DNA from: Candidatus Obscuribacteraceae bacterium
GTDB taxonomy: Bacteria; Cyanobacteriota; Vampirovibrionia; Obscuribacterales; Obscuribacteraceae
NCBI GenBank assembly: GCA_044229845.1
Contig: JBGASG010000012.1
Span: 32,001 to 96,000, forward strand
DNA: 64,000 nucleotides
Reading direction: 5' to 3'
Shown here: one piece after another, positions 1 to 64,000 of the stretch
Layout: each line of letters opens with the position of its first letter
Numbering within the stretch: position 1 is the first letter of the stretch
Program-made: the position numbers and the translations under genes
The notes under the pieces: model-generated
The model's input: only the letters and a program-made list of their open reading frames with translations
What the model was told of the DNA's origin: nothing
The model's database searches: none

Positions 1-774
1 CCACATACGGTGACAAAGCTTTGGGTAGAACACACACCTGTGACCGTGGACGATCTGCTCTTCTGGCCTTTGATAGGCATTGTCGGCGGCGTACTGGGTG
101 CGGGTTTCAATGCTTCCGTCATGGCTGCTTTACGCATAAACAAGGCTATGAAAATCCCCACCACATTGAAAGTCGGACTCGCCGGTTTGCTCTCCGGGAT
201 AGTTGTGGCGCTGTTGCCCCACAACGCCATCGACTATGCACACCTGCGTGAATTGGTCATCGCCGGCTCAACTCCGGCACCGCTGCTGGCGATGATGTCG
301 GTCGCGTTTCTGTTTCTCACTGCCTCGGCTTACGGCTCCGGCGCGCCGGGTGGATTATTTGCGCCCGCGCTTACCATCGGATCATTCGGCGGCGCTGCGG
401 TCGCCTGGCTGCAAAGCATGACCACCGGCGCCGACTCGATGCAGGCATTCGCGGTGCTCGGCATGGGCGCAGTCTTCGCCGGCGTCGCCCGTGTCCCACT
501 CACCGCCATCGTCATCATTTGCGAGATGACCGCGCAATTCGAATTGATGCTGCCTCTGATGATCACGTGTATCATCGCCACACTGGTCGCCGAAAAACTG
601 TATCCCCGCTCCATCTACGATCGCCTCGTCGACTGGGGAGGCTACACAAAGGAAGAGACTTCTAAAGCTCAGGAAGAAACTTCGACAGCTGCGGAAGAGA
701 CCCAGGCAGAGCCAACAGAAACGCCCGATGCAGAGCCAGTTACCTCCCCACTGCCCGCGGAAGAAAAGTCGTGA
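1..774 (+). CDS. ClC-family chloride channel / Cl-/H+ antiporter, C-terminal part (5' end outside window)
   Basis: GAPGGLFAP and ARVPLTAIVIICEMT motifs, SIY near the C-terminus, many hydrophobic helices; frame is open from base 1. Confidence 0.9.
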   Translation, partial: PHTVTKLWVEHTPVTVDDLLFWPLIGIVGGVLGAGFNASVMAALRINKAMKIPTTLKVGLAGLLSGIVVALLPHNAIDYAHLRELVIAGSTPAPLLAMMSVAFLFLTASAYGSGAPGGLFAPALTIGSFGGAAVAWLQSMTTGADSMQAFAVLGMGAVFAGVARVPLTAIVIICEMTAQFELMLPLMITCIIATLVAEKLYPRSIYDRLVDWGGYTKEETSKAQEETSTAAEETQAEPTETPDAEPVTSPLPAEEKS

Positions 775-1265
775 AACCTATAAAACTATCGCGTCAGGCA
801 TACGAACGCTATGGCACCGTAATTGGTGCCGATGAAACCTTGCCGTTCAAGCCGGCGAATATGGGTACTGCAAAGCGTTTCAACTATCTCGCCGACATCC
901 AGAATCGACGCCCGGACGCACGTCTCAACATGTGTGTGTTTCGTTGCAGCGCCGCTCAATTGCCCCTCGAAATCAGATTGCTGGAGAAACATGAACACTC
1001 CACGCAGATTTTCCTGCCCATGAATGCCACCGCCAAATATCTGGCCATCGTTTGCCTGGGCGGCGACGCGCCAGATCTGGAGACGCTCTCGGCGTTTCTC
1101 GTCGAAGGCCCGCAAGGCATAAGTTATTACCCGGGAGTGTGGCACTACCCGATGACGGCGCTTAGCGAACCAATCGACTTCGCCTGCCTGGTCGCCGAGA
1201 ACGACTCCGTCGACGACTGCACCATTCACACTTTCGAGCACCCGCTCACTATCGAGACGGAGTGA
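771..1265 (+). CDS. allA: Ureidoglycolate lyase
   Basis: LLEKHEHSTQIFLP and GISYYPGVWHYP motifs; 4-bp overlap with the upstream gene. Confidence 0.85.
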   Translation: MKPIKLSRQAYERYGTVIGADETLPFKPANMGTAKRFNYLADIQNRRPDARLNMCVFRCSAAQLPLEIRLLEKHEHSTQIFLPMNATAKYLAIVCLGGDAPDLETLSAFLVEGPQGISYYPGVWHYPMTALSEPIDFACLVAENDSVDDCTIHTFEHPLTIETE

Positions 1266-1275
1266 GATGGGATGC

Positions 1276-4200
1276 TCAGGCGAATTTCGGGTTGAGGACC
1301 GGAGTCTGGCTTTCGTCGGCTACGGTGGCGACAGCCGTCGGGTCCTTCGGTCCACGCAGTTGCGCCTTGGCCTTCAGCTTCGCCAGCACGGGCAATGCAA
1401 TTAGCGGTCCCACAGGATTGTCGGGAGCACCTGTATCAACATTGACGACAACAGCTGCCAATGCTGGTTGCAAGCCCCCTTGTAGCGCCGGCTGCATGGC
1501 GGGTATAACTGCAGTCGTTGCAGGCGCCGCCGCCACTCCCATCACACTTGCCAATGCGGTCTGCATCAACTCATTCTGCACTGCGGATTCAGTCACTACA
1601 GTCACCAGGTTTTCGATATCAAATTCGATCTTCCGTTCATGGAAGTCGACGATGTCCTGCCAGACTGGCAATTCAATCTTCTGGCGCACTCGCAGTTCGA
1701 CAATTCGTTTGCCGCCTTCATAGATTTCATTCGTGAAGGGCGCGTTGAGGTCGGCAATCAGCCAACCCAATTTGGCATCGCGAAACAGGTGTTCGGCCAG
1801 CGCAGCCAAGTCTTCGTTTGCACGCACCAGCCACGTCGGGCGCACGAGAGCGCGATAGCGACCTATTTGTTTCGCCTGCTGGGCAGTGGTGCGCGCCAGT
1901 TCTTGCGCCTTTGTCGCAGGCACATCGGCAGCGACTTCGGGAGTATTGCCTTTCTGTCCGCGCGCCCTGGCAATGCCGGCACTGATGAACAGGGCAGCCA
2001 GAGCCAGCTCCGGACCGATGAGCAGAAGGTCTTTCTTCTTGCCGCGCAGCGCTCTGGCATTCGCAAAATACAGTGTCCCTGTTAGAGGACCGATTTCTCC
2101 TGCCGCGCCACGCACCGGGAAGCGACGTGCAATCGGCACGACCAAGCCGTTGTCCAGCCTGATTTGCCCGACGCCGCCGGGTCCGACCAATGGCAACTGC
2201 GCACGCGTCACCGATTGAGCCAGTGGTCGGTCGGATGCAGCTGCTACATATCGGCCGTTGAACGAACTGCCGTCCCAACGATGTCCGACGGCTTCGAAGA
2301 ACTTGGTGCCGCCACCGAAGTGACTGAGGTGGACGTTGGCAGAGCCAGTGACGTTGGCACCGGCAGAACGGATATCTGATACTTTCAACGCGCCGAAAGC
2401 GGCATTAGCGATGGTGATTGACGAGCGCGCGGCATCCGATGCGCTCAATGCGCCACTGAGCGTGCGCCTGAAGGAAGGATCTTGAAGAATGTCGGCAACG
2501 TTGAGAACAGCTCCTGCCATCCGCCGGAAGATTTCTTTCTCGGTTTCGGTTTGCTCGAAAGCGCGGTATCTGCCGCCCCGAGCACCGGCGATGCCGCCTT
2601 CGGCGGCTGCCCAGGTAGCAGCCATCAAAATCGCATGCGTGCGATTGCTGTCGCGCCAGAGGATGGCGCTGTCGTCCTTGCCCGGCACTATGCGAGCGAA
2701 CTTCAGCAGTGCATCGGTTCCGGCGGCGCGTTCGTCACCCGCACTCTTCACGTATTTCTTGACCGCGTTTTCCACCCGGCGAATCTCTTCTTCCGCAGCT
2801 CTTGCTGCTTCCACCAGGTTCTGCTTGATGCGTTGCAACTCAGCTGCCGCTAACGCAGCCTTGTCGCCAGGCTTGAGCGGGTCTGTCCCCGCCGGTGTCT
2901 CGCCGGTCCGACGCGCGTCTCCCGGTGTGGCCGATCCGCCTGAACGCGTGACGGCTGAAGGATCGGGCATCATGAAGCTGCCGGAGAAATCATTGACGCG
3001 CCAACCAATCATCTCGCCTGGAGGAAACTTGACGGACGCGACCGACTCTCCCGGAAGCGCCCCGGCGCTCGGCGCTGCCGGCTTGCCATCGAGGCGCACA
3101 GGCTGTCCAGAGGTTGCATGCTCGGTCGTCGAGTCGGCGGTAGCCTTAACATCGGTCGCGGGAATGGCTGGCTTGAAGCCCAGTTCAGCCGACGTGGCGC
3201 GCATTGATGCCAGCGCTGTTTCTTGTTGCGCAATCGGCATTGCCTGCAATCTGTCCAGCGCCTGTCTGACGTTGCCGTCTTGATTGCTGGCAGACAGCCG
3301 AGCCAACCCGGCATTGAGGTTGCCATTGCCGGCGGTGGCGACCATGGCTACGTCGGTTTCATTCAACTTGCCGTCCGGCGGTGCAATAGCCGCCTTCAAA
3401 ACGCGAGCGCCGTCAACAAAGGTGCCGTTCTGCCCGCTGTTGATCACCGCCTGGGCGCCCACTCTGCCGTCGCCGCCTCCGGCTGCCACGACCACGCGGC
3501 CAAGCTGCTCTACGTTGCCGCCTGTGGTGGCACGCGCCGCACGCTGAACTTGATCGATACCATTGACGAGATTGTCCTGTCCCTGGTTGTTGCGACCGAT
3601 GACATCGCGCACGACGGCGGCGCCTTCGTTGAATTGCTGCGTGGCGCTGAAGCTTTGCGTGGCGCGCACACCGGCATCGTACGAATCACGCTTGTCGGAC
3701 ATGCCCGCGACATAGCCCGCGCCGGTCAGGAAATTCTGTGTGCGCCCTTCAGGCACGAAACTCGCCGTATTGGTGATGCCGTCTTCGATGGTGCGATACT
3801 GCGGCGGTCCGTTGCCGGCGTTTTGCACCGAGAGCAGCGACCTCTCGACCGACCGCGGATAGCCGCTGGGTCCGATTGTGTACTCCCCGTATGGACCTTC
3901 ATGCGTCTGCAGAAGAATTGCCGGCGCATCGCTGGCCAGTCCTGGCTTCTTCCCATCCGGACTGGCAATGCGTTCGAGATTAGTGGTGGCACGGTCGGTG
4001 AAATTGTATGTTCCGGGCGGCAACACCCCATCGCGCACCATGGCCTCGATGGCGGCGCGGTCGCCCGCGACATCGATGACACGTTGCATATTGCGCGCAT
4101 CCGTGGTTTTCTGACCGGACGCATCTATCGAAGCCGTCAGTTCAAGAGAGGTCTGCACGCCCACTTCCAGGGGCTCGGCGCCATTGTTGTTTCTTCCCAG

Positions 4201-6759
4201 CCGCTCGATGGCAGCATTAGCGCGCCGCATGTCGTAAGAGCTGGTGACGTTGCCTTGCGCATCTATTGAATAGACCCGTCCCATGTAAGTCCAGTTGTCG
4301 AAGCCGAGACTGGAGTCGCGCACCACTTTGCCCGAGGCATCCGTGTATTCGCCTAAATGAGTAGCGCGATCTTCCCCGACGGCGGCACTGTAGACCACTT
4401 CGCCTTTGTCATTCTTGGTGCGACCGAGTTCAGTGACAAACGTCTGTCCGGCCCAGCCATTGCCCTGCCCAGCCTTGTCGGCTACGTTGTGAGCACCAAT
4501 CACCGGGTCGTAAGTGCCGTCCGGCTGAATGCCGGCTTGCGCGACAGTGTCCAGAACCTGACCGATGTTCTTGCGTGCTTCTGCGAGTTGTTCGGGGGTG
4601 AGCTTTCCGGCTTCGTCTGTGGCTTTCAGCTCATCGGCAGACTGCACCAGCCCGCCGCGCAACATACATTCGCTACCGGTGCAGGCGCTGGGCGGCTCCC
4701 CGGGCTTAGAACCATAGACCAGGGCTGTCTCGATGAAACGCCCAAAACTGCCGGCACCCGCTGATTGTATGTTGTCTATAGCTTCTTCGAGGGTTTCCCC
4801 CCACTTCTTCGTTTCAACGGCGCCGCGATCGACGTCGTTGTCGCCCAACGCTTCGTAGAAATCGATGCCATCAGCGCCGCAACCAAAGCCTATTCGGCAG
4901 GTGTTTCGCAGAAAGTCGCGTTTGTTGCCGCCGGCCAGCAGTTCGGCCAGTTCGTGCGCGTGGTCGGCATCGCCTTTTTTATAACGCTCTGCAGCATCGC
5001 CCATGTCAGAGGCCAGCGCTTTTTCCAACTCTTTGGTGGCGCCCTTCCAGTCGCCCAAGAAACTGAGTGCAGCCGCGCTCACCCACGCTTTCGTGCCCTC
5101 GTCCATGCGCTTTTTCGCATCACCGCGCCCGCCGCGAATGAAGTCGGCAATGCCTCGAGCCAGATCACCACCACCGAAGTCTTTGAATTCTTCGGCACCA
5201 GATACGGCACTGTTACCGAGTCCGTATTCACCCAGGTTTTTGACGGCGTGTTCGAACTTGGCAGCGATATCGATGGTTTTCTTGCCGCCTAATTTGCTGA
5301 TGGTGTGGAAGCCTTCCAGCAGGTCACCATGGCCCGCATCGGCTAAAAGAGCCACAGCTCGGTCGACGGAGCCGTCACCGAGTCGTTTCACCACATCGCC
5401 GCTAATCTTCTTGGGTTTTGAGGCTCTTCGTTCGCCATCGACATATTTGGCGGTCTCGATCGTCAGAGCGCCTTTGTCGACTGTTAAGACTATCTCGCCA
5501 TTCTTCTTGTCGCCGTTGATAAAGGACTCGCGAGTGGTTTTGGACTCGCCACCCATTTTTACGTCGCTGGTGGTTTTCTCAAGCAGCTTGCCCTTCGAAT
5601 CCCGCTTGAAATGAACGTCGTGAGATGTACCGGCAACGAAGTCCGCATCATGCGTGCGCACCAGGTTTTTCTTTTCGGCATCGCTGTATGTTTGCGTATG
5701 AGAGGCAATCAGTTTGCCGGTCGCAGGGTCGTACTGGTTCTGAACGTCCTTGTATTCAGGCTTTCCTTTCAGTCCATCTTGGCGCATGATGCTCTGGGTG
5801 GCGACTTGTTTCTTGCCGTTCACCTCTATGTAGGTGTAGTTGAGCCGCTCTTCATGCAGTGTCTCGCCTTTGGCATTCTTCCTCAGATTGTGGACGCTGG
5901 CGCGATCTGAGCTGTCGCCGTCATACGCAATTGTGGTGGTATCAGTGCCAAGCGGCTTGCCGAGGGCGTCTTTGAGTTCACTGGTGCTGCTGACCAACCG
6001 ACCCTTCTCGTCATACTTATAGTCGGTGGTCTCTTTCGTCAGCTCTGCCCGCTTCTTGCAGCGCTCATTGAAAGTAGTGGTTTCAGATTTGGTTATCCGG
6101 TCTTTGTCGCCAAAGTGCTCATAACTATTGTGAGTTTCGCTTACACGCAGACCCTGCGAATCGAAACGACGCTTGAACTTCTCTTGCAGTTGCTGTTTGC
6201 CATCGACAATGTTGTAGAGGCGGAGCGTTTCAATCTCTACTTGATCTGGCTTGCCGTCAGCGTATTCGAGAAACTTCTCGGCAATGATGTTGCCTTTGTC
6301 GTCGTACTTCGCATAGTCGGTTTCGGTGCGCACGCCACTTTCATCAAACACGTGCGTGCGCTGGGCTTCGAGTTTGCCCTTCGCATCGTACTTGAAGGCA
6401 TGATCTTCGACCAGGTCACCGGCTGTCGAATAAAGTCGCTGTGCGACCTTGACGCCATTGATGTAGATGGTGCGGACTTCGTGCTCGCCTTCATATGTGA
6501 CCTCTGTGCGATCAGGACCCGTGCCCTGGGGCGGCTCGTCGCCTTCGAAGAAACCCTTATCGTCGAAACTCGCGGAGGCTGCCTGCGCCTGTGACAGAGT
6601 CTCGTGATCGTGGTCGTGATGGCATACGCCGGCTTCGTCGTCATCATCCTCATAGGCGGATGCCTGAAGGCTATCCGAACTGCCTTCGCTGACCTCCTCA
6701 TCTTCGTCGACGGGCGGCTCTTCTTCTAAATGCTCGTGTTTGTTCTTATCGTCGACCAC
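1276..6759 (-). CDS. Giant (1827 aa) protein: acidic N-terminus, YD/Rhs-like beta repeats, Gly/Ala-rich repeats, hydrophobic segment, C-terminal LysM-like module
   Basis: Long ORF; repeated Y-D-x-K-G motifs; C-terminal WLVRANEDLAALAEHLFRDAKLGWLIADLN resembles LysM/BON-type peptidoglycan-binding modules. Confidence 0.75.
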   Translation of the reverse strand: MVDDKNKHEHLEEEPPVDEDEEVSEGSSDSLQASAYEDDDDEAGVCHHDHDHETLSQAQAASASFDDKGFFEGDEPPQGTGPDRTEVTYEGEHEVRTIYINGVKVAQRLYSTAGDLVEDHAFKYDAKGKLEAQRTHVFDESGVRTETDYAKYDDKGNIIAEKFLEYADGKPDQVEIETLRLYNIVDGKQQLQEKFKRRFDSQGLRVSETHNSYEHFGDKDRITKSETTTFNERCKKRAELTKETTDYKYDEKGRLVSSTSELKDALGKPLGTDTTTIAYDGDSSDRASVHNLRKNAKGETLHEERLNYTYIEVNGKKQVATQSIMRQDGLKGKPEYKDVQNQYDPATGKLIASHTQTYSDAEKKNLVRTHDADFVAGTSHDVHFKRDSKGKLLEKTTSDVKMGGESKTTRESFINGDKKNGEIVLTVDKGALTIETAKYVDGERRASKPKKISGDVVKRLGDGSVDRAVALLADAGHGDLLEGFHTISKLGGKKTIDIAAKFEHAVKNLGEYGLGNSAVSGAEEFKDFGGGDLARGIADFIRGGRGDAKKRMDEGTKAWVSAAALSFLGDWKGATKELEKALASDMGDAAERYKKGDADHAHELAELLAGGNKRDFLRNTCRIGFGCGADGIDFYEALGDNDVDRGAVETKKWGETLEEAIDNIQSAGAGSFGRFIETALVYGSKPGEPPSACTGSECMLRGGLVQSADELKATDEAGKLTPEQLAEARKNIGQVLDTVAQAGIQPDGTYDPVIGAHNVADKAGQGNGWAGQTFVTELGRTKNDKGEVVYSAAVGEDRATHLGEYTDASGKVVRDSSLGFDNWTYMGRVYSIDAQGNVTSSYDMRRANAAIERLGRNNNGAEPLEVGVQTSLELTASIDASGQKTTDARNMQRVIDVAGDRAAIEAMVRDGVLPPGTYNFTDRATTNLERIASPDGKKPGLASDAPAILLQTHEGPYGEYTIGPSGYPRSVERSLLSVQNAGNGPPQYRTIEDGITNTASFVPEGRTQNFLTGAGYVAGMSDKRDSYDAGVRATQSFSATQQFNEGAAVVRDVIGRNNQGQDNLVNGIDQVQRAARATTGGNVEQLGRVVVAAGGGDGRVGAQAVINSGQNGTFVDGARVLKAAIAPPDGKLNETDVAMVATAGNGNLNAGLARLSASNQDGNVRQALDRLQAMPIAQQETALASMRATSAELGFKPAIPATDVKATADSTTEHATSGQPVRLDGKPAAPSAGALPGESVASVKFPPGEMIGWRVNDFSGSFMMPDPSAVTRSGGSATPGDARRTGETPAGTDPLKPGDKAALAAAELQRIKQNLVEAARAAEEEIRRVENAVKKYVKSAGDERAAGTDALLKFARIVPGKDDSAILWRDSNRTHAILMAATWAAAEGGIAGARGGRYRAFEQTETEKEIFRRMAGAVLNVADILQDPSFRRTLSGALSASDAARSSITIANAAFGALKVSDIRSAGANVTGSANVHLSHFGGGTKFFEAVGHRWDGSSFNGRYVAAASDRPLAQSVTRAQLPLVGPGGVGQIRLDNGLVVPIARRFPVRGAAGEIGPLTGTLYFANARALRGKKKDLLLIGPELALAALFISAGIARARGQKGNTPEVAADVPATKAQELARTTAQQAKQIGRYRALVRPTWLVRANEDLAALAEHLFRDAKLGWLIADLNAPFTNEIYEGGKRIVELRVRQKIELPVWQDIVDFHERKIEFDIENLVTVVTESAVQNELMQTALASVMGVAAAPATTAVIPAMQPALQGGLQPALAAVVVNVDTGAPDNPVGPLIALPVLAKLKAKAQLRGPKDPTAVATVADESQTPVLNPKFA

Positions 6760-6876
6760 AACCGAAATTACCTGGCCAGGTACAAGGGGTAGAGGAGTTC
6801 CCTCGGGTGCGCATTGACACTATTCCTCGATTCCGTGCAAATGTCGTGAAATCGAAGTGGCAAATTTGTGAAACGC

Positions 6877-7950
6877 CTAGTTCGAGCCAGGACTGAGTTT
6901 GCGCCGCTCGTTGCGGTCGATTGCCATCTGTAGCGAGTCAATGACCGCTCGGTTGATCTCCCAACGGTCGTTCAGCTCTGCGGCTATGTCTTGCGCCTCG
7001 TCCAGTTTTCGGTCTACCTCGGCGCCTTGCTGACCTTGCAAGACTGGAATGATTGCCAGCACGATAGCTGCCTTCTTATGATAACGGGAATCTAGACTGA
7101 CATCGCCATTTCTCTCAGACGGGTTCGCTCCGGTCATACGCGCAAGCTTGCTGCACGCTTTATCGATGTCGCCCGCTATTACTTGATGCAAGGCTTCATC
7201 AAATTCCCTACCAATCCCATACCCTTCATACACTCTTCGGTGAAAGAAGCTCCAACGATCCGCTTTGTCGCGGTACTTTCTAACTGCCCCAGTATCCCCC
7301 AGTTTGGAGTTAACTGCGATTGCTGTGGCATAGAAGTCGTCCATCGGACCGGTTAACACATCAATGGTTTTCACGCGATCGTCCATTTCCCTGATGAGAT
7401 CGGCTGCCTCTCTGTATTCATTGCGCCTTTGATAGTAGTCGAACAATTTCTTGCATCGTGGATCCCACGGCAACACATGCACGTCGTCCATCATAACTTG
7501 ATGCAACACGGCCAGAGCACGGTCGTCCTGACCAGTAAAGAACAAGGCCTCCGACAGGTTGTTACGGGCCATCTTCAGCCGGCGGTTATCCATCAAGAGC
7601 TCGGCGCGGCGCAACCGCAGCTCCAGTTTTGTCAGCCATTCTTTTTGCCTGGCTGGTTCCTCGTTTGCAAACTGACTCTGCCGAAAAACTTCATCCGGAC
7701 CAATCCAGGTATTCACAAAGGCGACTGCCATGGCAAATACCACCATTGTCAGAAAGAATGAATGGCTGAACCATCCTTTTTTGTTCTTGGAAGAGTCCGG
7801 CGGATTTTGAACCGCACTGGCGCCTGGAAGAGAAACGCCTTCGGCGTCCCCGCTGGTGAGAACGTTGGTATTCGGCGCGGTTTCGGCCGCGTCTGCGATG
7901 AAGCTGGTGTCGTCCTGCAGTCGCGGCGATGTCGGCTCTTCAGTCGGCAA
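6877..7950 (-). CDS. Membrane-anchored helical (TPR-like) hypothetical protein, paralog A
   Basis: Start re-placed at TTG 7950 (SD AGGGGG) to match the paralog; shares KKGWFSHxFFL and LRLRRAELLMD with 7997-9082. Confidence 0.7.
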   Translation of the reverse strand: MPTEEPTSPRLQDDTSFIADAAETAPNTNVLTSGDAEGVSLPGASAVQNPPDSSKNKKGWFSHSFFLTMVVFAMAVAFVNTWIGPDEVFRQSQFANEEPARQKEWLTKLELRLRRAELLMDNRRLKMARNNLSEALFFTGQDDRALAVLHQVMMDDVHVLPWDPRCKKLFDYYQRRNEYREAADLIREMDDRVKTIDVLTGPMDDFYATAIAVNSKLGDTGAVRKYRDKADRWSFFHRRVYEGYGIGREFDEALHQVIAGDIDKACSKLARMTGANPSERNGDVSLDSRYHKKAAIVLAIIPVLQGQQGAEVDRKLDEAQDIAAELNDRWEINRAVIDSLQMAIDRNERRKLSPGSN

Positions 7951-7996
7951 TTCATCACCCCCTAAAATGTAGAGAGAGTGGGCAATTTCAGATTGA

Positions 7997-9082
7997 TTAT
8001 TGCAGTTTCTGCACCTCGTTTCTCTCCATAGCAGCATATAGCGCTTCGAGAGTCGCTCGAATGGCGCCGTCTGACTGTCCGAGAAGCTCGAGTTGCTCCT
8101 TCGCGTCATTTAGTCCTTTATCCACGTCAGGTGAATGCTTGTGCTCTAGAACGGGCAATATTGCCAACATCGCTTTCGCTCTGATCGAGTGATCGTGATC
8201 GAACCGCTGGTCCCAGCGCCGTTGCGCTCCATCCGCATGGTCCGACAGGGGATTGGCGAGTCGCTCAAGCTCTTTCTGGGCTTTGCCATAATTTCCATCC
8301 AAGAGGTCCCGGCAGGCTTGGTTGAAATCCAACCCGTTTCCCCATTGCGTCACCTGATGCGGCACCAGATCCCAGCGGTCGACCTTGTCCCGGTATCTTT
8401 GTGCCTCCGCCTCATCGCCCAGTTTTCTATTGACTGCGGCGGCATGCTTGTAGAACTCGTCCGTCGGGCCGATCAGAACAGCTGAACTGATCATCTCGGC
8501 GTCAATGTCCTTCATCAGGTTAGCTTCTTGACGATACATTTGACTTTGCTCGTACATATTGAGCAGCGCCTTGTACTTGGGATTCCATGGGGTCTTGAAG
8601 TCGCTGTTCTCCACATCTGACGCAATCAACGGCAAAACCCGGTTGTTCTCTTTCATGAAAAGCAGTGCTTCGGCAAGGCTTTCACGAGCAGTGCTGATGC
8701 GTTTGCGATCCATTAAAAGCTCGGCGCGGCGCAGACGGAGCACCAGCTTTGTAATCAGTTCTTGCTGCCGCGCGGGCTCTTCGCCCGCCAGTTCATGGGA
8801 GACAAATCGGTTGTCTGGTCCAATCCACGTGTTGACGGCTGACATGCACATGGCGAAGGTGACCATGACGAGAAAAAAGGTGTGGCTGAACCAGCCCTTC
8901 TTGGGAGGTGCCGGCGCGGAGAAAGACTCAGATGCGCACGACTCCTGGGCAGGCGGCGCGGCGATACCGGACGGACCACCTTCCGCTTCCTCACACGGTC
9001 CCGAGCCATCGAGGGAAGCCGATTCGTCGCGGCTGGCGGCATCTTGTAATTGCGGGGTGGTTATGGGCTCTTCAGTCGACAC
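7997..9082 (-). CDS. Membrane-anchored helical (TPR-like) hypothetical protein, paralog B
   Basis: Start re-placed at GTG 9082; clear tandem paralog of 6877-7950. Confidence 0.7.
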   Translation of the reverse strand: MSTEEPITTPQLQDAASRDESASLDGSGPCEEAEGGPSGIAAPPAQESCASESFSAPAPPKKGWFSHTFFLVMVTFAMCMSAVNTWIGPDNRFVSHELAGEEPARQQELITKLVLRLRRAELLMDRKRISTARESLAEALLFMKENNRVLPLIASDVENSDFKTPWNPKYKALLNMYEQSQMYRQEANLMKDIDAEMISSAVLIGPTDEFYKHAAAVNRKLGDEAEAQRYRDKVDRWDLVPHQVTQWGNGLDFNQACRDLLDGNYGKAQKELERLANPLSDHADGAQRRWDQRFDHDHSIRAKAMLAILPVLEHKHSPDVDKGLNDAKEQLELLGQSDGAIRATLEALYAAMERNEVQKLQ

Positions 9083-9170
9083 ATCTTTGTTCCGGATTCG
9101 GTGTGGACGAAGCGACACTCTGATTATGCCATGAGGGGCATATAACAAATGACAGCGATTTCTGGCACTT

Positions 9171-10196
9171 ATGAGCACCGACAAACCCACCTTGAAGACT
9201 GCAGCGCCAGCCCATCCCGAAAAGGATGCAGTGGCTGGGAAATTGCTGGCTGGCGCCGGCCCATCGGTGTTTCAAATTCAGACCGAAACCGAAAATGGTA
9301 CCGGCTGGATGGTAAAACCCGGAGTGATCGTCACTGACTACCATGTCATCAAAGGCAATCAGGAAATTAAAGCTGTCGCCAGCGACGGCACAATCTTGCG
9401 CACGGCTTCCAGCAGTCTAATGAACCCGAGCGACAAGACCTTTTCGGTCGGCTGGAAAAGCGGACTCGGTCTGGATATCTACCCCGGCACATATGTCGGC
9501 TACACCGATAAGCCCTATTACTCGCCCTTCGGGCGCCAAAGCGGCTCTGCCGGCAATCTCCTCGGCGGGGCACGCCAGTGGGTGCACTTGCAAAACAACG
9601 CGGGGCGAGGCATGTCGGGTGGTCCCGATTTGAATGCGGCTGGCGAAGTGGTGAGCGTCGTGGACCGGGCTTATGGTGACCAGGAAGGGCAGGCACTGTC
9701 GAACCCGATTGAGTATGTGAAGGAGATGTCTGACCATCCAGAACGATTTCGCATGACTGAGGGTGCTTATGAAAATGGCTTTCAGGCGCTGCCTCACTTT
9801 GTGACATCGCGTCCCTTGCACGCCGGTGTGTATGGCACCGCGTACGGGTTGGGCATCACCGGTGGTGCGCGATTTGGATTGACCGAGGGCCCTCTTTCAA
9901 TCAAGCGAGGGCTGGGGGGCGCGCTGGCGGCGACCGTGCTCGGGGTGCGCACCTGGCAGGACGTGAACGGCCTGGTCAATTCCGCCAATGCAGGGGACCA
10001 GTGGAAGTATGGAGTTGCCACCGGATTTGATGCCACCATGGCTGTGGGATTAGTCACATCTGCACTTAGCCGCCGCGTACCGGGACTGGCGCTGGCATCG
10101 CGCATACTGATCGGCACCGGCCTGGCAGGCCGCATCGGAGCCGAGTTGATTCCAAATCGCTTTGTAGTAGATACCGGCGACGACAAGATCGGCTAG
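9171..10196 (+). CDS. Trypsin-like (S1) serine protease with C-terminal hydrophobic segments
   Basis: VTDYHVI (His) and GMSGGP (Ser) motifs. Confidence 0.7.
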   Translation: MSTDKPTLKTAAPAHPEKDAVAGKLLAGAGPSVFQIQTETENGTGWMVKPGVIVTDYHVIKGNQEIKAVASDGTILRTASSSLMNPSDKTFSVGWKSGLGLDIYPGTYVGYTDKPYYSPFGRQSGSAGNLLGGARQWVHLQNNAGRGMSGGPDLNAAGEVVSVVDRAYGDQEGQALSNPIEYVKEMSDHPERFRMTEGAYENGFQALPHFVTSRPLHAGVYGTAYGLGITGGARFGLTEGPLSIKRGLGGALAATVLGVRTWQDVNGLVNSANAGDQWKYGVATGFDATMAVGLVTSALSRRVPGLALASRILIGTGLAGRIGAELIPNRFVVDTGDDKIG

Positions 10197-10215
10197 GAGA
10201 GGACGCCGTATTGCG

Positions 10216-10370
10216 ACTGCGGTTTTGTCAAGGAAACCGCACAGAAACTTGTCAAAACTGCCTTTCCACTGCGGTTCTGTCAACAGATCGGCTCAGAAAC
10301 TTGACAAAACCCTGCTCCGACTGCCGCTCTGTCAAGACACCGGCTCGATAAATTGACAAAAACGCGTCCG
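10216..10370. repeat. Three degenerate 51-52 bp tandem units, each containing TGTCAA-N17-TTG(A/T)CA
   Basis: Units start at 10216, 10268 and 10320 (ACTGC...TGTCAA...TTGACAAAA). Confidence 0.85.
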
Positions 10371-10465
10371 ACAGCAGAACCGGTGATGCGTTGCGCCACA
10401 TACTGGTTTTTATAGTAGCTCAGGGGAAAGCGATAAGGACGGGGGCGCGCGTTTGTTAGAACGCC

Positions 10466-10711
10466 AATCTTCTCGAAGCCGCGCGGCGCCAGGTGGCCGG
10501 AGTTCCAGAGACTGGCCCCCAGCTGCTCGCCGTTCACTTCTTCGTCGATGCGCGATAAGAGAACCCGCCGACCAGTCGGTGGGCTCAAAGCCGCCACCAA
10601 CAGCCCATGATACTTGCGCGTGTTGGCACCGAAAATGGTGCCGGACGCGTAAGAACCCAGGCCGTTGGTGATCAGCCACTCGCGCTCATCACTTCCGTCC
10701 AGCCTCGACAC
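10466..10711 (-). pseudogene. Truncated glycogen debranching enzyme (amylo-alpha-1,6-glucosidase) N-terminal fragment
   Basis: REWLITNGLGSYASGT..NTRKYHGLLVAAL.PP.GR is the family N-terminus; similarity stops after about 80 aa and the ORF runs on into the repeat region. Confidence 0.75.
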
Positions 10712-10927
10712 ATCCGCAAGCGGAAGATCGAGGGCTTCGTTGCTGTTGCCCAGCTGGTTTGCCAACCAGGCGGCCAGGTTTAAAGCGATGTCAGAGGACT
10801 CCAGGAAGTATTCTAGGCGAACCTGCACCACCCTGGTGGGCGGTGCAGGTTCACTGTGAGCAGTTGACTGCGAGGGCGACGCCAACGCAGCAGAAGTTGT
10901 CTGCGTGCGCCGCCCTCGTCAGGGACG

Positions 10928-11596
10928 TCAGGCAGCGCGACGGGACAGCATCATGCCGAGCAGCTGTCCGACTGCGAAGGCGCAGCAGACACCGGGCACG
11001 ATGGTCACGAAGGTGAACGTCTGGAACGTGGCGTACGCGCAGATCGTGCACAGCACCGTCATGATGCCGAACCCGATGTAGGTGCCGCTGCCGAAGCCCC
11101 AGCCCTTGAGCGTCGAACCGGGCAGCACGACGTTGCCCATGAAGAAACCGCTGATGGCGAGCGCCACAGCGGCAGTCCACAGGAACGGCGAGGCCATCAG
11201 GTACAAGCCGCCGAGCAGGTAGAGCGCGGCAAGCGTGACGCCGCTGAAGTCCTTGTCGCCGGCCTGGTCGCGGTCTTCCTGCTTGCCGAACGACCAGGTG
11301 AGGTGAGTCACTCGTTCGCTCTGCAGCGGGCGCTTGCGCACCACGACATCGGCATCGACGAGTGCCTTGGTCTGGAACTCGGCGACGCGATCGACCGGCA
11401 GAGCCACGACCAGCATGCGGCCGTCGTGTCCAACCAGGTTCATGTAGGCGTTGCGCCCGGTCGGACCGACGTAGGCAGTGACACCGGGACCGGTGGCCTT
11501 GCCCTTGTAGACGACGCGGTCGGACAACGACCAGATGAGGAAGAGCACCGCGGGCAGAGCCAGTGCCGCGATGATCAGGGGCAGTGTGAGAGTCAT
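10928..11596 (-). CDS. Hypothetical membrane protein
   Basis: SD AAGGGA, N-terminal TM plus about 4 C-terminal TMs, strong codon bias. Confidence 0.75.
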   Translation of the reverse strand: MTLTLPLIIAALALPAVLFLIWSLSDRVVYKGKATGPGVTAYVGPTGRNAYMNLVGHDGRMLVVALPVDRVAEFQTKALVDADVVVRKRPLQSERVTHLTWSFGKQEDRDQAGDKDFSGVTLAALYLLGGLYLMASPFLWTAAVALAISGFFMGNVVLPGSTLKGWGFGSGTYIGFGIMTVLCTICAYATFQTFTFVTIVPGVCCAFAVGQLLGMMLSRRAA

Positions 11597-11709
11597 TGTA
11601 GTATGTCCCTTCTTGGTTTCAACACGCCATGCCTCGGCAGCGCACGCACGCAGCTCACCGAACAGACGGTGCGGCGGCGTACGGGCGCTGGGTTCGGCAC
11701 GAGCGCAGG

Positions 11710-12825
11710 CTATGTCGAGCGGTGGTGCAGCGGATACTTGCCGAGTCGATCGCGCACCAGCTGAACTCCGAGACCAGGCTCGGCTTCCAGCATGGTGGCG
11801 ACGAGAGCGGCAAGCTCCGGCGCCCGGAAGCTGATCGGACCGTCACCCGGCACCAGTACATCGGGCTTTTGCCCGACTTCCGCTTGACGCGGATTGTAAG
11901 TGCCGTGCTGCAGTCCGACCGCAATCACATCGGGAAACACTGCCGGCTCGACGACGAGCAGTGGGTCGACGTGACTGAGGAAGTAGGCGTGTTCGCTGTC
12001 TTGCGACCAGCAATGCCAGGCGATCGGTTCAGCGTCCTCACCACCTGTGGTGCTGCGGTTGCGTACCACGAGCGTGAATTCGCCGTCGCCTGCAATCTGA
12101 AACCGCAGCTGTTGCTTGCCGTTCCAGATGTTGGACACCAGTTGCCGCGAGTCGGACTCGTGCACCATGTGTCCCTGCTGGTTGTAGACCTCGAGCGACC
12201 ACTGGCGATCGTCTCCCGATTCGCGACGCACGTCGGCCCACAGATTGTAGGTCGCCGTTTGCCGCTGGAAGATTTTCACCTGGGTCTGTCCGCCGAAAGG
12301 CACACGCCAGGAGGCGTGAGCTGAGCGTCCATCACCAGCGCCGGCTGCAGCCACGATGATGTGGCCGCCGCCGGCGATGGCTTCAGACAGGCGACTGGCT
12401 TCCCAACCAGTGCCGTCCGCCGCGTGGCGGAAACCGCCAAACGAGCAGTTGGTGACGCTTTGCAGTGAACGAGCCCGGCAGATGCCGGTCGCCCACAGCA
12501 AAGCCTCAGTCCATCCGGGACGGACGATATTGCCACCGCAGAAAGTGGCATCGTATCCGCCCCATTGCGTGGTGATCAGCCCGTCGTCACCGAAGGCGCG
12601 CACGAGAATCACCGGGGCATCGGGAATGCGGTCGAGAAACTTCTCCAGCACGATGGTTCCGTGCCGGCCGGGGTCTCCCGCAAACGCATTGAGGACGTCG
12701 TCTGCAACCAGGGGCGCACCCTCCACTTGCAGTCCGGTTCGCAAATCGTACACGCCGATGACGTTGGCGCGACGAATGACGTCCCTCTCAAAACCGGAAT
12801 CTATGACGATGAAAGCAGTCTTCAT
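11710..12825 (-). CDS. Subtilisin-like (S8) peptidase
   Basis: VIDSG (Asp), HGT (His), KPDV and ISFRAP (Ser region); start re-placed after SD AAGGAGG. Confidence 0.75.
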   Translation of the reverse strand: MKTAFIVIDSGFERDVIRRANVIGVYDLRTGLQVEGAPLVADDVLNAFAGDPGRHGTIVLEKFLDRIPDAPVILVRAFGDDGLITTQWGGYDATFCGGNIVRPGWTEALLWATGICRARSLQSVTNCSFGGFRHAADGTGWEASRLSEAIAGGGHIIVAAAGAGDGRSAHASWRVPFGGQTQVKIFQRQTATYNLWADVRRESGDDRQWSLEVYNQQGHMVHESDSRQLVSNIWNGKQQLRFQIAGDGEFTLVVRNRSTTGGEDAEPIAWHCWSQDSEHAYFLSHVDPLLVVEPAVFPDVIAVGLQHGTYNPRQAEVGQKPDVLVPGDGPISFRAPELAALVATMLEAEPGLGVQLVRDRLGKYPLHHRST

Positions 12826-12920
12826 GTCACTCCTCCTTTTGTTGTTTCTCAAAAGAACAGTCGCGTCGCGCCTGGAGGCGAGACGGAGCAGTTTGTTGTG
12901 CGAGTTTCTTGCTTGCCTAG

Positions 12921-13892
12921 TTATGCCGCCAGAAGCTTTTCAGCGCGCTCGGCGATTTCTTTGACCAGATTGGCGATTACGCCGTCTACCGGTCCGACTG
13001 TTGTGCCCATGATGCCGCGGCGGCGCCGTTCCACGAGCCAGTCGAGGAAGAGCAGGCGCGACAGGGTGTACGAAGCCGGCAGCAGTTTCTTCACTTCTTG
13101 ATAGTCGCGTCCCGCTTCATCGCAATAAGCTTCCAGGACGACCGGCTGCCAGCTCTTGTCCTCGCCATTCTTAAAATGGTCGGAGGTGAGCGTTGCCAGG
13201 TCCAGAAGCGGCATGCCGATGGTGGTGAACCACGACCAGTCGATGATGTAGAACTTGCCGCCACGCAGAATGATGTTTTCCGCGTAGAGATCGCCGTGCA
13301 CCAGCGAGAGGCGCTCGGAAGACAGCTGGTCATCCAGGTGTCTTCCCAACGTCTCCAGCTGCTGTCCATCGGCGCTGCTAGCCAATTGCCAGTCGTCTAT
13401 CGATGCGCGCAGACCTTGCGCCAGCTTGCCGTACTGCCCGGGTCGCAACGTGCGCAGGATGCCCAGCGGCTCCAGCTCTTCGATGCGATAGGAATAGGCG
13501 CGGTGCATCTTGGCCAGCTCGGTACCAATCAAATTTGCTGTGCGGTGATCGGTGCCGCCGATCAAAGACTGCGTGCCCAGGTCTTCCATGAACAGCGCGA
13601 TCATTTGGCCGCAGGTTCCGGAAAGAAACAGCCGCGCCGAATTCGAGATAGACGGGATGAGCACGCGCTCATGCAGGTCTTGCTCGACATCCCAGGGCGG
13701 CAGCACCACTTTGTAAATCAGCGTCTCCGGAAGCGCATCGCGCATGTGCAGCCGTTCTACCAGCGACAGGTCGCGATGGCGCAACAAATTTCTCTCCGCT
13801 ACTTCCACCTCTTTGCCGTAGAACTCATGCAGCCAACCCATCAACCTCTCTTGAGAGGGCGGGTCGAGCAACTTGAGCGATTCGTTTTCCAC
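12921..13892 (-). CDS. APH/choline kinase-family phosphotransferase
   Basis: HGDLYAENI Brenner motif and IIDW. Confidence 0.85.
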   Translation of the reverse strand: MENESLKLLDPPSQERLMGWLHEFYGKEVEVAERNLLRHRDLSLVERLHMRDALPETLIYKVVLPPWDVEQDLHERVLIPSISNSARLFLSGTCGQMIALFMEDLGTQSLIGGTDHRTANLIGTELAKMHRAYSYRIEELEPLGILRTLRPGQYGKLAQGLRASIDDWQLASSADGQQLETLGRHLDDQLSSERLSLVHGDLYAENIILRGGKFYIIDWSWFTTIGMPLLDLATLTSDHFKNGEDKSWQPVVLEAYCDEAGRDYQEVKKLLPASYTLSRLLFLDWLVERRRRGIMGTTVGPVDGVIANLVKEIAERAEKLLAA

Positions 13893-13909
13893 GGTGTTTG
13901 GCGAGTGGG

Positions 13910-14995
13910 TCAGAACTTCCAGTAAGGCGCGGTGGTCAGGCGCTCGGCACCATCGGTGGTGACGACCAGGTCGTCTTCGATGCGCACGCCGCCGAAGCCG
14001 TCGATGTAGATGCCGGGCTCGTCGGTGACAACCATGCCGACCTTGAAAGGGTCATGCTCGTAGTCGTACGGGTCGTGCGCCACCAGTCCCAGACTGTGTC
14101 CGAGACCGTGAGTGAAGTACTTGCCGTAACCGAGTCGGGTGATGTAATCGCGCGCCACCTTGTCGTAAGCCTTGTATTTGATGCCAGGCTTCAACGCCTT
14201 GAAAGCAGTTTTGTTGGCCGCCAGCACGATGTTGTAAATCTCGACCATCTTGGGGTCGGGTTTCTTGCCGGGCACAAAGGCTGTGCGCGTGATATCGCTG
14301 CAGTAGCCGCCGGTGTACAGCCCGCCGAAATCCATGATCACCGGCTCGCCGGCTTTCACCTTGCGGTCTGAGGTCGCATGGTGCGGAATCGCGGAATTGG
14401 GGCCGCTGGCGACAATCGATGTGAAACTGTTGCAGATGGCACCATGCTTGCGCAGGCGCACATCTATCTCGAAAGATATGTCCAGTTCGGTCATGCCGGG
14501 ACGAATGAGTGCCGCCACTTCGTTGTAGACCTTGCTGGTGGCACGGCAGCCGCGGCGCAAGACCTCCACCTCATCTGCATCTTTATACTGTCGGAAGCGT
14601 TCCACTAGATGCTGAGTCGGCACCAGTTTCGCGGTGATCTCTTTCTTCCAGCGCTCAAGTACGGCGACGGCGATGTGCTCGGCTTCAAAACCGACTTTCG
14701 CGGTTTTGGTCAGTCCGGCCAGCGCCAGCGCTTCATTGACGAATTCAGAGACTTTCTTGCCACGCTGCACCTTCACCAGCTTGTAGTCAGGTGCTTCGGC
14801 AGCGGCGCGCAGGAAATAGCGGGCATCAGTGACGATGAACGCTTTCTTGCGCGTGATCACCAGCACCGCGGTGGTGCCGGCGAAGCCGCTCAGATAGAGA
14901 ACGTTCTGGTTGTCGCCCTCGAAGACACGCACAATCAATGCGTCGAGGTTTTGCTTGACCAGGGCTTGTTGTAGTTTTTTCAGACGTGCATTCAT
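13910..14995 (-). CDS. Xaa-Pro aminopeptidase (M24B)
   Basis: YCSDITRT, HGLGHSLG, EPGIY and GGVRIED motifs. Confidence 0.93.
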   Translation of the reverse strand: MNARLKKLQQALVKQNLDALIVRVFEGDNQNVLYLSGFAGTTAVLVITRKKAFIVTDARYFLRAAAEAPDYKLVKVQRGKKVSEFVNEALALAGLTKTAKVGFEAEHIAVAVLERWKKEITAKLVPTQHLVERFRQYKDADEVEVLRRGCRATSKVYNEVAALIRPGMTELDISFEIDVRLRKHGAICNSFTSIVASGPNSAIPHHATSDRKVKAGEPVIMDFGGLYTGGYCSDITRTAFVPGKKPDPKMVEIYNIVLAANKTAFKALKPGIKYKAYDKVARDYITRLGYGKYFTHGLGHSLGLVAHDPYDYEHDPFKVGMVVTDEPGIYIDGFGGVRIEDDLVVTTDGAERLTTAPYWKF

Positions 14996-15154
14996 GACGT
15001 CCTATTGTAACCACTTGAATTTCCAGCCACTGCCGCCGGACACCGTTCGCTTACAAAGCGAGAAGTGCCCGGCGGCATATGGAGGAAACCGCCGATTGTC
15101 GTTAGGAGACGACGGGTGCGCGAGGCGCCCGTCGTTTCTTCCCGACCTTCGACG

Positions 15155-16678
15155 TCACACGGCGCTGCGCTGAGCGAAGTGCTCGGCAACCGCCACCAGA
15201 GTGCGCGTGGCGAACCCGGTGCCACCCTTGGGGCGGACGCCGTCTTCGGCACCGAGAGATGCAGATCCCGCGATGTCCAGGTGCACCCACGGGGTTTCGC
15301 CGACGAACTTGCGGATAAACCAAGCAGCCGTGATCGAGCCGGCACCGAAGTCGGCGCCGCCGGAGTTCTTCAAGTCAGCCATGGGCGTTTCATTCGCCTT
15401 GGCGTACTCGGGGAACATCGGCATCTGCCAGAGGCGCTCGCCAGCGTTTTTGCCGCAGGCGACCACCAGCTGGGTGAACTCGTCGTGATTGCCGAACGCA
15501 CCGGCAGCAACGCTGCCCAGCGCGACGACCATCGCACCGGTGAGGGTAGCGACATCAATGATGCGCGTCACGCCGCAGCGCTTCGCCCACTCGATGGCGT
15601 CGACCAGGGTCAGGCGACCCTCGGCGTCGGTGTTGTCGACCTCGATGGTGAGCCCCCGCAGCGACGTCAGCACATTGCCCGGCAGGTTCATCAGCCCGTT
15701 CACCACGTTGTCCGTCGCCGGTAAGAACGCTTTCACGCGCACCGGCAGCTTGTAGGACACGATGGTGGCAAATGCACCAAGCACTGCCGCGCCGCCTGCC
15801 ATGTCGCACTTCATCGTCCGCATACCGGCTGCGGGCTTCAGGTCGGCGCCGCCGGTGTCGAACGTGATGGACTTGCCGACGAAACCGAGCACCTCGTCGT
15901 TGACCGGGTTTTCCGGTTCATACGAAAGCTCGATGAACACGGGCTCGTTAGTGGAGGCGAGCGCCACTGCCATGTAGGCGCCGAACCCTCGTTTCGTCAG
16001 CTCGCGCCTGTACATGAGGCGGATTTTGACGCGTCCTTTGCCCGTGGCCGCGATCTTCTTCGCCACGTTAGCGAGGTACAGCGGGGTGCAGATATTGGCG
16101 GGCAGGTTGCACAGGTTGCGGGCGAGATTGGTGTTCTCGGCCAGCGTCCGTCCATCCACGAGTCCGCGCCGCAGTGCGCGCGCGTCCTTGCTCGCCACCG
16201 ACACGACGTTGACCTGCTCGAGGTGCACGACCGGCTTGTAGCCGCCCGCAGCGGTGCGGAAGTGGTTGATCTCGTAGTCGACGAGACCGGCGTACTCCGC
16301 AATCGCGCGACCGAACTGGTAGGCGGTGATGCCCAGCCCGTCCAGCGGCGGCAGCTCGAATGCGATCACCTTGGCGCGCACCCGCTTCGCCTCTTTGAAG
16401 GCGGCGGTCAGCGAGTCACGCAGGGTCTCGAGGGTGAAATCGGCTCGCGAACCCAATCCGAAGCTGACGATGCGAGCAACGCCGCGCTCTGGGTTGGGCA
16501 CATGGTGGGACGTCTGCCCCACTGAGCCGGTGAACTCGTCGAGGTGCGCCTTGTGCAGGAGCGTGCCTGTCTGCCCGCGGTTCTCGAGGGAGAAGGCGCC
16601 GCTATCGAGTTCGGAAGTGAATACGCCGAGAAGCAGAACGTCGGCACCGACGTCCGTCTTCGAGATTTGAAATTTCAT
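15155..16678 (-). CDS. pepA: Leucyl aminopeptidase (M17)
   Basis: GKSITFDTGG, MKCDMAG, NTDAEGRL, IDVATLTGA and WVHLDIAG motifs. Confidence 0.95.
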   Translation of the reverse strand: MKFQISKTDVGADVLLLGVFTSELDSGAFSLENRGQTGTLLHKAHLDEFTGSVGQTSHHVPNPERGVARIVSFGLGSRADFTLETLRDSLTAAFKEAKRVRAKVIAFELPPLDGLGITAYQFGRAIAEYAGLVDYEINHFRTAAGGYKPVVHLEQVNVVSVASKDARALRRGLVDGRTLAENTNLARNLCNLPANICTPLYLANVAKKIAATGKGRVKIRLMYRRELTKRGFGAYMAVALASTNEPVFIELSYEPENPVNDEVLGFVGKSITFDTGGADLKPAAGMRTMKCDMAGGAAVLGAFATIVSYKLPVRVKAFLPATDNVVNGLMNLPGNVLTSLRGLTIEVDNTDAEGRLTLVDAIEWAKRCGVTRIIDVATLTGAMVVALGSVAAGAFGNHDEFTQLVVACGKNAGERLWQMPMFPEYAKANETPMADLKNSGGADFGAGSITAAWFIRKFVGETPWVHLDIAGSASLGAEDGVRPKGGTGFATRTLVAVAEHFAQRSAV

Positions 16679-16804
16679 TGGTGAGGTCTCCTTGTCACCA
16701 CAGGTGGTGACGCTTAGCGATAGAGCGGCAGCCGGCGAGGTGACGCGGGCGCAATTGCCTGCGTCGGAGCCTCGCCGTGCTGCTGCACTACCTTCCGGGA
16801 TGGC

Positions 16805-17473
16805 TCAGGACGCGGGCGTTGCGTCCTGGGTGACCGGCTCTTTCAGATGACGGACGCCCTTGGCTTGCAGATCGCGGTTGGCGATGCTGTCGATGCCGTT
16901 GGGGCCCTCGATGCGGGTCTGGAAGTAATCTACCTCGATCACGCGGCCTTTGACGTCCGCAAGACCGAGAACCTGGATGTTGTCGCCGACTTTGACGTTC
17001 TGCCAGTACCCCATGCGCCCGTAGGCGATGATGTCGGCGAACGTGTCCTTGAGCACAACCGCGATGGCGGCGCCGAAAAGACCGATGCCGACGGTCAACT
17101 TGCCCATGACGTCGGGAGCGAACAGCGTCAGGACGACGTACAGGGTGACCAGCCAGTAGAGCGGCTTGAACACCTTGAACGTGATCTCCTTGCTGCGTGC
17201 CTCCATTTTCGACTTGCCGAGCCACTTCTGGAGGTAGTGGCAGGCAGGGTGATAGAGCACGTAGGCGATGTTGATGGCGACTACCAGGATGATGAAGTTC
17301 ACGACGTAGGGCGTCAGGCTCGAGGTGAATTGCTCGATGCCGCGACGCACAGTTTCGCGAACAGTCTCGCCGAGGGTGTTGGTGAAGCCCGCGAGGGCTC
17401 CCACTCCCAGCACAAGAAACGAAGGCCAGAGCTTCTTGAGCGTGGCCTTGATACCGTGATGTTCACATTCCAT
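16805..17473 (-). CDS. MscS-family mechanosensitive channel domain protein
   Basis: TM helices followed by VKVGDNIQV..VKGRVIEVD..TRI beta domain; start re-placed at ATG 17473 (SD GGAG). Confidence 0.75.
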   Translation of the reverse strand: MECEHHGIKATLKKLWPSFLVLGVGALAGFTNTLGETVRETVRRGIEQFTSSLTPYVVNFIILVVAINIAYVLYHPACHYLQKWLGKSKMEARSKEITFKVFKPLYWLVTLYVVLTLFAPDVMGKLTVGIGLFGAAIAVVLKDTFADIIAYGRMGYWQNVKVGDNIQVLGLADVKGRVIEVDYFQTRIEGPNGIDSIANRDLQAKGVRHLKEPVTQDATPAS

Positions 17474-18516
17474 GATGTGTCTCCGGAAGAAACCGGTCAG
17501 CATGCACACAGACGGGTGTCTGCGCGCGACCGGGTTGACGTGGTTGATAGCGAATCTGCGGGAGAGCAAATCCGCCACGATATAGCGACTGCGAGAACAG
17601 CCGCCGACGAGAGTGATGCAACGCCGTTCTGCGGTGTTGCCAGGTGCGAGCACTGCGTCGCTTTCGCAACGTTGCCAGTGGAAGAAACGCTCAAAGAGCC
17701 GCTCTTGTGGAGCGGGGGAGGTTCGTTAGAAAGCTCAGAACTTGTGGGTTTGGAACTAAGCGGCTGGTACTATCAACCTCAGGGGCTAAAAAGAGAAAAA
17801 GTGAGCGGGTTCTGAAACTACTTGGAATTCATTCACGGGCGCAATTTGTGTTAAAGACTATTTGCGCGAGCCTTCTCGCGCAATCAGGCCGGACGGCAAT
17901 ATTGCAACTCGCACAGATCAGCGAGCGACTTGTTTGTGAGACAGCGATAAGCTTGCACCACGAGTGGTGTCATGTGGCGCGAGGCTGCCAACAAGCACCA
18001 GTGCGTTCGTGCTGCAATTAGCGCAGCGGCACGAACGCAAAACATCAGGTGAAACAAGGGAGGGAACGCGAGCGGCAGGCACAGGTCGGGGAACGAGCGC
18101 GAGTGGTCAGGGTGGGAACGGAACGTGGTGTGTGTGGAAAAGAATGGTGGTGGTGGGTCGTTCGTTCTATGTCGGACTGGTGTGGACTGAGGACGGATGG
18201 TGCGCGAGCGGGGACAGTCAGTAGAACGGCAGCGGGGAACGCAGACCTGCGGGGAGCGGATCCATCGAGAGTTAGAGGCCTGAACAGCTAAGGCGAATGT
18301 TGCGGGTAAAAAGGTCAACGGAAAAGAGGGGACTAAAAGGAGGAGAAACGGTGGGTCGTTGCCTTTGCTGCTCAGTTTTGACCGATTTGGTACCTCTTTC
18401 TTGAACGCCAGCACTACTGCTTGACATTCTTATTCCCGACTGTCCGAATCTCTAATCAGATTTATCACCGAATTACCGCCAAAACCCAAAAAACCTCACG
18501 GGGCGGCTCGAACTGG

Positions 18517-18561
18517 AGGCGGTGCACTCCTCGGGTAGGCGGTGCACTCCTCGGGTAGGCG
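18517..18561. repeat. Perfect 20-bp tandem repeat (AGGCGGTGCACTCCTCGGGT x2.25)
   Basis: Read directly from the sequence. Confidence 0.9.
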
Positions 18562-18702
18562 ATTCACCGTTGGTGCCACCTCGTATCAATGCACCGGCAC
18601 CATATTTGATGGCAGCAGAAGACTTTCTTAAAATGGGCTCATACGCACCAACAAACCTCGACAATTGTTATTGACAACCTCGTCAATTCAAGGATTGCAT
18701 GC

Positions 18703-19053
18703 ATGGACATCTTCAGAAAAGCAGCGGCAGTAGCGGACTCGATTTTTGAAACTGTCACCAGCCTCGTGCAGAGAGCAGAAACTCCCGGGAACACCTACAG
18801 GTCAGGCGATGCCGTCGGCTCGACCGCTGAAGTTGCGGTGTCGATTCCGGCGGGCGGCACCGGAGAGGTACTGGTGAAGCTCGGTCGCGGGCTCCATAAT
18901 TACCCGGCGCGAGCCGTTCGCGATGGAGAAACCTTCAGCCGCGGCACGAAAGTGCGCATTGCCGATGTTGGTGGACAGACCATCTTCGTCGAAGCTCTGC
19001 AGCCGGAAAGTACGCCCACAGAGGGTCCAAAGGAAGGCGACATTATCGCTTGA
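18703..19053 (+). CDS. NfeD-like OB-fold small protein
   Basis: G..AEV.V.IP.GGTGEV...YPARA....F.RGTKVRI..V.G..IFV pattern. Confidence 0.65.
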   Translation: MDIFRKAAAVADSIFETVTSLVQRAETPGNTYRSGDAVGSTAEVAVSIPAGGTGEVLVKLGRGLHNYPARAVRDGETFSRGTKVRIADVGGQTIFVEALQPESTPTEGPKEGDIIA

Positions 19054-19166
19054 GCGACCGCAGCGTTTCTTGCAAGAGTGGCTCAGCAAGCCAGGCTCGG
19101 CTGTAGAAACATCCCCCGATAGCAGGCGTCGAAATGCCTGGAACGAGAGTTCGGGGGACCTGAATT

Positions 19167-19439
19167 ATGAAAGCACAAACGATACTTGCCTCGGCACTGG
19201 TCGCAATCGCGGCTTTGGGTTCGGTGTCGGTGGGCTCCGCGCAAGCGGACAACTGGCGTGACTGGCGAAGACACGAATTCAACCAGCAGCAGAGATACTT
19301 CAATCGTTTCGTCCGGAACCAGCGAAGAGACTATCGACAATTCCGCAACCACCACAACAACTGGTACGGCAACCATCCGCGCGTCTACGGACAGAATCGC
19401 TGGTACGGCTATAACCGCTACTACAACCCGTACTGGTAA
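19167..19439 (+). CDS. Small secreted Arg/Asn/Tyr-rich protein
   Basis: Signal peptide ending AQA; low-complexity mature part; downstream hairpin. Confidence 0.7.
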   Translation: MKAQTILASALVAIAALGSVSVGSAQADNWRDWRRHEFNQQQRYFNRFVRNQRRDYRQFRNHHNNWYGNHPRVYGQNRWYGYNRYYNPYW

Positions 19440-19468
19440 ACCGGCGCTACAGGACAGGCTCGATTGAG

Positions 19469-19505
19469 ACGCGGGTGGTGATGCAATGATCACCACCCGT
19501 GTTTC
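19469..19505 (+). terminator. Probable intrinsic terminator
   Basis: CGGGTGGTGAT-N6-ATCACCACCCG stem followed by TGTTT. Confidence 0.55.
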
Positions 19506-19530
19506 CACGGTGCCGAAATGGAAGGCATCC

Positions 19531-19649
19531 TCAAGAATTGCCAGATTGGCAATTTTCTGGGTCCTGCGCATGCCAGTTCAGATTAAGCGGGAGGTCTCTT
19601 GCCAGATTGGCAATTCTTGACTGCTGGAAATTGCCAGATTGGCAATTTC
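19531..19649. repeat. Array of palindromes TTGCCA-GAT-TGGCAA (three exact copies, one degenerate)
   Basis: Copies start at 19538, 19599 and 19631; partial copy at 19570. Confidence 0.9.
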
Positions 19650-19892
19650 TCTCTGGCTTTTTACTAGCTCATATCGTATCTAGAAGAACAAGAAGAGGGC
19701 TCGGGGTTCCAGTCAGACCTTGCGGTCATCATGGCGCTCCCCGAGCCCTTCGCACGCAGCCCTTTTGCACTCTTGCCGGTGCGGAGTCCAGAGGACAGCC
19801 GGCATTGACCATGTGATGTGTCAATGCCGGTCCGTCCCGAACCCCACACAAGCAGCCTTGCCTGCGACAGTCGCGTGTCTTGTAGTGATGGA

Positions 19893-21416
19893 TCACTTCG
19901 CGATCTCCCCCTTGTGTTGGCGGATCTCGACGTTGGGGCTGTCGGCGGGGTCGCGCCCGTAGACAGCTTTCAGCTCGGTCATCTGCTCGTTGGTGCACTC
20001 GACGATGAACACCGCCGCCCACGGAGCGCGGAACTGCGTCGAAACCGACACCAGCTCCATCCCGTAGACCTCGGTCGCGTCATGCACGAACTGACCAGAC
20101 TGCTTGGTGAGCGAAGCCTTGGACTTCGCGTGCAGGATGACATCGAACGCGATCAGGTTGCCGTTGGTCTGTGCACCCTGGGCAGCGCGATTGATGCGCC
20201 GCTGGATGGCCTGACCTTCGACCCGATCCTCGTCCTCGTCCTCCACCTCAGCCGCCAGTCCACGGTTTGCACCGCGGGGGTCAGCAGCGTCGGCGTCGTC
20301 GCCGGTTCCGCCCGCCACCTTCTCGCCTTCGGCGATGAAGAAGGACAGAGCGTCGCCTTCGACGTGCTGCACGATCACCTTGGCGCATCCCGGAATCGCA
20401 CCAGTCTTCAGCGCCTTGCCGAGCGGGTCGGACAGGTGCATCTGGATGGCACGACGGAGGTTGCTGACGTCGCCGCTGTTGGCGAGCGCCTTGCCGAGGA
20501 TGAACTCCTTCGCGGAAGCCTCGAGTTCGATACCGAAGTACTTGCCCTTCGGCAGCTTGTCGATGCGCTCCACGACGAAGCGGTCCAGCTCCACATCGAG
20601 GATCGAGCGGATCTGGTCTTCGGTCAGCGACCCGAAGATGATGGTGTCGTCGAGGCGGTTCAGCCACTGGGGCTCATACCGCTCCTTGAGCGCCTCATCC
20701 ACCGAGTCCTTGATCTCGTCGACCGTCACCGGCTCGTCACGCTTGTCGGCGCCGGCGTGGAAGCCGATCTTGTGACGCTTCTTCTGCTCGGCCTGCTTCA
20801 TGCCCAGGTTGGTGGTCATGAACAGGATGACGTTGCGGAAGTCGGCGACCTCGTTGTTGCCCATGTCCAGCTCGCCCTTGTCCATGATGGACAGGATGAG
20901 GTTGTCCAGGCTCCGGTGCAGTTCGTCCACCTCGTCGAGGAGGGCGACCGTTACCGGAATCTTGGTGCCGCGATGGGCGATGATGTTGGCGTTGTTGAGC
21001 TTCGCAGCGGTGCTCTTGCCCGGCTTCTTCGCTTCCGCGGGGTCGTCCCAGCCGTAGTAGCCGGTCGGAGAACCGATGAAACGAGAAGCGTGATGCCGCT
21101 CTTTGTAGTTCGAGCAGTTGATCTTCAGGAGTTCCGCACCGACGATCTCCGCCACCAGTTCGGCGAGACGGGTCTTACCGGTACGGCTCTTGCCGACGAG
21201 CAGCACGCACGCGATCGGGCGCGTCATGTCACGAAGCGGGTTCGTGGCACGGGCGACGATCTCGAGCGCCACGCGCCGAGCTTCCTTCTGACCGACGAAG
21301 CGGGTATCGAGGACGATAGCCGCGTTGTCTTCTGCCGGAGTCGTTCCCGTCACACTGATCGGGACCAACTTCCTTTCCAGGCCCTTATCGGGCTTCTTGA
21401 TTCGTTTGGTAGTCAT
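19893..21416 (-). CDS. ClpA/ClpB-like AAA+ ATPase with only the second (D2-type) module and a C-terminal extension
   Basis: Walker A GKSRTGKT, SRFIGSPTGYYG, Walker B LLDEVD, ADFRNVILFMTTNLG, PQWLNRLD; start re-placed at ATG 21416. Confidence 0.85.
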   Translation of the reverse strand: MTTKRIKKPDKGLERKLVPISVTGTTPAEDNAAIVLDTRFVGQKEARRVALEIVARATNPLRDMTRPIACVLLVGKSRTGKTRLAELVAEIVGAELLKINCSNYKERHHASRFIGSPTGYYGWDDPAEAKKPGKSTAAKLNNANIIAHRGTKIPVTVALLDEVDELHRSLDNLILSIMDKGELDMGNNEVADFRNVILFMTTNLGMKQAEQKKRHKIGFHAGADKRDEPVTVDEIKDSVDEALKERYEPQWLNRLDDTIIFGSLTEDQIRSILDVELDRFVVERIDKLPKGKYFGIELEASAKEFILGKALANSGDVSNLRRAIQMHLSDPLGKALKTGAIPGCAKVIVQHVEGDALSFFIAEGEKVAGGTGDDADAADPRGANRGLAAEVEDEDEDRVEGQAIQRRINRAAQGAQTNGNLIAFDVILHAKSKASLTKQSGQFVHDATEVYGMELVSVSTQFRAPWAAVFIVECTNEQMTELKAVYGRDPADSPNVEIRQHKGEIAK

Positions 21417-21657
21417 GACTGTAACCTTCCTTCTGCGCATTAGCGCGCTGATAGATGACTACAGCGGCGCGTGAGCGTCGCTGCAGATGTCGTGCCGTGG
21501 TGGCGGCAGACGTGATTTGCACGGTTTGTTCCGCCACCAGCGGAACGTCTTCTGGCACGGCGACTACTGATCGCCATGTGTTGCTATGCGCGTCGTTTTT
21601 GACACGACACGTCGCAGCCGCTTGCTAGCCGGCTGCTCTTCAGTTTGTAACCGCGTG

Positions 21658-22347
21658 CTAGGCGGCTACTGTTTCGTGTTCAGCTCGCGCGGCGATCAGC
21701 ATGTCGAGGTACGACTGCTTCACGTCTTCGCGAGCCTCGCCGAAGATCTTCTCTGCCACTTCGTATATGGCAGACTTGGCTGCTTTCAGATTGGATTCCC
21801 TGTCAGCGTGCGGAACCATGATCTCGATCTCGACGTAATGTCCTGAGAAACGTCCCAGCCCGACCACCTGGTCGATGCCGACGACTACCTCGCCCGGACC
21901 ATACGCGCCGCGATAGAGCGAGCGTTCCTTGCTGAAACCGAGGAGTGGTCCACCCTGGACCAACCTGCCGAGAACGATGAGCAACGAGGCAATCAGCGGA
22001 CGCGTGGGATGCTCCGCTTCTTGTCGCTCCTTGCCACCATCCGGAGTGGCGACCCATGTCTTGTAGGTGAGCAGCACGTCCTTGTGACCATTCAAGGTCT
22101 CGCGACGAACGCGCATCATCTCGCCTTTGACAGGACTGGGCAGAAACGTGTCCGCCAGAGTCGCATCACCGAAGTGCTCGAACAGGAGTGCGCTCAAACG
22201 CGTCCTGATGGCGGCGACTTCGGCTTCTGCGATGCGGAACTTGCGTTCGACCTCAAGGTGAGTATCCTCGGGCGCGAACCGCATCAGAGATTGGAAGAAA
22301 CCGCGCAATGCCTTTTGCATCAGGTTGCGCGCGAGCTGGGTGAACAT
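21658..22347 (-). CDS. CYTH domain protein (class IV adenylate cyclase-like)
   Basis: EVERKF, LTYK, KER and YVEIE motifs. Confidence 0.85.
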   Translation of the reverse strand: MFTQLARNLMQKALRGFFQSLMRFAPEDTHLEVERKFRIAEAEVAAIRTRLSALLFEHFGDATLADTFLPSPVKGEMMRVRRETLNGHKDVLLTYKTWVATPDGGKERQEAEHPTRPLIASLLIVLGRLVQGGPLLGFSKERSLYRGAYGPGEVVVGIDQVVGLGRFSGHYVEIEIMVPHADRESNLKAAKSAIYEVAEKIFGEAREDVKQSYLDMLIAARAEHETVAA

Positions 22348-23194
22348 GCTTTTTGTTCTCCTTCAGGAAACAGGAGCACCCAAGTATGCCCCATACGAAA
22401 ACGAACCGTTCGAGACAGTCAAAAGCGCCTGCACATTTCTCCCAACTTGCGATACCGCATGACAACTAGCCGTGGAGAAACGTTGGTTTCTACAGCCTGA
22501 GGTCAAACAGGTGCGCGGAAGCGGAAGAACGGATAGGGTGAACGGTTGGTGTTCTGGTGGCTTGGGATTCCTAACGAAGCTTGATGAAAAGCTAAAGACA
22601 ATATGAACCTACCTTTTACGTCTCTTGAAAAGCCAGATCCAGATCGTGCCCGTGCCTGACATCGCGAATTCTGTCTTTTCAGCTCATTCCAGGTGCTTCT
22701 CACATAGTCGATCTTGCGCAAGCTCATTGAAACCCGCATGGAATGAGGGGATTTTTGGGGCGTCGCAGAGAGACATCGACACTAGTCGAAGAACCAGTGC
22801 CCATCAAACATTCGGCTCGCTGACGGAAATGACCAATGGCGGGGTTAGCGCAGGCCTTTATTTCGCGAGTTTCTATTTGTTATGAAAGAGGCACCTTTTC
22901 TTGACCCACCCAAAAAAACAAGTCGTTCCTCCGAACAACAATTCTCTCTTAGTCTGTCTGCGGCTTTGAACCTGCAACTGCGCACAATGACGTGTGTGGA
23001 TGTGGACCATCTCTCTAACAGGACGTAGCTAAGCTGCGCTCTCTGTGGCCTCAGGCAATCGATAAACCAACTTGAGCTGGCGTCTCGCACATATCACCAG
23101 CTCACACTTGGCGGCAGTGCATCTCAGCAGGGCTTTCTGACTGCTGTGACACACACATTGCTGCCTCAACTCTCGCCAGAGAAGGCGTCGTGTC

Positions 23195-24016
23195 ATGACC
23201 AAATATCTGAACTTACGCCGCATTGCGGCGCGAGTTAGACTGCAGATCCGTCAGTGGCGTGCGGCTTTTGACGCTTACGCGCAGAAATGCGTGACGAGCG
23301 GCTTCATCCCGTACACCTTCTGGCCGGTCCAGCTTCTCGCAAGATTCTTGGCGAATCTTATCGTCTTCATCCAGTTGGGTCGCCTGCGCATCATCGGCGC
23401 GGAAAACCTGCGACTGCCCGGAAGATTCATCTTCTGCCCCAACCACAGCTCCATGTTCGACGCTGTCATCATGTACGCCATCATGCGGCGTAACGATGGC
23501 CCGCGTTACATGACCGCACTCGAAGAGATGCGCGGTCTCTGGGGCTTGAAGGCAATCGCGATGGGAGCCATGGGTTGCTTCCCGGTTGATCGTTCCAAGG
23601 GAAAGAGTGTCATCGAGCCGGCCATCAACATGGTGGTCAATGGTGGCTCGCTGGTCATCTTCCCCGAAGGCAAGATCAGCCCCACTGGAGAATGCCTGCC
23701 CTTCAAAATGGGCCCCGCAATCATCGGCCTCACGGCGATGGAGCGTCTCGGCGGTCTCGGCGGCACCGAAAGGGTTGCCATCGTGCCCATCAACCTCCAT
23801 TACCACAAGCGCGATGTTGCCACTGCCACTAAGTTCTTCACCGAGTGCGGTTTGAAGTGGCGTGGGGGCGTGACGGTCACCGTCGGTGAACCGATCTACC
23901 TCAACGACCTCAACACCACACATCCCGAAGACGTGATGGCGGTTGCGCACCGTTTCGTTTGCCGTGCCCAGGCCCGTGCCAACGCGATGGGGTGCCCGTG
24001 TGATGGGAATCGATAA
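23195..24016 (+). CDS. Lysophospholipid acyltransferase (PlsC family)
   Basis: NHSSMFD, FPVDR and IFPEG motifs. Confidence 0.92.
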   Translation: MTKYLNLRRIAARVRLQIRQWRAAFDAYAQKCVTSGFIPYTFWPVQLLARFLANLIVFIQLGRLRIIGAENLRLPGRFIFCPNHSSMFDAVIMYAIMRRNDGPRYMTALEEMRGLWGLKAIAMGAMGCFPVDRSKGKSVIEPAINMVVNGGSLVIFPEGKISPTGECLPFKMGPAIIGLTAMERLGGLGGTERVAIVPINLHYHKRDVATATKFFTECGLKWRGGVTVTVGEPIYLNDLNTTHPEDVMAVAHRFVCRAQARANAMGCPCDGNR

Positions 24017-24248
24017 CCTTCGCCAGACTACGCGAAGCATCTGCTCCGTGCAGTGTTCTCGCATCCACCTGGAGAATCAGCCGTTCCTCGAATCCTCGAG
24101 GATTCTGCGTCTCCTCAACCGCAGGACTACACATCCTGTGCAATGCAGGACTTTGCTTTCCGCTCAGCTCAGGACCTTGAGTCCGGTGCTCCGCAGAAAA
24201 CGTCGCCCTGTTAACTATGGGACTGAGTGTCCCGGTCCGCCACCAATA

Positions 24249-24378
24249 CGACAGGGTAGGGGTATGGATTCACACTGGCGGCCTGGTAGCGGGTGGTGTT
24301 CATGAGTGCAGCAATGCTGTATCCATGGGCGCCCCCGCTACTGGCCGCTGTTGTGAGGACGTGCTCTTACCCCGTCGG
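24249..24378 (+). other. Long imperfect hairpin (~130 nt), candidate structured RNA
   Basis: Nested arms GGTAGGGGTAT/GTGCTCTTACC, TCACA/TGTGA, TGGCGGCC/GGCCGCTG, GGTAGCGGG/CCCGCTACT, GTGTTCATG/CATGGGCGC, TGCAGC/GCTGTA. Confidence 0.6.
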
Positions 24379-24452
24379 TGGACCTTCCCCCCGACTCACC
24401 CCCCCACCCCAATTTTTAAAAACCTGTTCTACTATTTTTTTTAGTATTCTAT

Positions 24453-24554
24453 TGCGTCAGTTCTGACGCAGAAGGAGCCAATTTTGCTTGCCAACCCACG
24501 TACGCAGGCAAACTGACAAGCAAAATCGACGCTGGCTGCATCAAAACTGACGCA
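24453..24554. repeat. Nested inverted repeats (TGCGTCAGTTCTGACGCA and a 16/18 inverted copy; ATTTTGCTTG/CAAGCAAAAT)
   Basis: 24453-24470 vs 24537-24554; 24481-24490 vs 24517-24526. Confidence 0.75.
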
Positions 24555-24594
24555 ACCAGCTTTCGCTTTCGCGTTCGCGGTTCGACTCCCCCGG

Positions 24595-25719
24595 TTAGCC
24601 GGAGTTGGCGTTTTTCGCGCGTCGGCGATTGTCCATCGCGACTCGTTTCCAACGCTTGCGCTCCTCTACCGCCAGCCGCTGATCGGTTTTGCGCTGGTTG
24701 TATGCTAGCTCGCGACTCAGTTGCCGGTACGTCTCGAAGTCGCTCTCGCTGAGCGCCCCACTTTGCAGCGCCTCCAGCACGGCGCATCCGGGTTCGCTGG
24801 TGTGGATGCAGTCGATGAAACGACAAGACTCCGCTAGCTCCGAAACAGTTGGCATCAGCGAGTCCAGCGTTTCCTCATCGCAGATCAGTCCGACCTGGCG
24901 CAGCCCGGCCGTGTCGATGATCATGCCTCCGCCATCCGGCACGAAGAACAGTTCGCTCCCCGATGTCGTATGGCGACCGCGTTGATCGACCCCCCGAATG
25001 TCGCCGGTTTTCTGCACATCGGCATCAAGCAGCGCGTTCACGAGAGTCGATTTGCCGACTCCGGACGACCCCAGAAAGACAGCTGTCTTTCCCGCCGGCA
25101 GCATGCTGCGAATCTCGCCCAGTCCCCGACCGGACACAGTGCTGGCGAAGATGCGACGCACTTCTGGAAAAGTCGCCTCGACATCATTCAGCGCCGCGCT
25201 CAACTCGGCATAGTCGTCGCTGTCCACATCGCACGCGTCGAACAGGTCCATCTTCGAAAAGACGAACACCAACTCGACTCCGCCCTGCATCGCCAGCAAA
25301 ACATAACGGCGCAGCCGGTTGACGTTGAGATCGCGGTTGACTGAAGTGACCACGAACATCACGTCAACGTTGGCGGCCAACGTCTGGTGATCGCTGGTTA
25401 ATCCGGCTGCTGCGCGCGTTATGAAAGTGCGGCGAGGGAGCACAGTTTCGATGACAGCAGCAGCTTCGTTGCTTTCGTCCACGAAACGCTCACCCATCAC
25501 ACACCAATCGCCGACAACGACGTCTAGCGGCGCCTCCGAGTAACCATGCCGCAGCCGGGCAGGCAGGTACAGATTGACCCGCTCGCCGCCCACAGCCGTC
25601 AGCGCCGGTGCAGTTTGCCTGTGTCGCGCCACGACTCTGCATAAGTTTTTCAATTCGTACTGTTGTTGATCCAGAGCTGATGCCCATTCCGAGGGCCAGC
25701 CCAAAGCAAAATGATCCAC
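24595..25719 (-). CDS. rsgA: Ribosome small subunit-dependent GTPase A (RsgA family, probably a second paralog)
   Basis: Circularly permuted GTPase: SKMD, GSSGVGKST, GRHTT, DTAG; Zn motif CRFIDCIHTSEPGC; SD AAGGAG. Confidence 0.92.
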   Translation of the reverse strand: MDHFALGWPSEWASALDQQQYELKNLCRVVARHRQTAPALTAVGGERVNLYLPARLRHGYSEAPLDVVVGDWCVMGERFVDESNEAAAVIETVLPRRTFITRAAAGLTSDHQTLAANVDVMFVVTSVNRDLNVNRLRRYVLLAMQGGVELVFVFSKMDLFDACDVDSDDYAELSAALNDVEATFPEVRRIFASTVSGRGLGEIRSMLPAGKTAVFLGSSGVGKSTLVNALLDADVQKTGDIRGVDQRGRHTTSGSELFFVPDGGGMIIDTAGLRQVGLICDEETLDSLMPTVSELAESCRFIDCIHTSEPGCAVLEALQSGALSESDFETYRQLSRELAYNQRKTDQRLAVEERKRWKRVAMDNRRRAKNANSG

Positions 25720-25797
25720 TCTGACACTCCTTCAAGTGACATCGCTTTCAAATATTTAGCGTTAAAGAGTGGTCGACGAGGAAGCCGCGCTCAAGCG

Positions 25798-25848
25798 TCA
25801 GCTGCGGGTGCGCACGAAGACCACTGCCATTACTTTTTCATTTTTCAT
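25798..25848 (-). CDS. Putative leader peptide MKNEKVMAVVFVRTRS upstream of rsgA
   Basis: Perfect SD AAGGAGG 5 nt before ATG; 16 codons plus TGA; too short for the ORF track. Confidence 0.7.
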   Translation of the reverse strand: MKNEKVMAVVFVRTRS

Positions 25849-25907
25849 GGTGGCCTCCTTCCATTAATGCGGCACATTCTCTGCGCCGCGATTTGTCGTA
25901 AGCGAGC

Positions 25908-25939
25908 ATTGTAACCCATTTTGCAATTGCTGCTATACT
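25908..25939. promoter_or_regulatory. Overlapping divergent sigma70-type -10 elements
   Basis: Plus strand extended -10 TGcTATACT (25931-25939); minus strand TACAAT (25913-25908). Confidence 0.5.
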
Positions 25940-25989
25940 CGTTCTGCTGTGCGCAGCAAAAAAAGTTTGCACCATAAGGATTTTCATTA

Positions 25990-26013
25990 ATGATCGACAT
26001 GACACAAGGCTAA
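25990..26013 (+). CDS. Putative leader peptide MIDMTQG upstream of ABC-F
   Basis: AAGGA 9 nt upstream of ATG; followed by alternative hairpins overlapping the ABC-F SD. Confidence 0.55.
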   Translation: MIDMTQG

Positions 26014-26068
26014 ATCGGCTCAGGCATTAACTCCTGAGCGTTTCTCTTCCTGCTCATGGAGGTAGCTT

Positions 26069-27718
26069 ATGCTGCGTGTCATAGATCTGCGTAAAGACTA
26101 CGGCGATCGAATATTGTTCGAGGGCGCCGCTTTCAGCGTTTCCCCCGGCGAAAAAATCGGTATCGTCGGTCCCAACGGCTGCGGAAAAACAACGCTCCTG
26201 AAAATGATCCAGAACGCCGCAACAATCGATGGCGGCGTCGTTTCGTTCGTCGGCAATCCTAGCGTTGCGTTTCTTCCACAACACATACTCGACTTCGGCG
26301 GCGAAACCACTGTCGGCGACCTGCTGTCCCCGGCGTTCGTCCGAGCATCGGCTCAGTTGTCTTTGATCGAGAAGAAACTGCAACACGACGCCGCCGACGA
26401 AGTCGCCATGGCGGCTTACAATCGCGCGTACGAGACATTCGAAGCCGCCGGCGGATACGCATTCGCGGGCAAACTCGATGCTTTGATGCGCGACCTGGGC
26501 TTGTCCGCGGCGATTGACCTGTCGCGAAACCTGGCCACTTTGAGCGGCGGACAACTGACGAAACTGGCGCTTGCCCGCGTTCTGCTTCAAGACGCGGACC
26601 TCCTGCTGCTGGATGAACCGACCAACAACCTGGACTTAGCTTCACTGCAGTGGCTGGAAAAATCGCTTGCGGCCTGCCCTTCGGCGTGCCTGATCGTTTC
26701 CCACGACCGACACTTCCTCGATCAGATCACCACACGCACACTGGTTATCGACCCGCAAACCGCGACTGTGGCTGATTACGGCGGCAACTACTCCTTTTAC
26801 AGGATGCGGCGGCAACAAGACGTCGAACGCCAGTGGCGCGAATTCGAAGTGCAGCAGCGCAAGATTCGTCGCCTCACCGAGGATGTGCGCGCGGTCAAAC
26901 AACAAGCTGAGGCTACCGAAAACACGACCGTCAACGACTACTTGCGCGGGCGTTCGAAGAAAGTCGCGGCTAAAGCGAAGGCACGAGAGAATCGTCTCAA
27001 TCGCATCATCGAACAGGAGAAGATCGAGAAGCCACGCGACCCCGAACAAATGCACATGCGGTTGCGTTTGCACGGGCGCCGACAATATGATTCGCCGCTG
27101 CTCGTGGCGCGGGACATCGATTTCACATACGAGCAGCCCATTTTGACTAAAGCCAGTTTCGAAATCGTGGGATCGGCGCGCATACTGCTTTCCGGCGACA
27201 ACGGTTGCGGCAAATCCACGCTCCTCAAAATAATCACGGGCGAGCTCGCACCAGCGTCCGGTTTCCTGACCCGCAAGCCGACTGCCAAAATCTGCTACCT
27301 GCCGCAACAACAAGAAACACTAGACGCCGGCGACGGCACGCAGAACGCGCTGGAGTTTCTGCGCGCCCAAGCCGGCACCCGCAAATGGGCATCCGACGCC
27401 GAGCTGCGCACGTTTCTTCACCGGTTTCAGTTCGGCGGCGAGCAGGTGTTTGAGCCAGTGAGAAACCTCAGTCGCGGCGAACGCACCAAACTAATGCTGG
27501 CAGCATTCATGGCCCTGGAGCCCGATTTACTGATCATGGATGAACCGACAAACCACCTCGACCTGTCCACTGCAGAATTGCTGGAGGAGGCACTGGATCA
27601 GTTTCAGGGCGCTCTGCTGGTCGTCAGTCACGATCGCTATTTCATCGAGAGAATTGCGCCGCACTACATATGGTGCCTGGCGCAAGCACAGCTGGTGCCC
27701 ACAGTCACATGGAGGTAA
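26069..27718 (+). CDS. ABC-F family ATPase (ribosome-associated, possibly ribosome-protection type)
   Basis: Two ABC domains (GPNGCGKT/LSGGQ/DEPTN; GDNGCGKST/LSRGE/DEPTN), long charged linker, no TM segments. Confidence 0.93.
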   Translation: MLRVIDLRKDYGDRILFEGAAFSVSPGEKIGIVGPNGCGKTTLLKMIQNAATIDGGVVSFVGNPSVAFLPQHILDFGGETTVGDLLSPAFVRASAQLSLIEKKLQHDAADEVAMAAYNRAYETFEAAGGYAFAGKLDALMRDLGLSAAIDLSRNLATLSGGQLTKLALARVLLQDADLLLLDEPTNNLDLASLQWLEKSLAACPSACLIVSHDRHFLDQITTRTLVIDPQTATVADYGGNYSFYRMRRQQDVERQWREFEVQQRKIRRLTEDVRAVKQQAEATENTTVNDYLRGRSKKVAAKAKARENRLNRIIEQEKIEKPRDPEQMHMRLRLHGRRQYDSPLLVARDIDFTYEQPILTKASFEIVGSARILLSGDNGCGKSTLLKIITGELAPASGFLTRKPTAKICYLPQQQETLDAGDGTQNALEFLRAQAGTRKWASDAELRTFLHRFQFGGEQVFEPVRNLSRGERTKLMLAAFMALEPDLLIMDEPTNHLDLSTAELLEEALDQFQGALLVVSHDRYFIERIAPHYIWCLAQAQLVPTVTWR

Positions 27719-27835
27719 CCAGGTAACCGTCTGCAGAAAACCGCGCGATCACATTCAGTACGAATTCGACAAATCTTTTGGATAGCTCGCTAAAGTAGTG
27801 AGTTCAATTCGAACGCGCAATCAGCGGGGTGAACC

Positions 27836-28864
27836 ATGGAATACAGACAGTTTGGCAATTCGGGATTGAAAGTGCCGGTGCTCAGTTTCGGCGCCGGAAC
27901 GTTCGGCGGCGGCAACGATTTTTTCAAAGCCTGGGGCGCCACAGATGATGTCAACGCAGCCAAGCGCATGGTGGACATTTGTCTTGATGCCGGCATCAAC
28001 TTCTTCGATACTGCCGACATCTATTCCATCGGCACATCCGAAGAAATCCTCGGCAAAGCCATCGGCAAACGCCGCGACAAGTGCCTGATTTCGACGAAAG
28101 CCACCTTCAAGATGAGCGATGATCCCAACGACATCGGCTCCTCGCGTTTCCACCTTATCAAGTCCTGCGATGCCAGCTTGAAGCGCCTGGGCACTGACTA
28201 CATCGACGTTTATTTCATGCACGGCTTCGACGCCCTGACGCCCGTTGACGAAGTGGTCAGCACACTCGACGGACTGGTCAAATCGGGCAAGGTGCGCTAC
28301 ATCGGCTGCTCCAACTTCTCAGGTTGGCACCTGATGAAGTCGCTGGATGTCGCCGAGCGCTACGGCTGGTCGCGTTATGTGTCGCATCAGGCGTACTACT
28401 CTTTGATAGGCAGAGAATACGAGTGGGAGTTGATGCCGCTGGCACTTGATCAGAAAGTCGCCACCATGGTCTGGAGCCCGCTTGGCTGGGGTCGCCTGAC
28501 CGGTAAAATCCGCCGCGGACAGCCGCTGCCCAAAGACAGCCGCCTGCACGGCACCGCCGACTACGGCCCGCCCGTCGACGACGAGTACCTGTACCGCGTT
28601 GTAGACGCTCTCGACGAAATCGCCAAGGAAACCGGCAAGTCGGTGGCGCAAATTTCGCTCAACTGGCTTCTGCAGCGCCCGACCGTGGCTAACATCATTG
28701 TCGGAGCAAGAAACGAAGAACAGCTGAAACAGAACCTGGGCGCCATCGGTTGGAATCTGAGCGCAGAGCAAATCGCCAAACTGGACGAAGCCAGCGCCAT
28801 AACGCCGGCTTATCCTTACTGGCACCAGCACCAGTTCAAAGAGCGCAATCCGTTGCCGGTTTGA
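27836..28864 (+). CDS. Aldo/keto reductase
   Basis: GINFFDTADIY, SLKRLGTDYID, GKVRYIGCSN and WSPL motifs. Confidence 0.95.
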   Translation: MEYRQFGNSGLKVPVLSFGAGTFGGGNDFFKAWGATDDVNAAKRMVDICLDAGINFFDTADIYSIGTSEEILGKAIGKRRDKCLISTKATFKMSDDPNDIGSSRFHLIKSCDASLKRLGTDYIDVYFMHGFDALTPVDEVVSTLDGLVKSGKVRYIGCSNFSGWHLMKSLDVAERYGWSRYVSHQAYYSLIGREYEWELMPLALDQKVATMVWSPLGWGRLTGKIRRGQPLPKDSRLHGTADYGPPVDDEYLYRVVDALDEIAKETGKSVAQISLNWLLQRPTVANIIVGARNEEQLKQNLGAIGWNLSAEQIAKLDEASAITPAYPYWHQHQFKERNPLPV

Positions 28865-28954
28865 TGAAGAAACGGCAGAGTCCTGCCTCTGCCTGACAGC
28901 GCAACCGGTGCTAAGCGGATAGAATGAGACCTCTACAAAAGGAGAGGTCGATCA

Positions 28955-29644
28955 ATGCCGCCCCGGCTCAGAAACGGAATTCCAGTCGCGCTGCTGGCAC
29001 TCTTGACAGTCGGTGCCGCGTGCGAACCAGCCGTCGCGGCTGACACGAAGGCGCCCGCCAAGGCTGCCGTTCCGGCGGCGGCGAAACCTGTGGACGCCAA
29101 GGCTGGCGCAGCTCCGGCGGCGGCACCGGCGACGAAGCCTCATACCCCCAGCCCGATCGACAAGACGTTTCTTCAATTGGCAGATTTTCCCGCCGGCTAT
29201 AAGCTCGTGGAAGAACACTACGGCAGCCTGGGCGACCAGCCCAAAGCGTTTACAGCCAATAAGGGCGTTGAATCGGGCATCAAGGTCTACGAAGGTCCGC
29301 TAGAAGCACCACTCAACAGAATCGTCGACATTCGTTGGACTTTTCCAACCGACAAGCAGGCCAAGCAGTTTCTCCAGGATTGCGGCAAACAGCTAGGCGA
29401 AGGCGCAGATGAGGCGACCGCCTGGGCAAAGCCGCGCGGTTCGGAAGGCAGAATATTTGGTGGCGCAAACCCGCTGATGTTGCGCAAGAAAGCACTGATC
29501 TATCACTGGTACTACATCTTTCGAGAAGGTCGCGTGGTTGTGAAGCTGTACGGCTCGGAGGGGCTAATCTCCAAACGGCACCCGCACCCCGACGATATGA
29601 TTCCCTTCGCAGAAGCCGCAATCAAGCGGTGCAAAGGCTTTTGA
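28955..29644 (+). CDS. Hypothetical exported protein
   Basis: SD GGAGAGG, signal peptide, Ala/Pro/Lys linker. Confidence 0.7.
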   Translation: MPPRLRNGIPVALLALLTVGAACEPAVAADTKAPAKAAVPAAAKPVDAKAGAAPAAAPATKPHTPSPIDKTFLQLADFPAGYKLVEEHYGSLGDQPKAFTANKGVESGIKVYEGPLEAPLNRIVDIRWTFPTDKQAKQFLQDCGKQLGEGADEATAWAKPRGSEGRIFGGANPLMLRKKALIYHWYYIFREGRVVVKLYGSEGLISKRHPHPDDMIPFAEAAIKRCKGF

Positions 29645-29653
29645 CGTATCTAT

Positions 29654-30850
29654 ATGAATCCGCACCTCGCTCAGTTGCAGCCCTATCCGTTTGAAAAACT
29701 GGCTCGCCTTAAAGAAGGCGTGCAGCCACCTGCCGACTTGCCATCCGTCCTCCTCTCAGTCGGCGAGCCGAAACACGAAACTCCAGAATTCATCAAAGAA
29801 ACGCTTGCCTCATCACTCAGCGGCTTATCGAACTATCCGCTGACGGTCGGTTCCGTCGAACTCCGGGAGGCAATTGCCAAATGGCTGACAGTGCGCTTCT
29901 CACTCACATACGTTGATGCAGAGACAAACATTTTGCCGGTCAACGGCACGAGAGAGGCGCTTTTCGCGTTTGCTCAGTGTCTGGTGGAACCAGGTCCAGA
30001 TGCGCTCGTTGCCATGCCCAATCCCTTCTATCAGATTTATGAGGGTGCGGTGTTGCTGGCCGGCGCCCAGCCATATTTTGTCAACGCCTCGCCCAAGACG
30101 GGCTATTTGCCGGACTTTGATGCGGTTCCGGTTGAAATCTGGAAACGCTGTCAGATGGTATACATCTGCAGTCCATATAATCCGACCGGTGCGGTAATGA
30201 GCACGGAACAGCTTCAGAGGCTGATTTTGCTTGCCGACAAACACAATTTCGTGATTGCTTCCGATGAGTGTTATTCGGAAATTTATTTCGATGTCGCTCC
30301 GCCCGGTCTTCTAGAAGTCGCTGCCGGTCTCGGTCGCCACGATTACAAAAACTGTGTCGTCTTCCACAGCCTGTCGAAACGATCAAATGTGCCCGGCATG
30401 CGTTCGGGTTTCGTCGCCGGCGATGCGCAGCTGCTCGACAAATTTCGTCTCTATAGAACCTATCACGGATGCGCGATGTCGCCGCCGGTGCAGGCAGCCA
30501 GTGCGAAAGCCTGGTCCGACGAAAAGCACGTGGAAGAAAATCGGCGCCTCTACAAAGAAAAATTTGATGCGGTACTGGCGATTCTACAGCCGATCATGGA
30601 AGTAGAACGCCCAGCCGGTGCCTTCTATCTCTGGCCGAAAACACCGGGCGACGATGCCGATTTCACTCGCGATCTGTTTGCCCAGACCAACATCACCGTT
30701 CTCCCTGGTTCTTACCTCTCGCGGTCGGCGCACGGTGCCAACCCCGGACAGGGACGAATCAGGATGGCGCTGGTTGCCCCGTACGACCAGTGCGTCGCAG
30801 CTGCCCAGCGCATGGCAGCGTTTCTCAGCAAAGTGAAGGAGACTGTATGA
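29654..30850 (+). CDS. dapC: Succinyldiaminopimelate transaminase
   Basis: [34 protein letters not shown] and YRTYHG; upstream of dapD. Confidence 0.92.
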
Positions 30851-31680
30851 CACAGACCGCCGAGCGTCTGCGCGACTTAATCGAGGCTTCATTCGAGAAG
30901 CGCGCCGATATCACGCCACTGTCAGCCGGTAAAGAGCTGAAGCAAGCCGTGGATGAAACCATCGACGGGCTCGACAACGGTTCATTGCGCGTGGCAGAAA
31001 AGCAGGGCAACGAGTGGGTGGTCAACGAATGGGTGAAGAAAGCGGTGCTGCTCTCTTTTCGCATCTACGACAACCGCATCATGCCGGGCGGTTATACAGA
31101 GTACTGGGACAAAGTGCCGGCCAAATACGCCGGTTACAGCGAAGCCATGTTCCGGGCCGGCGGGGCGCGCATAGTGCCACCGGCAGCGGTGCGCCGCGGT
31201 TCGTACGTGGCGCCTGATGTGATCGTCATGCCTTCCTTCATAAATATCGGTGCCTACGTGGACACCGGCACCATGGTCGATACGTGGGCTACGGTAGGCT
31301 CGTGCGCTCAGGTCGGCAAGAACGTTCACCTCTCCGGCGGCGCGGGAATCGGCGGAGTCCTGGAACCGCTGCAGGCCAAACCGACCATCATCGAAGACAA
31401 CTGTTTCATCGGAGCCCGCTCCGAGATTGTCGAAGGCGTGATTGTAGAGACCGGCTCGGTCATCTCTATGGGCGTTTTCATCGGGCAGAGCACGCGCATT
31501 TACAATCGCATGACGGGCGAAGTCACGTACGGACGCATTCCGGCGGGCTCCGTGGTGGTCTCCGGCAACCTGCCCTCGGAAGACGGCAAATACAGCTTGT
31601 ATTGCGCCGTTATCGTCAAGCAAGTAGACGAGAAAACACGCGGCAAGGTGAGCTTGAACGAGCTGCTGCGCGATATATGA
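30847..31680 (+). CDS. dapD: Tetrahydrodipicolinate N-succinyltransferase
   Basis: [21 protein letters not shown] and GGVLEPLQA; start re-placed at ATG 30847. Confidence 0.96.
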
Positions 31681-32837
31681 GTTCCACGCCTTCTACGACT
31701 TCCACAACCTCCTCGCCGACCGCTCGGCTGGCAGTAGCGCTGATTGAGAAACAGTCGGTGACGCCGGAAGATGCCGGCTGCCAGTCCTTGATTGCCGAGC
31801 GTTTGCAGCAGGTCGGGTTTCGCATCGAGCACATAGACCTCGCCGATACGAAAAACCTGTGGGCAACGCACGGCGAGGGTGCACCGCTGATGGTGCTGGT
31901 CGGGCACACCGATGTGGTGCCTACCGGTCCCACCAATCTCTGGGGAACGCCGCCATTCGAGCCGACTGTGCGCGACGGCGTCCTCTACGGACGTGGCGCC
32001 GCCGACATGAAGGGCGCACTGGCTGCGCTCGTGGTGGCGGCAGAGGAGTTCGCGAAGAAACATGAGAAACATCGCGGCACACTGGCCTTCTTGATCACCA
32101 GCGACGAAGAGGCAACCGGCGAAAACGGAACCAAGCCCGTCGTGGAAAAACTGGCAGCCCGCGGGGATAAAATAGATTACTGCCTGGTTGGGGAACCCTC
32201 CTCGGTCGCCACCGTCGGTGATACCGTCAAAGTTGGACGGCGCGGCTCCATCACCGGCAAGCTGATCGTCAAAGGAGTACAGGGGCACGTAGCTTATCCA
32301 GATAAAGCGCGCAACCCAATCCACCTCTTTGCGCCGGCCCTGGCGGCGTTATGCGCCGCTCAGTGGGATCAGGGCAACGAATTTTTTCCGCCCACATCGT
32401 TTCAGGTCTCCAATGTAAATTCAGGGACAGGCGCAGACAACGTTATACCGGCGCATCTGGAAGCGTTGATCAACTTTCGTTTCTCCCCGGAAGTCACCCA
32501 TGAACAATTGCAGCGGCGCGTCGCAGAGATTCTCGATCAGCACAAACTGGACTATGAATTGACATGGCGTCTATCGGGAGAGCCTTTCCTCACTCGTGCC
32601 GGTGAGCTGGTCGCCGCAGTCAAAGCCGCCGTGGAAGAACATCTCGGCGTGACACCCGAATTGTCCACATCCGGCGGCACATCCGATGGACGATTCGTCG
32701 CCAAGGTCGGCGCCCAGGTAGTGGAGCTGGGACCGATCAACGCCACCATCCATAAAGTCAACGAACACGTGCGCCTAGCGGACCTGGACGCACTGACGCG
32801 CGCGTATGAAAGCATCTTCGAACGCATGCTGGGATGA
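31677..32837 (+). CDS. dapE: Succinyl-diaminopimelate desuccinylase
   Basis: [31 protein letters not shown] and GGTSDGRF; start re-placed at ATG 31677. Confidence 0.96.
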
Positions 32838-32931
32838 TATCGACTATCAGTCAGGAATGTGGATTGAGACCACTGGGCAGATACACCCCTCGTGTGGACA
32901 ATAGATCTGGGAAGGCAGCGTCAGACGACAG

Positions 32932-33780
32932 GTGAACCCGCATATGACAGAAGTCGAAACGAAACGCGTCATAGGCGGGCTGCCGGCTCTCACCAACGAG
33001 CTGATTCGCCGATTTGAGGTGATTGACGCCTTGCACGCGCAGCAGCGAATGGAAGGCATACGCGCTCAAAAGAACAATCCGTTCGGCATCGAGATCGGGA
33101 AATTCGGGCGAGCAATTGCATTAAAAGCCTCCGAGTTGCCCAGTCACTTCTTCAACCACGTGGTCGGACTGGGCGTTCCAGAACAAGACTTGATCGGCGA
33201 TCTTTTGCAGTTTTACGGCACAACGCCATTTGCCATCGAGCTTCTTCCCAACGATATCAATGAAAGTCTGGCGGACAAGCTGACTGCGCATGGATTTCGC
33301 CACACGCAGTTTCACGCGGGATTGTTCGGCAGCGCCGAGAGTGACGACATCGATGACTTTGTCGAGATAGAAAAAGTTGAAAACCCAGAGCAATTCAGCG
33401 ATTTCCTTGATACCAACTTTCACGGGTACGAGATTCCCGTTTCGATCAAAGAGCAGGCGCTGAGCAACATGCAGCACTGGATAGAGATTCCAAACTGGCA
33501 CCTCTATCTCGCTCGGGTCGAAGACGAGCCAGCCGCCTCCGCCATATTGCAAGTCGGCGGCGATCTCGGATACCTGGCTTCGGCAGCCACTTTGCCTGGG
33601 TTCCGCAAACGTGGATTGCAGACAGCATTGATCAGGCGGCGGATCGCCGAAGCTGAGAAACTTGGTTGCCGACTAGTTTGCAGCCAGGCCCAATTCGGGT
33701 CGTCCAGCTTCCACAATTTGGAAACAGCCGGTCTGCGCCTGGCTTACCTGAAGGCTATCTGGACCCGGCAGTCTGTATGA
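32932..33780 (+). CDS. GNAT-family acetyltransferase
   Basis: ATLPGFRKRGLQTALI acetyl-CoA-binding motif. Confidence 0.85.
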   Translation: MNPHMTEVETKRVIGGLPALTNELIRRFEVIDALHAQQRMEGIRAQKNNPFGIEIGKFGRAIALKASELPSHFFNHVVGLGVPEQDLIGDLLQFYGTTPFAIELLPNDINESLADKLTAHGFRHTQFHAGLFGSAESDDIDDFVEIEKVENPEQFSDFLDTNFHGYEIPVSIKEQALSNMQHWIEIPNWHLYLARVEDEPAASAILQVGGDLGYLASAATLPGFRKRGLQTALIRRRIAEAEKLGCRLVCSQAQFGSSSFHNLETAGLRLAYLKAIWTRQSV

Positions 33781-33928
33781 TCCACGTGTGTTGGTGCTGG
33801 GGTGGTGTCATGCACGCAGCCTATGATACATAATGCAATCTTATCGGTCTGAACGCGCGTAGCGCGCGTTAATCCGCGACAAGCGGATTATGCCCAGGCG
33901 ACCTCGCCTGGGTTCACCTAATGCAATG

Positions 33929-34522
33929 CTATCGGTCATCCGAATGGGATTTAGCCGATCCACTCTCCAGTGGATGTGCCTTTCTGAAATCATTAACAAG
34001 CCTAGAACCAGCAGGCAGAATTTCTGTGTCTAGTCTTCCCATCTGCTTCCACCCCAAGAGCGTACTTAGCTCGCCTCTGTTTGACATGGCTTCATTCGCC
34101 ACGTAATCCCAATTCGCTTTCATCTTGTCTTCGGACACATTAGCAAATTCGTTTCGGCTATCTACGAATGTAGTGTAATCATGGACGCTTGATTTGTATC
34201 GAAGGTAGGTTTTCTTAACGACTAATAAATCAGGTCGCGGGCATGGTGGGATCAGTTGATCTTTCTTTCTGTGTGCATTAGTTACCTTGAGTGCGTTGTC
34301 GATTTCAGCTGTTCGTTGTTTCACAAAGTTGTTCAAAAATTCCAGTTCGTCTTGGGACAATTGCTTATCAACATCTTCGGGTGACAGCCTTTTTTGGGGA
34401 CGTATGGATTGTCTCAACTTGGAGTCACGCTGATCGAGCGGAAGAGTTTGCGCCCCGGACTGCTGCATCAGGAGCCCGGCAACGGCTACGACCACGCCAA
34501 CCTGGAAATAGTCAAATTTCAT
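33929..34522 (-). CDS. Hypothetical exported protein (visibly lower GC)
   Basis: Signal-peptide-like N-terminus; 197-aa ORF in AT-richer DNA. Confidence 0.6.
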   Translation of the reverse strand: MKFDYFQVGVVVAVAGLLMQQSGAQTLPLDQRDSKLRQSIRPQKRLSPEDVDKQLSQDELEFLNNFVKQRTAEIDNALKVTNAHRKKDQLIPPCPRPDLLVVKKTYLRYKSSVHDYTTFVDSRNEFANVSEDKMKANWDYVANEAMSNRGELSTLLGWKQMGRLDTEILPAGSRLVNDFRKAHPLESGSAKSHSDDR

Positions 34523-34737
34523 AAGAAGGAACCCTACAACCTGCTAGGAATATGCTACCAAGCCCCGGGTTGAACTGGACTGGTATTTTCCCCGGATTCT
34601 GCTGGATGCGCACTGGCAAATGAGGCGTAGCACAATACTATTTGGGAACTCTTCTTTTAGGTAAAACACTGCGGAAAAGAACCAATATAGGCAGTGTTTT
34701 TAGTGTCAAATGAACCAATCCCTCTCACGGGGCGCAG

Positions 34738-36849
34738 TCAGCGGCGTTCCAGCCGGCTTTGCGCCGCGTGCGTCAGAGCTTCCAGTGAGAAACCATCGGC
34801 AGGATACTTGCCCACCGCTGTGCGCACAGTCACCGAAAAGCGCATGCCGTTCTCGGCGGTGAATTGCACTTGCTCGACCTCGCGCGCCCAACGGCTGATG
34901 GCACGCTCGACGGCGCGGCCGTCTTCGTTCACGATCGCAAGACAGAATCCGCCCGGCCAGACGCCGCGCAATGACTCCGAGGGAAATCGAGAATGCAGCA
35001 ATTTCCCCACGGTGGAAAAGACATTGATCTTCGAAAACATGCCGTAGTCTACGCCCGGTGCTTGATCGACTTGCACCAGCCCTAGTGTCATCTCCTGGCT
35101 GGAGCGGCCGCAATTGATCAGCAAGTCGGACACCTTGGCCATGAAAGCCCGCTCCCGTAAAAGCCCAGTCAGCTCATCGTCGGCTCCTTGAGCCTTGTCT
35201 TGTTGCGCACGCTTGATCTGCATGTTGACGCGACCGACAAGTTCTTCCGGAATAATCGGCTTGGATAGAAAGTCATTGGCTCCGGCCTGAAAAGCCGCCG
35301 CGCGCCCCTGGGCATCAGCCTTGGAAGTGAGGAAGATGATCGGCAGTTGAGACCATTTTTCCGTCGCGCGCACGATGCGGCAGATATCATATCCGCTCAA
35401 TCCCGGCATGATCACATCGAGCAAGAGCACGTCTGGCTGCACCTTCTCGAGGGTGTCGAGGATGTTGATCGGTTCGTGCAAGACAGAAACATTGATCGAT
35501 TGAGAGGTGAGAATTCTCTCCATCAACTTGGTCAGAACCTTGTCGTCATCGACCGCAAGTACAGTCGGCGGCTTGACCGGAGCCAGCGAAGCCAGCTTGG
35601 TGAGGCAGGCTTCGAACTGACGCGGATCGCATGGTGCCGGCATAGCGACTGAGGCGCCGGCGAAAATGCGATCGACATCGTCGAGCCGATAGCCTCGCGA
35701 GTGCAGAAACGCCAGCGGCAAAGTGGCATTCAATCCCGATACTCGCAGCTCTTTCGCCAGGCTGATCGCCACGTCCACACCGATTGCAGTGGTATCAATA
35801 ATGGCGGCATCAAATCGGCTGGAGGCACCTTCTACGGCAGCCTGCACCGCGTTATCCGTGAAAATTACTTTGGCGTCAACGCCCGGCGTGTAGGGCTCCG
35901 GTGACACTTGCAACGTTTGCTGGCTGCCGACCAGAAGAACTCGTCCGGCCTGCAATCTTTTCTCCGCTGCCGGCGGCTCCTGCGCTTCCATAACTGCGCG
36001 CAGCTCAGCCTCGCCGTCGGCAAGTGACCTGAAAATTTCCAACCACAAAATGTTCTGAGCCAGCGGGTCGTTGGGATCGAGAAGCTTCACGTAACCCTCG
36101 ATTTTGGCTGCCGCATTGCTGAATGCAGTTAGACCCAGCGATGCCGCAGCACCGCGCAATGCATGCGAAATAAACAATGCTTGATCGCGCGCCTCGCGGC
36201 TTGCACCACCGGAATTTTGCAGAGAGCGCAATTCCCGAGCCAGATTTTGCCAGTGCGAAGGCAGGTTGGCCGCCAGTTCCCGCTGGGCATCGCGCACCGA
36301 ATTTTCGGCGAACTGCTGCTGACTGATCTCTTGCTGATGTTGCTCGTAATGCGGATCGGAGAAGCTCTCTTCCGAACGCACCCGCTCGGCACGAAAGCTC
36401 GGCATATTGGCGACGGCAGATTGCGCTCGCGGCCGCTCCATCGACATTGGTTGATAACGAGACATGCGATCGCCGACTTGTCGTGCCGGTAACAGTGAAC
36501 CAATTTGATCCAGAAACAGATTGGGATCGACGGGCTTCTGCAAAATCAGCGAGACGTTGAGGATATTGCGCAGATACTTGAAAGTCTCCGGGTCGCAAGC
36601 CTGGGCGCTGATAAAGACGACCGGTGTATTGTTTCCCATTTCACGCAAACGTTGAATGAAAGAGATACCGTTCGCATCCGGCAACTTGAAATCGACTACT
36701 GCCAGAGCCAGTTCTCTCTGACCGGCAGTGCGAAGTCCCTCGGAGGCAGTACGCGCTTCCTCGACACCAAACCCGGTGCAGGACAGTATGCGCTGCATCA
36801 ACTGAATGAAGTTGTCGTCGTCATCTAGAACTAGGATCGATTTGGACAC
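34738..36849 (-). CDS. Multi-domain response regulator: REC - Hpt - pseudo-REC - REC - degenerate GGDEF
   Basis: ILVLDDD/VDFKLP, SHALRGAAASLG (Hpt), LLDVIMPG, DELTGL; no GG(D/E)EF motif. Confidence 0.85.
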   Translation of the reverse strand: MSKSILVLDDDDNFIQLMQRILSCTGFGVEEARTASEGLRTAGQRELALAVVDFKLPDANGISFIQRLREMGNNTPVVFISAQACDPETFKYLRNILNVSLILQKPVDPNLFLDQIGSLLPARQVGDRMSRYQPMSMERPRAQSAVANMPSFRAERVRSEESFSDPHYEQHQQEISQQQFAENSVRDAQRELAANLPSHWQNLARELRSLQNSGGASREARDQALFISHALRGAAASLGLTAFSNAAAKIEGYVKLLDPNDPLAQNILWLEIFRSLADGEAELRAVMEAQEPPAAEKRLQAGRVLLVGSQQTLQVSPEPYTPGVDAKVIFTDNAVQAAVEGASSRFDAAIIDTTAIGVDVAISLAKELRVSGLNATLPLAFLHSRGYRLDDVDRIFAGASVAMPAPCDPRQFEACLTKLASLAPVKPPTVLAVDDDKVLTKLMERILTSQSINVSVLHEPINILDTLEKVQPDVLLLDVIMPGLSGYDICRIVRATEKWSQLPIIFLTSKADAQGRAAAFQAGANDFLSKPIIPEELVGRVNMQIKRAQQDKAQGADDELTGLLRERAFMAKVSDLLINCGRSSQEMTLGLVQVDQAPGVDYGMFSKINVFSTVGKLLHSRFPSESLRGVWPGGFCLAIVNEDGRAVERAISRWAREVEQVQFTAENGMRFSVTVRTAVGKYPADGFSLEALTHAAQSRLERR

Positions 36850-37089
36850 GAGTGACTGAAAAAGTTGACAATTAACGGCAATTTCCTAATGCCACTTTAG
36901 GCGTGGAACGCTTATTTGGCAAGGGTTCCAGGAGTTGTCAGTTGCATTTTCTTTTCGCTCGTTGTACTATTCGCTATCGTATTTCAAATCAAAAGCAAAG
37001 ACAAGAGGGATCGGAGTCGCCACGGGCGGTGCTTGATGCCACCATCGGTGAGTTCTCTGATCTCTCTTGCCTGCTTTCGGTGTGCTTCT

Positions 37090-37959
37090 TCAGCGCACCT
37101 TCGACTTCCGCTTCGTCGACTTCGGCTTCACGCCTCGATCTCGAACGCCGTACTCCACTGGCGCCAGTCGCGCTTCGTGGCGTGCCACCAGACGCATCTG
37201 GCGCAAGCGCTCGTTCATCGTGGCGATCATCGTCTGGTCGTACGCCCTGTCGTATCCGCTGCCGGCAGCCATCAGGCGCCGTTCGGACAGCTGCGTCCGC
37301 AGCGCGTGATACGCCTCTTCCACGGACATCGCCGAATCGAGCCAGATCTCACCTTCCGGGACGAAAGGCAGATCGTAGTCGTGCGTGCCGAAGCAGAAGT
37401 CGGGATAGAGATCCCGCCTCACCTTCGGACCGTCGACGATCCAGACGTCCAGACCTTGCCGGCGCCCGAAATATTGGCGGTAGACACCGACCAGGCTGAC
37501 GGGCTCGACACGATGCTTGCGCCGCGTGCCGGCTCTGATCACGGTCTCGTGCTTGCGCAATTGCGCTTCGCGCTTCTCAGCGCGGCGCCGGTCGCGCTCT
37601 CGCAAGAGCTTTTCGAGCTTCAGACCTTCCCCGTGCGCCCGGTCGTAAGACCAGCCGCGTTCGCGCATGAGCTTGCGCTCGATCAGCTCATGCTCCAGGG
37701 TGTAGAGGTATTCTTCGATACCCAGACGGTTGTCGATCCAGATATCGTCCGGCGGGTTGTAGCGGTACCGCTGGTCGTTGCCACCCATGATGAAATCAGG
37801 GAACAACGTACGGGCCACCTTCTCGCCGTCGACAATCCAGATTTTCTGGCCTTGCCGCGTGCCGGTTTGCATGCGGTAGATGCCGGTTAGTTTGACCCGA
37901 CCATGCCGCTTGTAAACCAAGCCGCACTGCGGGTGCTCTTTGCAGGAGTTGTTCTGCAT
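37090..37959 (-). CDS. Hypothetical protein with two copies of one domain
   Basis: IWIVDG.KV...PDF...IW.D...ER.LM...YDRA occurs twice. Confidence 0.8.
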   Translation of the reverse strand: MQNNSCKEHPQCGLVYKRHGRVKLTGIYRMQTGTRQGQKIWIVDGEKVARTLFPDFIMGGNDQRYRYNPPDDIWIDNRLGIEEYLYTLEHELIERKLMRERGWSYDRAHGEGLKLEKLLRERDRRRAEKREAQLRKHETVIRAGTRRKHRVEPVSLVGVYRQYFGRRQGLDVWIVDGPKVRRDLYPDFCFGTHDYDLPFVPEGEIWLDSAMSVEEAYHALRTQLSERRLMAAGSGYDRAYDQTMIATMNERLRQMRLVARHEARLAPVEYGVRDRGVKPKSTKRKSKVR

Positions 37960-38059
37960 GTTCTTATCCTCAGCCTTCAGGTGAGGCCACTCCGGCGCAG
38001 TTTCTCAATCGAGACCGCACCGCCGAGAAGGCTTTACCGAAAGGCTTACGAAGCTTGGT

Positions 38060-39385
38060 TTAGTTCTTGATTCGACCGTAAGTGCGCATCAGCTCGACGA
38101 CACGATCGAGCGGCATCGCAGTCGACGTGTTTCCATCACGTCCAACCACAGTGTCAGCCATGCAGAGCGCATTGATGATGGCTTCCTCGGTGGCATCAGC
38201 CGTCGCCGCGTAGAGCGGATCGATGGCGTTGTCACTGAGTTCGGGCAACGACAGGACGGTGTCTTCGGAGGCGCGAGGAATCTTGCGCCCGGTGGAGAAA
38301 CCGACAATGAAGTCGCCGCTGGAAGTGTTGGCTACCGACCCGGTGCGGGCCAGCCCCATGGCAGCGCGCTTGCACAGGCGTTCCACCTGGCGCGCGTTCA
38401 GCGGAGCATCGGTTGCCACCACGATCACAATCGAGCCTTCGCGATGAACCGTAGCCATGTCTTGCTCGAGATGGACGCCGACGGGAACGCCGTCGATGCG
38501 CATCTGGTCGCGGTCGCCATGGTTGCAGTTGACCAGAACGCCGACGGTGTAGCCACCGTCGTCTTCGGAAAGCACGCGCGAAGACGTGCCGATGCCGCCC
38601 TTCCAGTCGTAGCAGGACATGCCTGTCCCGGCCCCGACCGCGCCTTCGGCGACGGCACCGCTGGCGGCACCATCGAGAGCAGCGAAGACGTGCTCTTGTT
38701 TGACGTGGAAGCCCTGTGCATCGTTGAGCGCGCTGTCATCGCACTCGCCGACCACCGGCACGTAAGTCTCGTCGTCGACGCCGATGTCCGGATACTTGCT
38801 GATCATCCAGCGCACCATGGCTGATGCCACGTCGCCGACCTGATGGGTGTTGGTGAGCGCGATCGGGCCTTCGATTCCTCCCGATTCACGAATCCAGTCG
38901 AGACCCAGCATGCCGCCGTTGCCGTTGACGACGAACGATGCCGCCGTCACCTTGTCGCGCCAGATATCTCCGGAGTGCGGCATGATGACTGTGACACCGG
39001 TGCGGGCAGGACCTTCACCGCGAACGAGGTCGCCCTCGCCGTGGAAAACAGTCGTGTGCCCGACCTTGACGCCCGGGACGTCGGTGATGGCGTTGAATTT
39101 GCCGGGAGCCAGCGAGCCGATCTCAACGCCGAGGTCGCGTAAGCGCCGGCGGGTCGATTTGTCGGTCTCAACTGGCTGGTCTGCGTCAGCGCCTTGCGCA
39201 TCGGCAGAAGTGAGAGTCATGGCGCGAACATCTCCGGCGAAACACCGGTTGATTTTAGCGCCACGGGTTTGTTTCCGGCTCGTCCACCAGGCCCAGATCA
39301 GGAACCCGATGTTGAAGGCGAGCGAGAGAAACAGGAGAATCGCAATGCCCAGAAGGCCGTTGCTGTGGCTGTGCATCTCAGTCAC
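38060..39385 (-). CDS. DmpA-like (P1/S58) aminopeptidase with an N-terminal TM extension
   Basis: NAITDVPGVKVGH, GAVGAGTGM, KGGIGTSSR, GS IVIVVATDAPL and SGD motifs. Confidence 0.9.
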   Translation of the reverse strand: MTEMHSHSNGLLGIAILLFLSLAFNIGFLIWAWWTSRKQTRGAKINRCFAGDVRAMTLTSADAQGADADQPVETDKSTRRRLRDLGVEIGSLAPGKFNAITDVPGVKVGHTTVFHGEGDLVRGEGPARTGVTVIMPHSGDIWRDKVTAASFVVNGNGGMLGLDWIRESGGIEGPIALTNTHQVGDVASAMVRWMISKYPDIGVDDETYVPVVGECDDSALNDAQGFHVKQEHVFAALDGAASGAVAEGAVGAGTGMSCYDWKGGIGTSSRVLSEDDGGYTVGVLVNCNHGDRDQMRIDGVPVGVHLEQDMATVHREGSIVIVVATDAPLNARQVERLCKRAAMGLARTGSVANTSSGDFIVGFSTGRKIPRASEDTVLSLPELSDNAIDPLYAATADATEEAIINALCMADTVVGRDGNTSTAMPLDRVVELMRTYGRIKN

Positions 39386-39740
39386 TCCGTGTTATCGCAA
39401 GCCGCGCCATCGTGCAATGGGGGCTGTGCGTTGGTTAAAGGGGGTCATCCACCCGAACGGCATAAGCAGCCGTCAGTAAATCCCGAGAATTCGTGGCGAG
39501 TTGGCTTTTGAGAAAGCTCTGGTTTTTGTGTTGGGTGGGTGTAGAGAAAAAGTACCTGCACCCTAAAACAATCAGGATCTGGAACTCAAGAGAAAATCGG
39601 TCAAAAAGAGGCCACTAACAGAGCGAGGCCAATTACGAACACCGTCCCTGCCAGCCGGTTTCCAAGAGACCAATCGAGAAATTCAAGCGCCTGAGAAATT
39701 GGTAACCCCGGCAGCGCATGGCGCACCGCCGGTGGTTGCA

Positions 39741-40058
39741 TCAGGGTTTCTTTTCCGATCCGCCGGCTGCGCCGGTTTCTTTCCCGGCATTGACTGCCGG
39801 CTTGCCTTCGTAACCGCCGACCATGAAGTTGAGAAAAGCACCGCCGGTGACTGCACGCGGGGATGTTCCGCCCTTCGGCTTGGCGGTTGCCTTACCAGCC
39901 TCCTGCTCTTTGATTGTCGCGTGCCAGACCGGTTTTGACGACTTGGTCTTGGCGCCCTTTACGGCCGACTGTTGGGACAGGGCCGGCTCAACACCCCAAG
40001 CAAAACCTGTGAGCGCCAGCGTGCAACTTGTAGCAGCAATCAGCAGTTTTCGTCTCAT
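39741..40058 (-). CDS. Small exported hypothetical protein
   Basis: Basic plus hydrophobic signal-like N-terminus; Lys-rich mature part. Confidence 0.5.
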   Translation of the reverse strand: MRRKLLIAATSCTLALTGFAWGVEPALSQQSAVKGAKTKSSKPVWHATIKEQEAGKATAKPKGGTSPRAVTGGAFLNFMVGGYEGKPAVNAGKETGAAGGSEKKP

Positions 40059-40392
40059 CTCGATCCTGGTTCGTGCAGGGATGCATCCACCTCAAGTTAC
40101 CACAACGGCAGCCGATGCTCGCTAGGAAAAACCCGGACTGTTCCACCCGAGCAATCAGTGCCCCATGCCACTACCAGCGGTGCCAGCCCTGCAAGCGGCC
40201 AGACCTCCTCCGAAACCAAATACGGTGTCGCTCAACACAAAAATTTGCGCAGCCTGAACCCGGGCATACATGACCATCACGCCTGACAACACCCAGCCTA
40301 TCGAGCATTATCGGCTCCTCGTATGTTTTATTTGTTATGTACCGGGTATTTATCTAGCGGAAGTTGGCTACCCTGCAGCGCCAGGTCGGGCT

Positions 40393-42918
40393 ATGTCATC
40401 CGAACACGCGGGACAGAATCCAGGACATTCATCCGAACCAGTCCAAAGGCTGGACGGTGAGATTTCTGCGCTGGGATTGAGACCGGCTCTGGAGCAGATC
40501 TTGGCGTCCGGGATTGAGGTCGGCATCCTGCACGTCGCCGCCCCCAACCGGTCCGGTGCCCTGTTCATACGCACCGGAGCAGTCAAAGCCGCAATCGCAC
40601 CCGCTTCCAACTTGCAGGGCATGCCGGCCCTCAAGCAAGTGCTGGCCGCCGGCGAAGGTAAATTCCGATTTTCCACTGAGCTCCCGCGCGAGCCAATTCG
40701 CGAAACGCTCAATATCGACATCGGCTCCCTGCTCGCATGGCGCAATGCCAACGTCGCCGACCAGATTCCATCTCTGGCTGAAGCACTGAGCGTCCTGTCC
40801 GCCAATGCTTACAGCACCTGGCCGACCGGACAGGAACAGCGACCGACCGTCGCCGGCCCTCCGCCTGAACAGCAAGCCGCTGCTCCGTCCGCCCCGCCTC
40901 AGCAAGCCCCGTCCAGCGCCGACTTATTTGGGCTGCAAGAAGCGCTGGCCGCCTACGAAGAACAGAAAAAACAAGAGCGGCAGCAGACAGGCGAAGACCA
41001 GAGCGACAGCGCCAGACAGTACACCCTGGAGCAGATGCAGTTTCAACAGGGTGCGATTCCCACTCCCGCGCCAGCCAGCAAGAGCGGTGAAATCACGCAG
41101 CGCTACGACATCAGCGATTTGAAGGCGATCGCCACACCTGAGACGGCCGCCCCAGGCAGTGCCGCGCTGGGCGCCGCCGCCGGCAACATGCGCGCCACAG
41201 GCGAGATGAACACCACGGGCGAACGTCCACGCGACCGCATCCAGGGTGACCCACGCCGCATCAGCATGCCCTATCAACGGGTGGGAGGACACGACCGCCC
41301 CAGCGGGGCGCACCGCATGCCGGGTGCGCCCGGAGCGCCCGGTGCGCCGGATCCCACCGCCATGCGCAGCACTGCTGAACTGACACTGCCCACCGGCGAG
41401 ACTCTGAAAGCCTCTAAAGTGCGCCAGTTGCGGCACACACTGATCAGTGTCGGCATCGCCGGCGTGCTGCTTTTGACGGCGGTGATTGCCACCAACAAGA
41501 TGCTGTCGGAAACCAATTCGGCGCAGAACTATGCCCGCGGGACGAAACTGCTCAAGGACGGATACAAAGACCTGGCGAAAAAGAGTTTCGACAAAGTGTT
41601 GGCGTCCGATCCGAAACACATCAAGGCGCTTCTGGCGCGCGGTACAGCCAATATTCAACTCAACGACCTCCCGGCAGCCCAACGCGACTTCGATGCGGTA
41701 CTGGAGATCGACAAGAAAAACCTTGATGCGCTCAACGGCAAGGCTCTGTGCTATCTCAAAATGCGTGACTTCAACCGGGCTGTGTCCGCCACTGAAGATC
41801 TGCTGATGATCGCGCCCAGAAACATTGAGGCACTGTCCACCTCAGCTCAAGCTCTGCTGGAACTGCGCAGATTTAAGCTGGCACAAGATGCTGCGGACAG
41901 AATCATCGCCGCCAAGCCTGACACCGGCATGGCAGCTGCTTATTCATTGCGCGGAGACTCATTTTTCGGTCGCCAGAAATTTGTCGATGCCCGCAAAGAC
42001 TACAGCGAGGCGCTTACGCTCGAACCGGGCAATCGGGCTAATTATGCCAAGCGTGCCCGCACCGCCTTGCAGGTGGACGACTTTCAGGGCGCGGTCGCAG
42101 ACACTACCCAAGCCATCTTCGGGGATCAGAGCAACCCCGACCTGTACATGCTGCGCGGTCAAGCCTACGAAAAGCTGAACCAACCAGACAAAGCAGTCCA
42201 GGACTATGACAAGGCAGTCGGACTGAAACCAGGCCGCGACACCTACGCAGCGCGCGCGCATGCGCACCTGTCCATGAAAAACTATAACCGCGCCGCCGCT
42301 GACCTGGCTGAAGTGCTTAAAGACCCCAAGGCGCCAAAGATCTATCACGATGAATTGGCGATGGTGCAACAGAAAATCAAGACGATGCCGGTGGCGAAAA
42401 TCGATATGGATGCTTTAATTGGCAAGCCCGAAAAAGCTGTCGTCATGAAGTACGAACAAATGGTGCCGCACGGTCAGGCCTTGCTGGAATCTGGACGAGC
42501 CGCCGATGCCGTCAAAATACTGACAATGGCTGTCCGCGCCAAACCTCAAGACGTCTGGGCCAGGCGCTACCTGGCTCGCGCCATGGCGATGGCCGGCATG
42601 CCTCAACAAGCTATCGATCAGTTCAAGCAAGTGCAGTTCACTGACCGATTGGGTCCAAAAGATCGCACCGCCTATGCACACGCGCTCGTCGACCTGAAAC
42701 AGCCCAACGAGGCTATTTCGCTGCTCAACGGTGTGGTCTCTGAAGACCCGGATTACGCCGACGCGCGCATATTACTCATCGAGTGCCTGCTAAAGAGGAA
42801 TGACCGCGCCAACGCGGTAGAACTTTGCCGCGTTGGCTTGAGCCGCGCCAGAACCGCCAAGGACCAAGAAAACTTCCAGAAGCTCTATCAAGTTGCGGTT
42901 GGTTGGCAGGGCAAATAG
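40393..42918 (+). CDS. PATAN/DUF4388-like N-domain, disordered linker, TM, long TPR array; paralog 1
   Basis: LDGEISALGL..L..I...G.L.V...G.LF...G pattern; DLFGLQEAL motif; many TPRs; start re-placed at ATG 40393. Confidence 0.85.
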   Translation: MSSEHAGQNPGHSSEPVQRLDGEISALGLRPALEQILASGIEVGILHVAAPNRSGALFIRTGAVKAAIAPASNLQGMPALKQVLAAGEGKFRFSTELPREPIRETLNIDIGSLLAWRNANVADQIPSLAEALSVLSANAYSTWPTGQEQRPTVAGPPPEQQAAAPSAPPQQAPSSADLFGLQEALAAYEEQKKQERQQTGEDQSDSARQYTLEQMQFQQGAIPTPAPASKSGEITQRYDISDLKAIATPETAAPGSAALGAAAGNMRATGEMNTTGERPRDRIQGDPRRISMPYQRVGGHDRPSGAHRMPGAPGAPGAPDPTAMRSTAELTLPTGETLKASKVRQLRHTLISVGIAGVLLLTAVIATNKMLSETNSAQNYARGTKLLKDGYKDLAKKSFDKVLASDPKHIKALLARGTANIQLNDLPAAQRDFDAVLEIDKKNLDALNGKALCYLKMRDFNRAVSATEDLLMIAPRNIEALSTSAQALLELRRFKLAQDAADRIIAAKPDTGMAAAYSLRGDSFFGRQKFVDARKDYSEALTLEPGNRANYAKRARTALQVDDFQGAVADTTQAIFGDQSNPDLYMLRGQAYEKLNQPDKAVQDYDKAVGLKPGRDTYAARAHAHLSMKNYNRAAADLAEVLKDPKAPKIYHDELAMVQQKIKTMPVAKIDMDALIGKPEKAVVMKYEQMVPHGQALLESGRAADAVKILTMAVRAKPQDVWARRYLARAMAMAGMPQQAIDQFKQVQFTDRLGPKDRTAYAHALVDLKQPNEAISLLNGVVSEDPDYADARILLIECLLKRNDRANAVELCRVGLSRARTAKDQENFQKLYQVAVGWQGK

Positions 42919-43056
42919 CCGAATCCGGACGGAACGAGGATCGCAGTGCACGTGCCTCGCTTCAAGTTGACCCCTCGTATTCCCTAGGCTACAGTGGTAT
43001 TAGTCTGGAATCCGATCCCGCCTTATGCATCCTGAGTTACCTGAGAGGTTCACACC

Positions 43057-45135
43057 GTGAAGGCTCAAAAACACGTACGGGCACCCCGTGGTAATACCCT
43101 CGCGATGGTCGCCGGCGTGACGATTGTTTTGCTCATGGTCGTCGGACTGATTGTTCTCTATCTCTCGATGGTCCGTTCAGGCAGCGAACACAGGAGCGCC
43201 ATCGACTCAGCCGCGCTGGCGGCAGCCAAAGACATCTCCCGCATCGCGATTAACACGCCTGAGTTTGGTTGGGTTGCATTGACCACCGAACCACCAATCG
43301 GACGCGACACGAATGCGCCGGACCAGTGGTTTCAGGAAGTTCATAGCCTCAACGAGCTAATGGCTACCGTCCGCCTCGAGATGATCATTGCTAACGAGCT
43401 GGGCGACAACTTCATGCGCGATCTGGCTATCAGCGATTACAACGACGTAATGCAAGTCAAAGACGATTTGACGACGGAAATCAACCAGGCGCTGCCCAGT
43501 GGCGGTTCTGCGAAGGATGCCGCCGGCAACACGTTGACTCCCTATCAAAGCGCCCAGCGCGTCTATCTGATGAACCAGGCGAAACAGTCCACTTATGTAC
43601 CAGGCTCAATGACACTCACACTCGGATGCGTGCAGGGCGGACTGGAGACTGGCACGCCCGCACCCAATCCGATTGCCAAAGCAGCCGCAGGACCCTCTCA
43701 AACATCCAACCAGCGCTACATGTCCGAGACCAACATTCCTTTCGGCGGCAAAGACTTCATCTTCGGCTCGGTTGGTCGCCATGTCGGACTGGTCGAAAAG
43801 GACAAATTTGTCACCGCCATTGGTGGCTTGTCGTACCAGATGCCGGCCGTCGTAAAAGTGAGCGCGCGGCAACAATTTCAAGACCAGGGAAAAACCTGGC
43901 AGGTCAATTACGATGGCTGTGCCTGCGCGGGCAGCACCGAGCCGCCAAGACCTGCGCCCGGAGCATTGACGTTAAGCTTTCCTGATGGACCGGTCCCGGA
44001 GATCAGCAGAGCCGGCGATGTTTGGAATTGCGCGGGCGTGCAAGGCACAACAGCGAAGGTCTATCAATCTGATAACGGGGACTTCATCATTGACCGACCA
44101 GCCGCTACGCTGGCCGCATGGGGTGGAAAGCCGATTCCTTTCACAAGTCCCGCCAACCCCAGCGCGTCGGAGACCGCTCGGCTCGCCCTGTATGACTGGT
44201 TGCGCTGCGGAGGCAGCAAAGTAGACATCGACTCGGTTGTGCAACTGCAGACCCGAGCGTTGAATGCACCCTCAACGCCCCAGATTATGTGGAAGTCGGT
44301 AGACCCGGCAAACGCGATGTCCTTGATCAATTTTGGAATGGTGCCGACCGGCGTAATGCACATCTACACTTTTGATGCCAATGGCGTCATTCAATACCGC
44401 AGCGTCGACATCAAGCCCTACCCGTACACCGTGATCGGCGAAAAGCAACTATATGCGGAAACGGTTGAATCGAATCCGATCGGCAGCGCGGTGCCGCTCT
44501 GGACCCTTACCGGCATCAAGTACAAAGACATTCTGGGAAACATTCTCACAGATGGACAGATTCAAGGCACCGGCAATTACGACATGTTCGTCCGCGACTT
44601 CTCTCGCCAGCTAGGCAACATCAAAGGCGGCCAACACGGCGGCGAACGCATGGATGGCAACCCACTCGTGTCATACGCCGGCGCATACCCGATCGAGCCG
44701 CTTCGCGGCGGTAGAACGTCTCTTACCAACGACATCGCCATGGCGCCGGTACCGGATGCAGAATTTTGCACATGGTCGGGCGAGAGCAGCTCTGGTCCTT
44801 CCACCTCGTCCAGCACATCCAGCTCGTCGGTGAGCACCAGCATGACCAGCACCTCCGGCAGCAGTTCCACCACCAATAGTGGCACCACAAATACCGGTGG
44901 CGCCGGGCAGGGCGCACCAATTCCGGTGAGCCGCCAGGATGACTTCGCCTCCACCAGCACTCCGCCTCCGCCGTATATCACCTATACGCGTGGTCCCGGG
45001 GGTGGTGCCCCACGTCCCTGTTATCGAACCAACGGAGTGTCAGCCGACATTCGCTTCCGCCGCCAGGTTAAAGTGGGCCTTTTGCAATTCATGATCGGCG
45101 GTTACGAGTTCGGCTATGTGGCTGACATGCGCTGA
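43057..45135 (+). CDS. TadG-like large minor pilin/adhesin, paralog 1
   Basis: Prepilin-like RGNTL plus hydrophobic helix, then AIDSAALAAAK (Tad N-terminal motif). Confidence 0.75.
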   Translation: MKAQKHVRAPRGNTLAMVAGVTIVLLMVVGLIVLYLSMVRSGSEHRSAIDSAALAAAKDISRIAINTPEFGWVALTTEPPIGRDTNAPDQWFQEVHSLNELMATVRLEMIIANELGDNFMRDLAISDYNDVMQVKDDLTTEINQALPSGGSAKDAAGNTLTPYQSAQRVYLMNQAKQSTYVPGSMTLTLGCVQGGLETGTPAPNPIAKAAAGPSQTSNQRYMSETNIPFGGKDFIFGSVGRHVGLVEKDKFVTAIGGLSYQMPAVVKVSARQQFQDQGKTWQVNYDGCACAGSTEPPRPAPGALTLSFPDGPVPEISRAGDVWNCAGVQGTTAKVYQSDNGDFIIDRPAATLAAWGGKPIPFTSPANPSASETARLALYDWLRCGGSKVDIDSVVQLQTRALNAPSTPQIMWKSVDPANAMSLINFGMVPTGVMHIYTFDANGVIQYRSVDIKPYPYTVIGEKQLYAETVESNPIGSAVPLWTLTGIKYKDILGNILTDGQIQGTGNYDMFVRDFSRQLGNIKGGQHGGERMDGNPLVSYAGAYPIEPLRGGRTSLTNDIAMAPVPDAEFCTWSGESSSGPSTSSSTSSSSVSTSMTSTSGSSSTTNSGTTNTGGAGQGAPIPVSRQDDFASTSTPPPPYITYTRGPGGGAPRPCYRTNGVSADIRFRRQVKVGLLQFMIGGYEFGYVADMR

Positions 45136-46304
45136 TGGTCAGTAGCGGTATCACTTCCGGAGCCGGAGCAGCTTTGCCAGAGAAATCAGACGGGGGCTCT
45201 CTCAGCGCGGCCGGCAACGCCTCCAACGTTCCGTATCGCTGGATTATCAATCCGACTTTCGACCTCCTTTTCGTTGCCGGCGGCGCCTTTTTCCTGCTCG
45301 TAGCAATCAACTACTTGTGCCTGGGCATGAAAGTGGCTGCTTACGATCCCCGTTATCCGCTGGGAGCCACATCACTGCTATTCGTGATCGCGTTTCTTGC
45401 CGTGCATGCGCTCGGCGATTCGCACATCTTCGCCACATTCATGCGCATCTGGAGCTGCCCGGAGGACAAGAAACGCTTCGCCTTCTATCGCGTGTGGCTC
45501 ACGGCTGTCTTGATACCACTATTCATAATTGGCATGAACTCGGCCGTATTCACCGGTGCACTGCTTTCCATATTTTTGCTGACAGCTTTCTGGCACTGGA
45601 CTACGCAGGCTTTCGGCATTTCTCTCATCTACTGCCAGAAACACGGCTACTCGATGACTGCGTTCGAACGCGACGCGTTTCGCTGGTTCATGCGCGGGCT
45701 GGCTGGTTATTTCATCATTCGCATGCTGGTCTTTCCCGATCGCTACGTGCCATCCAATTTCGCTGCCGTACCTGTAACCAAATTTCCGGCACTCCCCGAG
45801 TCTGTGCACGCAATAGCCAGCTGGGCGCTGATTCTCGTCGTCTCCGCATTTGTCGCAATCACGCTCCGCAAACTGGTCACCGAAAGAAAGTTTCCCCCCT
45901 TACCTGTGCTATCCATGATCGCGGTTATCTGCTGTTTCGGGTTTGCCGAAGATCGAGAGAGCATGCTGATCTGGTTTTACGGACCGGCGTTTTTTCATGG
46001 CAGTCAATACCTGGCAGTAACACTCTCCTACCACTTGAAACAACAAGGACTGCCTGAAGGCATGCCTACTTCGCAGATTTCCAGGCTGATGTTTGGCCTG
46101 CCGGGATTGAAATACATGGCGATCGCCATCGCCGGCGGTATCGTCCTCTACGTCGGCATTCCGGCCATCAGCGCACTCTTCGGCTACGACCGTATCATGG
46201 TTTTGGGACTGGTGTTTTCCCTTCTCAGTCTGCACCACATCATCACCGATGCCGCCATCTGGCGGTTGCGCGACCCTCAATGCCGGCGCCTTTTGATCTC
46301 CTGA
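45135..46304 (+). CDS. Polytopic membrane protein with several His motifs
   Basis: About 9 TMs; SHIFAT, WHWTTQ, FHGSQYL and HHIITDAAIWR motifs. Confidence 0.8.
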   Translation: MVSSGITSGAGAALPEKSDGGSLSAAGNASNVPYRWIINPTFDLLFVAGGAFFLLVAINYLCLGMKVAAYDPRYPLGATSLLFVIAFLAVHALGDSHIFATFMRIWSCPEDKKRFAFYRVWLTAVLIPLFIIGMNSAVFTGALLSIFLLTAFWHWTTQAFGISLIYCQKHGYSMTAFERDAFRWFMRGLAGYFIIRMLVFPDRYVPSNFAAVPVTKFPALPESVHAIASWALILVVSAFVAITLRKLVTERKFPPLPVLSMIAVICCFGFAEDRESMLIWFYGPAFFHGSQYLAVTLSYHLKQQGLPEGMPTSQISRLMFGLPGLKYMAIAIAGGIVLYVGIPAISALFGYDRIMVLGLVFSLLSLHHIITDAAIWRLRDPQCRRLLIS

Positions 46305-46417
46305 ACTCGGCTTGAAACATATGGCGCCACGGCTTGTCAGGATACGACGGACTACACGAAGTGTTGTTTAATTGAGCCGTGTAGCCGATCACCCTTCAAC
46401 CAGAAGGGCAGCCAGAT

Positions 46418-48724
46418 ATGTCACCCGATCAAGCTGATCATTTACCCGCACCAACACCGACGCAACGCTTGACCGGCGACATAACCTCTTTCGGGCTACG
46501 CCCGATTCTGCAAGAGATACTGGCCTCGAACCAGCTTTCTGGCGTGCTTTTCATCCACAGCCTGGATTACCAGACCGGCACCATTCTGTTAGTGGACGGC
46601 ATAATCAGAGCTGCAGTGATTCCGGCAGCCAACGTGCGGCGCATTCCGGCGTTGCGCCAGATGCTCTCAGCAATCAGCGGCACCTATGAGTATGTACCGG
46701 ACAGCACCAGAGTCGAGTTGAAGAAACCAACCAACGTCGACCTCGCTGAGCTGCTTGCCTGGCGTTCGACTGAAACCCAGGAAACCACCCTCGGCGATTC
46801 GCTGGAAGCACTAAATACGATACCATTGAGCACGGGGGAGAAGTGGGAAAATTATATCGATAGAACCACCGACGAGCCGGGCTCCGCCAACCCGCCTGCC
46901 AGAGGCGCGGATGCACCGACCGTGAAGTCATACCTTCCCCTGGCGCCGGACGGCGACCTCTTCGGACTGCAAGAAGCGTTGCGTCAGCACGAAGCAAAAC
47001 TGGCGGCGCAGGTCTCCGACGAGGCCCTGAGCGCCGGGTTGGAACCCGAGTACAACGAAGATCCAGACGTGCCCACGCTGATCAACCTGTCCGCAATCAA
47101 AGCCATCCCGACGCCCAGCGTCACGGCTCCCGACCGCATCACTGCCAGTTATGAAATGCCGGACGGCACGGTAGTCGGCGGTTCCCCGACCGGCTCCACC
47201 GCCAGGCCCAAGCACACCTACCCGAAGTCGAATGCCATTAGATACGGTGCCTTGAGTATCGGCATCGGCTTCCTTCTCCTGGCGGCAGTGGTGATCTCGA
47301 CCGCCAAAGTTCTCGAAGAAAGCGACAGGCAGAAGACCTACGCCCGAGGCGTCCAGCTGCTTAGAGAGAGATACTACGGGCTGGCCAAACAGCGCTTCGA
47401 CAGCCTCCTCGAACACGATGCTCGCTTTGTACCGGCACTCTTGCAGCGTGCACAAGCTAACTTACTGCTCAACGATCCTCAGGCGGCCATTCGCGATTAC
47501 GACGCCGTCATACAAGCGGATGCCGGCAACGCCGAAGCTACCGACGGTCGAGCCGCCTGCTATCTAAAACTGCGCGACTATCCGAAAGCCGTAGCGCTGG
47601 CCGATGAAGCTCTGAAGGTAAAGCCCAACGACTACGCAGCGCTATTGATAAAAGCCACGGCCTATCGCGACCTCGGGGAGAACGCCCGCGCCATCTCAGT
47701 GGCCGGCGAGATCATCGCCAAGAAACCTGCTGCGCAGCTTGCTGAGGCCTACGCGGTACGGGGAGACGCCCTGTACAGGAGCGGCAAGTACAGCGAGGCG
47801 CGCGATGACTTCAACGCCGCCCTGGAAACAGATCCCAAGGCAAACGACATCTACGCAAAGCGCGCCATGGCCCTGTTGCAACTGAAGCTCTACAAAGAAA
47901 GTCTCGCCGACAGCACAGACGCCATTTTCGCCGACAACACCAATTCGGATCTGTACATGTTGCGCGGCCAGGCTTATGAAAGGCTTGGCGAGCTGGAAAA
48001 GGCTGTGGAAGACTACGAGCAAGCAGTGTCGTTCGAGCCGACGTTCGAAACCTATGCTGCACGCGCCCGTGTCGAGATGGCACTTAAACAATACAACCGC
48101 GCGGTTGCAGATTTGTCCGAGGTGGTCAAAGACACAGCCGCGCCGCCTAGTTATAAGGCTTTGCTTGCCGAAGCCAAAGAGAAGGTCAAGTCGATGCCGG
48201 TAAACGCTGTGGACATCGCGGCGCTCACCGAGAAGGATCGACCGGCCATCGTACTCAAGTATGACCAGATGGTCCGACAGGGTTTCGCGCTCACCAGACA
48301 GGGTCGAGGCATGGATGCTGCGCAGTTGCTGTCTGTAGCCGTGCAGGCTCAACCAAATGATGTGCAAGCGCGACGCTACCTGGCCCAGGCATTTGCGGTC
48401 GCGGGTCTGGGGGATCGCTCTATCGAGCAATTCAAAATCGTAGAAAGAACCAACACCCTCACGGACGAGGATCGGTTCTACTATGCGCGTGCACTGCACA
48501 ACTTGAAGCAAGATGCGCAGGTGATATCCGTCACCACCGATCTGCTGGGCAGAGACCCTCACCACGGCGAGGCGCGCTGTTTGCTGATCGAGTCGCTCTT
48601 GCGCAGCAACGACCGCGCCCGCGCTATAGAAGAATGCCGACTGGGCGCCTCCTACGCACGGACACCCCAGGACATTGCCACCTTCCAGCGCCTGTACCAG
48701 GTTTCGCAGACTTATCACCGGTGA
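46418..48724 (+). CDS. PATAN/DUF4388-like - TM - TPR protein, paralog 2
   Basis: Same architecture; DLFGLQEAL, AIFAD.N..LYMLRGQAYE and FQRLYQV shared with the paralogs. Confidence 0.85.
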   Translation: MSPDQADHLPAPTPTQRLTGDITSFGLRPILQEILASNQLSGVLFIHSLDYQTGTILLVDGIIRAAVIPAANVRRIPALRQMLSAISGTYEYVPDSTRVELKKPTNVDLAELLAWRSTETQETTLGDSLEALNTIPLSTGEKWENYIDRTTDEPGSANPPARGADAPTVKSYLPLAPDGDLFGLQEALRQHEAKLAAQVSDEALSAGLEPEYNEDPDVPTLINLSAIKAIPTPSVTAPDRITASYEMPDGTVVGGSPTGSTARPKHTYPKSNAIRYGALSIGIGFLLLAAVVISTAKVLEESDRQKTYARGVQLLRERYYGLAKQRFDSLLEHDARFVPALLQRAQANLLLNDPQAAIRDYDAVIQADAGNAEATDGRAACYLKLRDYPKAVALADEALKVKPNDYAALLIKATAYRDLGENARAISVAGEIIAKKPAAQLAEAYAVRGDALYRSGKYSEARDDFNAALETDPKANDIYAKRAMALLQLKLYKESLADSTDAIFADNTNSDLYMLRGQAYERLGELEKAVEDYEQAVSFEPTFETYAARARVEMALKQYNRAVADLSEVVKDTAAPPSYKALLAEAKEKVKSMPVNAVDIAALTEKDRPAIVLKYDQMVRQGFALTRQGRGMDAAQLLSVAVQAQPNDVQARRYLAQAFAVAGLGDRSIEQFKIVERTNTLTDEDRFYYARALHNLKQDAQVISVTTDLLGRDPHHGEARCLLIESLLRSNDRARAIEECRLGASYARTPQDIATFQRLYQVSQTYHR

Positions 48725-48743
48725 AGTCTGCGCCCTTGCAAAC

Positions 48744-48771
48744 ATTGCCGATAACAATTCTTTTCGGCAAT
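48744..48771. other. Putative tyrosine-recombinase site, left (11-6-11)
   Basis: ATTGCCGATAA-CAATTC-TTTTCGGCAAT; arms are near-perfect inverted repeats; extra half-site ATTGTCGAAAA at 48772. Confidence 0.65.
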
Positions 48772-48873
48772 ATTGTCGAAAAGAAAATCGCTAGCTTGTC
48801 GCCGAAAAGTCACAGCACAATTGATTCCAGTCCCTTTTAGATGTAAGGTACACGGGCTTTCTGGAGATAGGAC

Positions 48874-49419
48874 ATGACCCGAAATATGCTTAGCACCATG
48901 ACGACTATGGTCCTCATAACTGTGGCGGCGTTTCAAGCAGCCGGCGCAGAAAACAACAATGATTCCGAGTTGGACGGTTATTTGAAACGTCGAGCACAAA
49001 TGATGCATGTCTCACACGCTTCGGAAAGCGACTTGCCGATCAAAGAGAACAAACCTGGTGATAATCCACCGAAGATTTACCAGCTGCATAGTGCTGGGAA
49101 TGTTGAGAATACAGTGACGCTGTATATCGCAGAAAACGGTGAACCGTTACTCCGAAAACGATACGGTAGCTCCGGGATCTCCTTCGATTCCGTGTCGCAC
49201 AAGGACGCTGTGAAGCTGTGGCGGGGTAAAGGCACCTCCCAACTACGGAGCCTTTCGTTGTGGGGCTCGAACGGTATTCATGACAATGAATTCAAAATCG
49301 AGCTTCGCTTTAGGAAAGGATACTGTACTGAATATCGAGTGCAAGGCCCAGGCATCACGGACACAGAATGGAAGGGTTCACTAATGCAAAGCAGACCGGA
49401 GCCACTGACAAAAAGTTGA
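48874..49419 (+). CDS. Hypothetical exported protein
   Basis: Signal peptide ending AGA; SD-like GGAG/AGGA. Confidence 0.7.
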   Translation: MTRNMLSTMTTMVLITVAAFQAAGAENNNDSELDGYLKRRAQMMHVSHASESDLPIKENKPGDNPPKIYQLHSAGNVENTVTLYIAENGEPLLRKRYGSSGISFDSVSHKDAVKLWRGKGTSQLRSLSLWGSNGIHDNEFKIELRFRKGYCTEYRVQGPGITDTEWKGSLMQSRPEPLTKS

Positions 49420-49424
49420 AAAAG

Positions 49425-49454
49425 GCGATGAGAAGGGCTTCCCCTTCTCATCGC
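49425..49454. terminator. Terminator hairpin between convergent genes
   Basis: GCGATGAGAAGGG-CTTC-CCCTTCTCATCGC, a 13-bp perfect stem, with a T-run on the minus strand. Confidence 0.8.
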
Positions 49455-49467
49455 AAGTAGTTCAGCG

Positions 49468-51138
49468 TTAGTTCGGCGGGAAGGTGCCCGAACTAAAAGC
49501 CCCTGCCATCCAGTTGTTTTCCTGTGTCAGCAGAGACTGGACTCCTTGGACGAACGGCTCAGCCGGTCCAACGAGTTGCTTTGCAAAGGCGCGCGCAAAT
49601 GCTTCGCCTGGGACGTCGAGTTCCAGTCCTTTCTTCTGTTTTGCGATTTCCCAGTTGCTGAGTCCGGGACTCCAAGTTGAGCAGAGCTTCTGTCCAGCCG
49701 GAAGCCACTGATCAATTGCGGTGTTGCACGAGGTATTCGGCAGATTGAACTGAGTTCGATCGGCGTTAACGGCAGTAACCGCGAATGACTGCTTTTGGCT
49801 GGGATTGCTCTTGATGGCGTCGAGCTGGTGACCCAACTCGTGGTTGACTGAGTTCTGATAGAACGGTTCGCCTTGTTTGTAAATCCAGAGCCCAGTGGAT
49901 TTTTGGAGAACGTCACGGAATACAGCGGTACGTTTGTCGGACGTTTTGCTGATCCCGTAAGCGGCCAGGTCGGACCCATCTGGAGCTTTGTCGTTGTAAC
50001 CGAAGAAGTCGTTCCAGTCGCGGACATCGCGCATAATGTGAATCTGGATGTTGTTATTCTGGAAATCAGTCCGCCAGCCAGAAGGAATGTGCGAGCCGGT
50101 GGTCCTGCGAATACTGTCCAGCATGACCATCTCGGCAGAGTTTGGTTCATACGGGTGTACGCAGTTCCAGTGCTTGTTCGGCCAAAGAGTTGAGTTGTTA
50201 GTGTGGTCTTGAATCACACACAGAACCCAGACACCGTTAGTGAACTTCGACTTGGCTGCATAACGATCGGTGGCTGCGGGCGGTGTGGCATTCCAGACGT
50301 AGTACTGGATGATGCCATACGTATTCGGCATATCATCGAGCGCGCCGTTCAATGCTGCCGCCGTTGCACCAACAGAAGCTATCCTGCCAATTTGATAACC
50401 GAAGACTTCTTCGGGAGTGGCGCCGTAGACCTCGTCGAGGATACCCCAAGCATTCAGGGTAGGATATCCGTTATAGATCGTCGGCCAAACTATCGCTTTG
50501 CCTTTCGGCGGATTTTCATCCACATATGCAGCGTCGTAGTTGTATGCCGCCCTGAAGTGGTCATAGACATCTGGCACATTTGGCACGATCACTTTGGTGT
50601 AATAGATACGTCCCAGAATCTGTGCCATGTGGACGCGGAGCCCCGGGCTCGGCGTCACTGTGATCGGTTGCTCCACTCCGTTGGCATCCTTTTGCCTCAC
50701 ATGCCGAAATACAGCAGCAATTGGCGCAGTGACTGATCCGTCATCGGTTACGACGGGATCAGCGTAGGAGCCATGCGACTTTGCCGCCGGTGCAGGTGCA
50801 CCAGTAAAGGCTGCAAAGTCTGTCGCATTCTCGAAGAGATAATGCTCATAAGCTCCGACCGCTCCAGCGCGTAAATGTGCAGGCAGAGCCGCCGCCCCGT
50901 TGGTGATGTTGCGAGCATCGGTTTTGGTGGTCGTCCCACCATTCACGGTGTCATCGCAATTCCAATAGTACTGCGGCCAGTTTGTCTGCGCTTGGTATTT
51001 GTTGCAGGTGATCCCGCCTTTTGTCTCGGTATCCAGCAACGTTTGCGCATGCGCTGGTGCGGCTATCGCAAGCATCGCAAAGATGCCCATGAGTGCCATA
51101 CTGGCGAATGCCAGTAGCCTATTTGCTTTCAGTCTCAT
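49468..51138 (-). CDS. Secreted tandem zincin-like metallopeptidase (degenerate domain plus HExxH domain)
   Basis: Signal peptide ending AHA; NHELGHQLD and downstream EAFA; internal duplication. Confidence 0.75.
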   Translation of the reverse strand: MRLKANRLLAFASMALMGIFAMLAIAAPAHAQTLLDTETKGGITCNKYQAQTNWPQYYWNCDDTVNGGTTTKTDARNITNGAAALPAHLRAGAVGAYEHYLFENATDFAAFTGAPAPAAKSHGSYADPVVTDDGSVTAPIAAVFRHVRQKDANGVEQPITVTPSPGLRVHMAQILGRIYYTKVIVPNVPDVYDHFRAAYNYDAAYVDENPPKGKAIVWPTIYNGYPTLNAWGILDEVYGATPEEVFGYQIGRIASVGATAAALNGALDDMPNTYGIIQYYVWNATPPAATDRYAAKSKFTNGVWVLCVIQDHTNNSTLWPNKHWNCVHPYEPNSAEMVMLDSIRRTTGSHIPSGWRTDFQNNNIQIHIMRDVRDWNDFFGYNDKAPDGSDLAAYGISKTSDKRTAVFRDVLQKSTGLWIYKQGEPFYQNSVNHELGHQLDAIKSNPSQKQSFAVTAVNADRTQFNLPNTSCNTAIDQWLPAGQKLCSTWSPGLSNWEIAKQKKGLELDVPGEAFARAFAKQLVGPAEPFVQGVQSLLTQENNWMAGAFSSGTFPPN

Positions 51139-51665
51139 AACAGTGTTTCCTTTCGAAAGTTTGGTTTGGGTTTATCTCAGACCGTTGTTAATCCGGTCCC
51201 ACTCTGGGAGACAACTGCAATTACTTCGAGCGAATGAACGATGTTCTGTTCTTTCGGGAGTGGCGGACGGATGGGGAACGGCTAAGATGCCCTTAGCATG
51301 CAAATTCGGGACCGCAGAAAACCAGCGGCATTGCGAGTTGGTGTCGATCGCTGCGAACCCTGCGAGATGAACTTAGCGGCGCTTGCAAGGGGCAATAGCG
51401 CCGTAGTTGCAGCTGCTGAGCTTGAATAAATTGTCAACAAAACTTATGCCTCGCGCAGCATTGCGAATTCGTGGTGCCCGCATGGTGAGCCGAGCCAGCG
51501 CGAAGTGTCCTAAAAGAATTGTTTGCGATTGAAAGTCTACAGCCGGTAACGCAGCGTCTACAACGCCCATGAATAGCCAATGGACGTAACGTGATCGAAC
51601 TTCCTAACCGAGTGTGAATCAGTAAGGAATTCCTTGCACGGATTCAACGACCGCTTTCGATGCTG

Positions 51666-52376
51666 TTAGTCCTTCGCAAAGCCTTTAAAACGCGTTGGAT
51701 CGAGCTGGGTGTATAGAACCGTATGCTGGATGTTTTTGTGCCCCAAATACGCCTGTATAGCCCTCGTATCTGCGCCTTTTGCAGCGAGCGCATACCCCCT
51801 GGCGTGACGAAGCATGTGGGGGTGCACCGGAAATTTGAATCGCGCTTCTTCGCCAGCTCGCGCGACCAGGGCGTGCACGGTGCGCTCGGAGAGCGGTCCT
51901 CCGCGTTCGGAGACAAAGAGAAAGGGCGAGTCGGGATATTCGCGCTGCAGTTGTCTGAGTGCCCGTAACTCGTCGCCTTCAATCCAGTGGACGCTGGGAT
52001 CGCCGTTCTTGAGGCGATTTACGTGCAATTTGGCTGTTTTGAATTCAACCTGTTCCCATCTGAGCGCCACTATTTCGCCGACGCGAAGACCGTGGCGGTA
52101 GGCCATCATGATCAAGACCCAGTCGCGGAAGCCATGGCGGCCAATGTTGCGGGCGGCTTCTCGAAGTTTTTTGGCCTCTTCTGGCGTCAGATATTCGCGC
52201 GATCGCACGTCGACGTTGCGCGGTTTCTCCGGAGGTGAATTGGTCCGGCGACGTCGTGGGGCAGAAGCCTTCTTCTTGGCAGCCACCTTCTTAGACTTTG
52301 CCGAAAATGACTGCTGGCGAGGGGCAGAAACTTCCTTTTTTGCGACGACCTTGCGTTTTGTTGGTTGTTTAGGCAC
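51666..52376 (-). CDS. FimB/FimE-like tyrosine recombinase
   Basis: Catalytic set intact: HGLRVGE, RLKNG, HPHMLRH, LGHKNIQHT and Y; catalytic domain only, with a basic N-terminal tail. Confidence 0.93.
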   Translation of the reverse strand: MPKQPTKRKVVAKKEVSAPRQQSFSAKSKKVAAKKKASAPRRRRTNSPPEKPRNVDVRSREYLTPEEAKKLREAARNIGRHGFRDWVLIMMAYRHGLRVGEIVALRWEQVEFKTAKLHVNRLKNGDPSVHWIEGDELRALRQLQREYPDSPFLFVSERGGPLSERTVHALVARAGEEARFKFPVHPHMLRHARGYALAAKGADTRAIQAYLGHKNIQHTVLYTQLDPTRFKGFAKD

Positions 52377-52423
52377 TGGTTTGGACTCCCGTCACTTTAT
52401 GCCCGTGACGGGAGAATCATAAC

Positions 52424-52451
52424 ACTGCCTAATACGGTTCTTTTCAGCAAA
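52424..52451. other. Putative tyrosine-recombinase site, right (11-6-11)
   Basis: ACTGCCTAATA-CGGTTC-TTTTCAGCAAA; 52421-52450 matches 48741-48770 at 23 of 30 positions. Confidence 0.6.
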
Positions 52452-52610
52452 CACGTGTCGGTATTACCACCATATCTGGTGCGAAGGAACTGCCACCCGC
52501 TCCATTTGACAAGCCCGAAAACTCCTGCCGATCCCCCGGCTGAGTATTTGATAATATCGAGGGGGAAACCAAAGCGGATATTGGCGTTCTGACGCCGGGT
52601 GCGTGCTGCT

Positions 52611-54989
52611 ATGTCCTTAGAACCGCCGCCGAACAATCTTGAAAACGCGTCTGCGCAGGTGCACAAGCTGGTGGGCGACATTGATGCCCTGGGTTTGCGC
52701 GAGGCTTTCGAGAGGGTCCTGCAGGCTGAAATTCCGGTCGGCATTCTACAGGTTGCTTGCCAGAACAAGGCGGGCGCCATACTCGTCCGCGGCGGCTCGA
52801 TAAAGGCGGCTATCGCCCCTTCCTCGCAACTTCTGGGCGAGCCGGCCCTCAGGCAGATACTGAGCGCCGACGAAGGCAAGTATCGTTTCACAACGGACTT
52901 GCCCCGGGAGCCCGTCCGCGAGGTCCTGGACATAGACGTGGCTGCCCTGCTCAATTGGCGACACCCCGCCCAGCCAGATGTGGTGCCGTCGCTGGTACGA
53001 GCACTTGAGACCCTCATGTCCAGCGAATCTTATACGGTGTCGACCGACCAGCATATTCCTGTTTATGTGCCTGAGCCGGACACGGACGAGCTGATAGCTC
53101 TTTCCGATGAAGAAATGTCGGCGGCGCGAACTGCACCCGAGGATTGCTTCGGGTTGCAGGATGTACTGGCACGCTTCGAAGCGCAGAAGAAGCAGGAAGC
53201 AGAGGACCTCAGACAACTTACTAACGAGCACCTGAAAAAAATCGAGGCGCCGCCAGATCCTTCGCCCGACGATCGGCCGCTGCCCATGAACCGCTCAACC
53301 GATCAACAACGTCGGGGATCGGCAGAGCATCCAACTGACTCTCCTTACCGCATCACCGGCGGACATCGCGTCACCGGCGGACACACGACCGGTACCTACG
53401 CGCAGCTAGCGGCCGACCAAACAGCGCAGCTCCCCGCGATCTCCAGCGAGATTACCTTGCCGACCGGCGAGACCCTCAAAGAATCACGGACGAAACAGTT
53501 CAGGCAAACCTCCCTTTTCGTCGGCATCGCAACCGTGCTGATTACAGCGGCAGTAATCGCAACCAACAAAGTACTGACTGAAACCAACGCGGTGCAAGGG
53601 ATGCAGGGCGGCAATCAGTTGCTCAAAGATGGATACAAAGATCTGGCCAAAAAGAGTTTTGCCCGGGTCATCGAGAAAGATCCAAATAACGTGCCGGCAT
53701 TGCTGGGGCGCGCTGCTGCGTGTTTGCAAATGCACGATCTGCCGGCGGCGAGCGCGGACTACGCCAAGGTCTTAACCCTCGATCCCGGCAATATCGAAGC
53801 CATGAACGGGCAAGCTGGAGTTTTCGTCCAACTGAAAGACTACGCAGATGCAGTGGCAATCACCGAAAGCGCCATCAAGGCAAAACCCGACAATGCGCGG
53901 GCTTTGCTGATCCAGTCGCAGGCCTATTTGGCGATGGGAAAAAACAAACAAGCCGCTGATGCCGCCACTCGCATCATCGAGAAAAAAGCGCCCGACGTGC
54001 TGGCCGCCGCTTATGCCGCGCGCGGTGACGCGTTTCTCGCCCTGAAAAAGTTCGGCGAAGCTTACTCCGACTTCAGTCAGGCGCTGCTGGTCGATCCAGG
54101 CAATCGCGCCAACTTTGGAAAACGCGCTCAGGCTGAACTTGCACGCTACGAATACAACGCAGCGATTGCCGACGTCAACCAGGCGATTTTCGCCGATCAG
54201 TCTAATCCCACCTGGTTCATGCTGCGGGCGCAGGCACTGGCGAAAACAGATCAGCTGGACCGGGCAGTAGAAGACCTCGACAAAGCGGTAGAGTTGAAGC
54301 CCGGAATCGACACATACGGCCAGCGTGCGCGCGTGCACATGGCGATGAAAAACTACAGTCGCGCCTACGCTGATCTGTGCGAGATCTGCAAAGATCCGCG
54401 CGCACCAGTCTCGTACCAGGCACAACGCGACCAGGTGGAAGCCAAACTGAAGAAGGGACCTGTCACGAAGATTGACGTGGAGGGTTTGATCTCAACGTCG
54501 GAGCCGGCGCGCGTTCTGAAATATGATGAAATGGTGCGCGAAGGTTATGCGCGTCTCAACGCCGGAGACGCGCAGGGAGCGCTGCAATTGCTTTCGATGG
54601 TGGTAAAAACAAATCCGTCCGACCTGGAGGCACGTCGTTATCTAGCCCGTGCATACCAGAAAACAGGTCACGGGCAAGAAGCAGTCGAGCAGTTTAAGTA
54701 CGTGCAGGACGTGAAACCGCTAGACGGGCACGATACCTACTGTTACGCGCAGGCCATGTATGACCTCAGGGAGTACAACCAGGCAATCCCACTTCTCACC
54801 GCGCTCGTGGATCGCGAACCGAACTATGCCGAAGCCAGGGTGTTGCTTGTGAACTGCTTGTTGCTGGTGAACGACCAATCAACCGCCCTCGAGGTGTGTC
54901 GCGCCGGTGCATCGCGGGCGCGCACCGCACAGGAAATCGCCCGCTTTCAACAGCTCTATCGAGTCGCGCAATCGGGAGCGGGACAATGA
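52611..54989 (+). CDS. PATAN/DUF4388-like - TM - TPR protein, paralog 3
   Basis: Closest to paralog 1 (TLPTGETLK, LLKDGYKDLAKKSF); start re-placed at ATG 52611. Confidence 0.85.
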   Translation: MSLEPPPNNLENASAQVHKLVGDIDALGLREAFERVLQAEIPVGILQVACQNKAGAILVRGGSIKAAIAPSSQLLGEPALRQILSADEGKYRFTTDLPREPVREVLDIDVAALLNWRHPAQPDVVPSLVRALETLMSSESYTVSTDQHIPVYVPEPDTDELIALSDEEMSAARTAPEDCFGLQDVLARFEAQKKQEAEDLRQLTNEHLKKIEAPPDPSPDDRPLPMNRSTDQQRRGSAEHPTDSPYRITGGHRVTGGHTTGTYAQLAADQTAQLPAISSEITLPTGETLKESRTKQFRQTSLFVGIATVLITAAVIATNKVLTETNAVQGMQGGNQLLKDGYKDLAKKSFARVIEKDPNNVPALLGRAAACLQMHDLPAASADYAKVLTLDPGNIEAMNGQAGVFVQLKDYADAVAITESAIKAKPDNARALLIQSQAYLAMGKNKQAADAATRIIEKKAPDVLAAAYAARGDAFLALKKFGEAYSDFSQALLVDPGNRANFGKRAQAELARYEYNAAIADVNQAIFADQSNPTWFMLRAQALAKTDQLDRAVEDLDKAVELKPGIDTYGQRARVHMAMKNYSRAYADLCEICKDPRAPVSYQAQRDQVEAKLKKGPVTKIDVEGLISTSEPARVLKYDEMVREGYARLNAGDAQGALQLLSMVVKTNPSDLEARRYLARAYQKTGHGQEAVEQFKYVQDVKPLDGHDTYCYAQAMYDLREYNQAIPLLTALVDREPNYAEARVLLVNCLLLVNDQSTALEVCRAGASRARTAQEIARFQQLYRVAQSGAGQ

Positions 54990-55546
54990 GGCAATTAGGA
55001 AAAGCCGACCTGGCGCCGATTTGCTTCTTTCTCCTGCTTGTGGCTGTCGAAGCCGGTTTCATCGCCTACTCAAATCTGGAGAAACAACGCCTGGCACCGC
55101 AGGCGGTAGCACCGCCTGTTTCTCCCTCGCTCAAAAAATTATCCGCGCCCACCCTCACCTGCTATCGCATCGGTGCGTATGACCGCGCGCAGCCGGGTAT
55201 TCTCGCCAATATGCGCGAGGACAACTTCGAGGATTTGTCGTTCCTGGGCACCTTCTATCGAGAGTGTGGTCGCTGGTCGCAAGCCCGCAAGTATCTCGAG
55301 CGATCTCTGACGCTGGCGCAAACAAGCGGCGACCGCAAGCGGACGGTGATTGCACTCAATAATCTCGGTATGTTGAGTTGCATCGAAGGCACCACACTTT
55401 CGGGCAAAGAGCGTCAAGAAACTTTTGAAGAGTCCGAACAATATTTCCAGCGCGCGTTGCAGGAACTCAAAGAACTCAACGAACCGCAATTATCACAGAC
55501 CGTCATGAGCAACCACCGCCTTCTCCAAACCAATCGGTCGTCTTGA
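54986..55546 (+). CDS. Small membrane-anchored TPR protein
   Basis: ATG overlaps the upstream stop; TM helix, then LGTFYRE.G...A..YLE and ALNNLG. Confidence 0.7.
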   Translation: MRQLGKADLAPICFFLLLVAVEAGFIAYSNLEKQRLAPQAVAPPVSPSLKKLSAPTLTCYRIGAYDRAQPGILANMREDNFEDLSFLGTFYRECGRWSQARKYLERSLTLAQTSGDRKRTVIALNNLGMLSCIEGTTLSGKERQETFEESEQYFQRALQELKELNEPQLSQTVMSNHRLLQTNRSS

Positions 55547-56443
55547 GAAGAGGCTTCTGATGCGGTCGATGAAACGCTGAATGTCGACAGGATCGACGAA
55601 GACGACATATGCGCAGATCATCTGCGACTCGAACATCGGAATGTTCATCGACCATTCGATGCCCAGGTGGAGAAGTATGCCAGCCGCCAGAATGTAATAA
55701 CGAAATTCTTTGACCCAGATCAAAGTCCAGAGCGCAAATTCAACAACCAGCGTGCCCCAGGTCAGAAGTTTGATCAAGAACATATTATCGAACACCCAGG
55801 GTACAGGCAGTTTTTGGAAATCCAATAGACGTCCGACATAGTAGATTGCAGTGCCGTCGCACCAGGTTTCACCAGCCAGCTTGGCCAGTGAACTTTGCAA
55901 ATAGACTGTGCATAGTTGCAGTTGCAACAATCGCTGTGCCCAGATAGGACTGGTTGCCGGGGTCGACCGTCCTGATTTTTTGCGGATCAAGTTGTCCAGC
56001 GAAAGCGCATTTCCAGCCGGCGAAAGTAACAGATACACAGCGGAAAGACGCATGAACAGATCACCTGAATTGAGAATGATCAAGTTGCGATGGTGAATCG
56101 AAAATAGCGCCAGGGAAAGAACCAGCAAACTGGTGCGTGTGAAGAGTCCCAGTCCGGTTGTGATTGCCGTTATGAACAGCAGCGCAAATGCACCATAGAT
56201 CGCCCAGGGCGTATCGGGCAGCCAGGCAAACAACGAGAAGCGATCAGTGATCAGCCATTCTTTATTAGCGGCACTGGTGATCAATCCCTGAGAGCCGTAC
56301 CAGTTGGAGAGATCCGGCAGCATCAACAAGACGAAGCCCAGCACGTGCAGAGAAAACAATATGCGGTACGCTGCCATGGGCAGCGGTGAACGCTCTTCGA
56401 ACCAGAATTGATTCCACAACTCCCACAGCCGCTTCAACGTCAT
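55493..56443 (-). CDS. HTTM-domain (vitamin K-dependent carboxylase-like / SdpB-like) membrane protein
   Basis: GLFTR, RN..ILNSGD, LSLD, KL.G.TW.DGTA and LHLGI motifs. Confidence 0.85.
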   Translation of the reverse strand: MTLKRLWELWNQFWFEERSPLPMAAYRILFSLHVLGFVLLMLPDLSNWYGSQGLITSAANKEWLITDRFSLFAWLPDTPWAIYGAFALLFITAITTGLGLFTRTSLLVLSLALFSIHHRNLIILNSGDLFMRLSAVYLLLSPAGNALSLDNLIRKKSGRSTPATSPIWAQRLLQLQLCTVYLQSSLAKLAGETWCDGTAIYYVGRLLDFQKLPVPWVFDNMFLIKLLTWGTLVVEFALWTLIWVKEFRYYILAAGILLHLGIEWSMNIPMFESQMICAYVVFVDPVDIQRFIDRIRSLFSRRPIGLEKAVVAHDGL

Positions 56444-56964
56444 TTCAGATCCTCAGCGGTGACGGGATATATGAAAAACGTGCGGTTATGGAAGGCTTCC
56501 GGCAGCGGTTTGTTCAGTCCCAACTCTGGTGGTGGAATGTCTTGCCAGTGCCGCTGTAGCGACACATAGATAGGTGCGCGTGTGCGGAATCGTCGCGCAA
56601 CGAAACGTGCCGCGTCCGCCCAAAGCATACGACTGCTGTCATAGTAGAGATTGTCGAGCCCATACTTACGGTAGCGCTCTTGCTGCGGTCTTTGCCAGAC
56701 TGGCAGTTTGTCGTTGCGGGGAAATTCATAATATTGCATGGACCCATCGGCGAAGGTAACGACTGCCGACACGTACATGTTGTTGAGCCGCGGATCGGGC
56801 GAGAACACTGCAAAATTTTGCCAGAGTCCGCTCCAGAGGAGTCCAGGCTTGAGCGGCTCATTGAGACGATTTCGAAGCGGCATGTTGGGGAGCATCCAGA
56901 TGGCGTTGACGCCTGCATAGATCAGGATGCCCAGAGTAATAAAGATCCTGGTTGGTAGATTCAT
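56440..56964 (-). CDS. HTTM partner protein (SdpA-like)
   Basis: GLWQNFAVFSPDP motif; 4-bp overlap with the HTTM gene. Confidence 0.7.
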   Translation of the reverse strand: MNLPTRIFITLGILIYAGVNAIWMLPNMPLRNRLNEPLKPGLLWSGLWQNFAVFSPDPRLNNMYVSAVVTFADGSMQYYEFPRNDKLPVWQRPQQERYRKYGLDNLYYDSSRMLWADAARFVARRFRTRAPIYVSLQRHWQDIPPPELGLNKPLPEAFHNRTFFIYPVTAEDLK

Positions 56965-57049
56965 CGTTCCGAAATCCGAATGCCAAACACATTCAGTGTT
57001 TCACTTACAGCATCTGTTCAATAGTGTATTCGATCTGCGATTTGTGGTG

Positions 57050-57113
57050 GCAACAAATCCAACAAATTCTGTTGGATTTGTTGCAACAGTGTTTCCAACA
57101 GAATTTGTTGGAA
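57050..57113. repeat. Palindromic operator-like array; 19-bp site present twice in inverted orientation
   Basis: TCCAACAAATTCTGTTGGA (57058-57076) and its exact reverse complement (57094-57112); the first extends to a 15-bp perfect inverted repeat. Confidence 0.9.
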
Positions 57114-57207
57114 TGCAGTATCCAAGCCACTTGACGGGGATTGTGCATTGGCATAGGCTGGATGAGTAAACGCAGTTTAATAGAGTTATATGGGATCCTG
57201 CGTACCT

Positions 57208-59319
57208 ATGACGAAGTGTCCACAACCGAGGCCACAGCGTGGCAACACGTTGGCCATGATAGCGGCTCTCACAATTTTGTTTTTGCTGGTGGCACTCTTC
57301 GTGATGCTCTATCTGATGATGGTGCGCTCCAGCGACGAGCATCGCACCGCGATTGACTCAGCCGCCCTGGCGGCTGCCAAAGACGTTTCGCGCATTGTCA
57401 TAAACACCGATCAATTCGGCTACGTGGGATTGACCAGCTCGCCGCCGACGGGCACTGATACCAACGCCGGCGACAATTACTTCCAGGAAGTGCATGGCAT
57501 CAACGAACTGACTGCTACTGCGCGAGTCGATATGATCGTCGCCAATGAAATCGGCGACACGTTTCTGCGCGGACTGGCGCAGAGCGAACTGGACAATGTC
57601 AAAGCAGTAAAGGACCAGCTGACTACGGAGATCAATGGTGCGCTCCTGCCGGCAGGCACAGCCAAAGACGCGGCCGGGCAAACACTTACGCCTTATCTGA
57701 GCGCCGAACGTGTTTATCTAAAAAACCAGGCGAAGAACTCAATCTATGTTGGGGGTTCGATGCGGCTTACGTTTGGGGGCATCGAAGGCGGCATCGAAAC
57801 GGCTACTCCCGCCCCGACTCCACTCTCCAAGGGCGCCTGCACCGGCATGGAATCAAACGGCAAATACCTTTCCGATATGAACGTTCCATTCAATGGCGTC
57901 GATTTCGTTTTCGGCTCCGTAGCACGACGAGTCGGCCTCTGCGATAAGAACAAATTCCGCGCCTCCGTGCCCGGCTTGCCTTACCAGAACCCAGGCGTGG
58001 TGCTGGTGGAAGCTCAGCAGAGGTTTCAAGAGCAGGGCAGATCATGGAACATAGCATATGCCGGCTGCGCTTGCGCGGGCGGCACCGAATCACCGCGCCC
58101 CGCCCCTGGTGCCTTCACGATCAGTTTTCCGGATGGACCGATGCCCGAATTCACCTGCCCGTGCGACATCTGGGGCGCCGCGCTGATCCAGGGCAAGACC
58201 ATGGATGTATATCAAGCCGCGGCAGCCGATTTCATCAATCAAAAGCCACCGGCGCGTCTCGACACCTGGAGCGGCGCACTGCCCGTGGCGATGCCCGCGC
58301 AGGCTACGGAAGTGACGAAACTGGCTTTCTATGACTGGCTGCGCTGCGGCGGATCGCGCATCAACATCGACTCTGTAGTCGGCATGCAGTCGATGGGATT
58401 TAATGCGCCTTCGACTCCGAAAATCATGTGGAAAGCCACCGACCCCGCCAACGCACCGGCCGTGCAAAACCTGGGACTGGTACCCACCGGCGTCATTCAC
58501 ATCTACACATTCCTTCCCGATGGTACGGTGCGATATATATCGAAAGACGTGAAGCCCTATCCCTACACAGTAGTCGGCGAAAACCAGCTCTATGCCGAGA
58601 TGCAAGACGGCAACGAACTGATCAGTGCCGCGTTGCCGTTTACGCTCTCCGGCGTCCGCTACCTGACCGACGCCGCCGGCGTGAAGGTGGGCGACATCCA
58701 GTTCACCCCCAACTACGATCTATACGTCAGAGATCTGACGCGCCGCTGGGGCACCATATCCGGTGGCCAGCATGGCGGCGAGCGCATGGACGGCAACCCT
58801 AACTTGTCTTTGCACTCACTGACGGCGCCGGGCGCAGTCGAGCTTCTGCCCGCCGAAAAACTGATCGCCAGATCGGCCGCCGGTCAGCACGTCGGCGCAT
58901 CTCAGAGCGCCGGCAACCCGGACCTGATTGCTTGCTTACCGGAAGATGACGCTCCTTATATGCAAACAGAACGCGGCGAATCAGGCTTGCTCTCCGGTGT
59001 GATCAGCGTCGCCACAGGCATAGTCAGCGGTCTTCTCAGTGGACCAAGTTCCACCAACGGCACATCGACAGGCACACCGGGGCGTGGCGCTCCCAATCCG
59101 GTCAGCCGCCAGGACGACTTTGCCTCGTCGTCTGTACCGACCCCGCCGTATTACACCTACAGTCAGGGTCCCGCAGGCGGAGCCACGCGTCCTGCCTACC
59201 AGACCAATGGTCTGTGCTGTGACATTCGCTTTCGCCGCCAGCTGAAAGTGGGAGATATGATGTTCGGCTTGGGCGGCTATAACGTCGGCTACGTAGGCGA
59301 GATGCTGGAGATTCCTTAA
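57208..59319 (+). CDS. TadG-like large minor pilin/adhesin, paralog 2
   Basis: RGNTLAM, AIDSAALAAAKD, YDWLRCGG, GGQHGGERMDGNP and DIRFRRQ shared with paralog 1. Confidence 0.78.
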   Translation: MTKCPQPRPQRGNTLAMIAALTILFLLVALFVMLYLMMVRSSDEHRTAIDSAALAAAKDVSRIVINTDQFGYVGLTSSPPTGTDTNAGDNYFQEVHGINELTATARVDMIVANEIGDTFLRGLAQSELDNVKAVKDQLTTEINGALLPAGTAKDAAGQTLTPYLSAERVYLKNQAKNSIYVGGSMRLTFGGIEGGIETATPAPTPLSKGACTGMESNGKYLSDMNVPFNGVDFVFGSVARRVGLCDKNKFRASVPGLPYQNPGVVLVEAQQRFQEQGRSWNIAYAGCACAGGTESPRPAPGAFTISFPDGPMPEFTCPCDIWGAALIQGKTMDVYQAAAADFINQKPPARLDTWSGALPVAMPAQATEVTKLAFYDWLRCGGSRINIDSVVGMQSMGFNAPSTPKIMWKATDPANAPAVQNLGLVPTGVIHIYTFLPDGTVRYISKDVKPYPYTVVGENQLYAEMQDGNELISAALPFTLSGVRYLTDAAGVKVGDIQFTPNYDLYVRDLTRRWGTISGGQHGGERMDGNPNLSLHSLTAPGAVELLPAEKLIARSAAGQHVGASQSAGNPDLIACLPEDDAPYMQTERGESGLLSGVISVATGIVSGLLSGPSSTNGTSTGTPGRGAPNPVSRQDDFASSSVPTPPYYTYSQGPAGGATRPAYQTNGLCCDIRFRRQLKVGDMMFGLGGYNVGYVGEMLEIP

Positions 59320-59324
59320 CCCAA

Positions 59325-59780
59325 CTAGCTGGGCGGCATGATCCACGTATAGGGGAACGTCTGGCGGGCTTTGAATTGCACGCCGCCCGGTCCGACCACT
59401 GCCGATACTAAGAACGGCGGGAAAACGTTGCACGTGGTTTCGATCGTCACTTCGCCATCGACCGGTCCGCCGTAGGGGGCTTGCGGCAGAGGCGGGTTCA
59501 ATGACTCGGTCATAACGACCGTGGGCACCATTTTCACGGCACCGGCACCGATGTGCTTAGCGACTACCAGTTCGGCACGCTTCTTGGGCTCACCACTCTG
59601 AATCTGGTCGGGTGGTCCAATCGAAGCCGCACGGGCAGCCTCCCGGCAAACGGAATCGTTCATATTCACCCCGATCATGATGGTTCCAATATCGATCAGA
59701 ATCAGGACGATCGGAATCAAGATTGCTAATCCAGCAACCAGTTCCATGAAGGACTGGGCCTTGTTTCTTCGTAATCTCAT
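59325..59780 (-). CDS. TadE-like minor pilin
   Basis: AQSFMEL (E at +5), hydrophobic helix, CREAARAA. Confidence 0.8.
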   Translation of the reverse strand: MRLRRNKAQSFMELVAGLAILIPIVLILIDIGTIMIGVNMNDSVCREAARAASIGPPDQIQSGEPKKRAELVVAKHIGAGAVKMVPTVVMTESLNPPLPQAPYGGPVDGEVTIETTCNVFPPFLVSAVVGPGGVQFKARQTFPYTWIMPPS

Positions 59781-59864
59781 GATTTCTCAGCGCGGGTGGG
59801 GCAGCTAGATGCCATCTCTCGTTATTCCCTCAGCATCAAATTGGTAAACACTGGCGCGTTACGG

Positions 59865-61241
59865 TCAGCAAAATATCAGCTCCTTGATCACCACCGGCAA
59901 AGCATTTGCTCGCAATGGCTTGCCGATGTCGATGTAATCACCGGAAACTAGCTGGATTCCGTCAATAACGACAATCGGCACCGCCTGCAACCGACCGCGC
60001 AGCATCTGTCCGAGAGCCATTCCTACATCCGGCTGCGCAACGGCAATCAAAGGCTGGCTGCCCCGCAACTGACGAAACTGCTCGGACAGTCGATCCGCCC
60101 ACCGGCTCAGCGTTTCATAATCAGTAGAGAGCAGTCCGCTCAGGTGCAACGCCACCGGTTTATCAGACCAATTCAGATCAAGATTCTTCAGCTGAGCTTC
60201 AACAGACTGCTCAATATCCGTAAGCCGCACCAGAGGTATATTCCGCAAGGGCAGCGCATCAACAGCGGCTGCTATTGTCGACCCGCTCAACTGCACGCTG
60301 TGCATACCGGCACCAATCACGGTGGCACGGATAGCATCGAGGGGAACGGCGAAATCGACAGCTCGCCGACGCAATTCTGCGCCGATAGCGAGCGCCAGCA
60401 TGGGGCCGATGTCGTTGTACTCAAAGAGAGACTCGCCCTCCAGGGAACCTTCAACCGCCAGCATTTCGCCCACCCCGCCCGAAATGAAATACTGGTCGAT
60501 CTGATAACGCTCTCTGTCGACTGTGTAGTCGGCAACGACCTCAGCGCCGGTCACAGCTGCACCATTCATGAAACCGACAATAGCCGCTGCGATGGATGAA
60601 ACCGCGTCCGCCAGCGATTTGCCGCCGGCAAGCAATGCCGTACCGGCGGCGGAACCGCCGGTTACCCGCCCTTCTCTATCGGTGCGAATGCTGCGTCCGC
60701 CCAGTGCCAGACAGGCGGTATCGAGCAGCTTGCCATGCTGATAGACAGCAATATTGGTTGTGCCACCGCCAATATCAACATTACAAATGGTTGCCTGTCT
60801 CGCCTCCGAAGCCTGCACCGCTCCCGAACCGCGCGCCGCCAGAATACTCTCCAGACGCGGCCCGGCGCTAGACACCACAAACTCGCCGGCAAACTCGGAC
60901 AGGCTGGTCGCCACTTGCTCGGCATTGCGCAGCCTGGCCGACTCACCTGTGACGATCACAGCGCCGGTTTCCACATCAGGCGGCTTAACTCCGGCCAGTG
61001 CGTACTGCGTGCTGATCAAAGCTGCCGTCGCTTCAGCATCGATGATACCGGCTGTGGTGACAGGCGTGCCGGCAATCGGGCTGCGATAAACGACTGTCCG
61101 TTCAGCAATGGTCATGCGCGGCGCTTGATTGAGCCGCGAAGAATTGGACAGTTTCAAGCGGCTGATCACCATGTGCGTGGTGGTAGTGCCGATGTCGATG
61201 CCGACGCTCAAGATCGCATCGTCACTGCGATGGATGTTCAT
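59865..61241 (-). CDS. eutA: Ethanolamine ammonia-lyase reactivase
   Basis: LSVGIDIGTTTT, TGAVIVTGE, NVDIGGGTTN, IRATVIGAG and GDYIDIG motifs. Confidence 0.93.
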   Translation of the reverse strand: MNIHRSDDAILSVGIDIGTTTTHMVISRLKLSNSSRLNQAPRMTIAERTVVYRSPIAGTPVTTAGIIDAEATAALISTQYALAGVKPPDVETGAVIVTGESARLRNAEQVATSLSEFAGEFVVSSAGPRLESILAARGSGAVQASEARQATICNVDIGGGTTNIAVYQHGKLLDTACLALGGRSIRTDREGRVTGGSAAGTALLAGGKSLADAVSSIAAAIVGFMNGAAVTGAEVVADYTVDRERYQIDQYFISGGVGEMLAVEGSLEGESLFEYNDIGPMLALAIGAELRRRAVDFAVPLDAIRATVIGAGMHSVQLSGSTIAAAVDALPLRNIPLVRLTDIEQSVEAQLKNLDLNWSDKPVALHLSGLLSTDYETLSRWADRLSEQFRQLRGSQPLIAVAQPDVGMALGQMLRGRLQAVPIVVIDGIQLVSGDYIDIGKPLRANALPVVIKELIFC

Positions 61242-61247
61242 CCACAG

Positions 61248-62036
61248 CTACCCGAGTTGCTGGAGGCGTACGCCTGATACGCCCTTCTCGATGATACGCG
61301 CGATCAGTTGCACAATGTAGGCTCCCGCTTCGGCGGCGGGCGTGCCCCGTTCGTGGATATTGGAGACAACGGTGCGGTCGGAGCTGATTGTTTGCGGACC
61401 GGGATTGAGTGTGATGTACGCGCTCAAACCCACCCCGGAAGAGAGTCCGGGTCGTTCGCCGATCAAGTTGACGACGACGCGCGCGCCCAATGCATGCGCA
61501 ATCGGGTCAGCAACCGCCACCCGTCCATAACGCACGACCACGGGCTTGCCGACGGTCAGCTGAGAAAGCGCCAGTCCGTCACGCAACATCGGCAGCAGTT
61601 CGCGCACATTGGCTTCCACTGCGGCGGCGCTCAGTCCATCGCTAATGACGACCTGCACGTCCTGACCACCGGGACAACATTTTTTCAACTCTTCCAGGGT
61701 CGATTCGGCAACCCTTTTTCCCAGCGGCGGATTGAGGACAAACTCCTGCCGCGAGTCGACCAGACTCTGCACAACCGGAAACTGGCTGCGGCGGGCAAAC
61801 TCCAGAAATTCGTCGGAGAGCTCGCTGTGCACGGCGTCGCGAGCAACAGCATGATCGGCGCGAAACTGCAGCCAGGCTTGTGTCAGGGGCCGGCAACCAG
61901 CCCGCCAGACAGCTACGCGGGCGGGAGTGGTCTCCAAAAGGGCCGGCAATACATCACCCTCTGCGGCTGACGGTATGGCTGTTTTTGTGGGAGATTCTGG
62001 ATACACGCCGATACAGGTTACACTATCTGCTTCCAT
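61248..62036 (-). CDS. eutC: Ethanolamine ammonia-lyase small subunit (true start may be downstream, near TTG 61949)
   Basis: TPARV..RAG, DHAVARDAV, DGLS and LIGERPGL motifs. Confidence 0.92.
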   Translation of the reverse strand: MEADSVTCIGVYPESPTKTAIPSAAEGDVLPALLETTPARVAVWRAGCRPLTQAWLQFRADHAVARDAVHSELSDEFLEFARRSQFPVVQSLVDSRQEFVLNPPLGKRVAESTLEELKKCCPGGQDVQVVISDGLSAAAVEANVRELLPMLRDGLALSQLTVGKPVVVRYGRVAVADPIAHALGARVVVNLIGERPGLSSGVGLSAYITLNPGPQTISSDRTVVSNIHERGTPAAEAGAYIVQLIARIIEKGVSGVRLQQLG

Positions 62037-62065
62037 TCAGATCGTTCGCAAGCGGCACAGCAGTC

Positions 62066-63460
62066 ATGAGCTATTCCCAAACCTGTCAGGGTCAGACCTT
62101 CGTATTCGGCTCGGTCAAAGAAGTCTTGGCCAAAGCCAACGAAGAAAAATCGGGCGACAAGCTGGCCGGTATTGCAGCTGCCTCCGAGCTGGAACGCGTG
62201 GCGGCCAAAGCCGTGCTCGCCGAACTGACCTTGAGCGAATTGCGCAATCAGCCTGTGATTGCACCGGAGGAAGACGAGGTTTCGCGCCTGATCGACGAAA
62301 AGCTGGATGCGCAAATCTGGCAACGCATCAAAGGCTGGACTGTCGCCGAACTGCGAGAGTTCCTTTTGGGCGGTACCGAATCGGAGACACTCAATTGCCG
62401 CACCATCGGTGCCGGCTTGACCGGCGAGATGGCGGCCGCTGTCGCAAAGCTGATGTCGAATATGGATCTGGTGCGGGCAGCCAAAAAATGCCGAGTGGTG
62501 GCAAAAGCCAATACAACACTGGGGCTCGATGGAGTTCTCGGCGCCCGCTTGCAACCCAATCACCCGGCCGACTCGCAGCAGGGCATTTTGACTTCCATCT
62601 ATGAAGGCCTCTCCTACGGCGTCGGTGACGCCGTCATCGGAATCAATCCCGCTTACGACGATGCCGAGTCTGTAGAGCGACTGCTGCACACCACCGACGA
62701 ACTGATCAGAGCGCTGGGCGTACCGACGCAGAACTGCATTTTGAGTCACGTGACCACGCAGATGAAAGCCATCGAACGCGGCGCACCAGCCGGACTGATT
62801 TTTCAGAGCATCGCCGGCTGTCAGCAAGGCAATACCGCATTTGGTATCACGCTCGACATGCTGAAAGAGGCGTGGCAACTGGGCAAAGACAAGTGCTACA
62901 ACGCCGGAGAGCGTTGCATGTATTTCGAAACCGGCCAGGGTTCCGAGCTGTCTTCCAACACGCACAACGGCGCCGATCAGCTGACACTGGAAGCTCGTTG
63001 CTATGCAATGGCGCGCCATTTCCAACCGTTTCTCGTCAACGACGTGGTCGGCTTTATCGGACCGGAATACCTGGCTGACGGTCGGCAAATGATCCGCGCC
63101 GGTCTCGAGGATCATTTCATGGGCAAGCTTCTTGGGCTGCCCATGGGCATCGACGCTTGTTATACCAATCACATGGATGCCGATCAAAACGATCTGGAAA
63201 ACCTGACGGTGCTCCTGGTGGCAGCCGGCGTCAATTACTTCATGGGCGTGCCGATGGGTGACGACGTTATGTTGTCCTATCAGACCACCAGCTTCCACGA
63301 CATCGCCTGCTTGCGAGAATTGATGGGCTGCCGTCCGGCTCCCGAATTCGAGCAATGGCTGGAAGAAAACGGCATTATGGAGGACGGCAGGCTGACCGCT
63401 CTAGCCGGCGATCTCACTTATGTACACAGCTTGCGTAAGGCGAAAGCCGGCAAGCACTGA
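62066..63460 (+). CDS. eutB: Ethanolamine ammonia-lyase large subunit
   Basis: RLQPNHP, GDAVIGINP, YFETGQGS, VGFIGPEYL and CYTNH; start re-placed at ATG 62066. Confidence 0.96.
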   Translation: MSYSQTCQGQTFVFGSVKEVLAKANEEKSGDKLAGIAAASELERVAAKAVLAELTLSELRNQPVIAPEEDEVSRLIDEKLDAQIWQRIKGWTVAELREFLLGGTESETLNCRTIGAGLTGEMAAAVAKLMSNMDLVRAAKKCRVVAKANTTLGLDGVLGARLQPNHPADSQQGILTSIYEGLSYGVGDAVIGINPAYDDAESVERLLHTTDELIRALGVPTQNCILSHVTTQMKAIERGAPAGLIFQSIAGCQQGNTAFGITLDMLKEAWQLGKDKCYNAGERCMYFETGQGSELSSNTHNGADQLTLEARCYAMARHFQPFLVNDVVGFIGPEYLADGRQMIRAGLEDHFMGKLLGLPMGIDACYTNHMDADQNDLENLTVLLVAAGVNYFMGVPMGDDVMLSYQTTSFHDIACLRELMGCRPAPEFEQWLEENGIMEDGRLTALAGDLTYVHSLRKAKAGKH

Positions 63461-63655
63461 GGCGAGCACCGTATCTGGTGCCCAGCCCTGCATGCAGTAT
63501 TTTGAACGTCTTATAGATCAGGTAGAGATCTTCTCAGACCACCGTCGTGTTGACTGTACGGGGCCTATCGCCTAAGATAATTATTAGCTCGCGTTAATGT
63601 TGACCACCTTCGCGCCCCCGTCGCTCTCAGAAACAGCCGTCGCTGGAGGATATCT

Positions 63656-64000
63656 GTGCGTAGCCGCACCCGCACCTGCACCCCCACCAAGCGCCAGGGC
63701 AGACCGCCACTCGCGCAACGAACCCCTACGGGCAACACGCTCGCCCTGATAGGCGTCACCACACTCGTGTTCGTGATTGTCATAGCGCTCGTCTTGCTCT
63801 ACATGTCCATGGTGCGTTCGGACACCGAGCACAAGACGGCCATCGAAGCCGCGGCCATCGCCGCCGCTAAAGACGTCAGTCGCATCGCTGTCGATACCGA
63901 CGAATGGGGTTGGGTCAGCCTCACCGAACAGCCTCCAATCGCCACCCAGACACGGGCACCAGACCAGTATTTCACGGAAGTCCACTCCATCAACGAGTTG
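63656..64000 (+). CDS. TadG-like large minor pilin/adhesin, paralog 3 (runs off window; absent from the ORF track)
   Basis: SD GGAGGA plus GTG; translates to ..GNTLALIG..MVRSDTEHKTAIEAAAIAAAKDVSRI..EVHSINEL. Confidence 0.85.
   Translation, partial: MRSRTRTCTPTKRQGRPPLAQRTPTGNTLALIGVTTLVFVIVIALVLLYMSMVRSDTEHKTAIEAAAIAAAKDVSRIAVDTDEWGWVSLTEQPPIATQTRAPDQYFTEVHSINEL

Follow-up and report, generated by a model that had tools for sequence, protein, structure and literature searches.

Genes and sites at the locus

We observed that the window (the whole 64,000-nucleotide stretch of DNA that was analysed) carries three genes between two short sites in direct orientation, placed between two TPR genes of the host (Table 1). 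This agrees with an earlier sequence-only reading of the locus, and the two 28-mers that it had picked out are found at 48744-48771 and 52424-52451. The first begins 19 bases past the TPR-2 stop (the reading had 20 bp), and the second lies 47 bases from the GTG start of the recombinase (the reading had about 50 bp). A match of 23/30 between them, as had been claimed, is obtained for a 30-mer moved three bases to the left, but the 28-mers themselves agree at only 20/28.

Table 1. Positions of the genes and sites discussed in the text (numbering of the window).
Feature	Position	Strand	Remarks
Exported-type gene (197 aa) in the block at site 3	33929..34522	-	84% match at G001:C9; left arm of site 3 travels with it
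Site 3, core site, border of another variable block	34666..34697	.	Matrix rank 2; orientation opposite to that of sites 1 and 2
TPR-2, host flank	46418..48724	+	98% identical in G001
Site 1, core site of the recombinase (13-6-13), left border of module	48742..48773	.	Top genome-wide matrix score
Cargo A, 181 aa, hydrophobic N-terminus	48874..49419	+	Family unassigned by models
13-bp hairpin, terminator-like, between convergent cargo genes	49425..49454	-	
Cargo B, 556 aa, signal-peptide-like N-terminus	49468..51138	-	HExxH at 433-437
Tyrosine recombinase of 236 aa (catalytic domain preceded by an unstructured, basic N-terminal tail)	51666..52376	-	No core-binding domain (PF00589, structure model, fold search)
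Accessory half-site, direct repeat of the inner arm of the core, within recombinase 5' end	52295..52307	-	Kept in G001 and across the family
Site 2, 13-6-13 core upstream of recombinase (res-like position of the family), right border of module	52422..52453	.	Matrix rank 5
TPR-3, host flank	52599..54989	+	Syntenic in G001

Cargo A, whose signal peptide was read by eye, had no match among the Pfam or NCBIfam models and is present in 2/107 genomes of the order. Cargo B is possibly a secreted zinc peptidase, as suggested by its HExxH motif and by a fold search that matched Pro-Pro endopeptidases weakly (best E 0.008); its match in the structure atlas was under the recognition threshold, and a sequence search gave no solved relative. 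Relatives of cargo B were seen in 16/107 genomes, and at their 18 loci no site was found within 1.5 kb, except for one 9-bit match. We found no transposase or terminal repeat at the window module, and no sigma-70-like promoter in the region 48600-52700.

The recombinase and its site

The residues R98, K123, H187, R190, H213 and Y222 were invariant among 22 aligned homologues of the recombinase, and they make up the R-K-H-R-H-Y set of the tyrosine recombinases, whose catalytic fold the protein also has. The protein had been described as a FimB-like enzyme reduced to its catalytic domain. The second part was borne out by PF00589, the alignment, the structure model and the fold search, and the active site is intact. 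FimB and FimE also lack the core-binding domain, and in this architecture the likeness to FimB stands. The best NCBIfam matches were FimB/FimE-type invertase models, but the scores (143.8 and 142.2 bits) were far below the cut-offs (222 and 221), and the documented family context is one of transposon resolution and module arrays rather than promoter inversion. The integron integrase model IntI (TIGR02249) gave 50 bits against a cut-off of 265, indicating that the enzyme is not IntI.

We examined the upstream regions of homologous recombinase genes and observed a 13-6-13 site at a fixed position in 56/80 loci from several phyla, so the 11-6-11 form given earlier does not describe the site of this family. 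A matrix was trained on these 56 sites, all from other genomes and excluding the window, and the genome-wide scan that had been proposed was run with it. In the 5.16 Mb genome site 1 ranked first, site 3 second and site 2 fifth. Five matches exceeded 15 bits, as against 0 in a Markov null, and three of the five lie within 17.8 kb (p=0.0004 for five random points). The arms of site 1 agree at 10/11 and form a near-perfect palindrome, whereas those of site 2 agree at 6/11 and do not; the two spacers match at only 4/6. At the level of sequence, this confirmed that sites 1 and 2 are genuine 13-6-13 sites of the family of the adjoining recombinase. A 13-bit match at 50699 was set aside as a further site; it lies inside cargo B and was absent from the scan of G001, a genome of the same genus. 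The extra half-sites that had been suggested at 48772 and about 48798 were likewise dropped, as neither is kept in G001.

The accessory half-site lies 127 bp from the core arm at the window locus and 76-78 bp from it in 49/56 loci of the family. Across the family, the half-site resembles the arm of its own locus more than those of others (9.86 vs 8.14 of 13; 0/5000 shuffles). The site consensus is symmetric and shifts with the clade of the recombinase (clades were taken from a quick tree).

Relation to Tn3 transposons

The nearest upstream ORF was a Tn3 transposase in 20/73 loci and a Mu/TniA-type transposase in 4, and terminal inverted repeats surrounded the transposase, site and recombinase gene in 6 of the 11 loci tested. 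Judged from these arrangements, the same enzyme type with its site is, in other phyla, the resolution module of complete Tn3 transposons. It is comparable to TnpI/IRS of Tn4430 and Tn5401, also of the Tn3 family, in which an inverted core with direct-repeat accessory sites lies upstream of a tyrosine recombinase gene (PMC2847244, PMC7157771). However, the family described here has one accessory half-site at 77-78 bp instead of DR1-DR2, a mostly divergent transposase, and an enzyme of ~185 aa with a catalytic domain only. The window locus has the core and the accessory direct repeat of such a res site, although at a spacing of 127 and not 77-78 bp; it has two or more cores, and lacks the transposase and 38-bp terminal repeats.

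The recombinase gene is patchy (49/107 genomes), and site matches were seen in 39/104 genomes of the family. Full recombinase matches were missing in 9 of these 39, including G017 (98% complete). The family was also seen at 10 loci in viral contigs, none with an array, and one match (41%) was found in phage records.

The sites are borders of strain-variable DNA

Only two assembled genomes, that of the window (G000) and G001, carry the locus. The module flanks were 96% identical in DNA between the two. Around site 1, 60/60 positions were identical outside the module and 16/60 inside, and around site 2, 60/60 outside and 27/45 inside. The sites are thus the exact borders of DNA that varies between the two genomes, which supports this part of the sequence-only reading. 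Site 1 itself was 31/32 identical with the same spacer, and in site 2 the outer arm and spacer were identical and the inner arm differed at 2 bases. The G001 allele of cargo A was 30% identical over 89 aa and that of cargo B 36%, with the recombinase at 92%. The interior divergence was mosaic (59-97% per 100 bp), and homologous recombination has therefore contributed to it. The spacers of sites 1 and 2 are unlike each other, yet each is identical (6/6) in the two genomes; replacement therefore fits better than excision. Pairwise breakpoints, often running from the outer edge of a site to the recombinase stop, were also considered as crossovers, but conservation alone accounts for them.

The sequence-only reading had proposed a small integrative element, in which a circle consisting of the cargo, the recombinase and a single site integrated at a chromosomal site between TPR-2 and TPR-3, can excise again and tolerates mismatched spacers. 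We consider this rather unlikely. Direct repeats do flank the enzyme gene, the GC content is lower inside the module (0.526) than in the flanks (0.576 and 0.550), and in a relative, G061, a pair of sites flanks nothing but the recombinase. Unlike spacers are also seen between neighbouring sites of arrays, and one contig from run X12 links a site-1-like stretch, with different sequence upstream of it, to position 51435 immediately beyond the recombinase. However, the 4/6 agreement of the spacers and the sharing of the same two spacers by both genomes despite different contents speak against it, since recombination of dif modules required identical or one-off spacers (PMC13141974). An empty TPR2-TPR3 junction, which the reading had predicted to carry a hybrid site, was not found among 31 genomes, of which G001 alone carries an orthologous locus, with the junction filled, or in metagenome contigs by a TPR-2 protein scan or a 21-base junction pattern. 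Runs X18 and X20, in which only 60-70% of the words were present, were rejected as cases of an empty site, as low-depth coverage extended over all 30 bins. The predicted circle joint (48771-52424) was likewise absent from the 15 joints shown for 4 runs, in contigs that drop rare forms. What stands of the proposal is that the sites belong to the enzyme family and mark borders.

Site 3 borders a second variable block

Site 3 had not been recognised earlier. It lies 14 kb upstream of sites 1 and 2, and the synteny with G001 starts exactly at it. At this place, G001 has kept the right arm with different cargo alongside. The 197-aa gene next to site 3 is found on another contig of G001, where the match ends at the site arm; a 13/13 identical left arm came with it and is joined to another right arm. 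The break is at the arm-spacer border. In the relocated copy the spacer is 5 bp long and differs from that in the window, which strict spacer matching does not explain, and the site-3 blocks bear a site at one end only.

The matches to FimB/FimE-type models and the inverted orientation of sites 2 and 3, whose spacers match at 5/6 in G000, would suit an invertase that flips the 17.7 kb between them. We regard this as very unlikely as the main function, since the region has the same orientation in both genomes, the spacer match falls to 4/6 in G001, and no strand-changing joint was seen among those shown for 4 runs (contigs only). The known invertases FimB, FimE, FimX, IpuA and IpuB are likewise small tyrosine recombinases, but their substrates are inverted repeats of 7-16 bp that flank a small promoter switch (PMC6083910). 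No such switch adjoins the gene here; the adjoining sites are direct repeats that bound genes, and the only inverted partner is 17.7 kb off. Inversion between sites 2 and 3 could be a side reaction of module exchange.

Arrays of sites in related genomes

When we scanned related genomes, we observed arrays in which up to four same-facing sites are separated by one or two genes. The facing rests on a weak orientation caller that was right in 35/49 held-out sites. G036 has four sites with one gene between each, followed by the recombinase start, and on a second contig the order Tn3 transposase-site-gene-site; G040 has four sites adjoining the recombinase start. In both genomes the link from array to recombinase gene crosses a contig end. 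Arrays are a minority, with a second site within the fetched flank in 3/80 loci. None were found in 15 genomes outside this lineage (probably the Obscuribacterales), and across 104 genomes none of the array cassettes turned up in a second context. G014 and G093 were not counted as independent carriers of a shared element, as their 20-kb stretches are 100% identical throughout.

It could also be that the sites and the gene are the remains of a transposon res, kept as binding sites or terminators, with homologous recombination in the flanks as the sole means of swapping cargo. The drift of the accessory spacing (127 and 124 bp vs 77-78), the mosaic divergence, the many lone sites between convergent genes, and the lack of a transposase or terminal repeat are all in line with this. 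However, the recombinase is intact and well conserved in G001, the site-3 gene has moved to another contig with its break at the arm-spacer border, and relatives carry regular arrays, and we therefore find such a relic improbable.

The sites had also been called Xer-like, which holds as a resemblance only; the genome encodes its own XerC and XerD homologues elsewhere. With these present, the sites might be dif-like targets of the host enzymes, as in true pdif modules or in IMEX, with the small recombinase as a passenger or accessory binder. The arms are similar to those quoted for difSL (PMC5357621), and G017 has a site-gene-site arrangement with Xer-like matches only. Against this, the site lies upstream of the small recombinase in several phyla and follows its clade, the arms are symmetric, as expected for one enzyme, and 65/104 family genomes have no match (two single-contig ones included), unlike a chromosomal dif, which is one terminus site in nearly all genomes. 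The cumulative GC skew also has no turning point on the contig of the window. Host Xer targeting thus seems highly improbable.

Comparison with known module systems

A close counterpart of the system seen here is that of the dif modules on Acinetobacter Rep_3/OrfX plasmids, where two-arm duplex sites with a 6-bp spacer separate single-gene accessory modules, and single modules interchange with the spacer retained on each side (PMC13141974). Replacement of a single module with near-identical spacers on each side is discussed there, and the system is described as restricted to Acinetobacter and run by the host XerC/XerD (PMC13141974). Here too short two-arm sites separate accessory genes, and the contents vary between relatives. 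However, pdif sites have distinct XerC/XerD arms, alternate in orientation, and are used by host enzymes on plasmids (PMC13141974), whereas the system in the window has symmetric arms, one-way arrays (by the weak caller), the enzyme beside the array, and a module that is chromosomal.

Integrons (IntI, attI, attC) also have a recombinase beside an array of same-facing sites, often a few bases past the cassette stop, but the sites seen here are 32-bp duplex palindromes and look unlike attC hairpins, and the cassette genes point in either direction. XerS/difSL and XerH/difH are likewise single recombinase genes beside their own site with similar arm sequence (PMC5357621). They are, however, ~355-aa chromosome-dimer resolvases with one site, and the gene described here is patchy and occurs beside XerC/XerD homologues.

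A model for module exchange

Taken with the borders and arrays, we think it moderately probable that this is a pdif-like system for exchanging modules, run by an enzyme of its own that derives from a resolvase, and that cargo is swapped in it by two crossovers and not by excision of a circle. The family of the 236-aa enzyme would target the 13-6-13 palindrome just upstream of its gene, with the accessory half-site downstream, and in other lineages the pair would resolve Tn3-type transposons. In the lineage of the window, probably the Obscuribacterales, extra copies of the site may have accumulated and split accessory DNA into modules, either single or in same-facing arrays. Incoming DNA with a matching site would be cut by the enzyme and cross over at one end of the module; the old allele would be released by another crossover at the opposite end, either site-specific or homologous in shared inner sequence. 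This two-crossover route is modelled on the proposal for the Acinetobacter dif modules, and such exchange may still be occurring. Since the spacers of sites 1 and 2 differ, excision of the module as a circle would be impeded. Among Tn3 elements there are documented cases in which passengers were exchanged through crossover at res (PMC2847244, PMC7157771).

These observations suggest that a transposon enzyme has been reused as a gene-shuffling system. More tentatively, the ~185-aa catalytic-domain-only family may be an overlooked type of Tn3 resolvase that in Obscuribacterales runs a self-contained, integron-like module system, where unlike spacers would give a natural recombinase-mediated cassette exchange and the window would hold one module with its own enzyme. 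If true, this would be a parallel to the dif modules with an enzyme of its own, apparently from a transposon resolvase, and the traceable route from res site to cassette array would be a testable model for the origin of integron-like platforms. The family comprises dozens of natural enzyme-site pairs in which the enzyme lacks a core-binding domain and the site differs from clade to clade. These pairs would allow DNA recognition by minimal tyrosine recombinases to be tested, and may offer very small Cre/lox-like tools with orthogonal sites.

Sites 1 and 2 border variable DNA

We observed that the two sites that the sequence-only reading had placed around a mini-island were present, in direct orientation, with three genes between them: a 181-aa gene (cargo A, plus strand), a 556-aa gene (cargo B, minus strand) and a 236-aa tyrosine recombinase (minus strand). 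The match of 23/30 claimed there holds for a 30-mer moved three bases to the left, while the quoted 28-mers agree at 20/28. A mismatch scan of the whole genome also gave a relative of these sites, site 3. The GC content of the module was 0.526, against 0.576 and 0.550 in the flanks.

Predicted recombination sites and the accessory half-site in the window
Feature	Position	Remark
Site 1, 28-mer	48744-48771	direct orientation relative to site 2
Site 2, 28-mer	52424-52451	direct orientation relative to site 1
Site 3	34668-34695	opposite strand
Accessory half-site	52295-52307	127 bases from core arm; 124 in G001

We compared the window genome, G000, with G001, a same-genus genome that was 96% identical over 14 kb and had the same layout between the flanking host genes TPR-2 and TPR-3. 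Outside each site the 60 adjoining bases were identical, whereas inside 16/60 (site 1) and 27/45 (site 2) positions matched. The G001 alleles of cargo A and cargo B were 30% and 36% identical to those of the window, the recombinase 92%; six more alleles of cargo B (30-82% identity) occurred in further assemblies. The spacer of each site was identical in the two genomes, and the spacers of sites 1 and 2 differed from each other at 2/6 positions. By sequence comparison, sites 1 and 2 are the borders of variable DNA.

Cargo B has a signal-like N-terminus and an HExxH motif at 433-437 (missing in one of eight aligned relatives). Its fold matches Pro-Pro endopeptidases weakly (E 0.008), and it is a possible secreted zinc peptidase. 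No family was found for cargo A in Pfam or NCBIfam.

Other features of the locus were also seen. About 24 A in a row lie directly inside site 1 in G001 (L097:6041-6064), where G000 has mixed sequence. Between site 2 and the start of the recombinase, G000 has an inverted repeat of 10 bp (52387-52415) that G001 lacks. The non-coding stretch between recombinase and cargo B (51096-51580) keeps blocks of up to 97% identity in G001 and, from 51435 on, is also conserved in contigs of the metagenome run X12; it had no match in the remaining loci compared. Three paralogous membrane-anchored TPR genes lie in the window (40270-45135, 46418-48724 and 52599-59319), and a fourth lies further along the contig. 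After two of the three come TadE/G-like genes that are likewise paralogous. Among the genomes compared, close orthologues of the window TPR genes were found only in the same-genus genome.

The recombinase family and its site

The window recombinase belongs to PF00589. Its top NCBIfam matches, two FimB/FimE-type invertase models (143.8 and 142.2 bits), fell under both cut-offs (222 and 221 bits). R98, K123, H187, R190, H213 and Y222 were invariant in 22 aligned homologues. The predicted catalytic domain was confident and matched XerA (E 4.6e-12); residues 1-44 were of low confidence, only two sequences covering the alignment there, and no core-binding domain appeared in the model or its fold search. 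The gene is single-copy in the genome, with separate XerC- and XerD-like genes (named from their sequences) on contig C1. The nearest named loci were from Obscuribacterales, and in a quick tree the protein grouped within a clade of 34 rows (support 99), most of them from the same family or from Melainabacteria, so that the host is probably of this order.

Of 313 confirmed homologous stretches the 80 best were kept, and 56 of these 80 had a palindrome 100-190 bases upstream of the catalytic domain, with 13-base arms and a 6-base spacer as consensus. In 49 of these 56, a copy of the inner arm followed 76-78 bases further on. This accessory half-site resembled the arm of its own locus (9.86/13) more than those of others (8.14/13; 44 distinct pairs, 0/5000 shuffles), a likeness to which shared descent contributes. 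With a matrix built from the 56 sites, the window left out, site 1 was the top-ranked hit of the genome, site 3 came second and site 2 fifth. A pattern taken from family sites gave the same three sites in G001 and nothing more, with 0 control hits. Only 9/113 distinct sites above 15 bits lay inside long ORFs, though these make up 71% of the DNA in all loci compared, many of them fetched for having a site. The palindromic site, as a predicted target, belongs to this catalytic-domain-only recombinase family.

The third-ranked matrix hit (G000 C3:161371) is a piece of another perfect palindrome and lies 2 kb away from the point where the cumulative GC skew of that contig peaks. Lone sites between convergent genes are numerous (L183, L192, L194-L196, L202-L205), and the relative G010 has six site-like hits in about 150 kb, one pair flanking a housekeeping-type operon.

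Kinship with transposon resolvases

The nearest upstream ORF matched a Tn3 transposase family in 20 and a Mu/TniA-type integrase core in 4 of the 73 scannable loci (of 80). Terminal inverted repeats (33-38 of 38) enclosed transposase, site and recombinase in 6/11 Tn3 loci tested, one of the six with a 5-base target duplication, and were not found in the other 5. The family thus includes putative transposon resolvases. Its core-plus-accessory layout matches that of TnpI/IRS (PMC2847244). According to PMC7157771, Tn3 elements use three resolvase types, with TnpI in only three of 190 elements, and exchange passengers via crossover at res. In the quick tree, Tn3-linked rows fell outside the clade of the window recombinase and TniA-linked rows inside it. 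The family scan and repeat test found neither transposase nor terminal repeat in the window module.

Mu/TniA-type transposase genes adjoin the family recombinase in L166, L171, L008, L014, L020 and L023, and in L166 and L171 the block also holds another small tyrosine recombinase; these loci may be Tn5053-like elements that use a tyrosine resolvase.

The 'Simple YRs' section of PMC8138268 names no catalytic-domain-only subgroup. A full-text search (main text of mostly non-subscription papers) found no description of the site, of the family as Tn3 resolvase or of arrays such as those below; the resolvase role may be catalogued already in ISfinder or TnCentral.

Arrays in relatives

Two pattern searches matched sites in 39 and 44 of 104 same-family genomes. 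The recombinase (E<=1e-40) was present in 48 genomes, including 30 of the 39; this co-occurrence counts related, non-independent genomes, and the pattern was itself drawn from sites beside the gene. On the tree the recombinase of G036 was closest to the G000/G001 pair. A 4.6-kb contig of G036 carries four sites with one gene per interval (two TPR proteins, one ankyrin protein), the first two genes stopping 6-12 bases ahead of the following site. The array ends in a half-site followed by the opening codons of the recombinase, where the contig stops; another contig has a Tn3 transposase, a site, a 188-aa gene, a site and the same end. In G040, four sites adjoining a truncated recombinase start separate umuDC, a gene of 120 aa and a pair of genes; the first of these sites shares its inner arm and four spacer bases with site 2. 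For the cassettes of both genomes we found no second site-bounded context, only relatives of umuDC. G017 showed site-gene-site, with no family recombinase found, and G061 two sites enclosing the recombinase alone. A weak orientation caller (35/49 held-out sites right) gave same-facing sites in G040 (4/4) and G036 (3/4), and placed site 3 in the reverse orientation to sites 1 and 2. Arrays are the exception: a second site occurred within 3/80 family loci, and no array was seen in 15 genomes outside this lineage.

A second site cluster in G040 (L201:3970-8600), of another arm type, lies beside a recombinase of ~194 aa, 27% identical to that of the window. An identical 20-kb stretch in G014 and G093 (L190, L191), which are filed under different genera, was set aside as probably a binning overlap.

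Probable exchange and possible excision of the module

The sequence-only reading took the module for an excisable, integrative element. Four of 24 listed runs were examined, one of them a possible source of this DNA. Among 15 of their 18 joints, none linked site 1 to site 2 and none changed strand; these were contigs, which drop rare forms, so this absence is compatible with excision. In one contig of X12 the DNA ahead of 48740 is not that of the window, and 48771 is linked to 51435 (depth 46; short side of 30 letters; likeness cut-off of 88). This hints at a related element, perhaps of another organism, in which a site follows shortly after the recombinase.

During strand exchange, tyrosine recombinases check the spacers for homology (PMC2847244). 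In the dif modules treated in PMC13141974, recombining sites have identical or one-off spacers, and single modules replace one another with near-identical spacers on either side, through a cointegrate at one site pair and resolution at the other. The G000/G001 pair shows this signature, which favours exchange over excision. On this analysis the module somewhat more probably than not changes by exchange, and excision as an integrative element seems rather unlikely. The shifted accessory site may have lifted a resolution-only constraint, because recombination by TnpI becomes relaxed once its accessory repeats are absent (PMC2847244).

G001 shares the right arm of site 3 and the host gene with the window, but its left arm is a different one and its cargo there, 9.7 kb long, is not that of the window. 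The window's own site-3 gene is found elsewhere in G001, on contig C9, together with its promoter and a left arm identical over all 13 bases, joined there to a different right arm and to a 5-base spacer unlike that of the window; the genes after this joint are on C19 in G000, without a site. The arms thus stay with their own flanks, the outcome expected of a crossover in the spacer. Two points fit this less well: no site was found at the far end of the site-3 blocks, and the C9 spacer differs in length and sequence. As the spacer of site 2 agrees with that of the inverted site 3 in 5/6 positions, a 17.7-kb inversion between them would be a testable side reaction.

The G001 site-3 block encodes a 1444-aa protein (L096:3791-8125) with a C-terminus resembling cargo B (25% over 214 aa, E 8e-5), so that related cargo recurs in site-bounded blocks. 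A 146-bp segment common to the two variable blocks of G001 (L250, L096:3105-3246) at 90% is absent from G000.

Together, the sites and module are real and more extensive than the sequence-only reading saw, and the window system is a variant of the gene-module systems bounded by sites, one that has a minimal enzyme of its own, related to resolvases.
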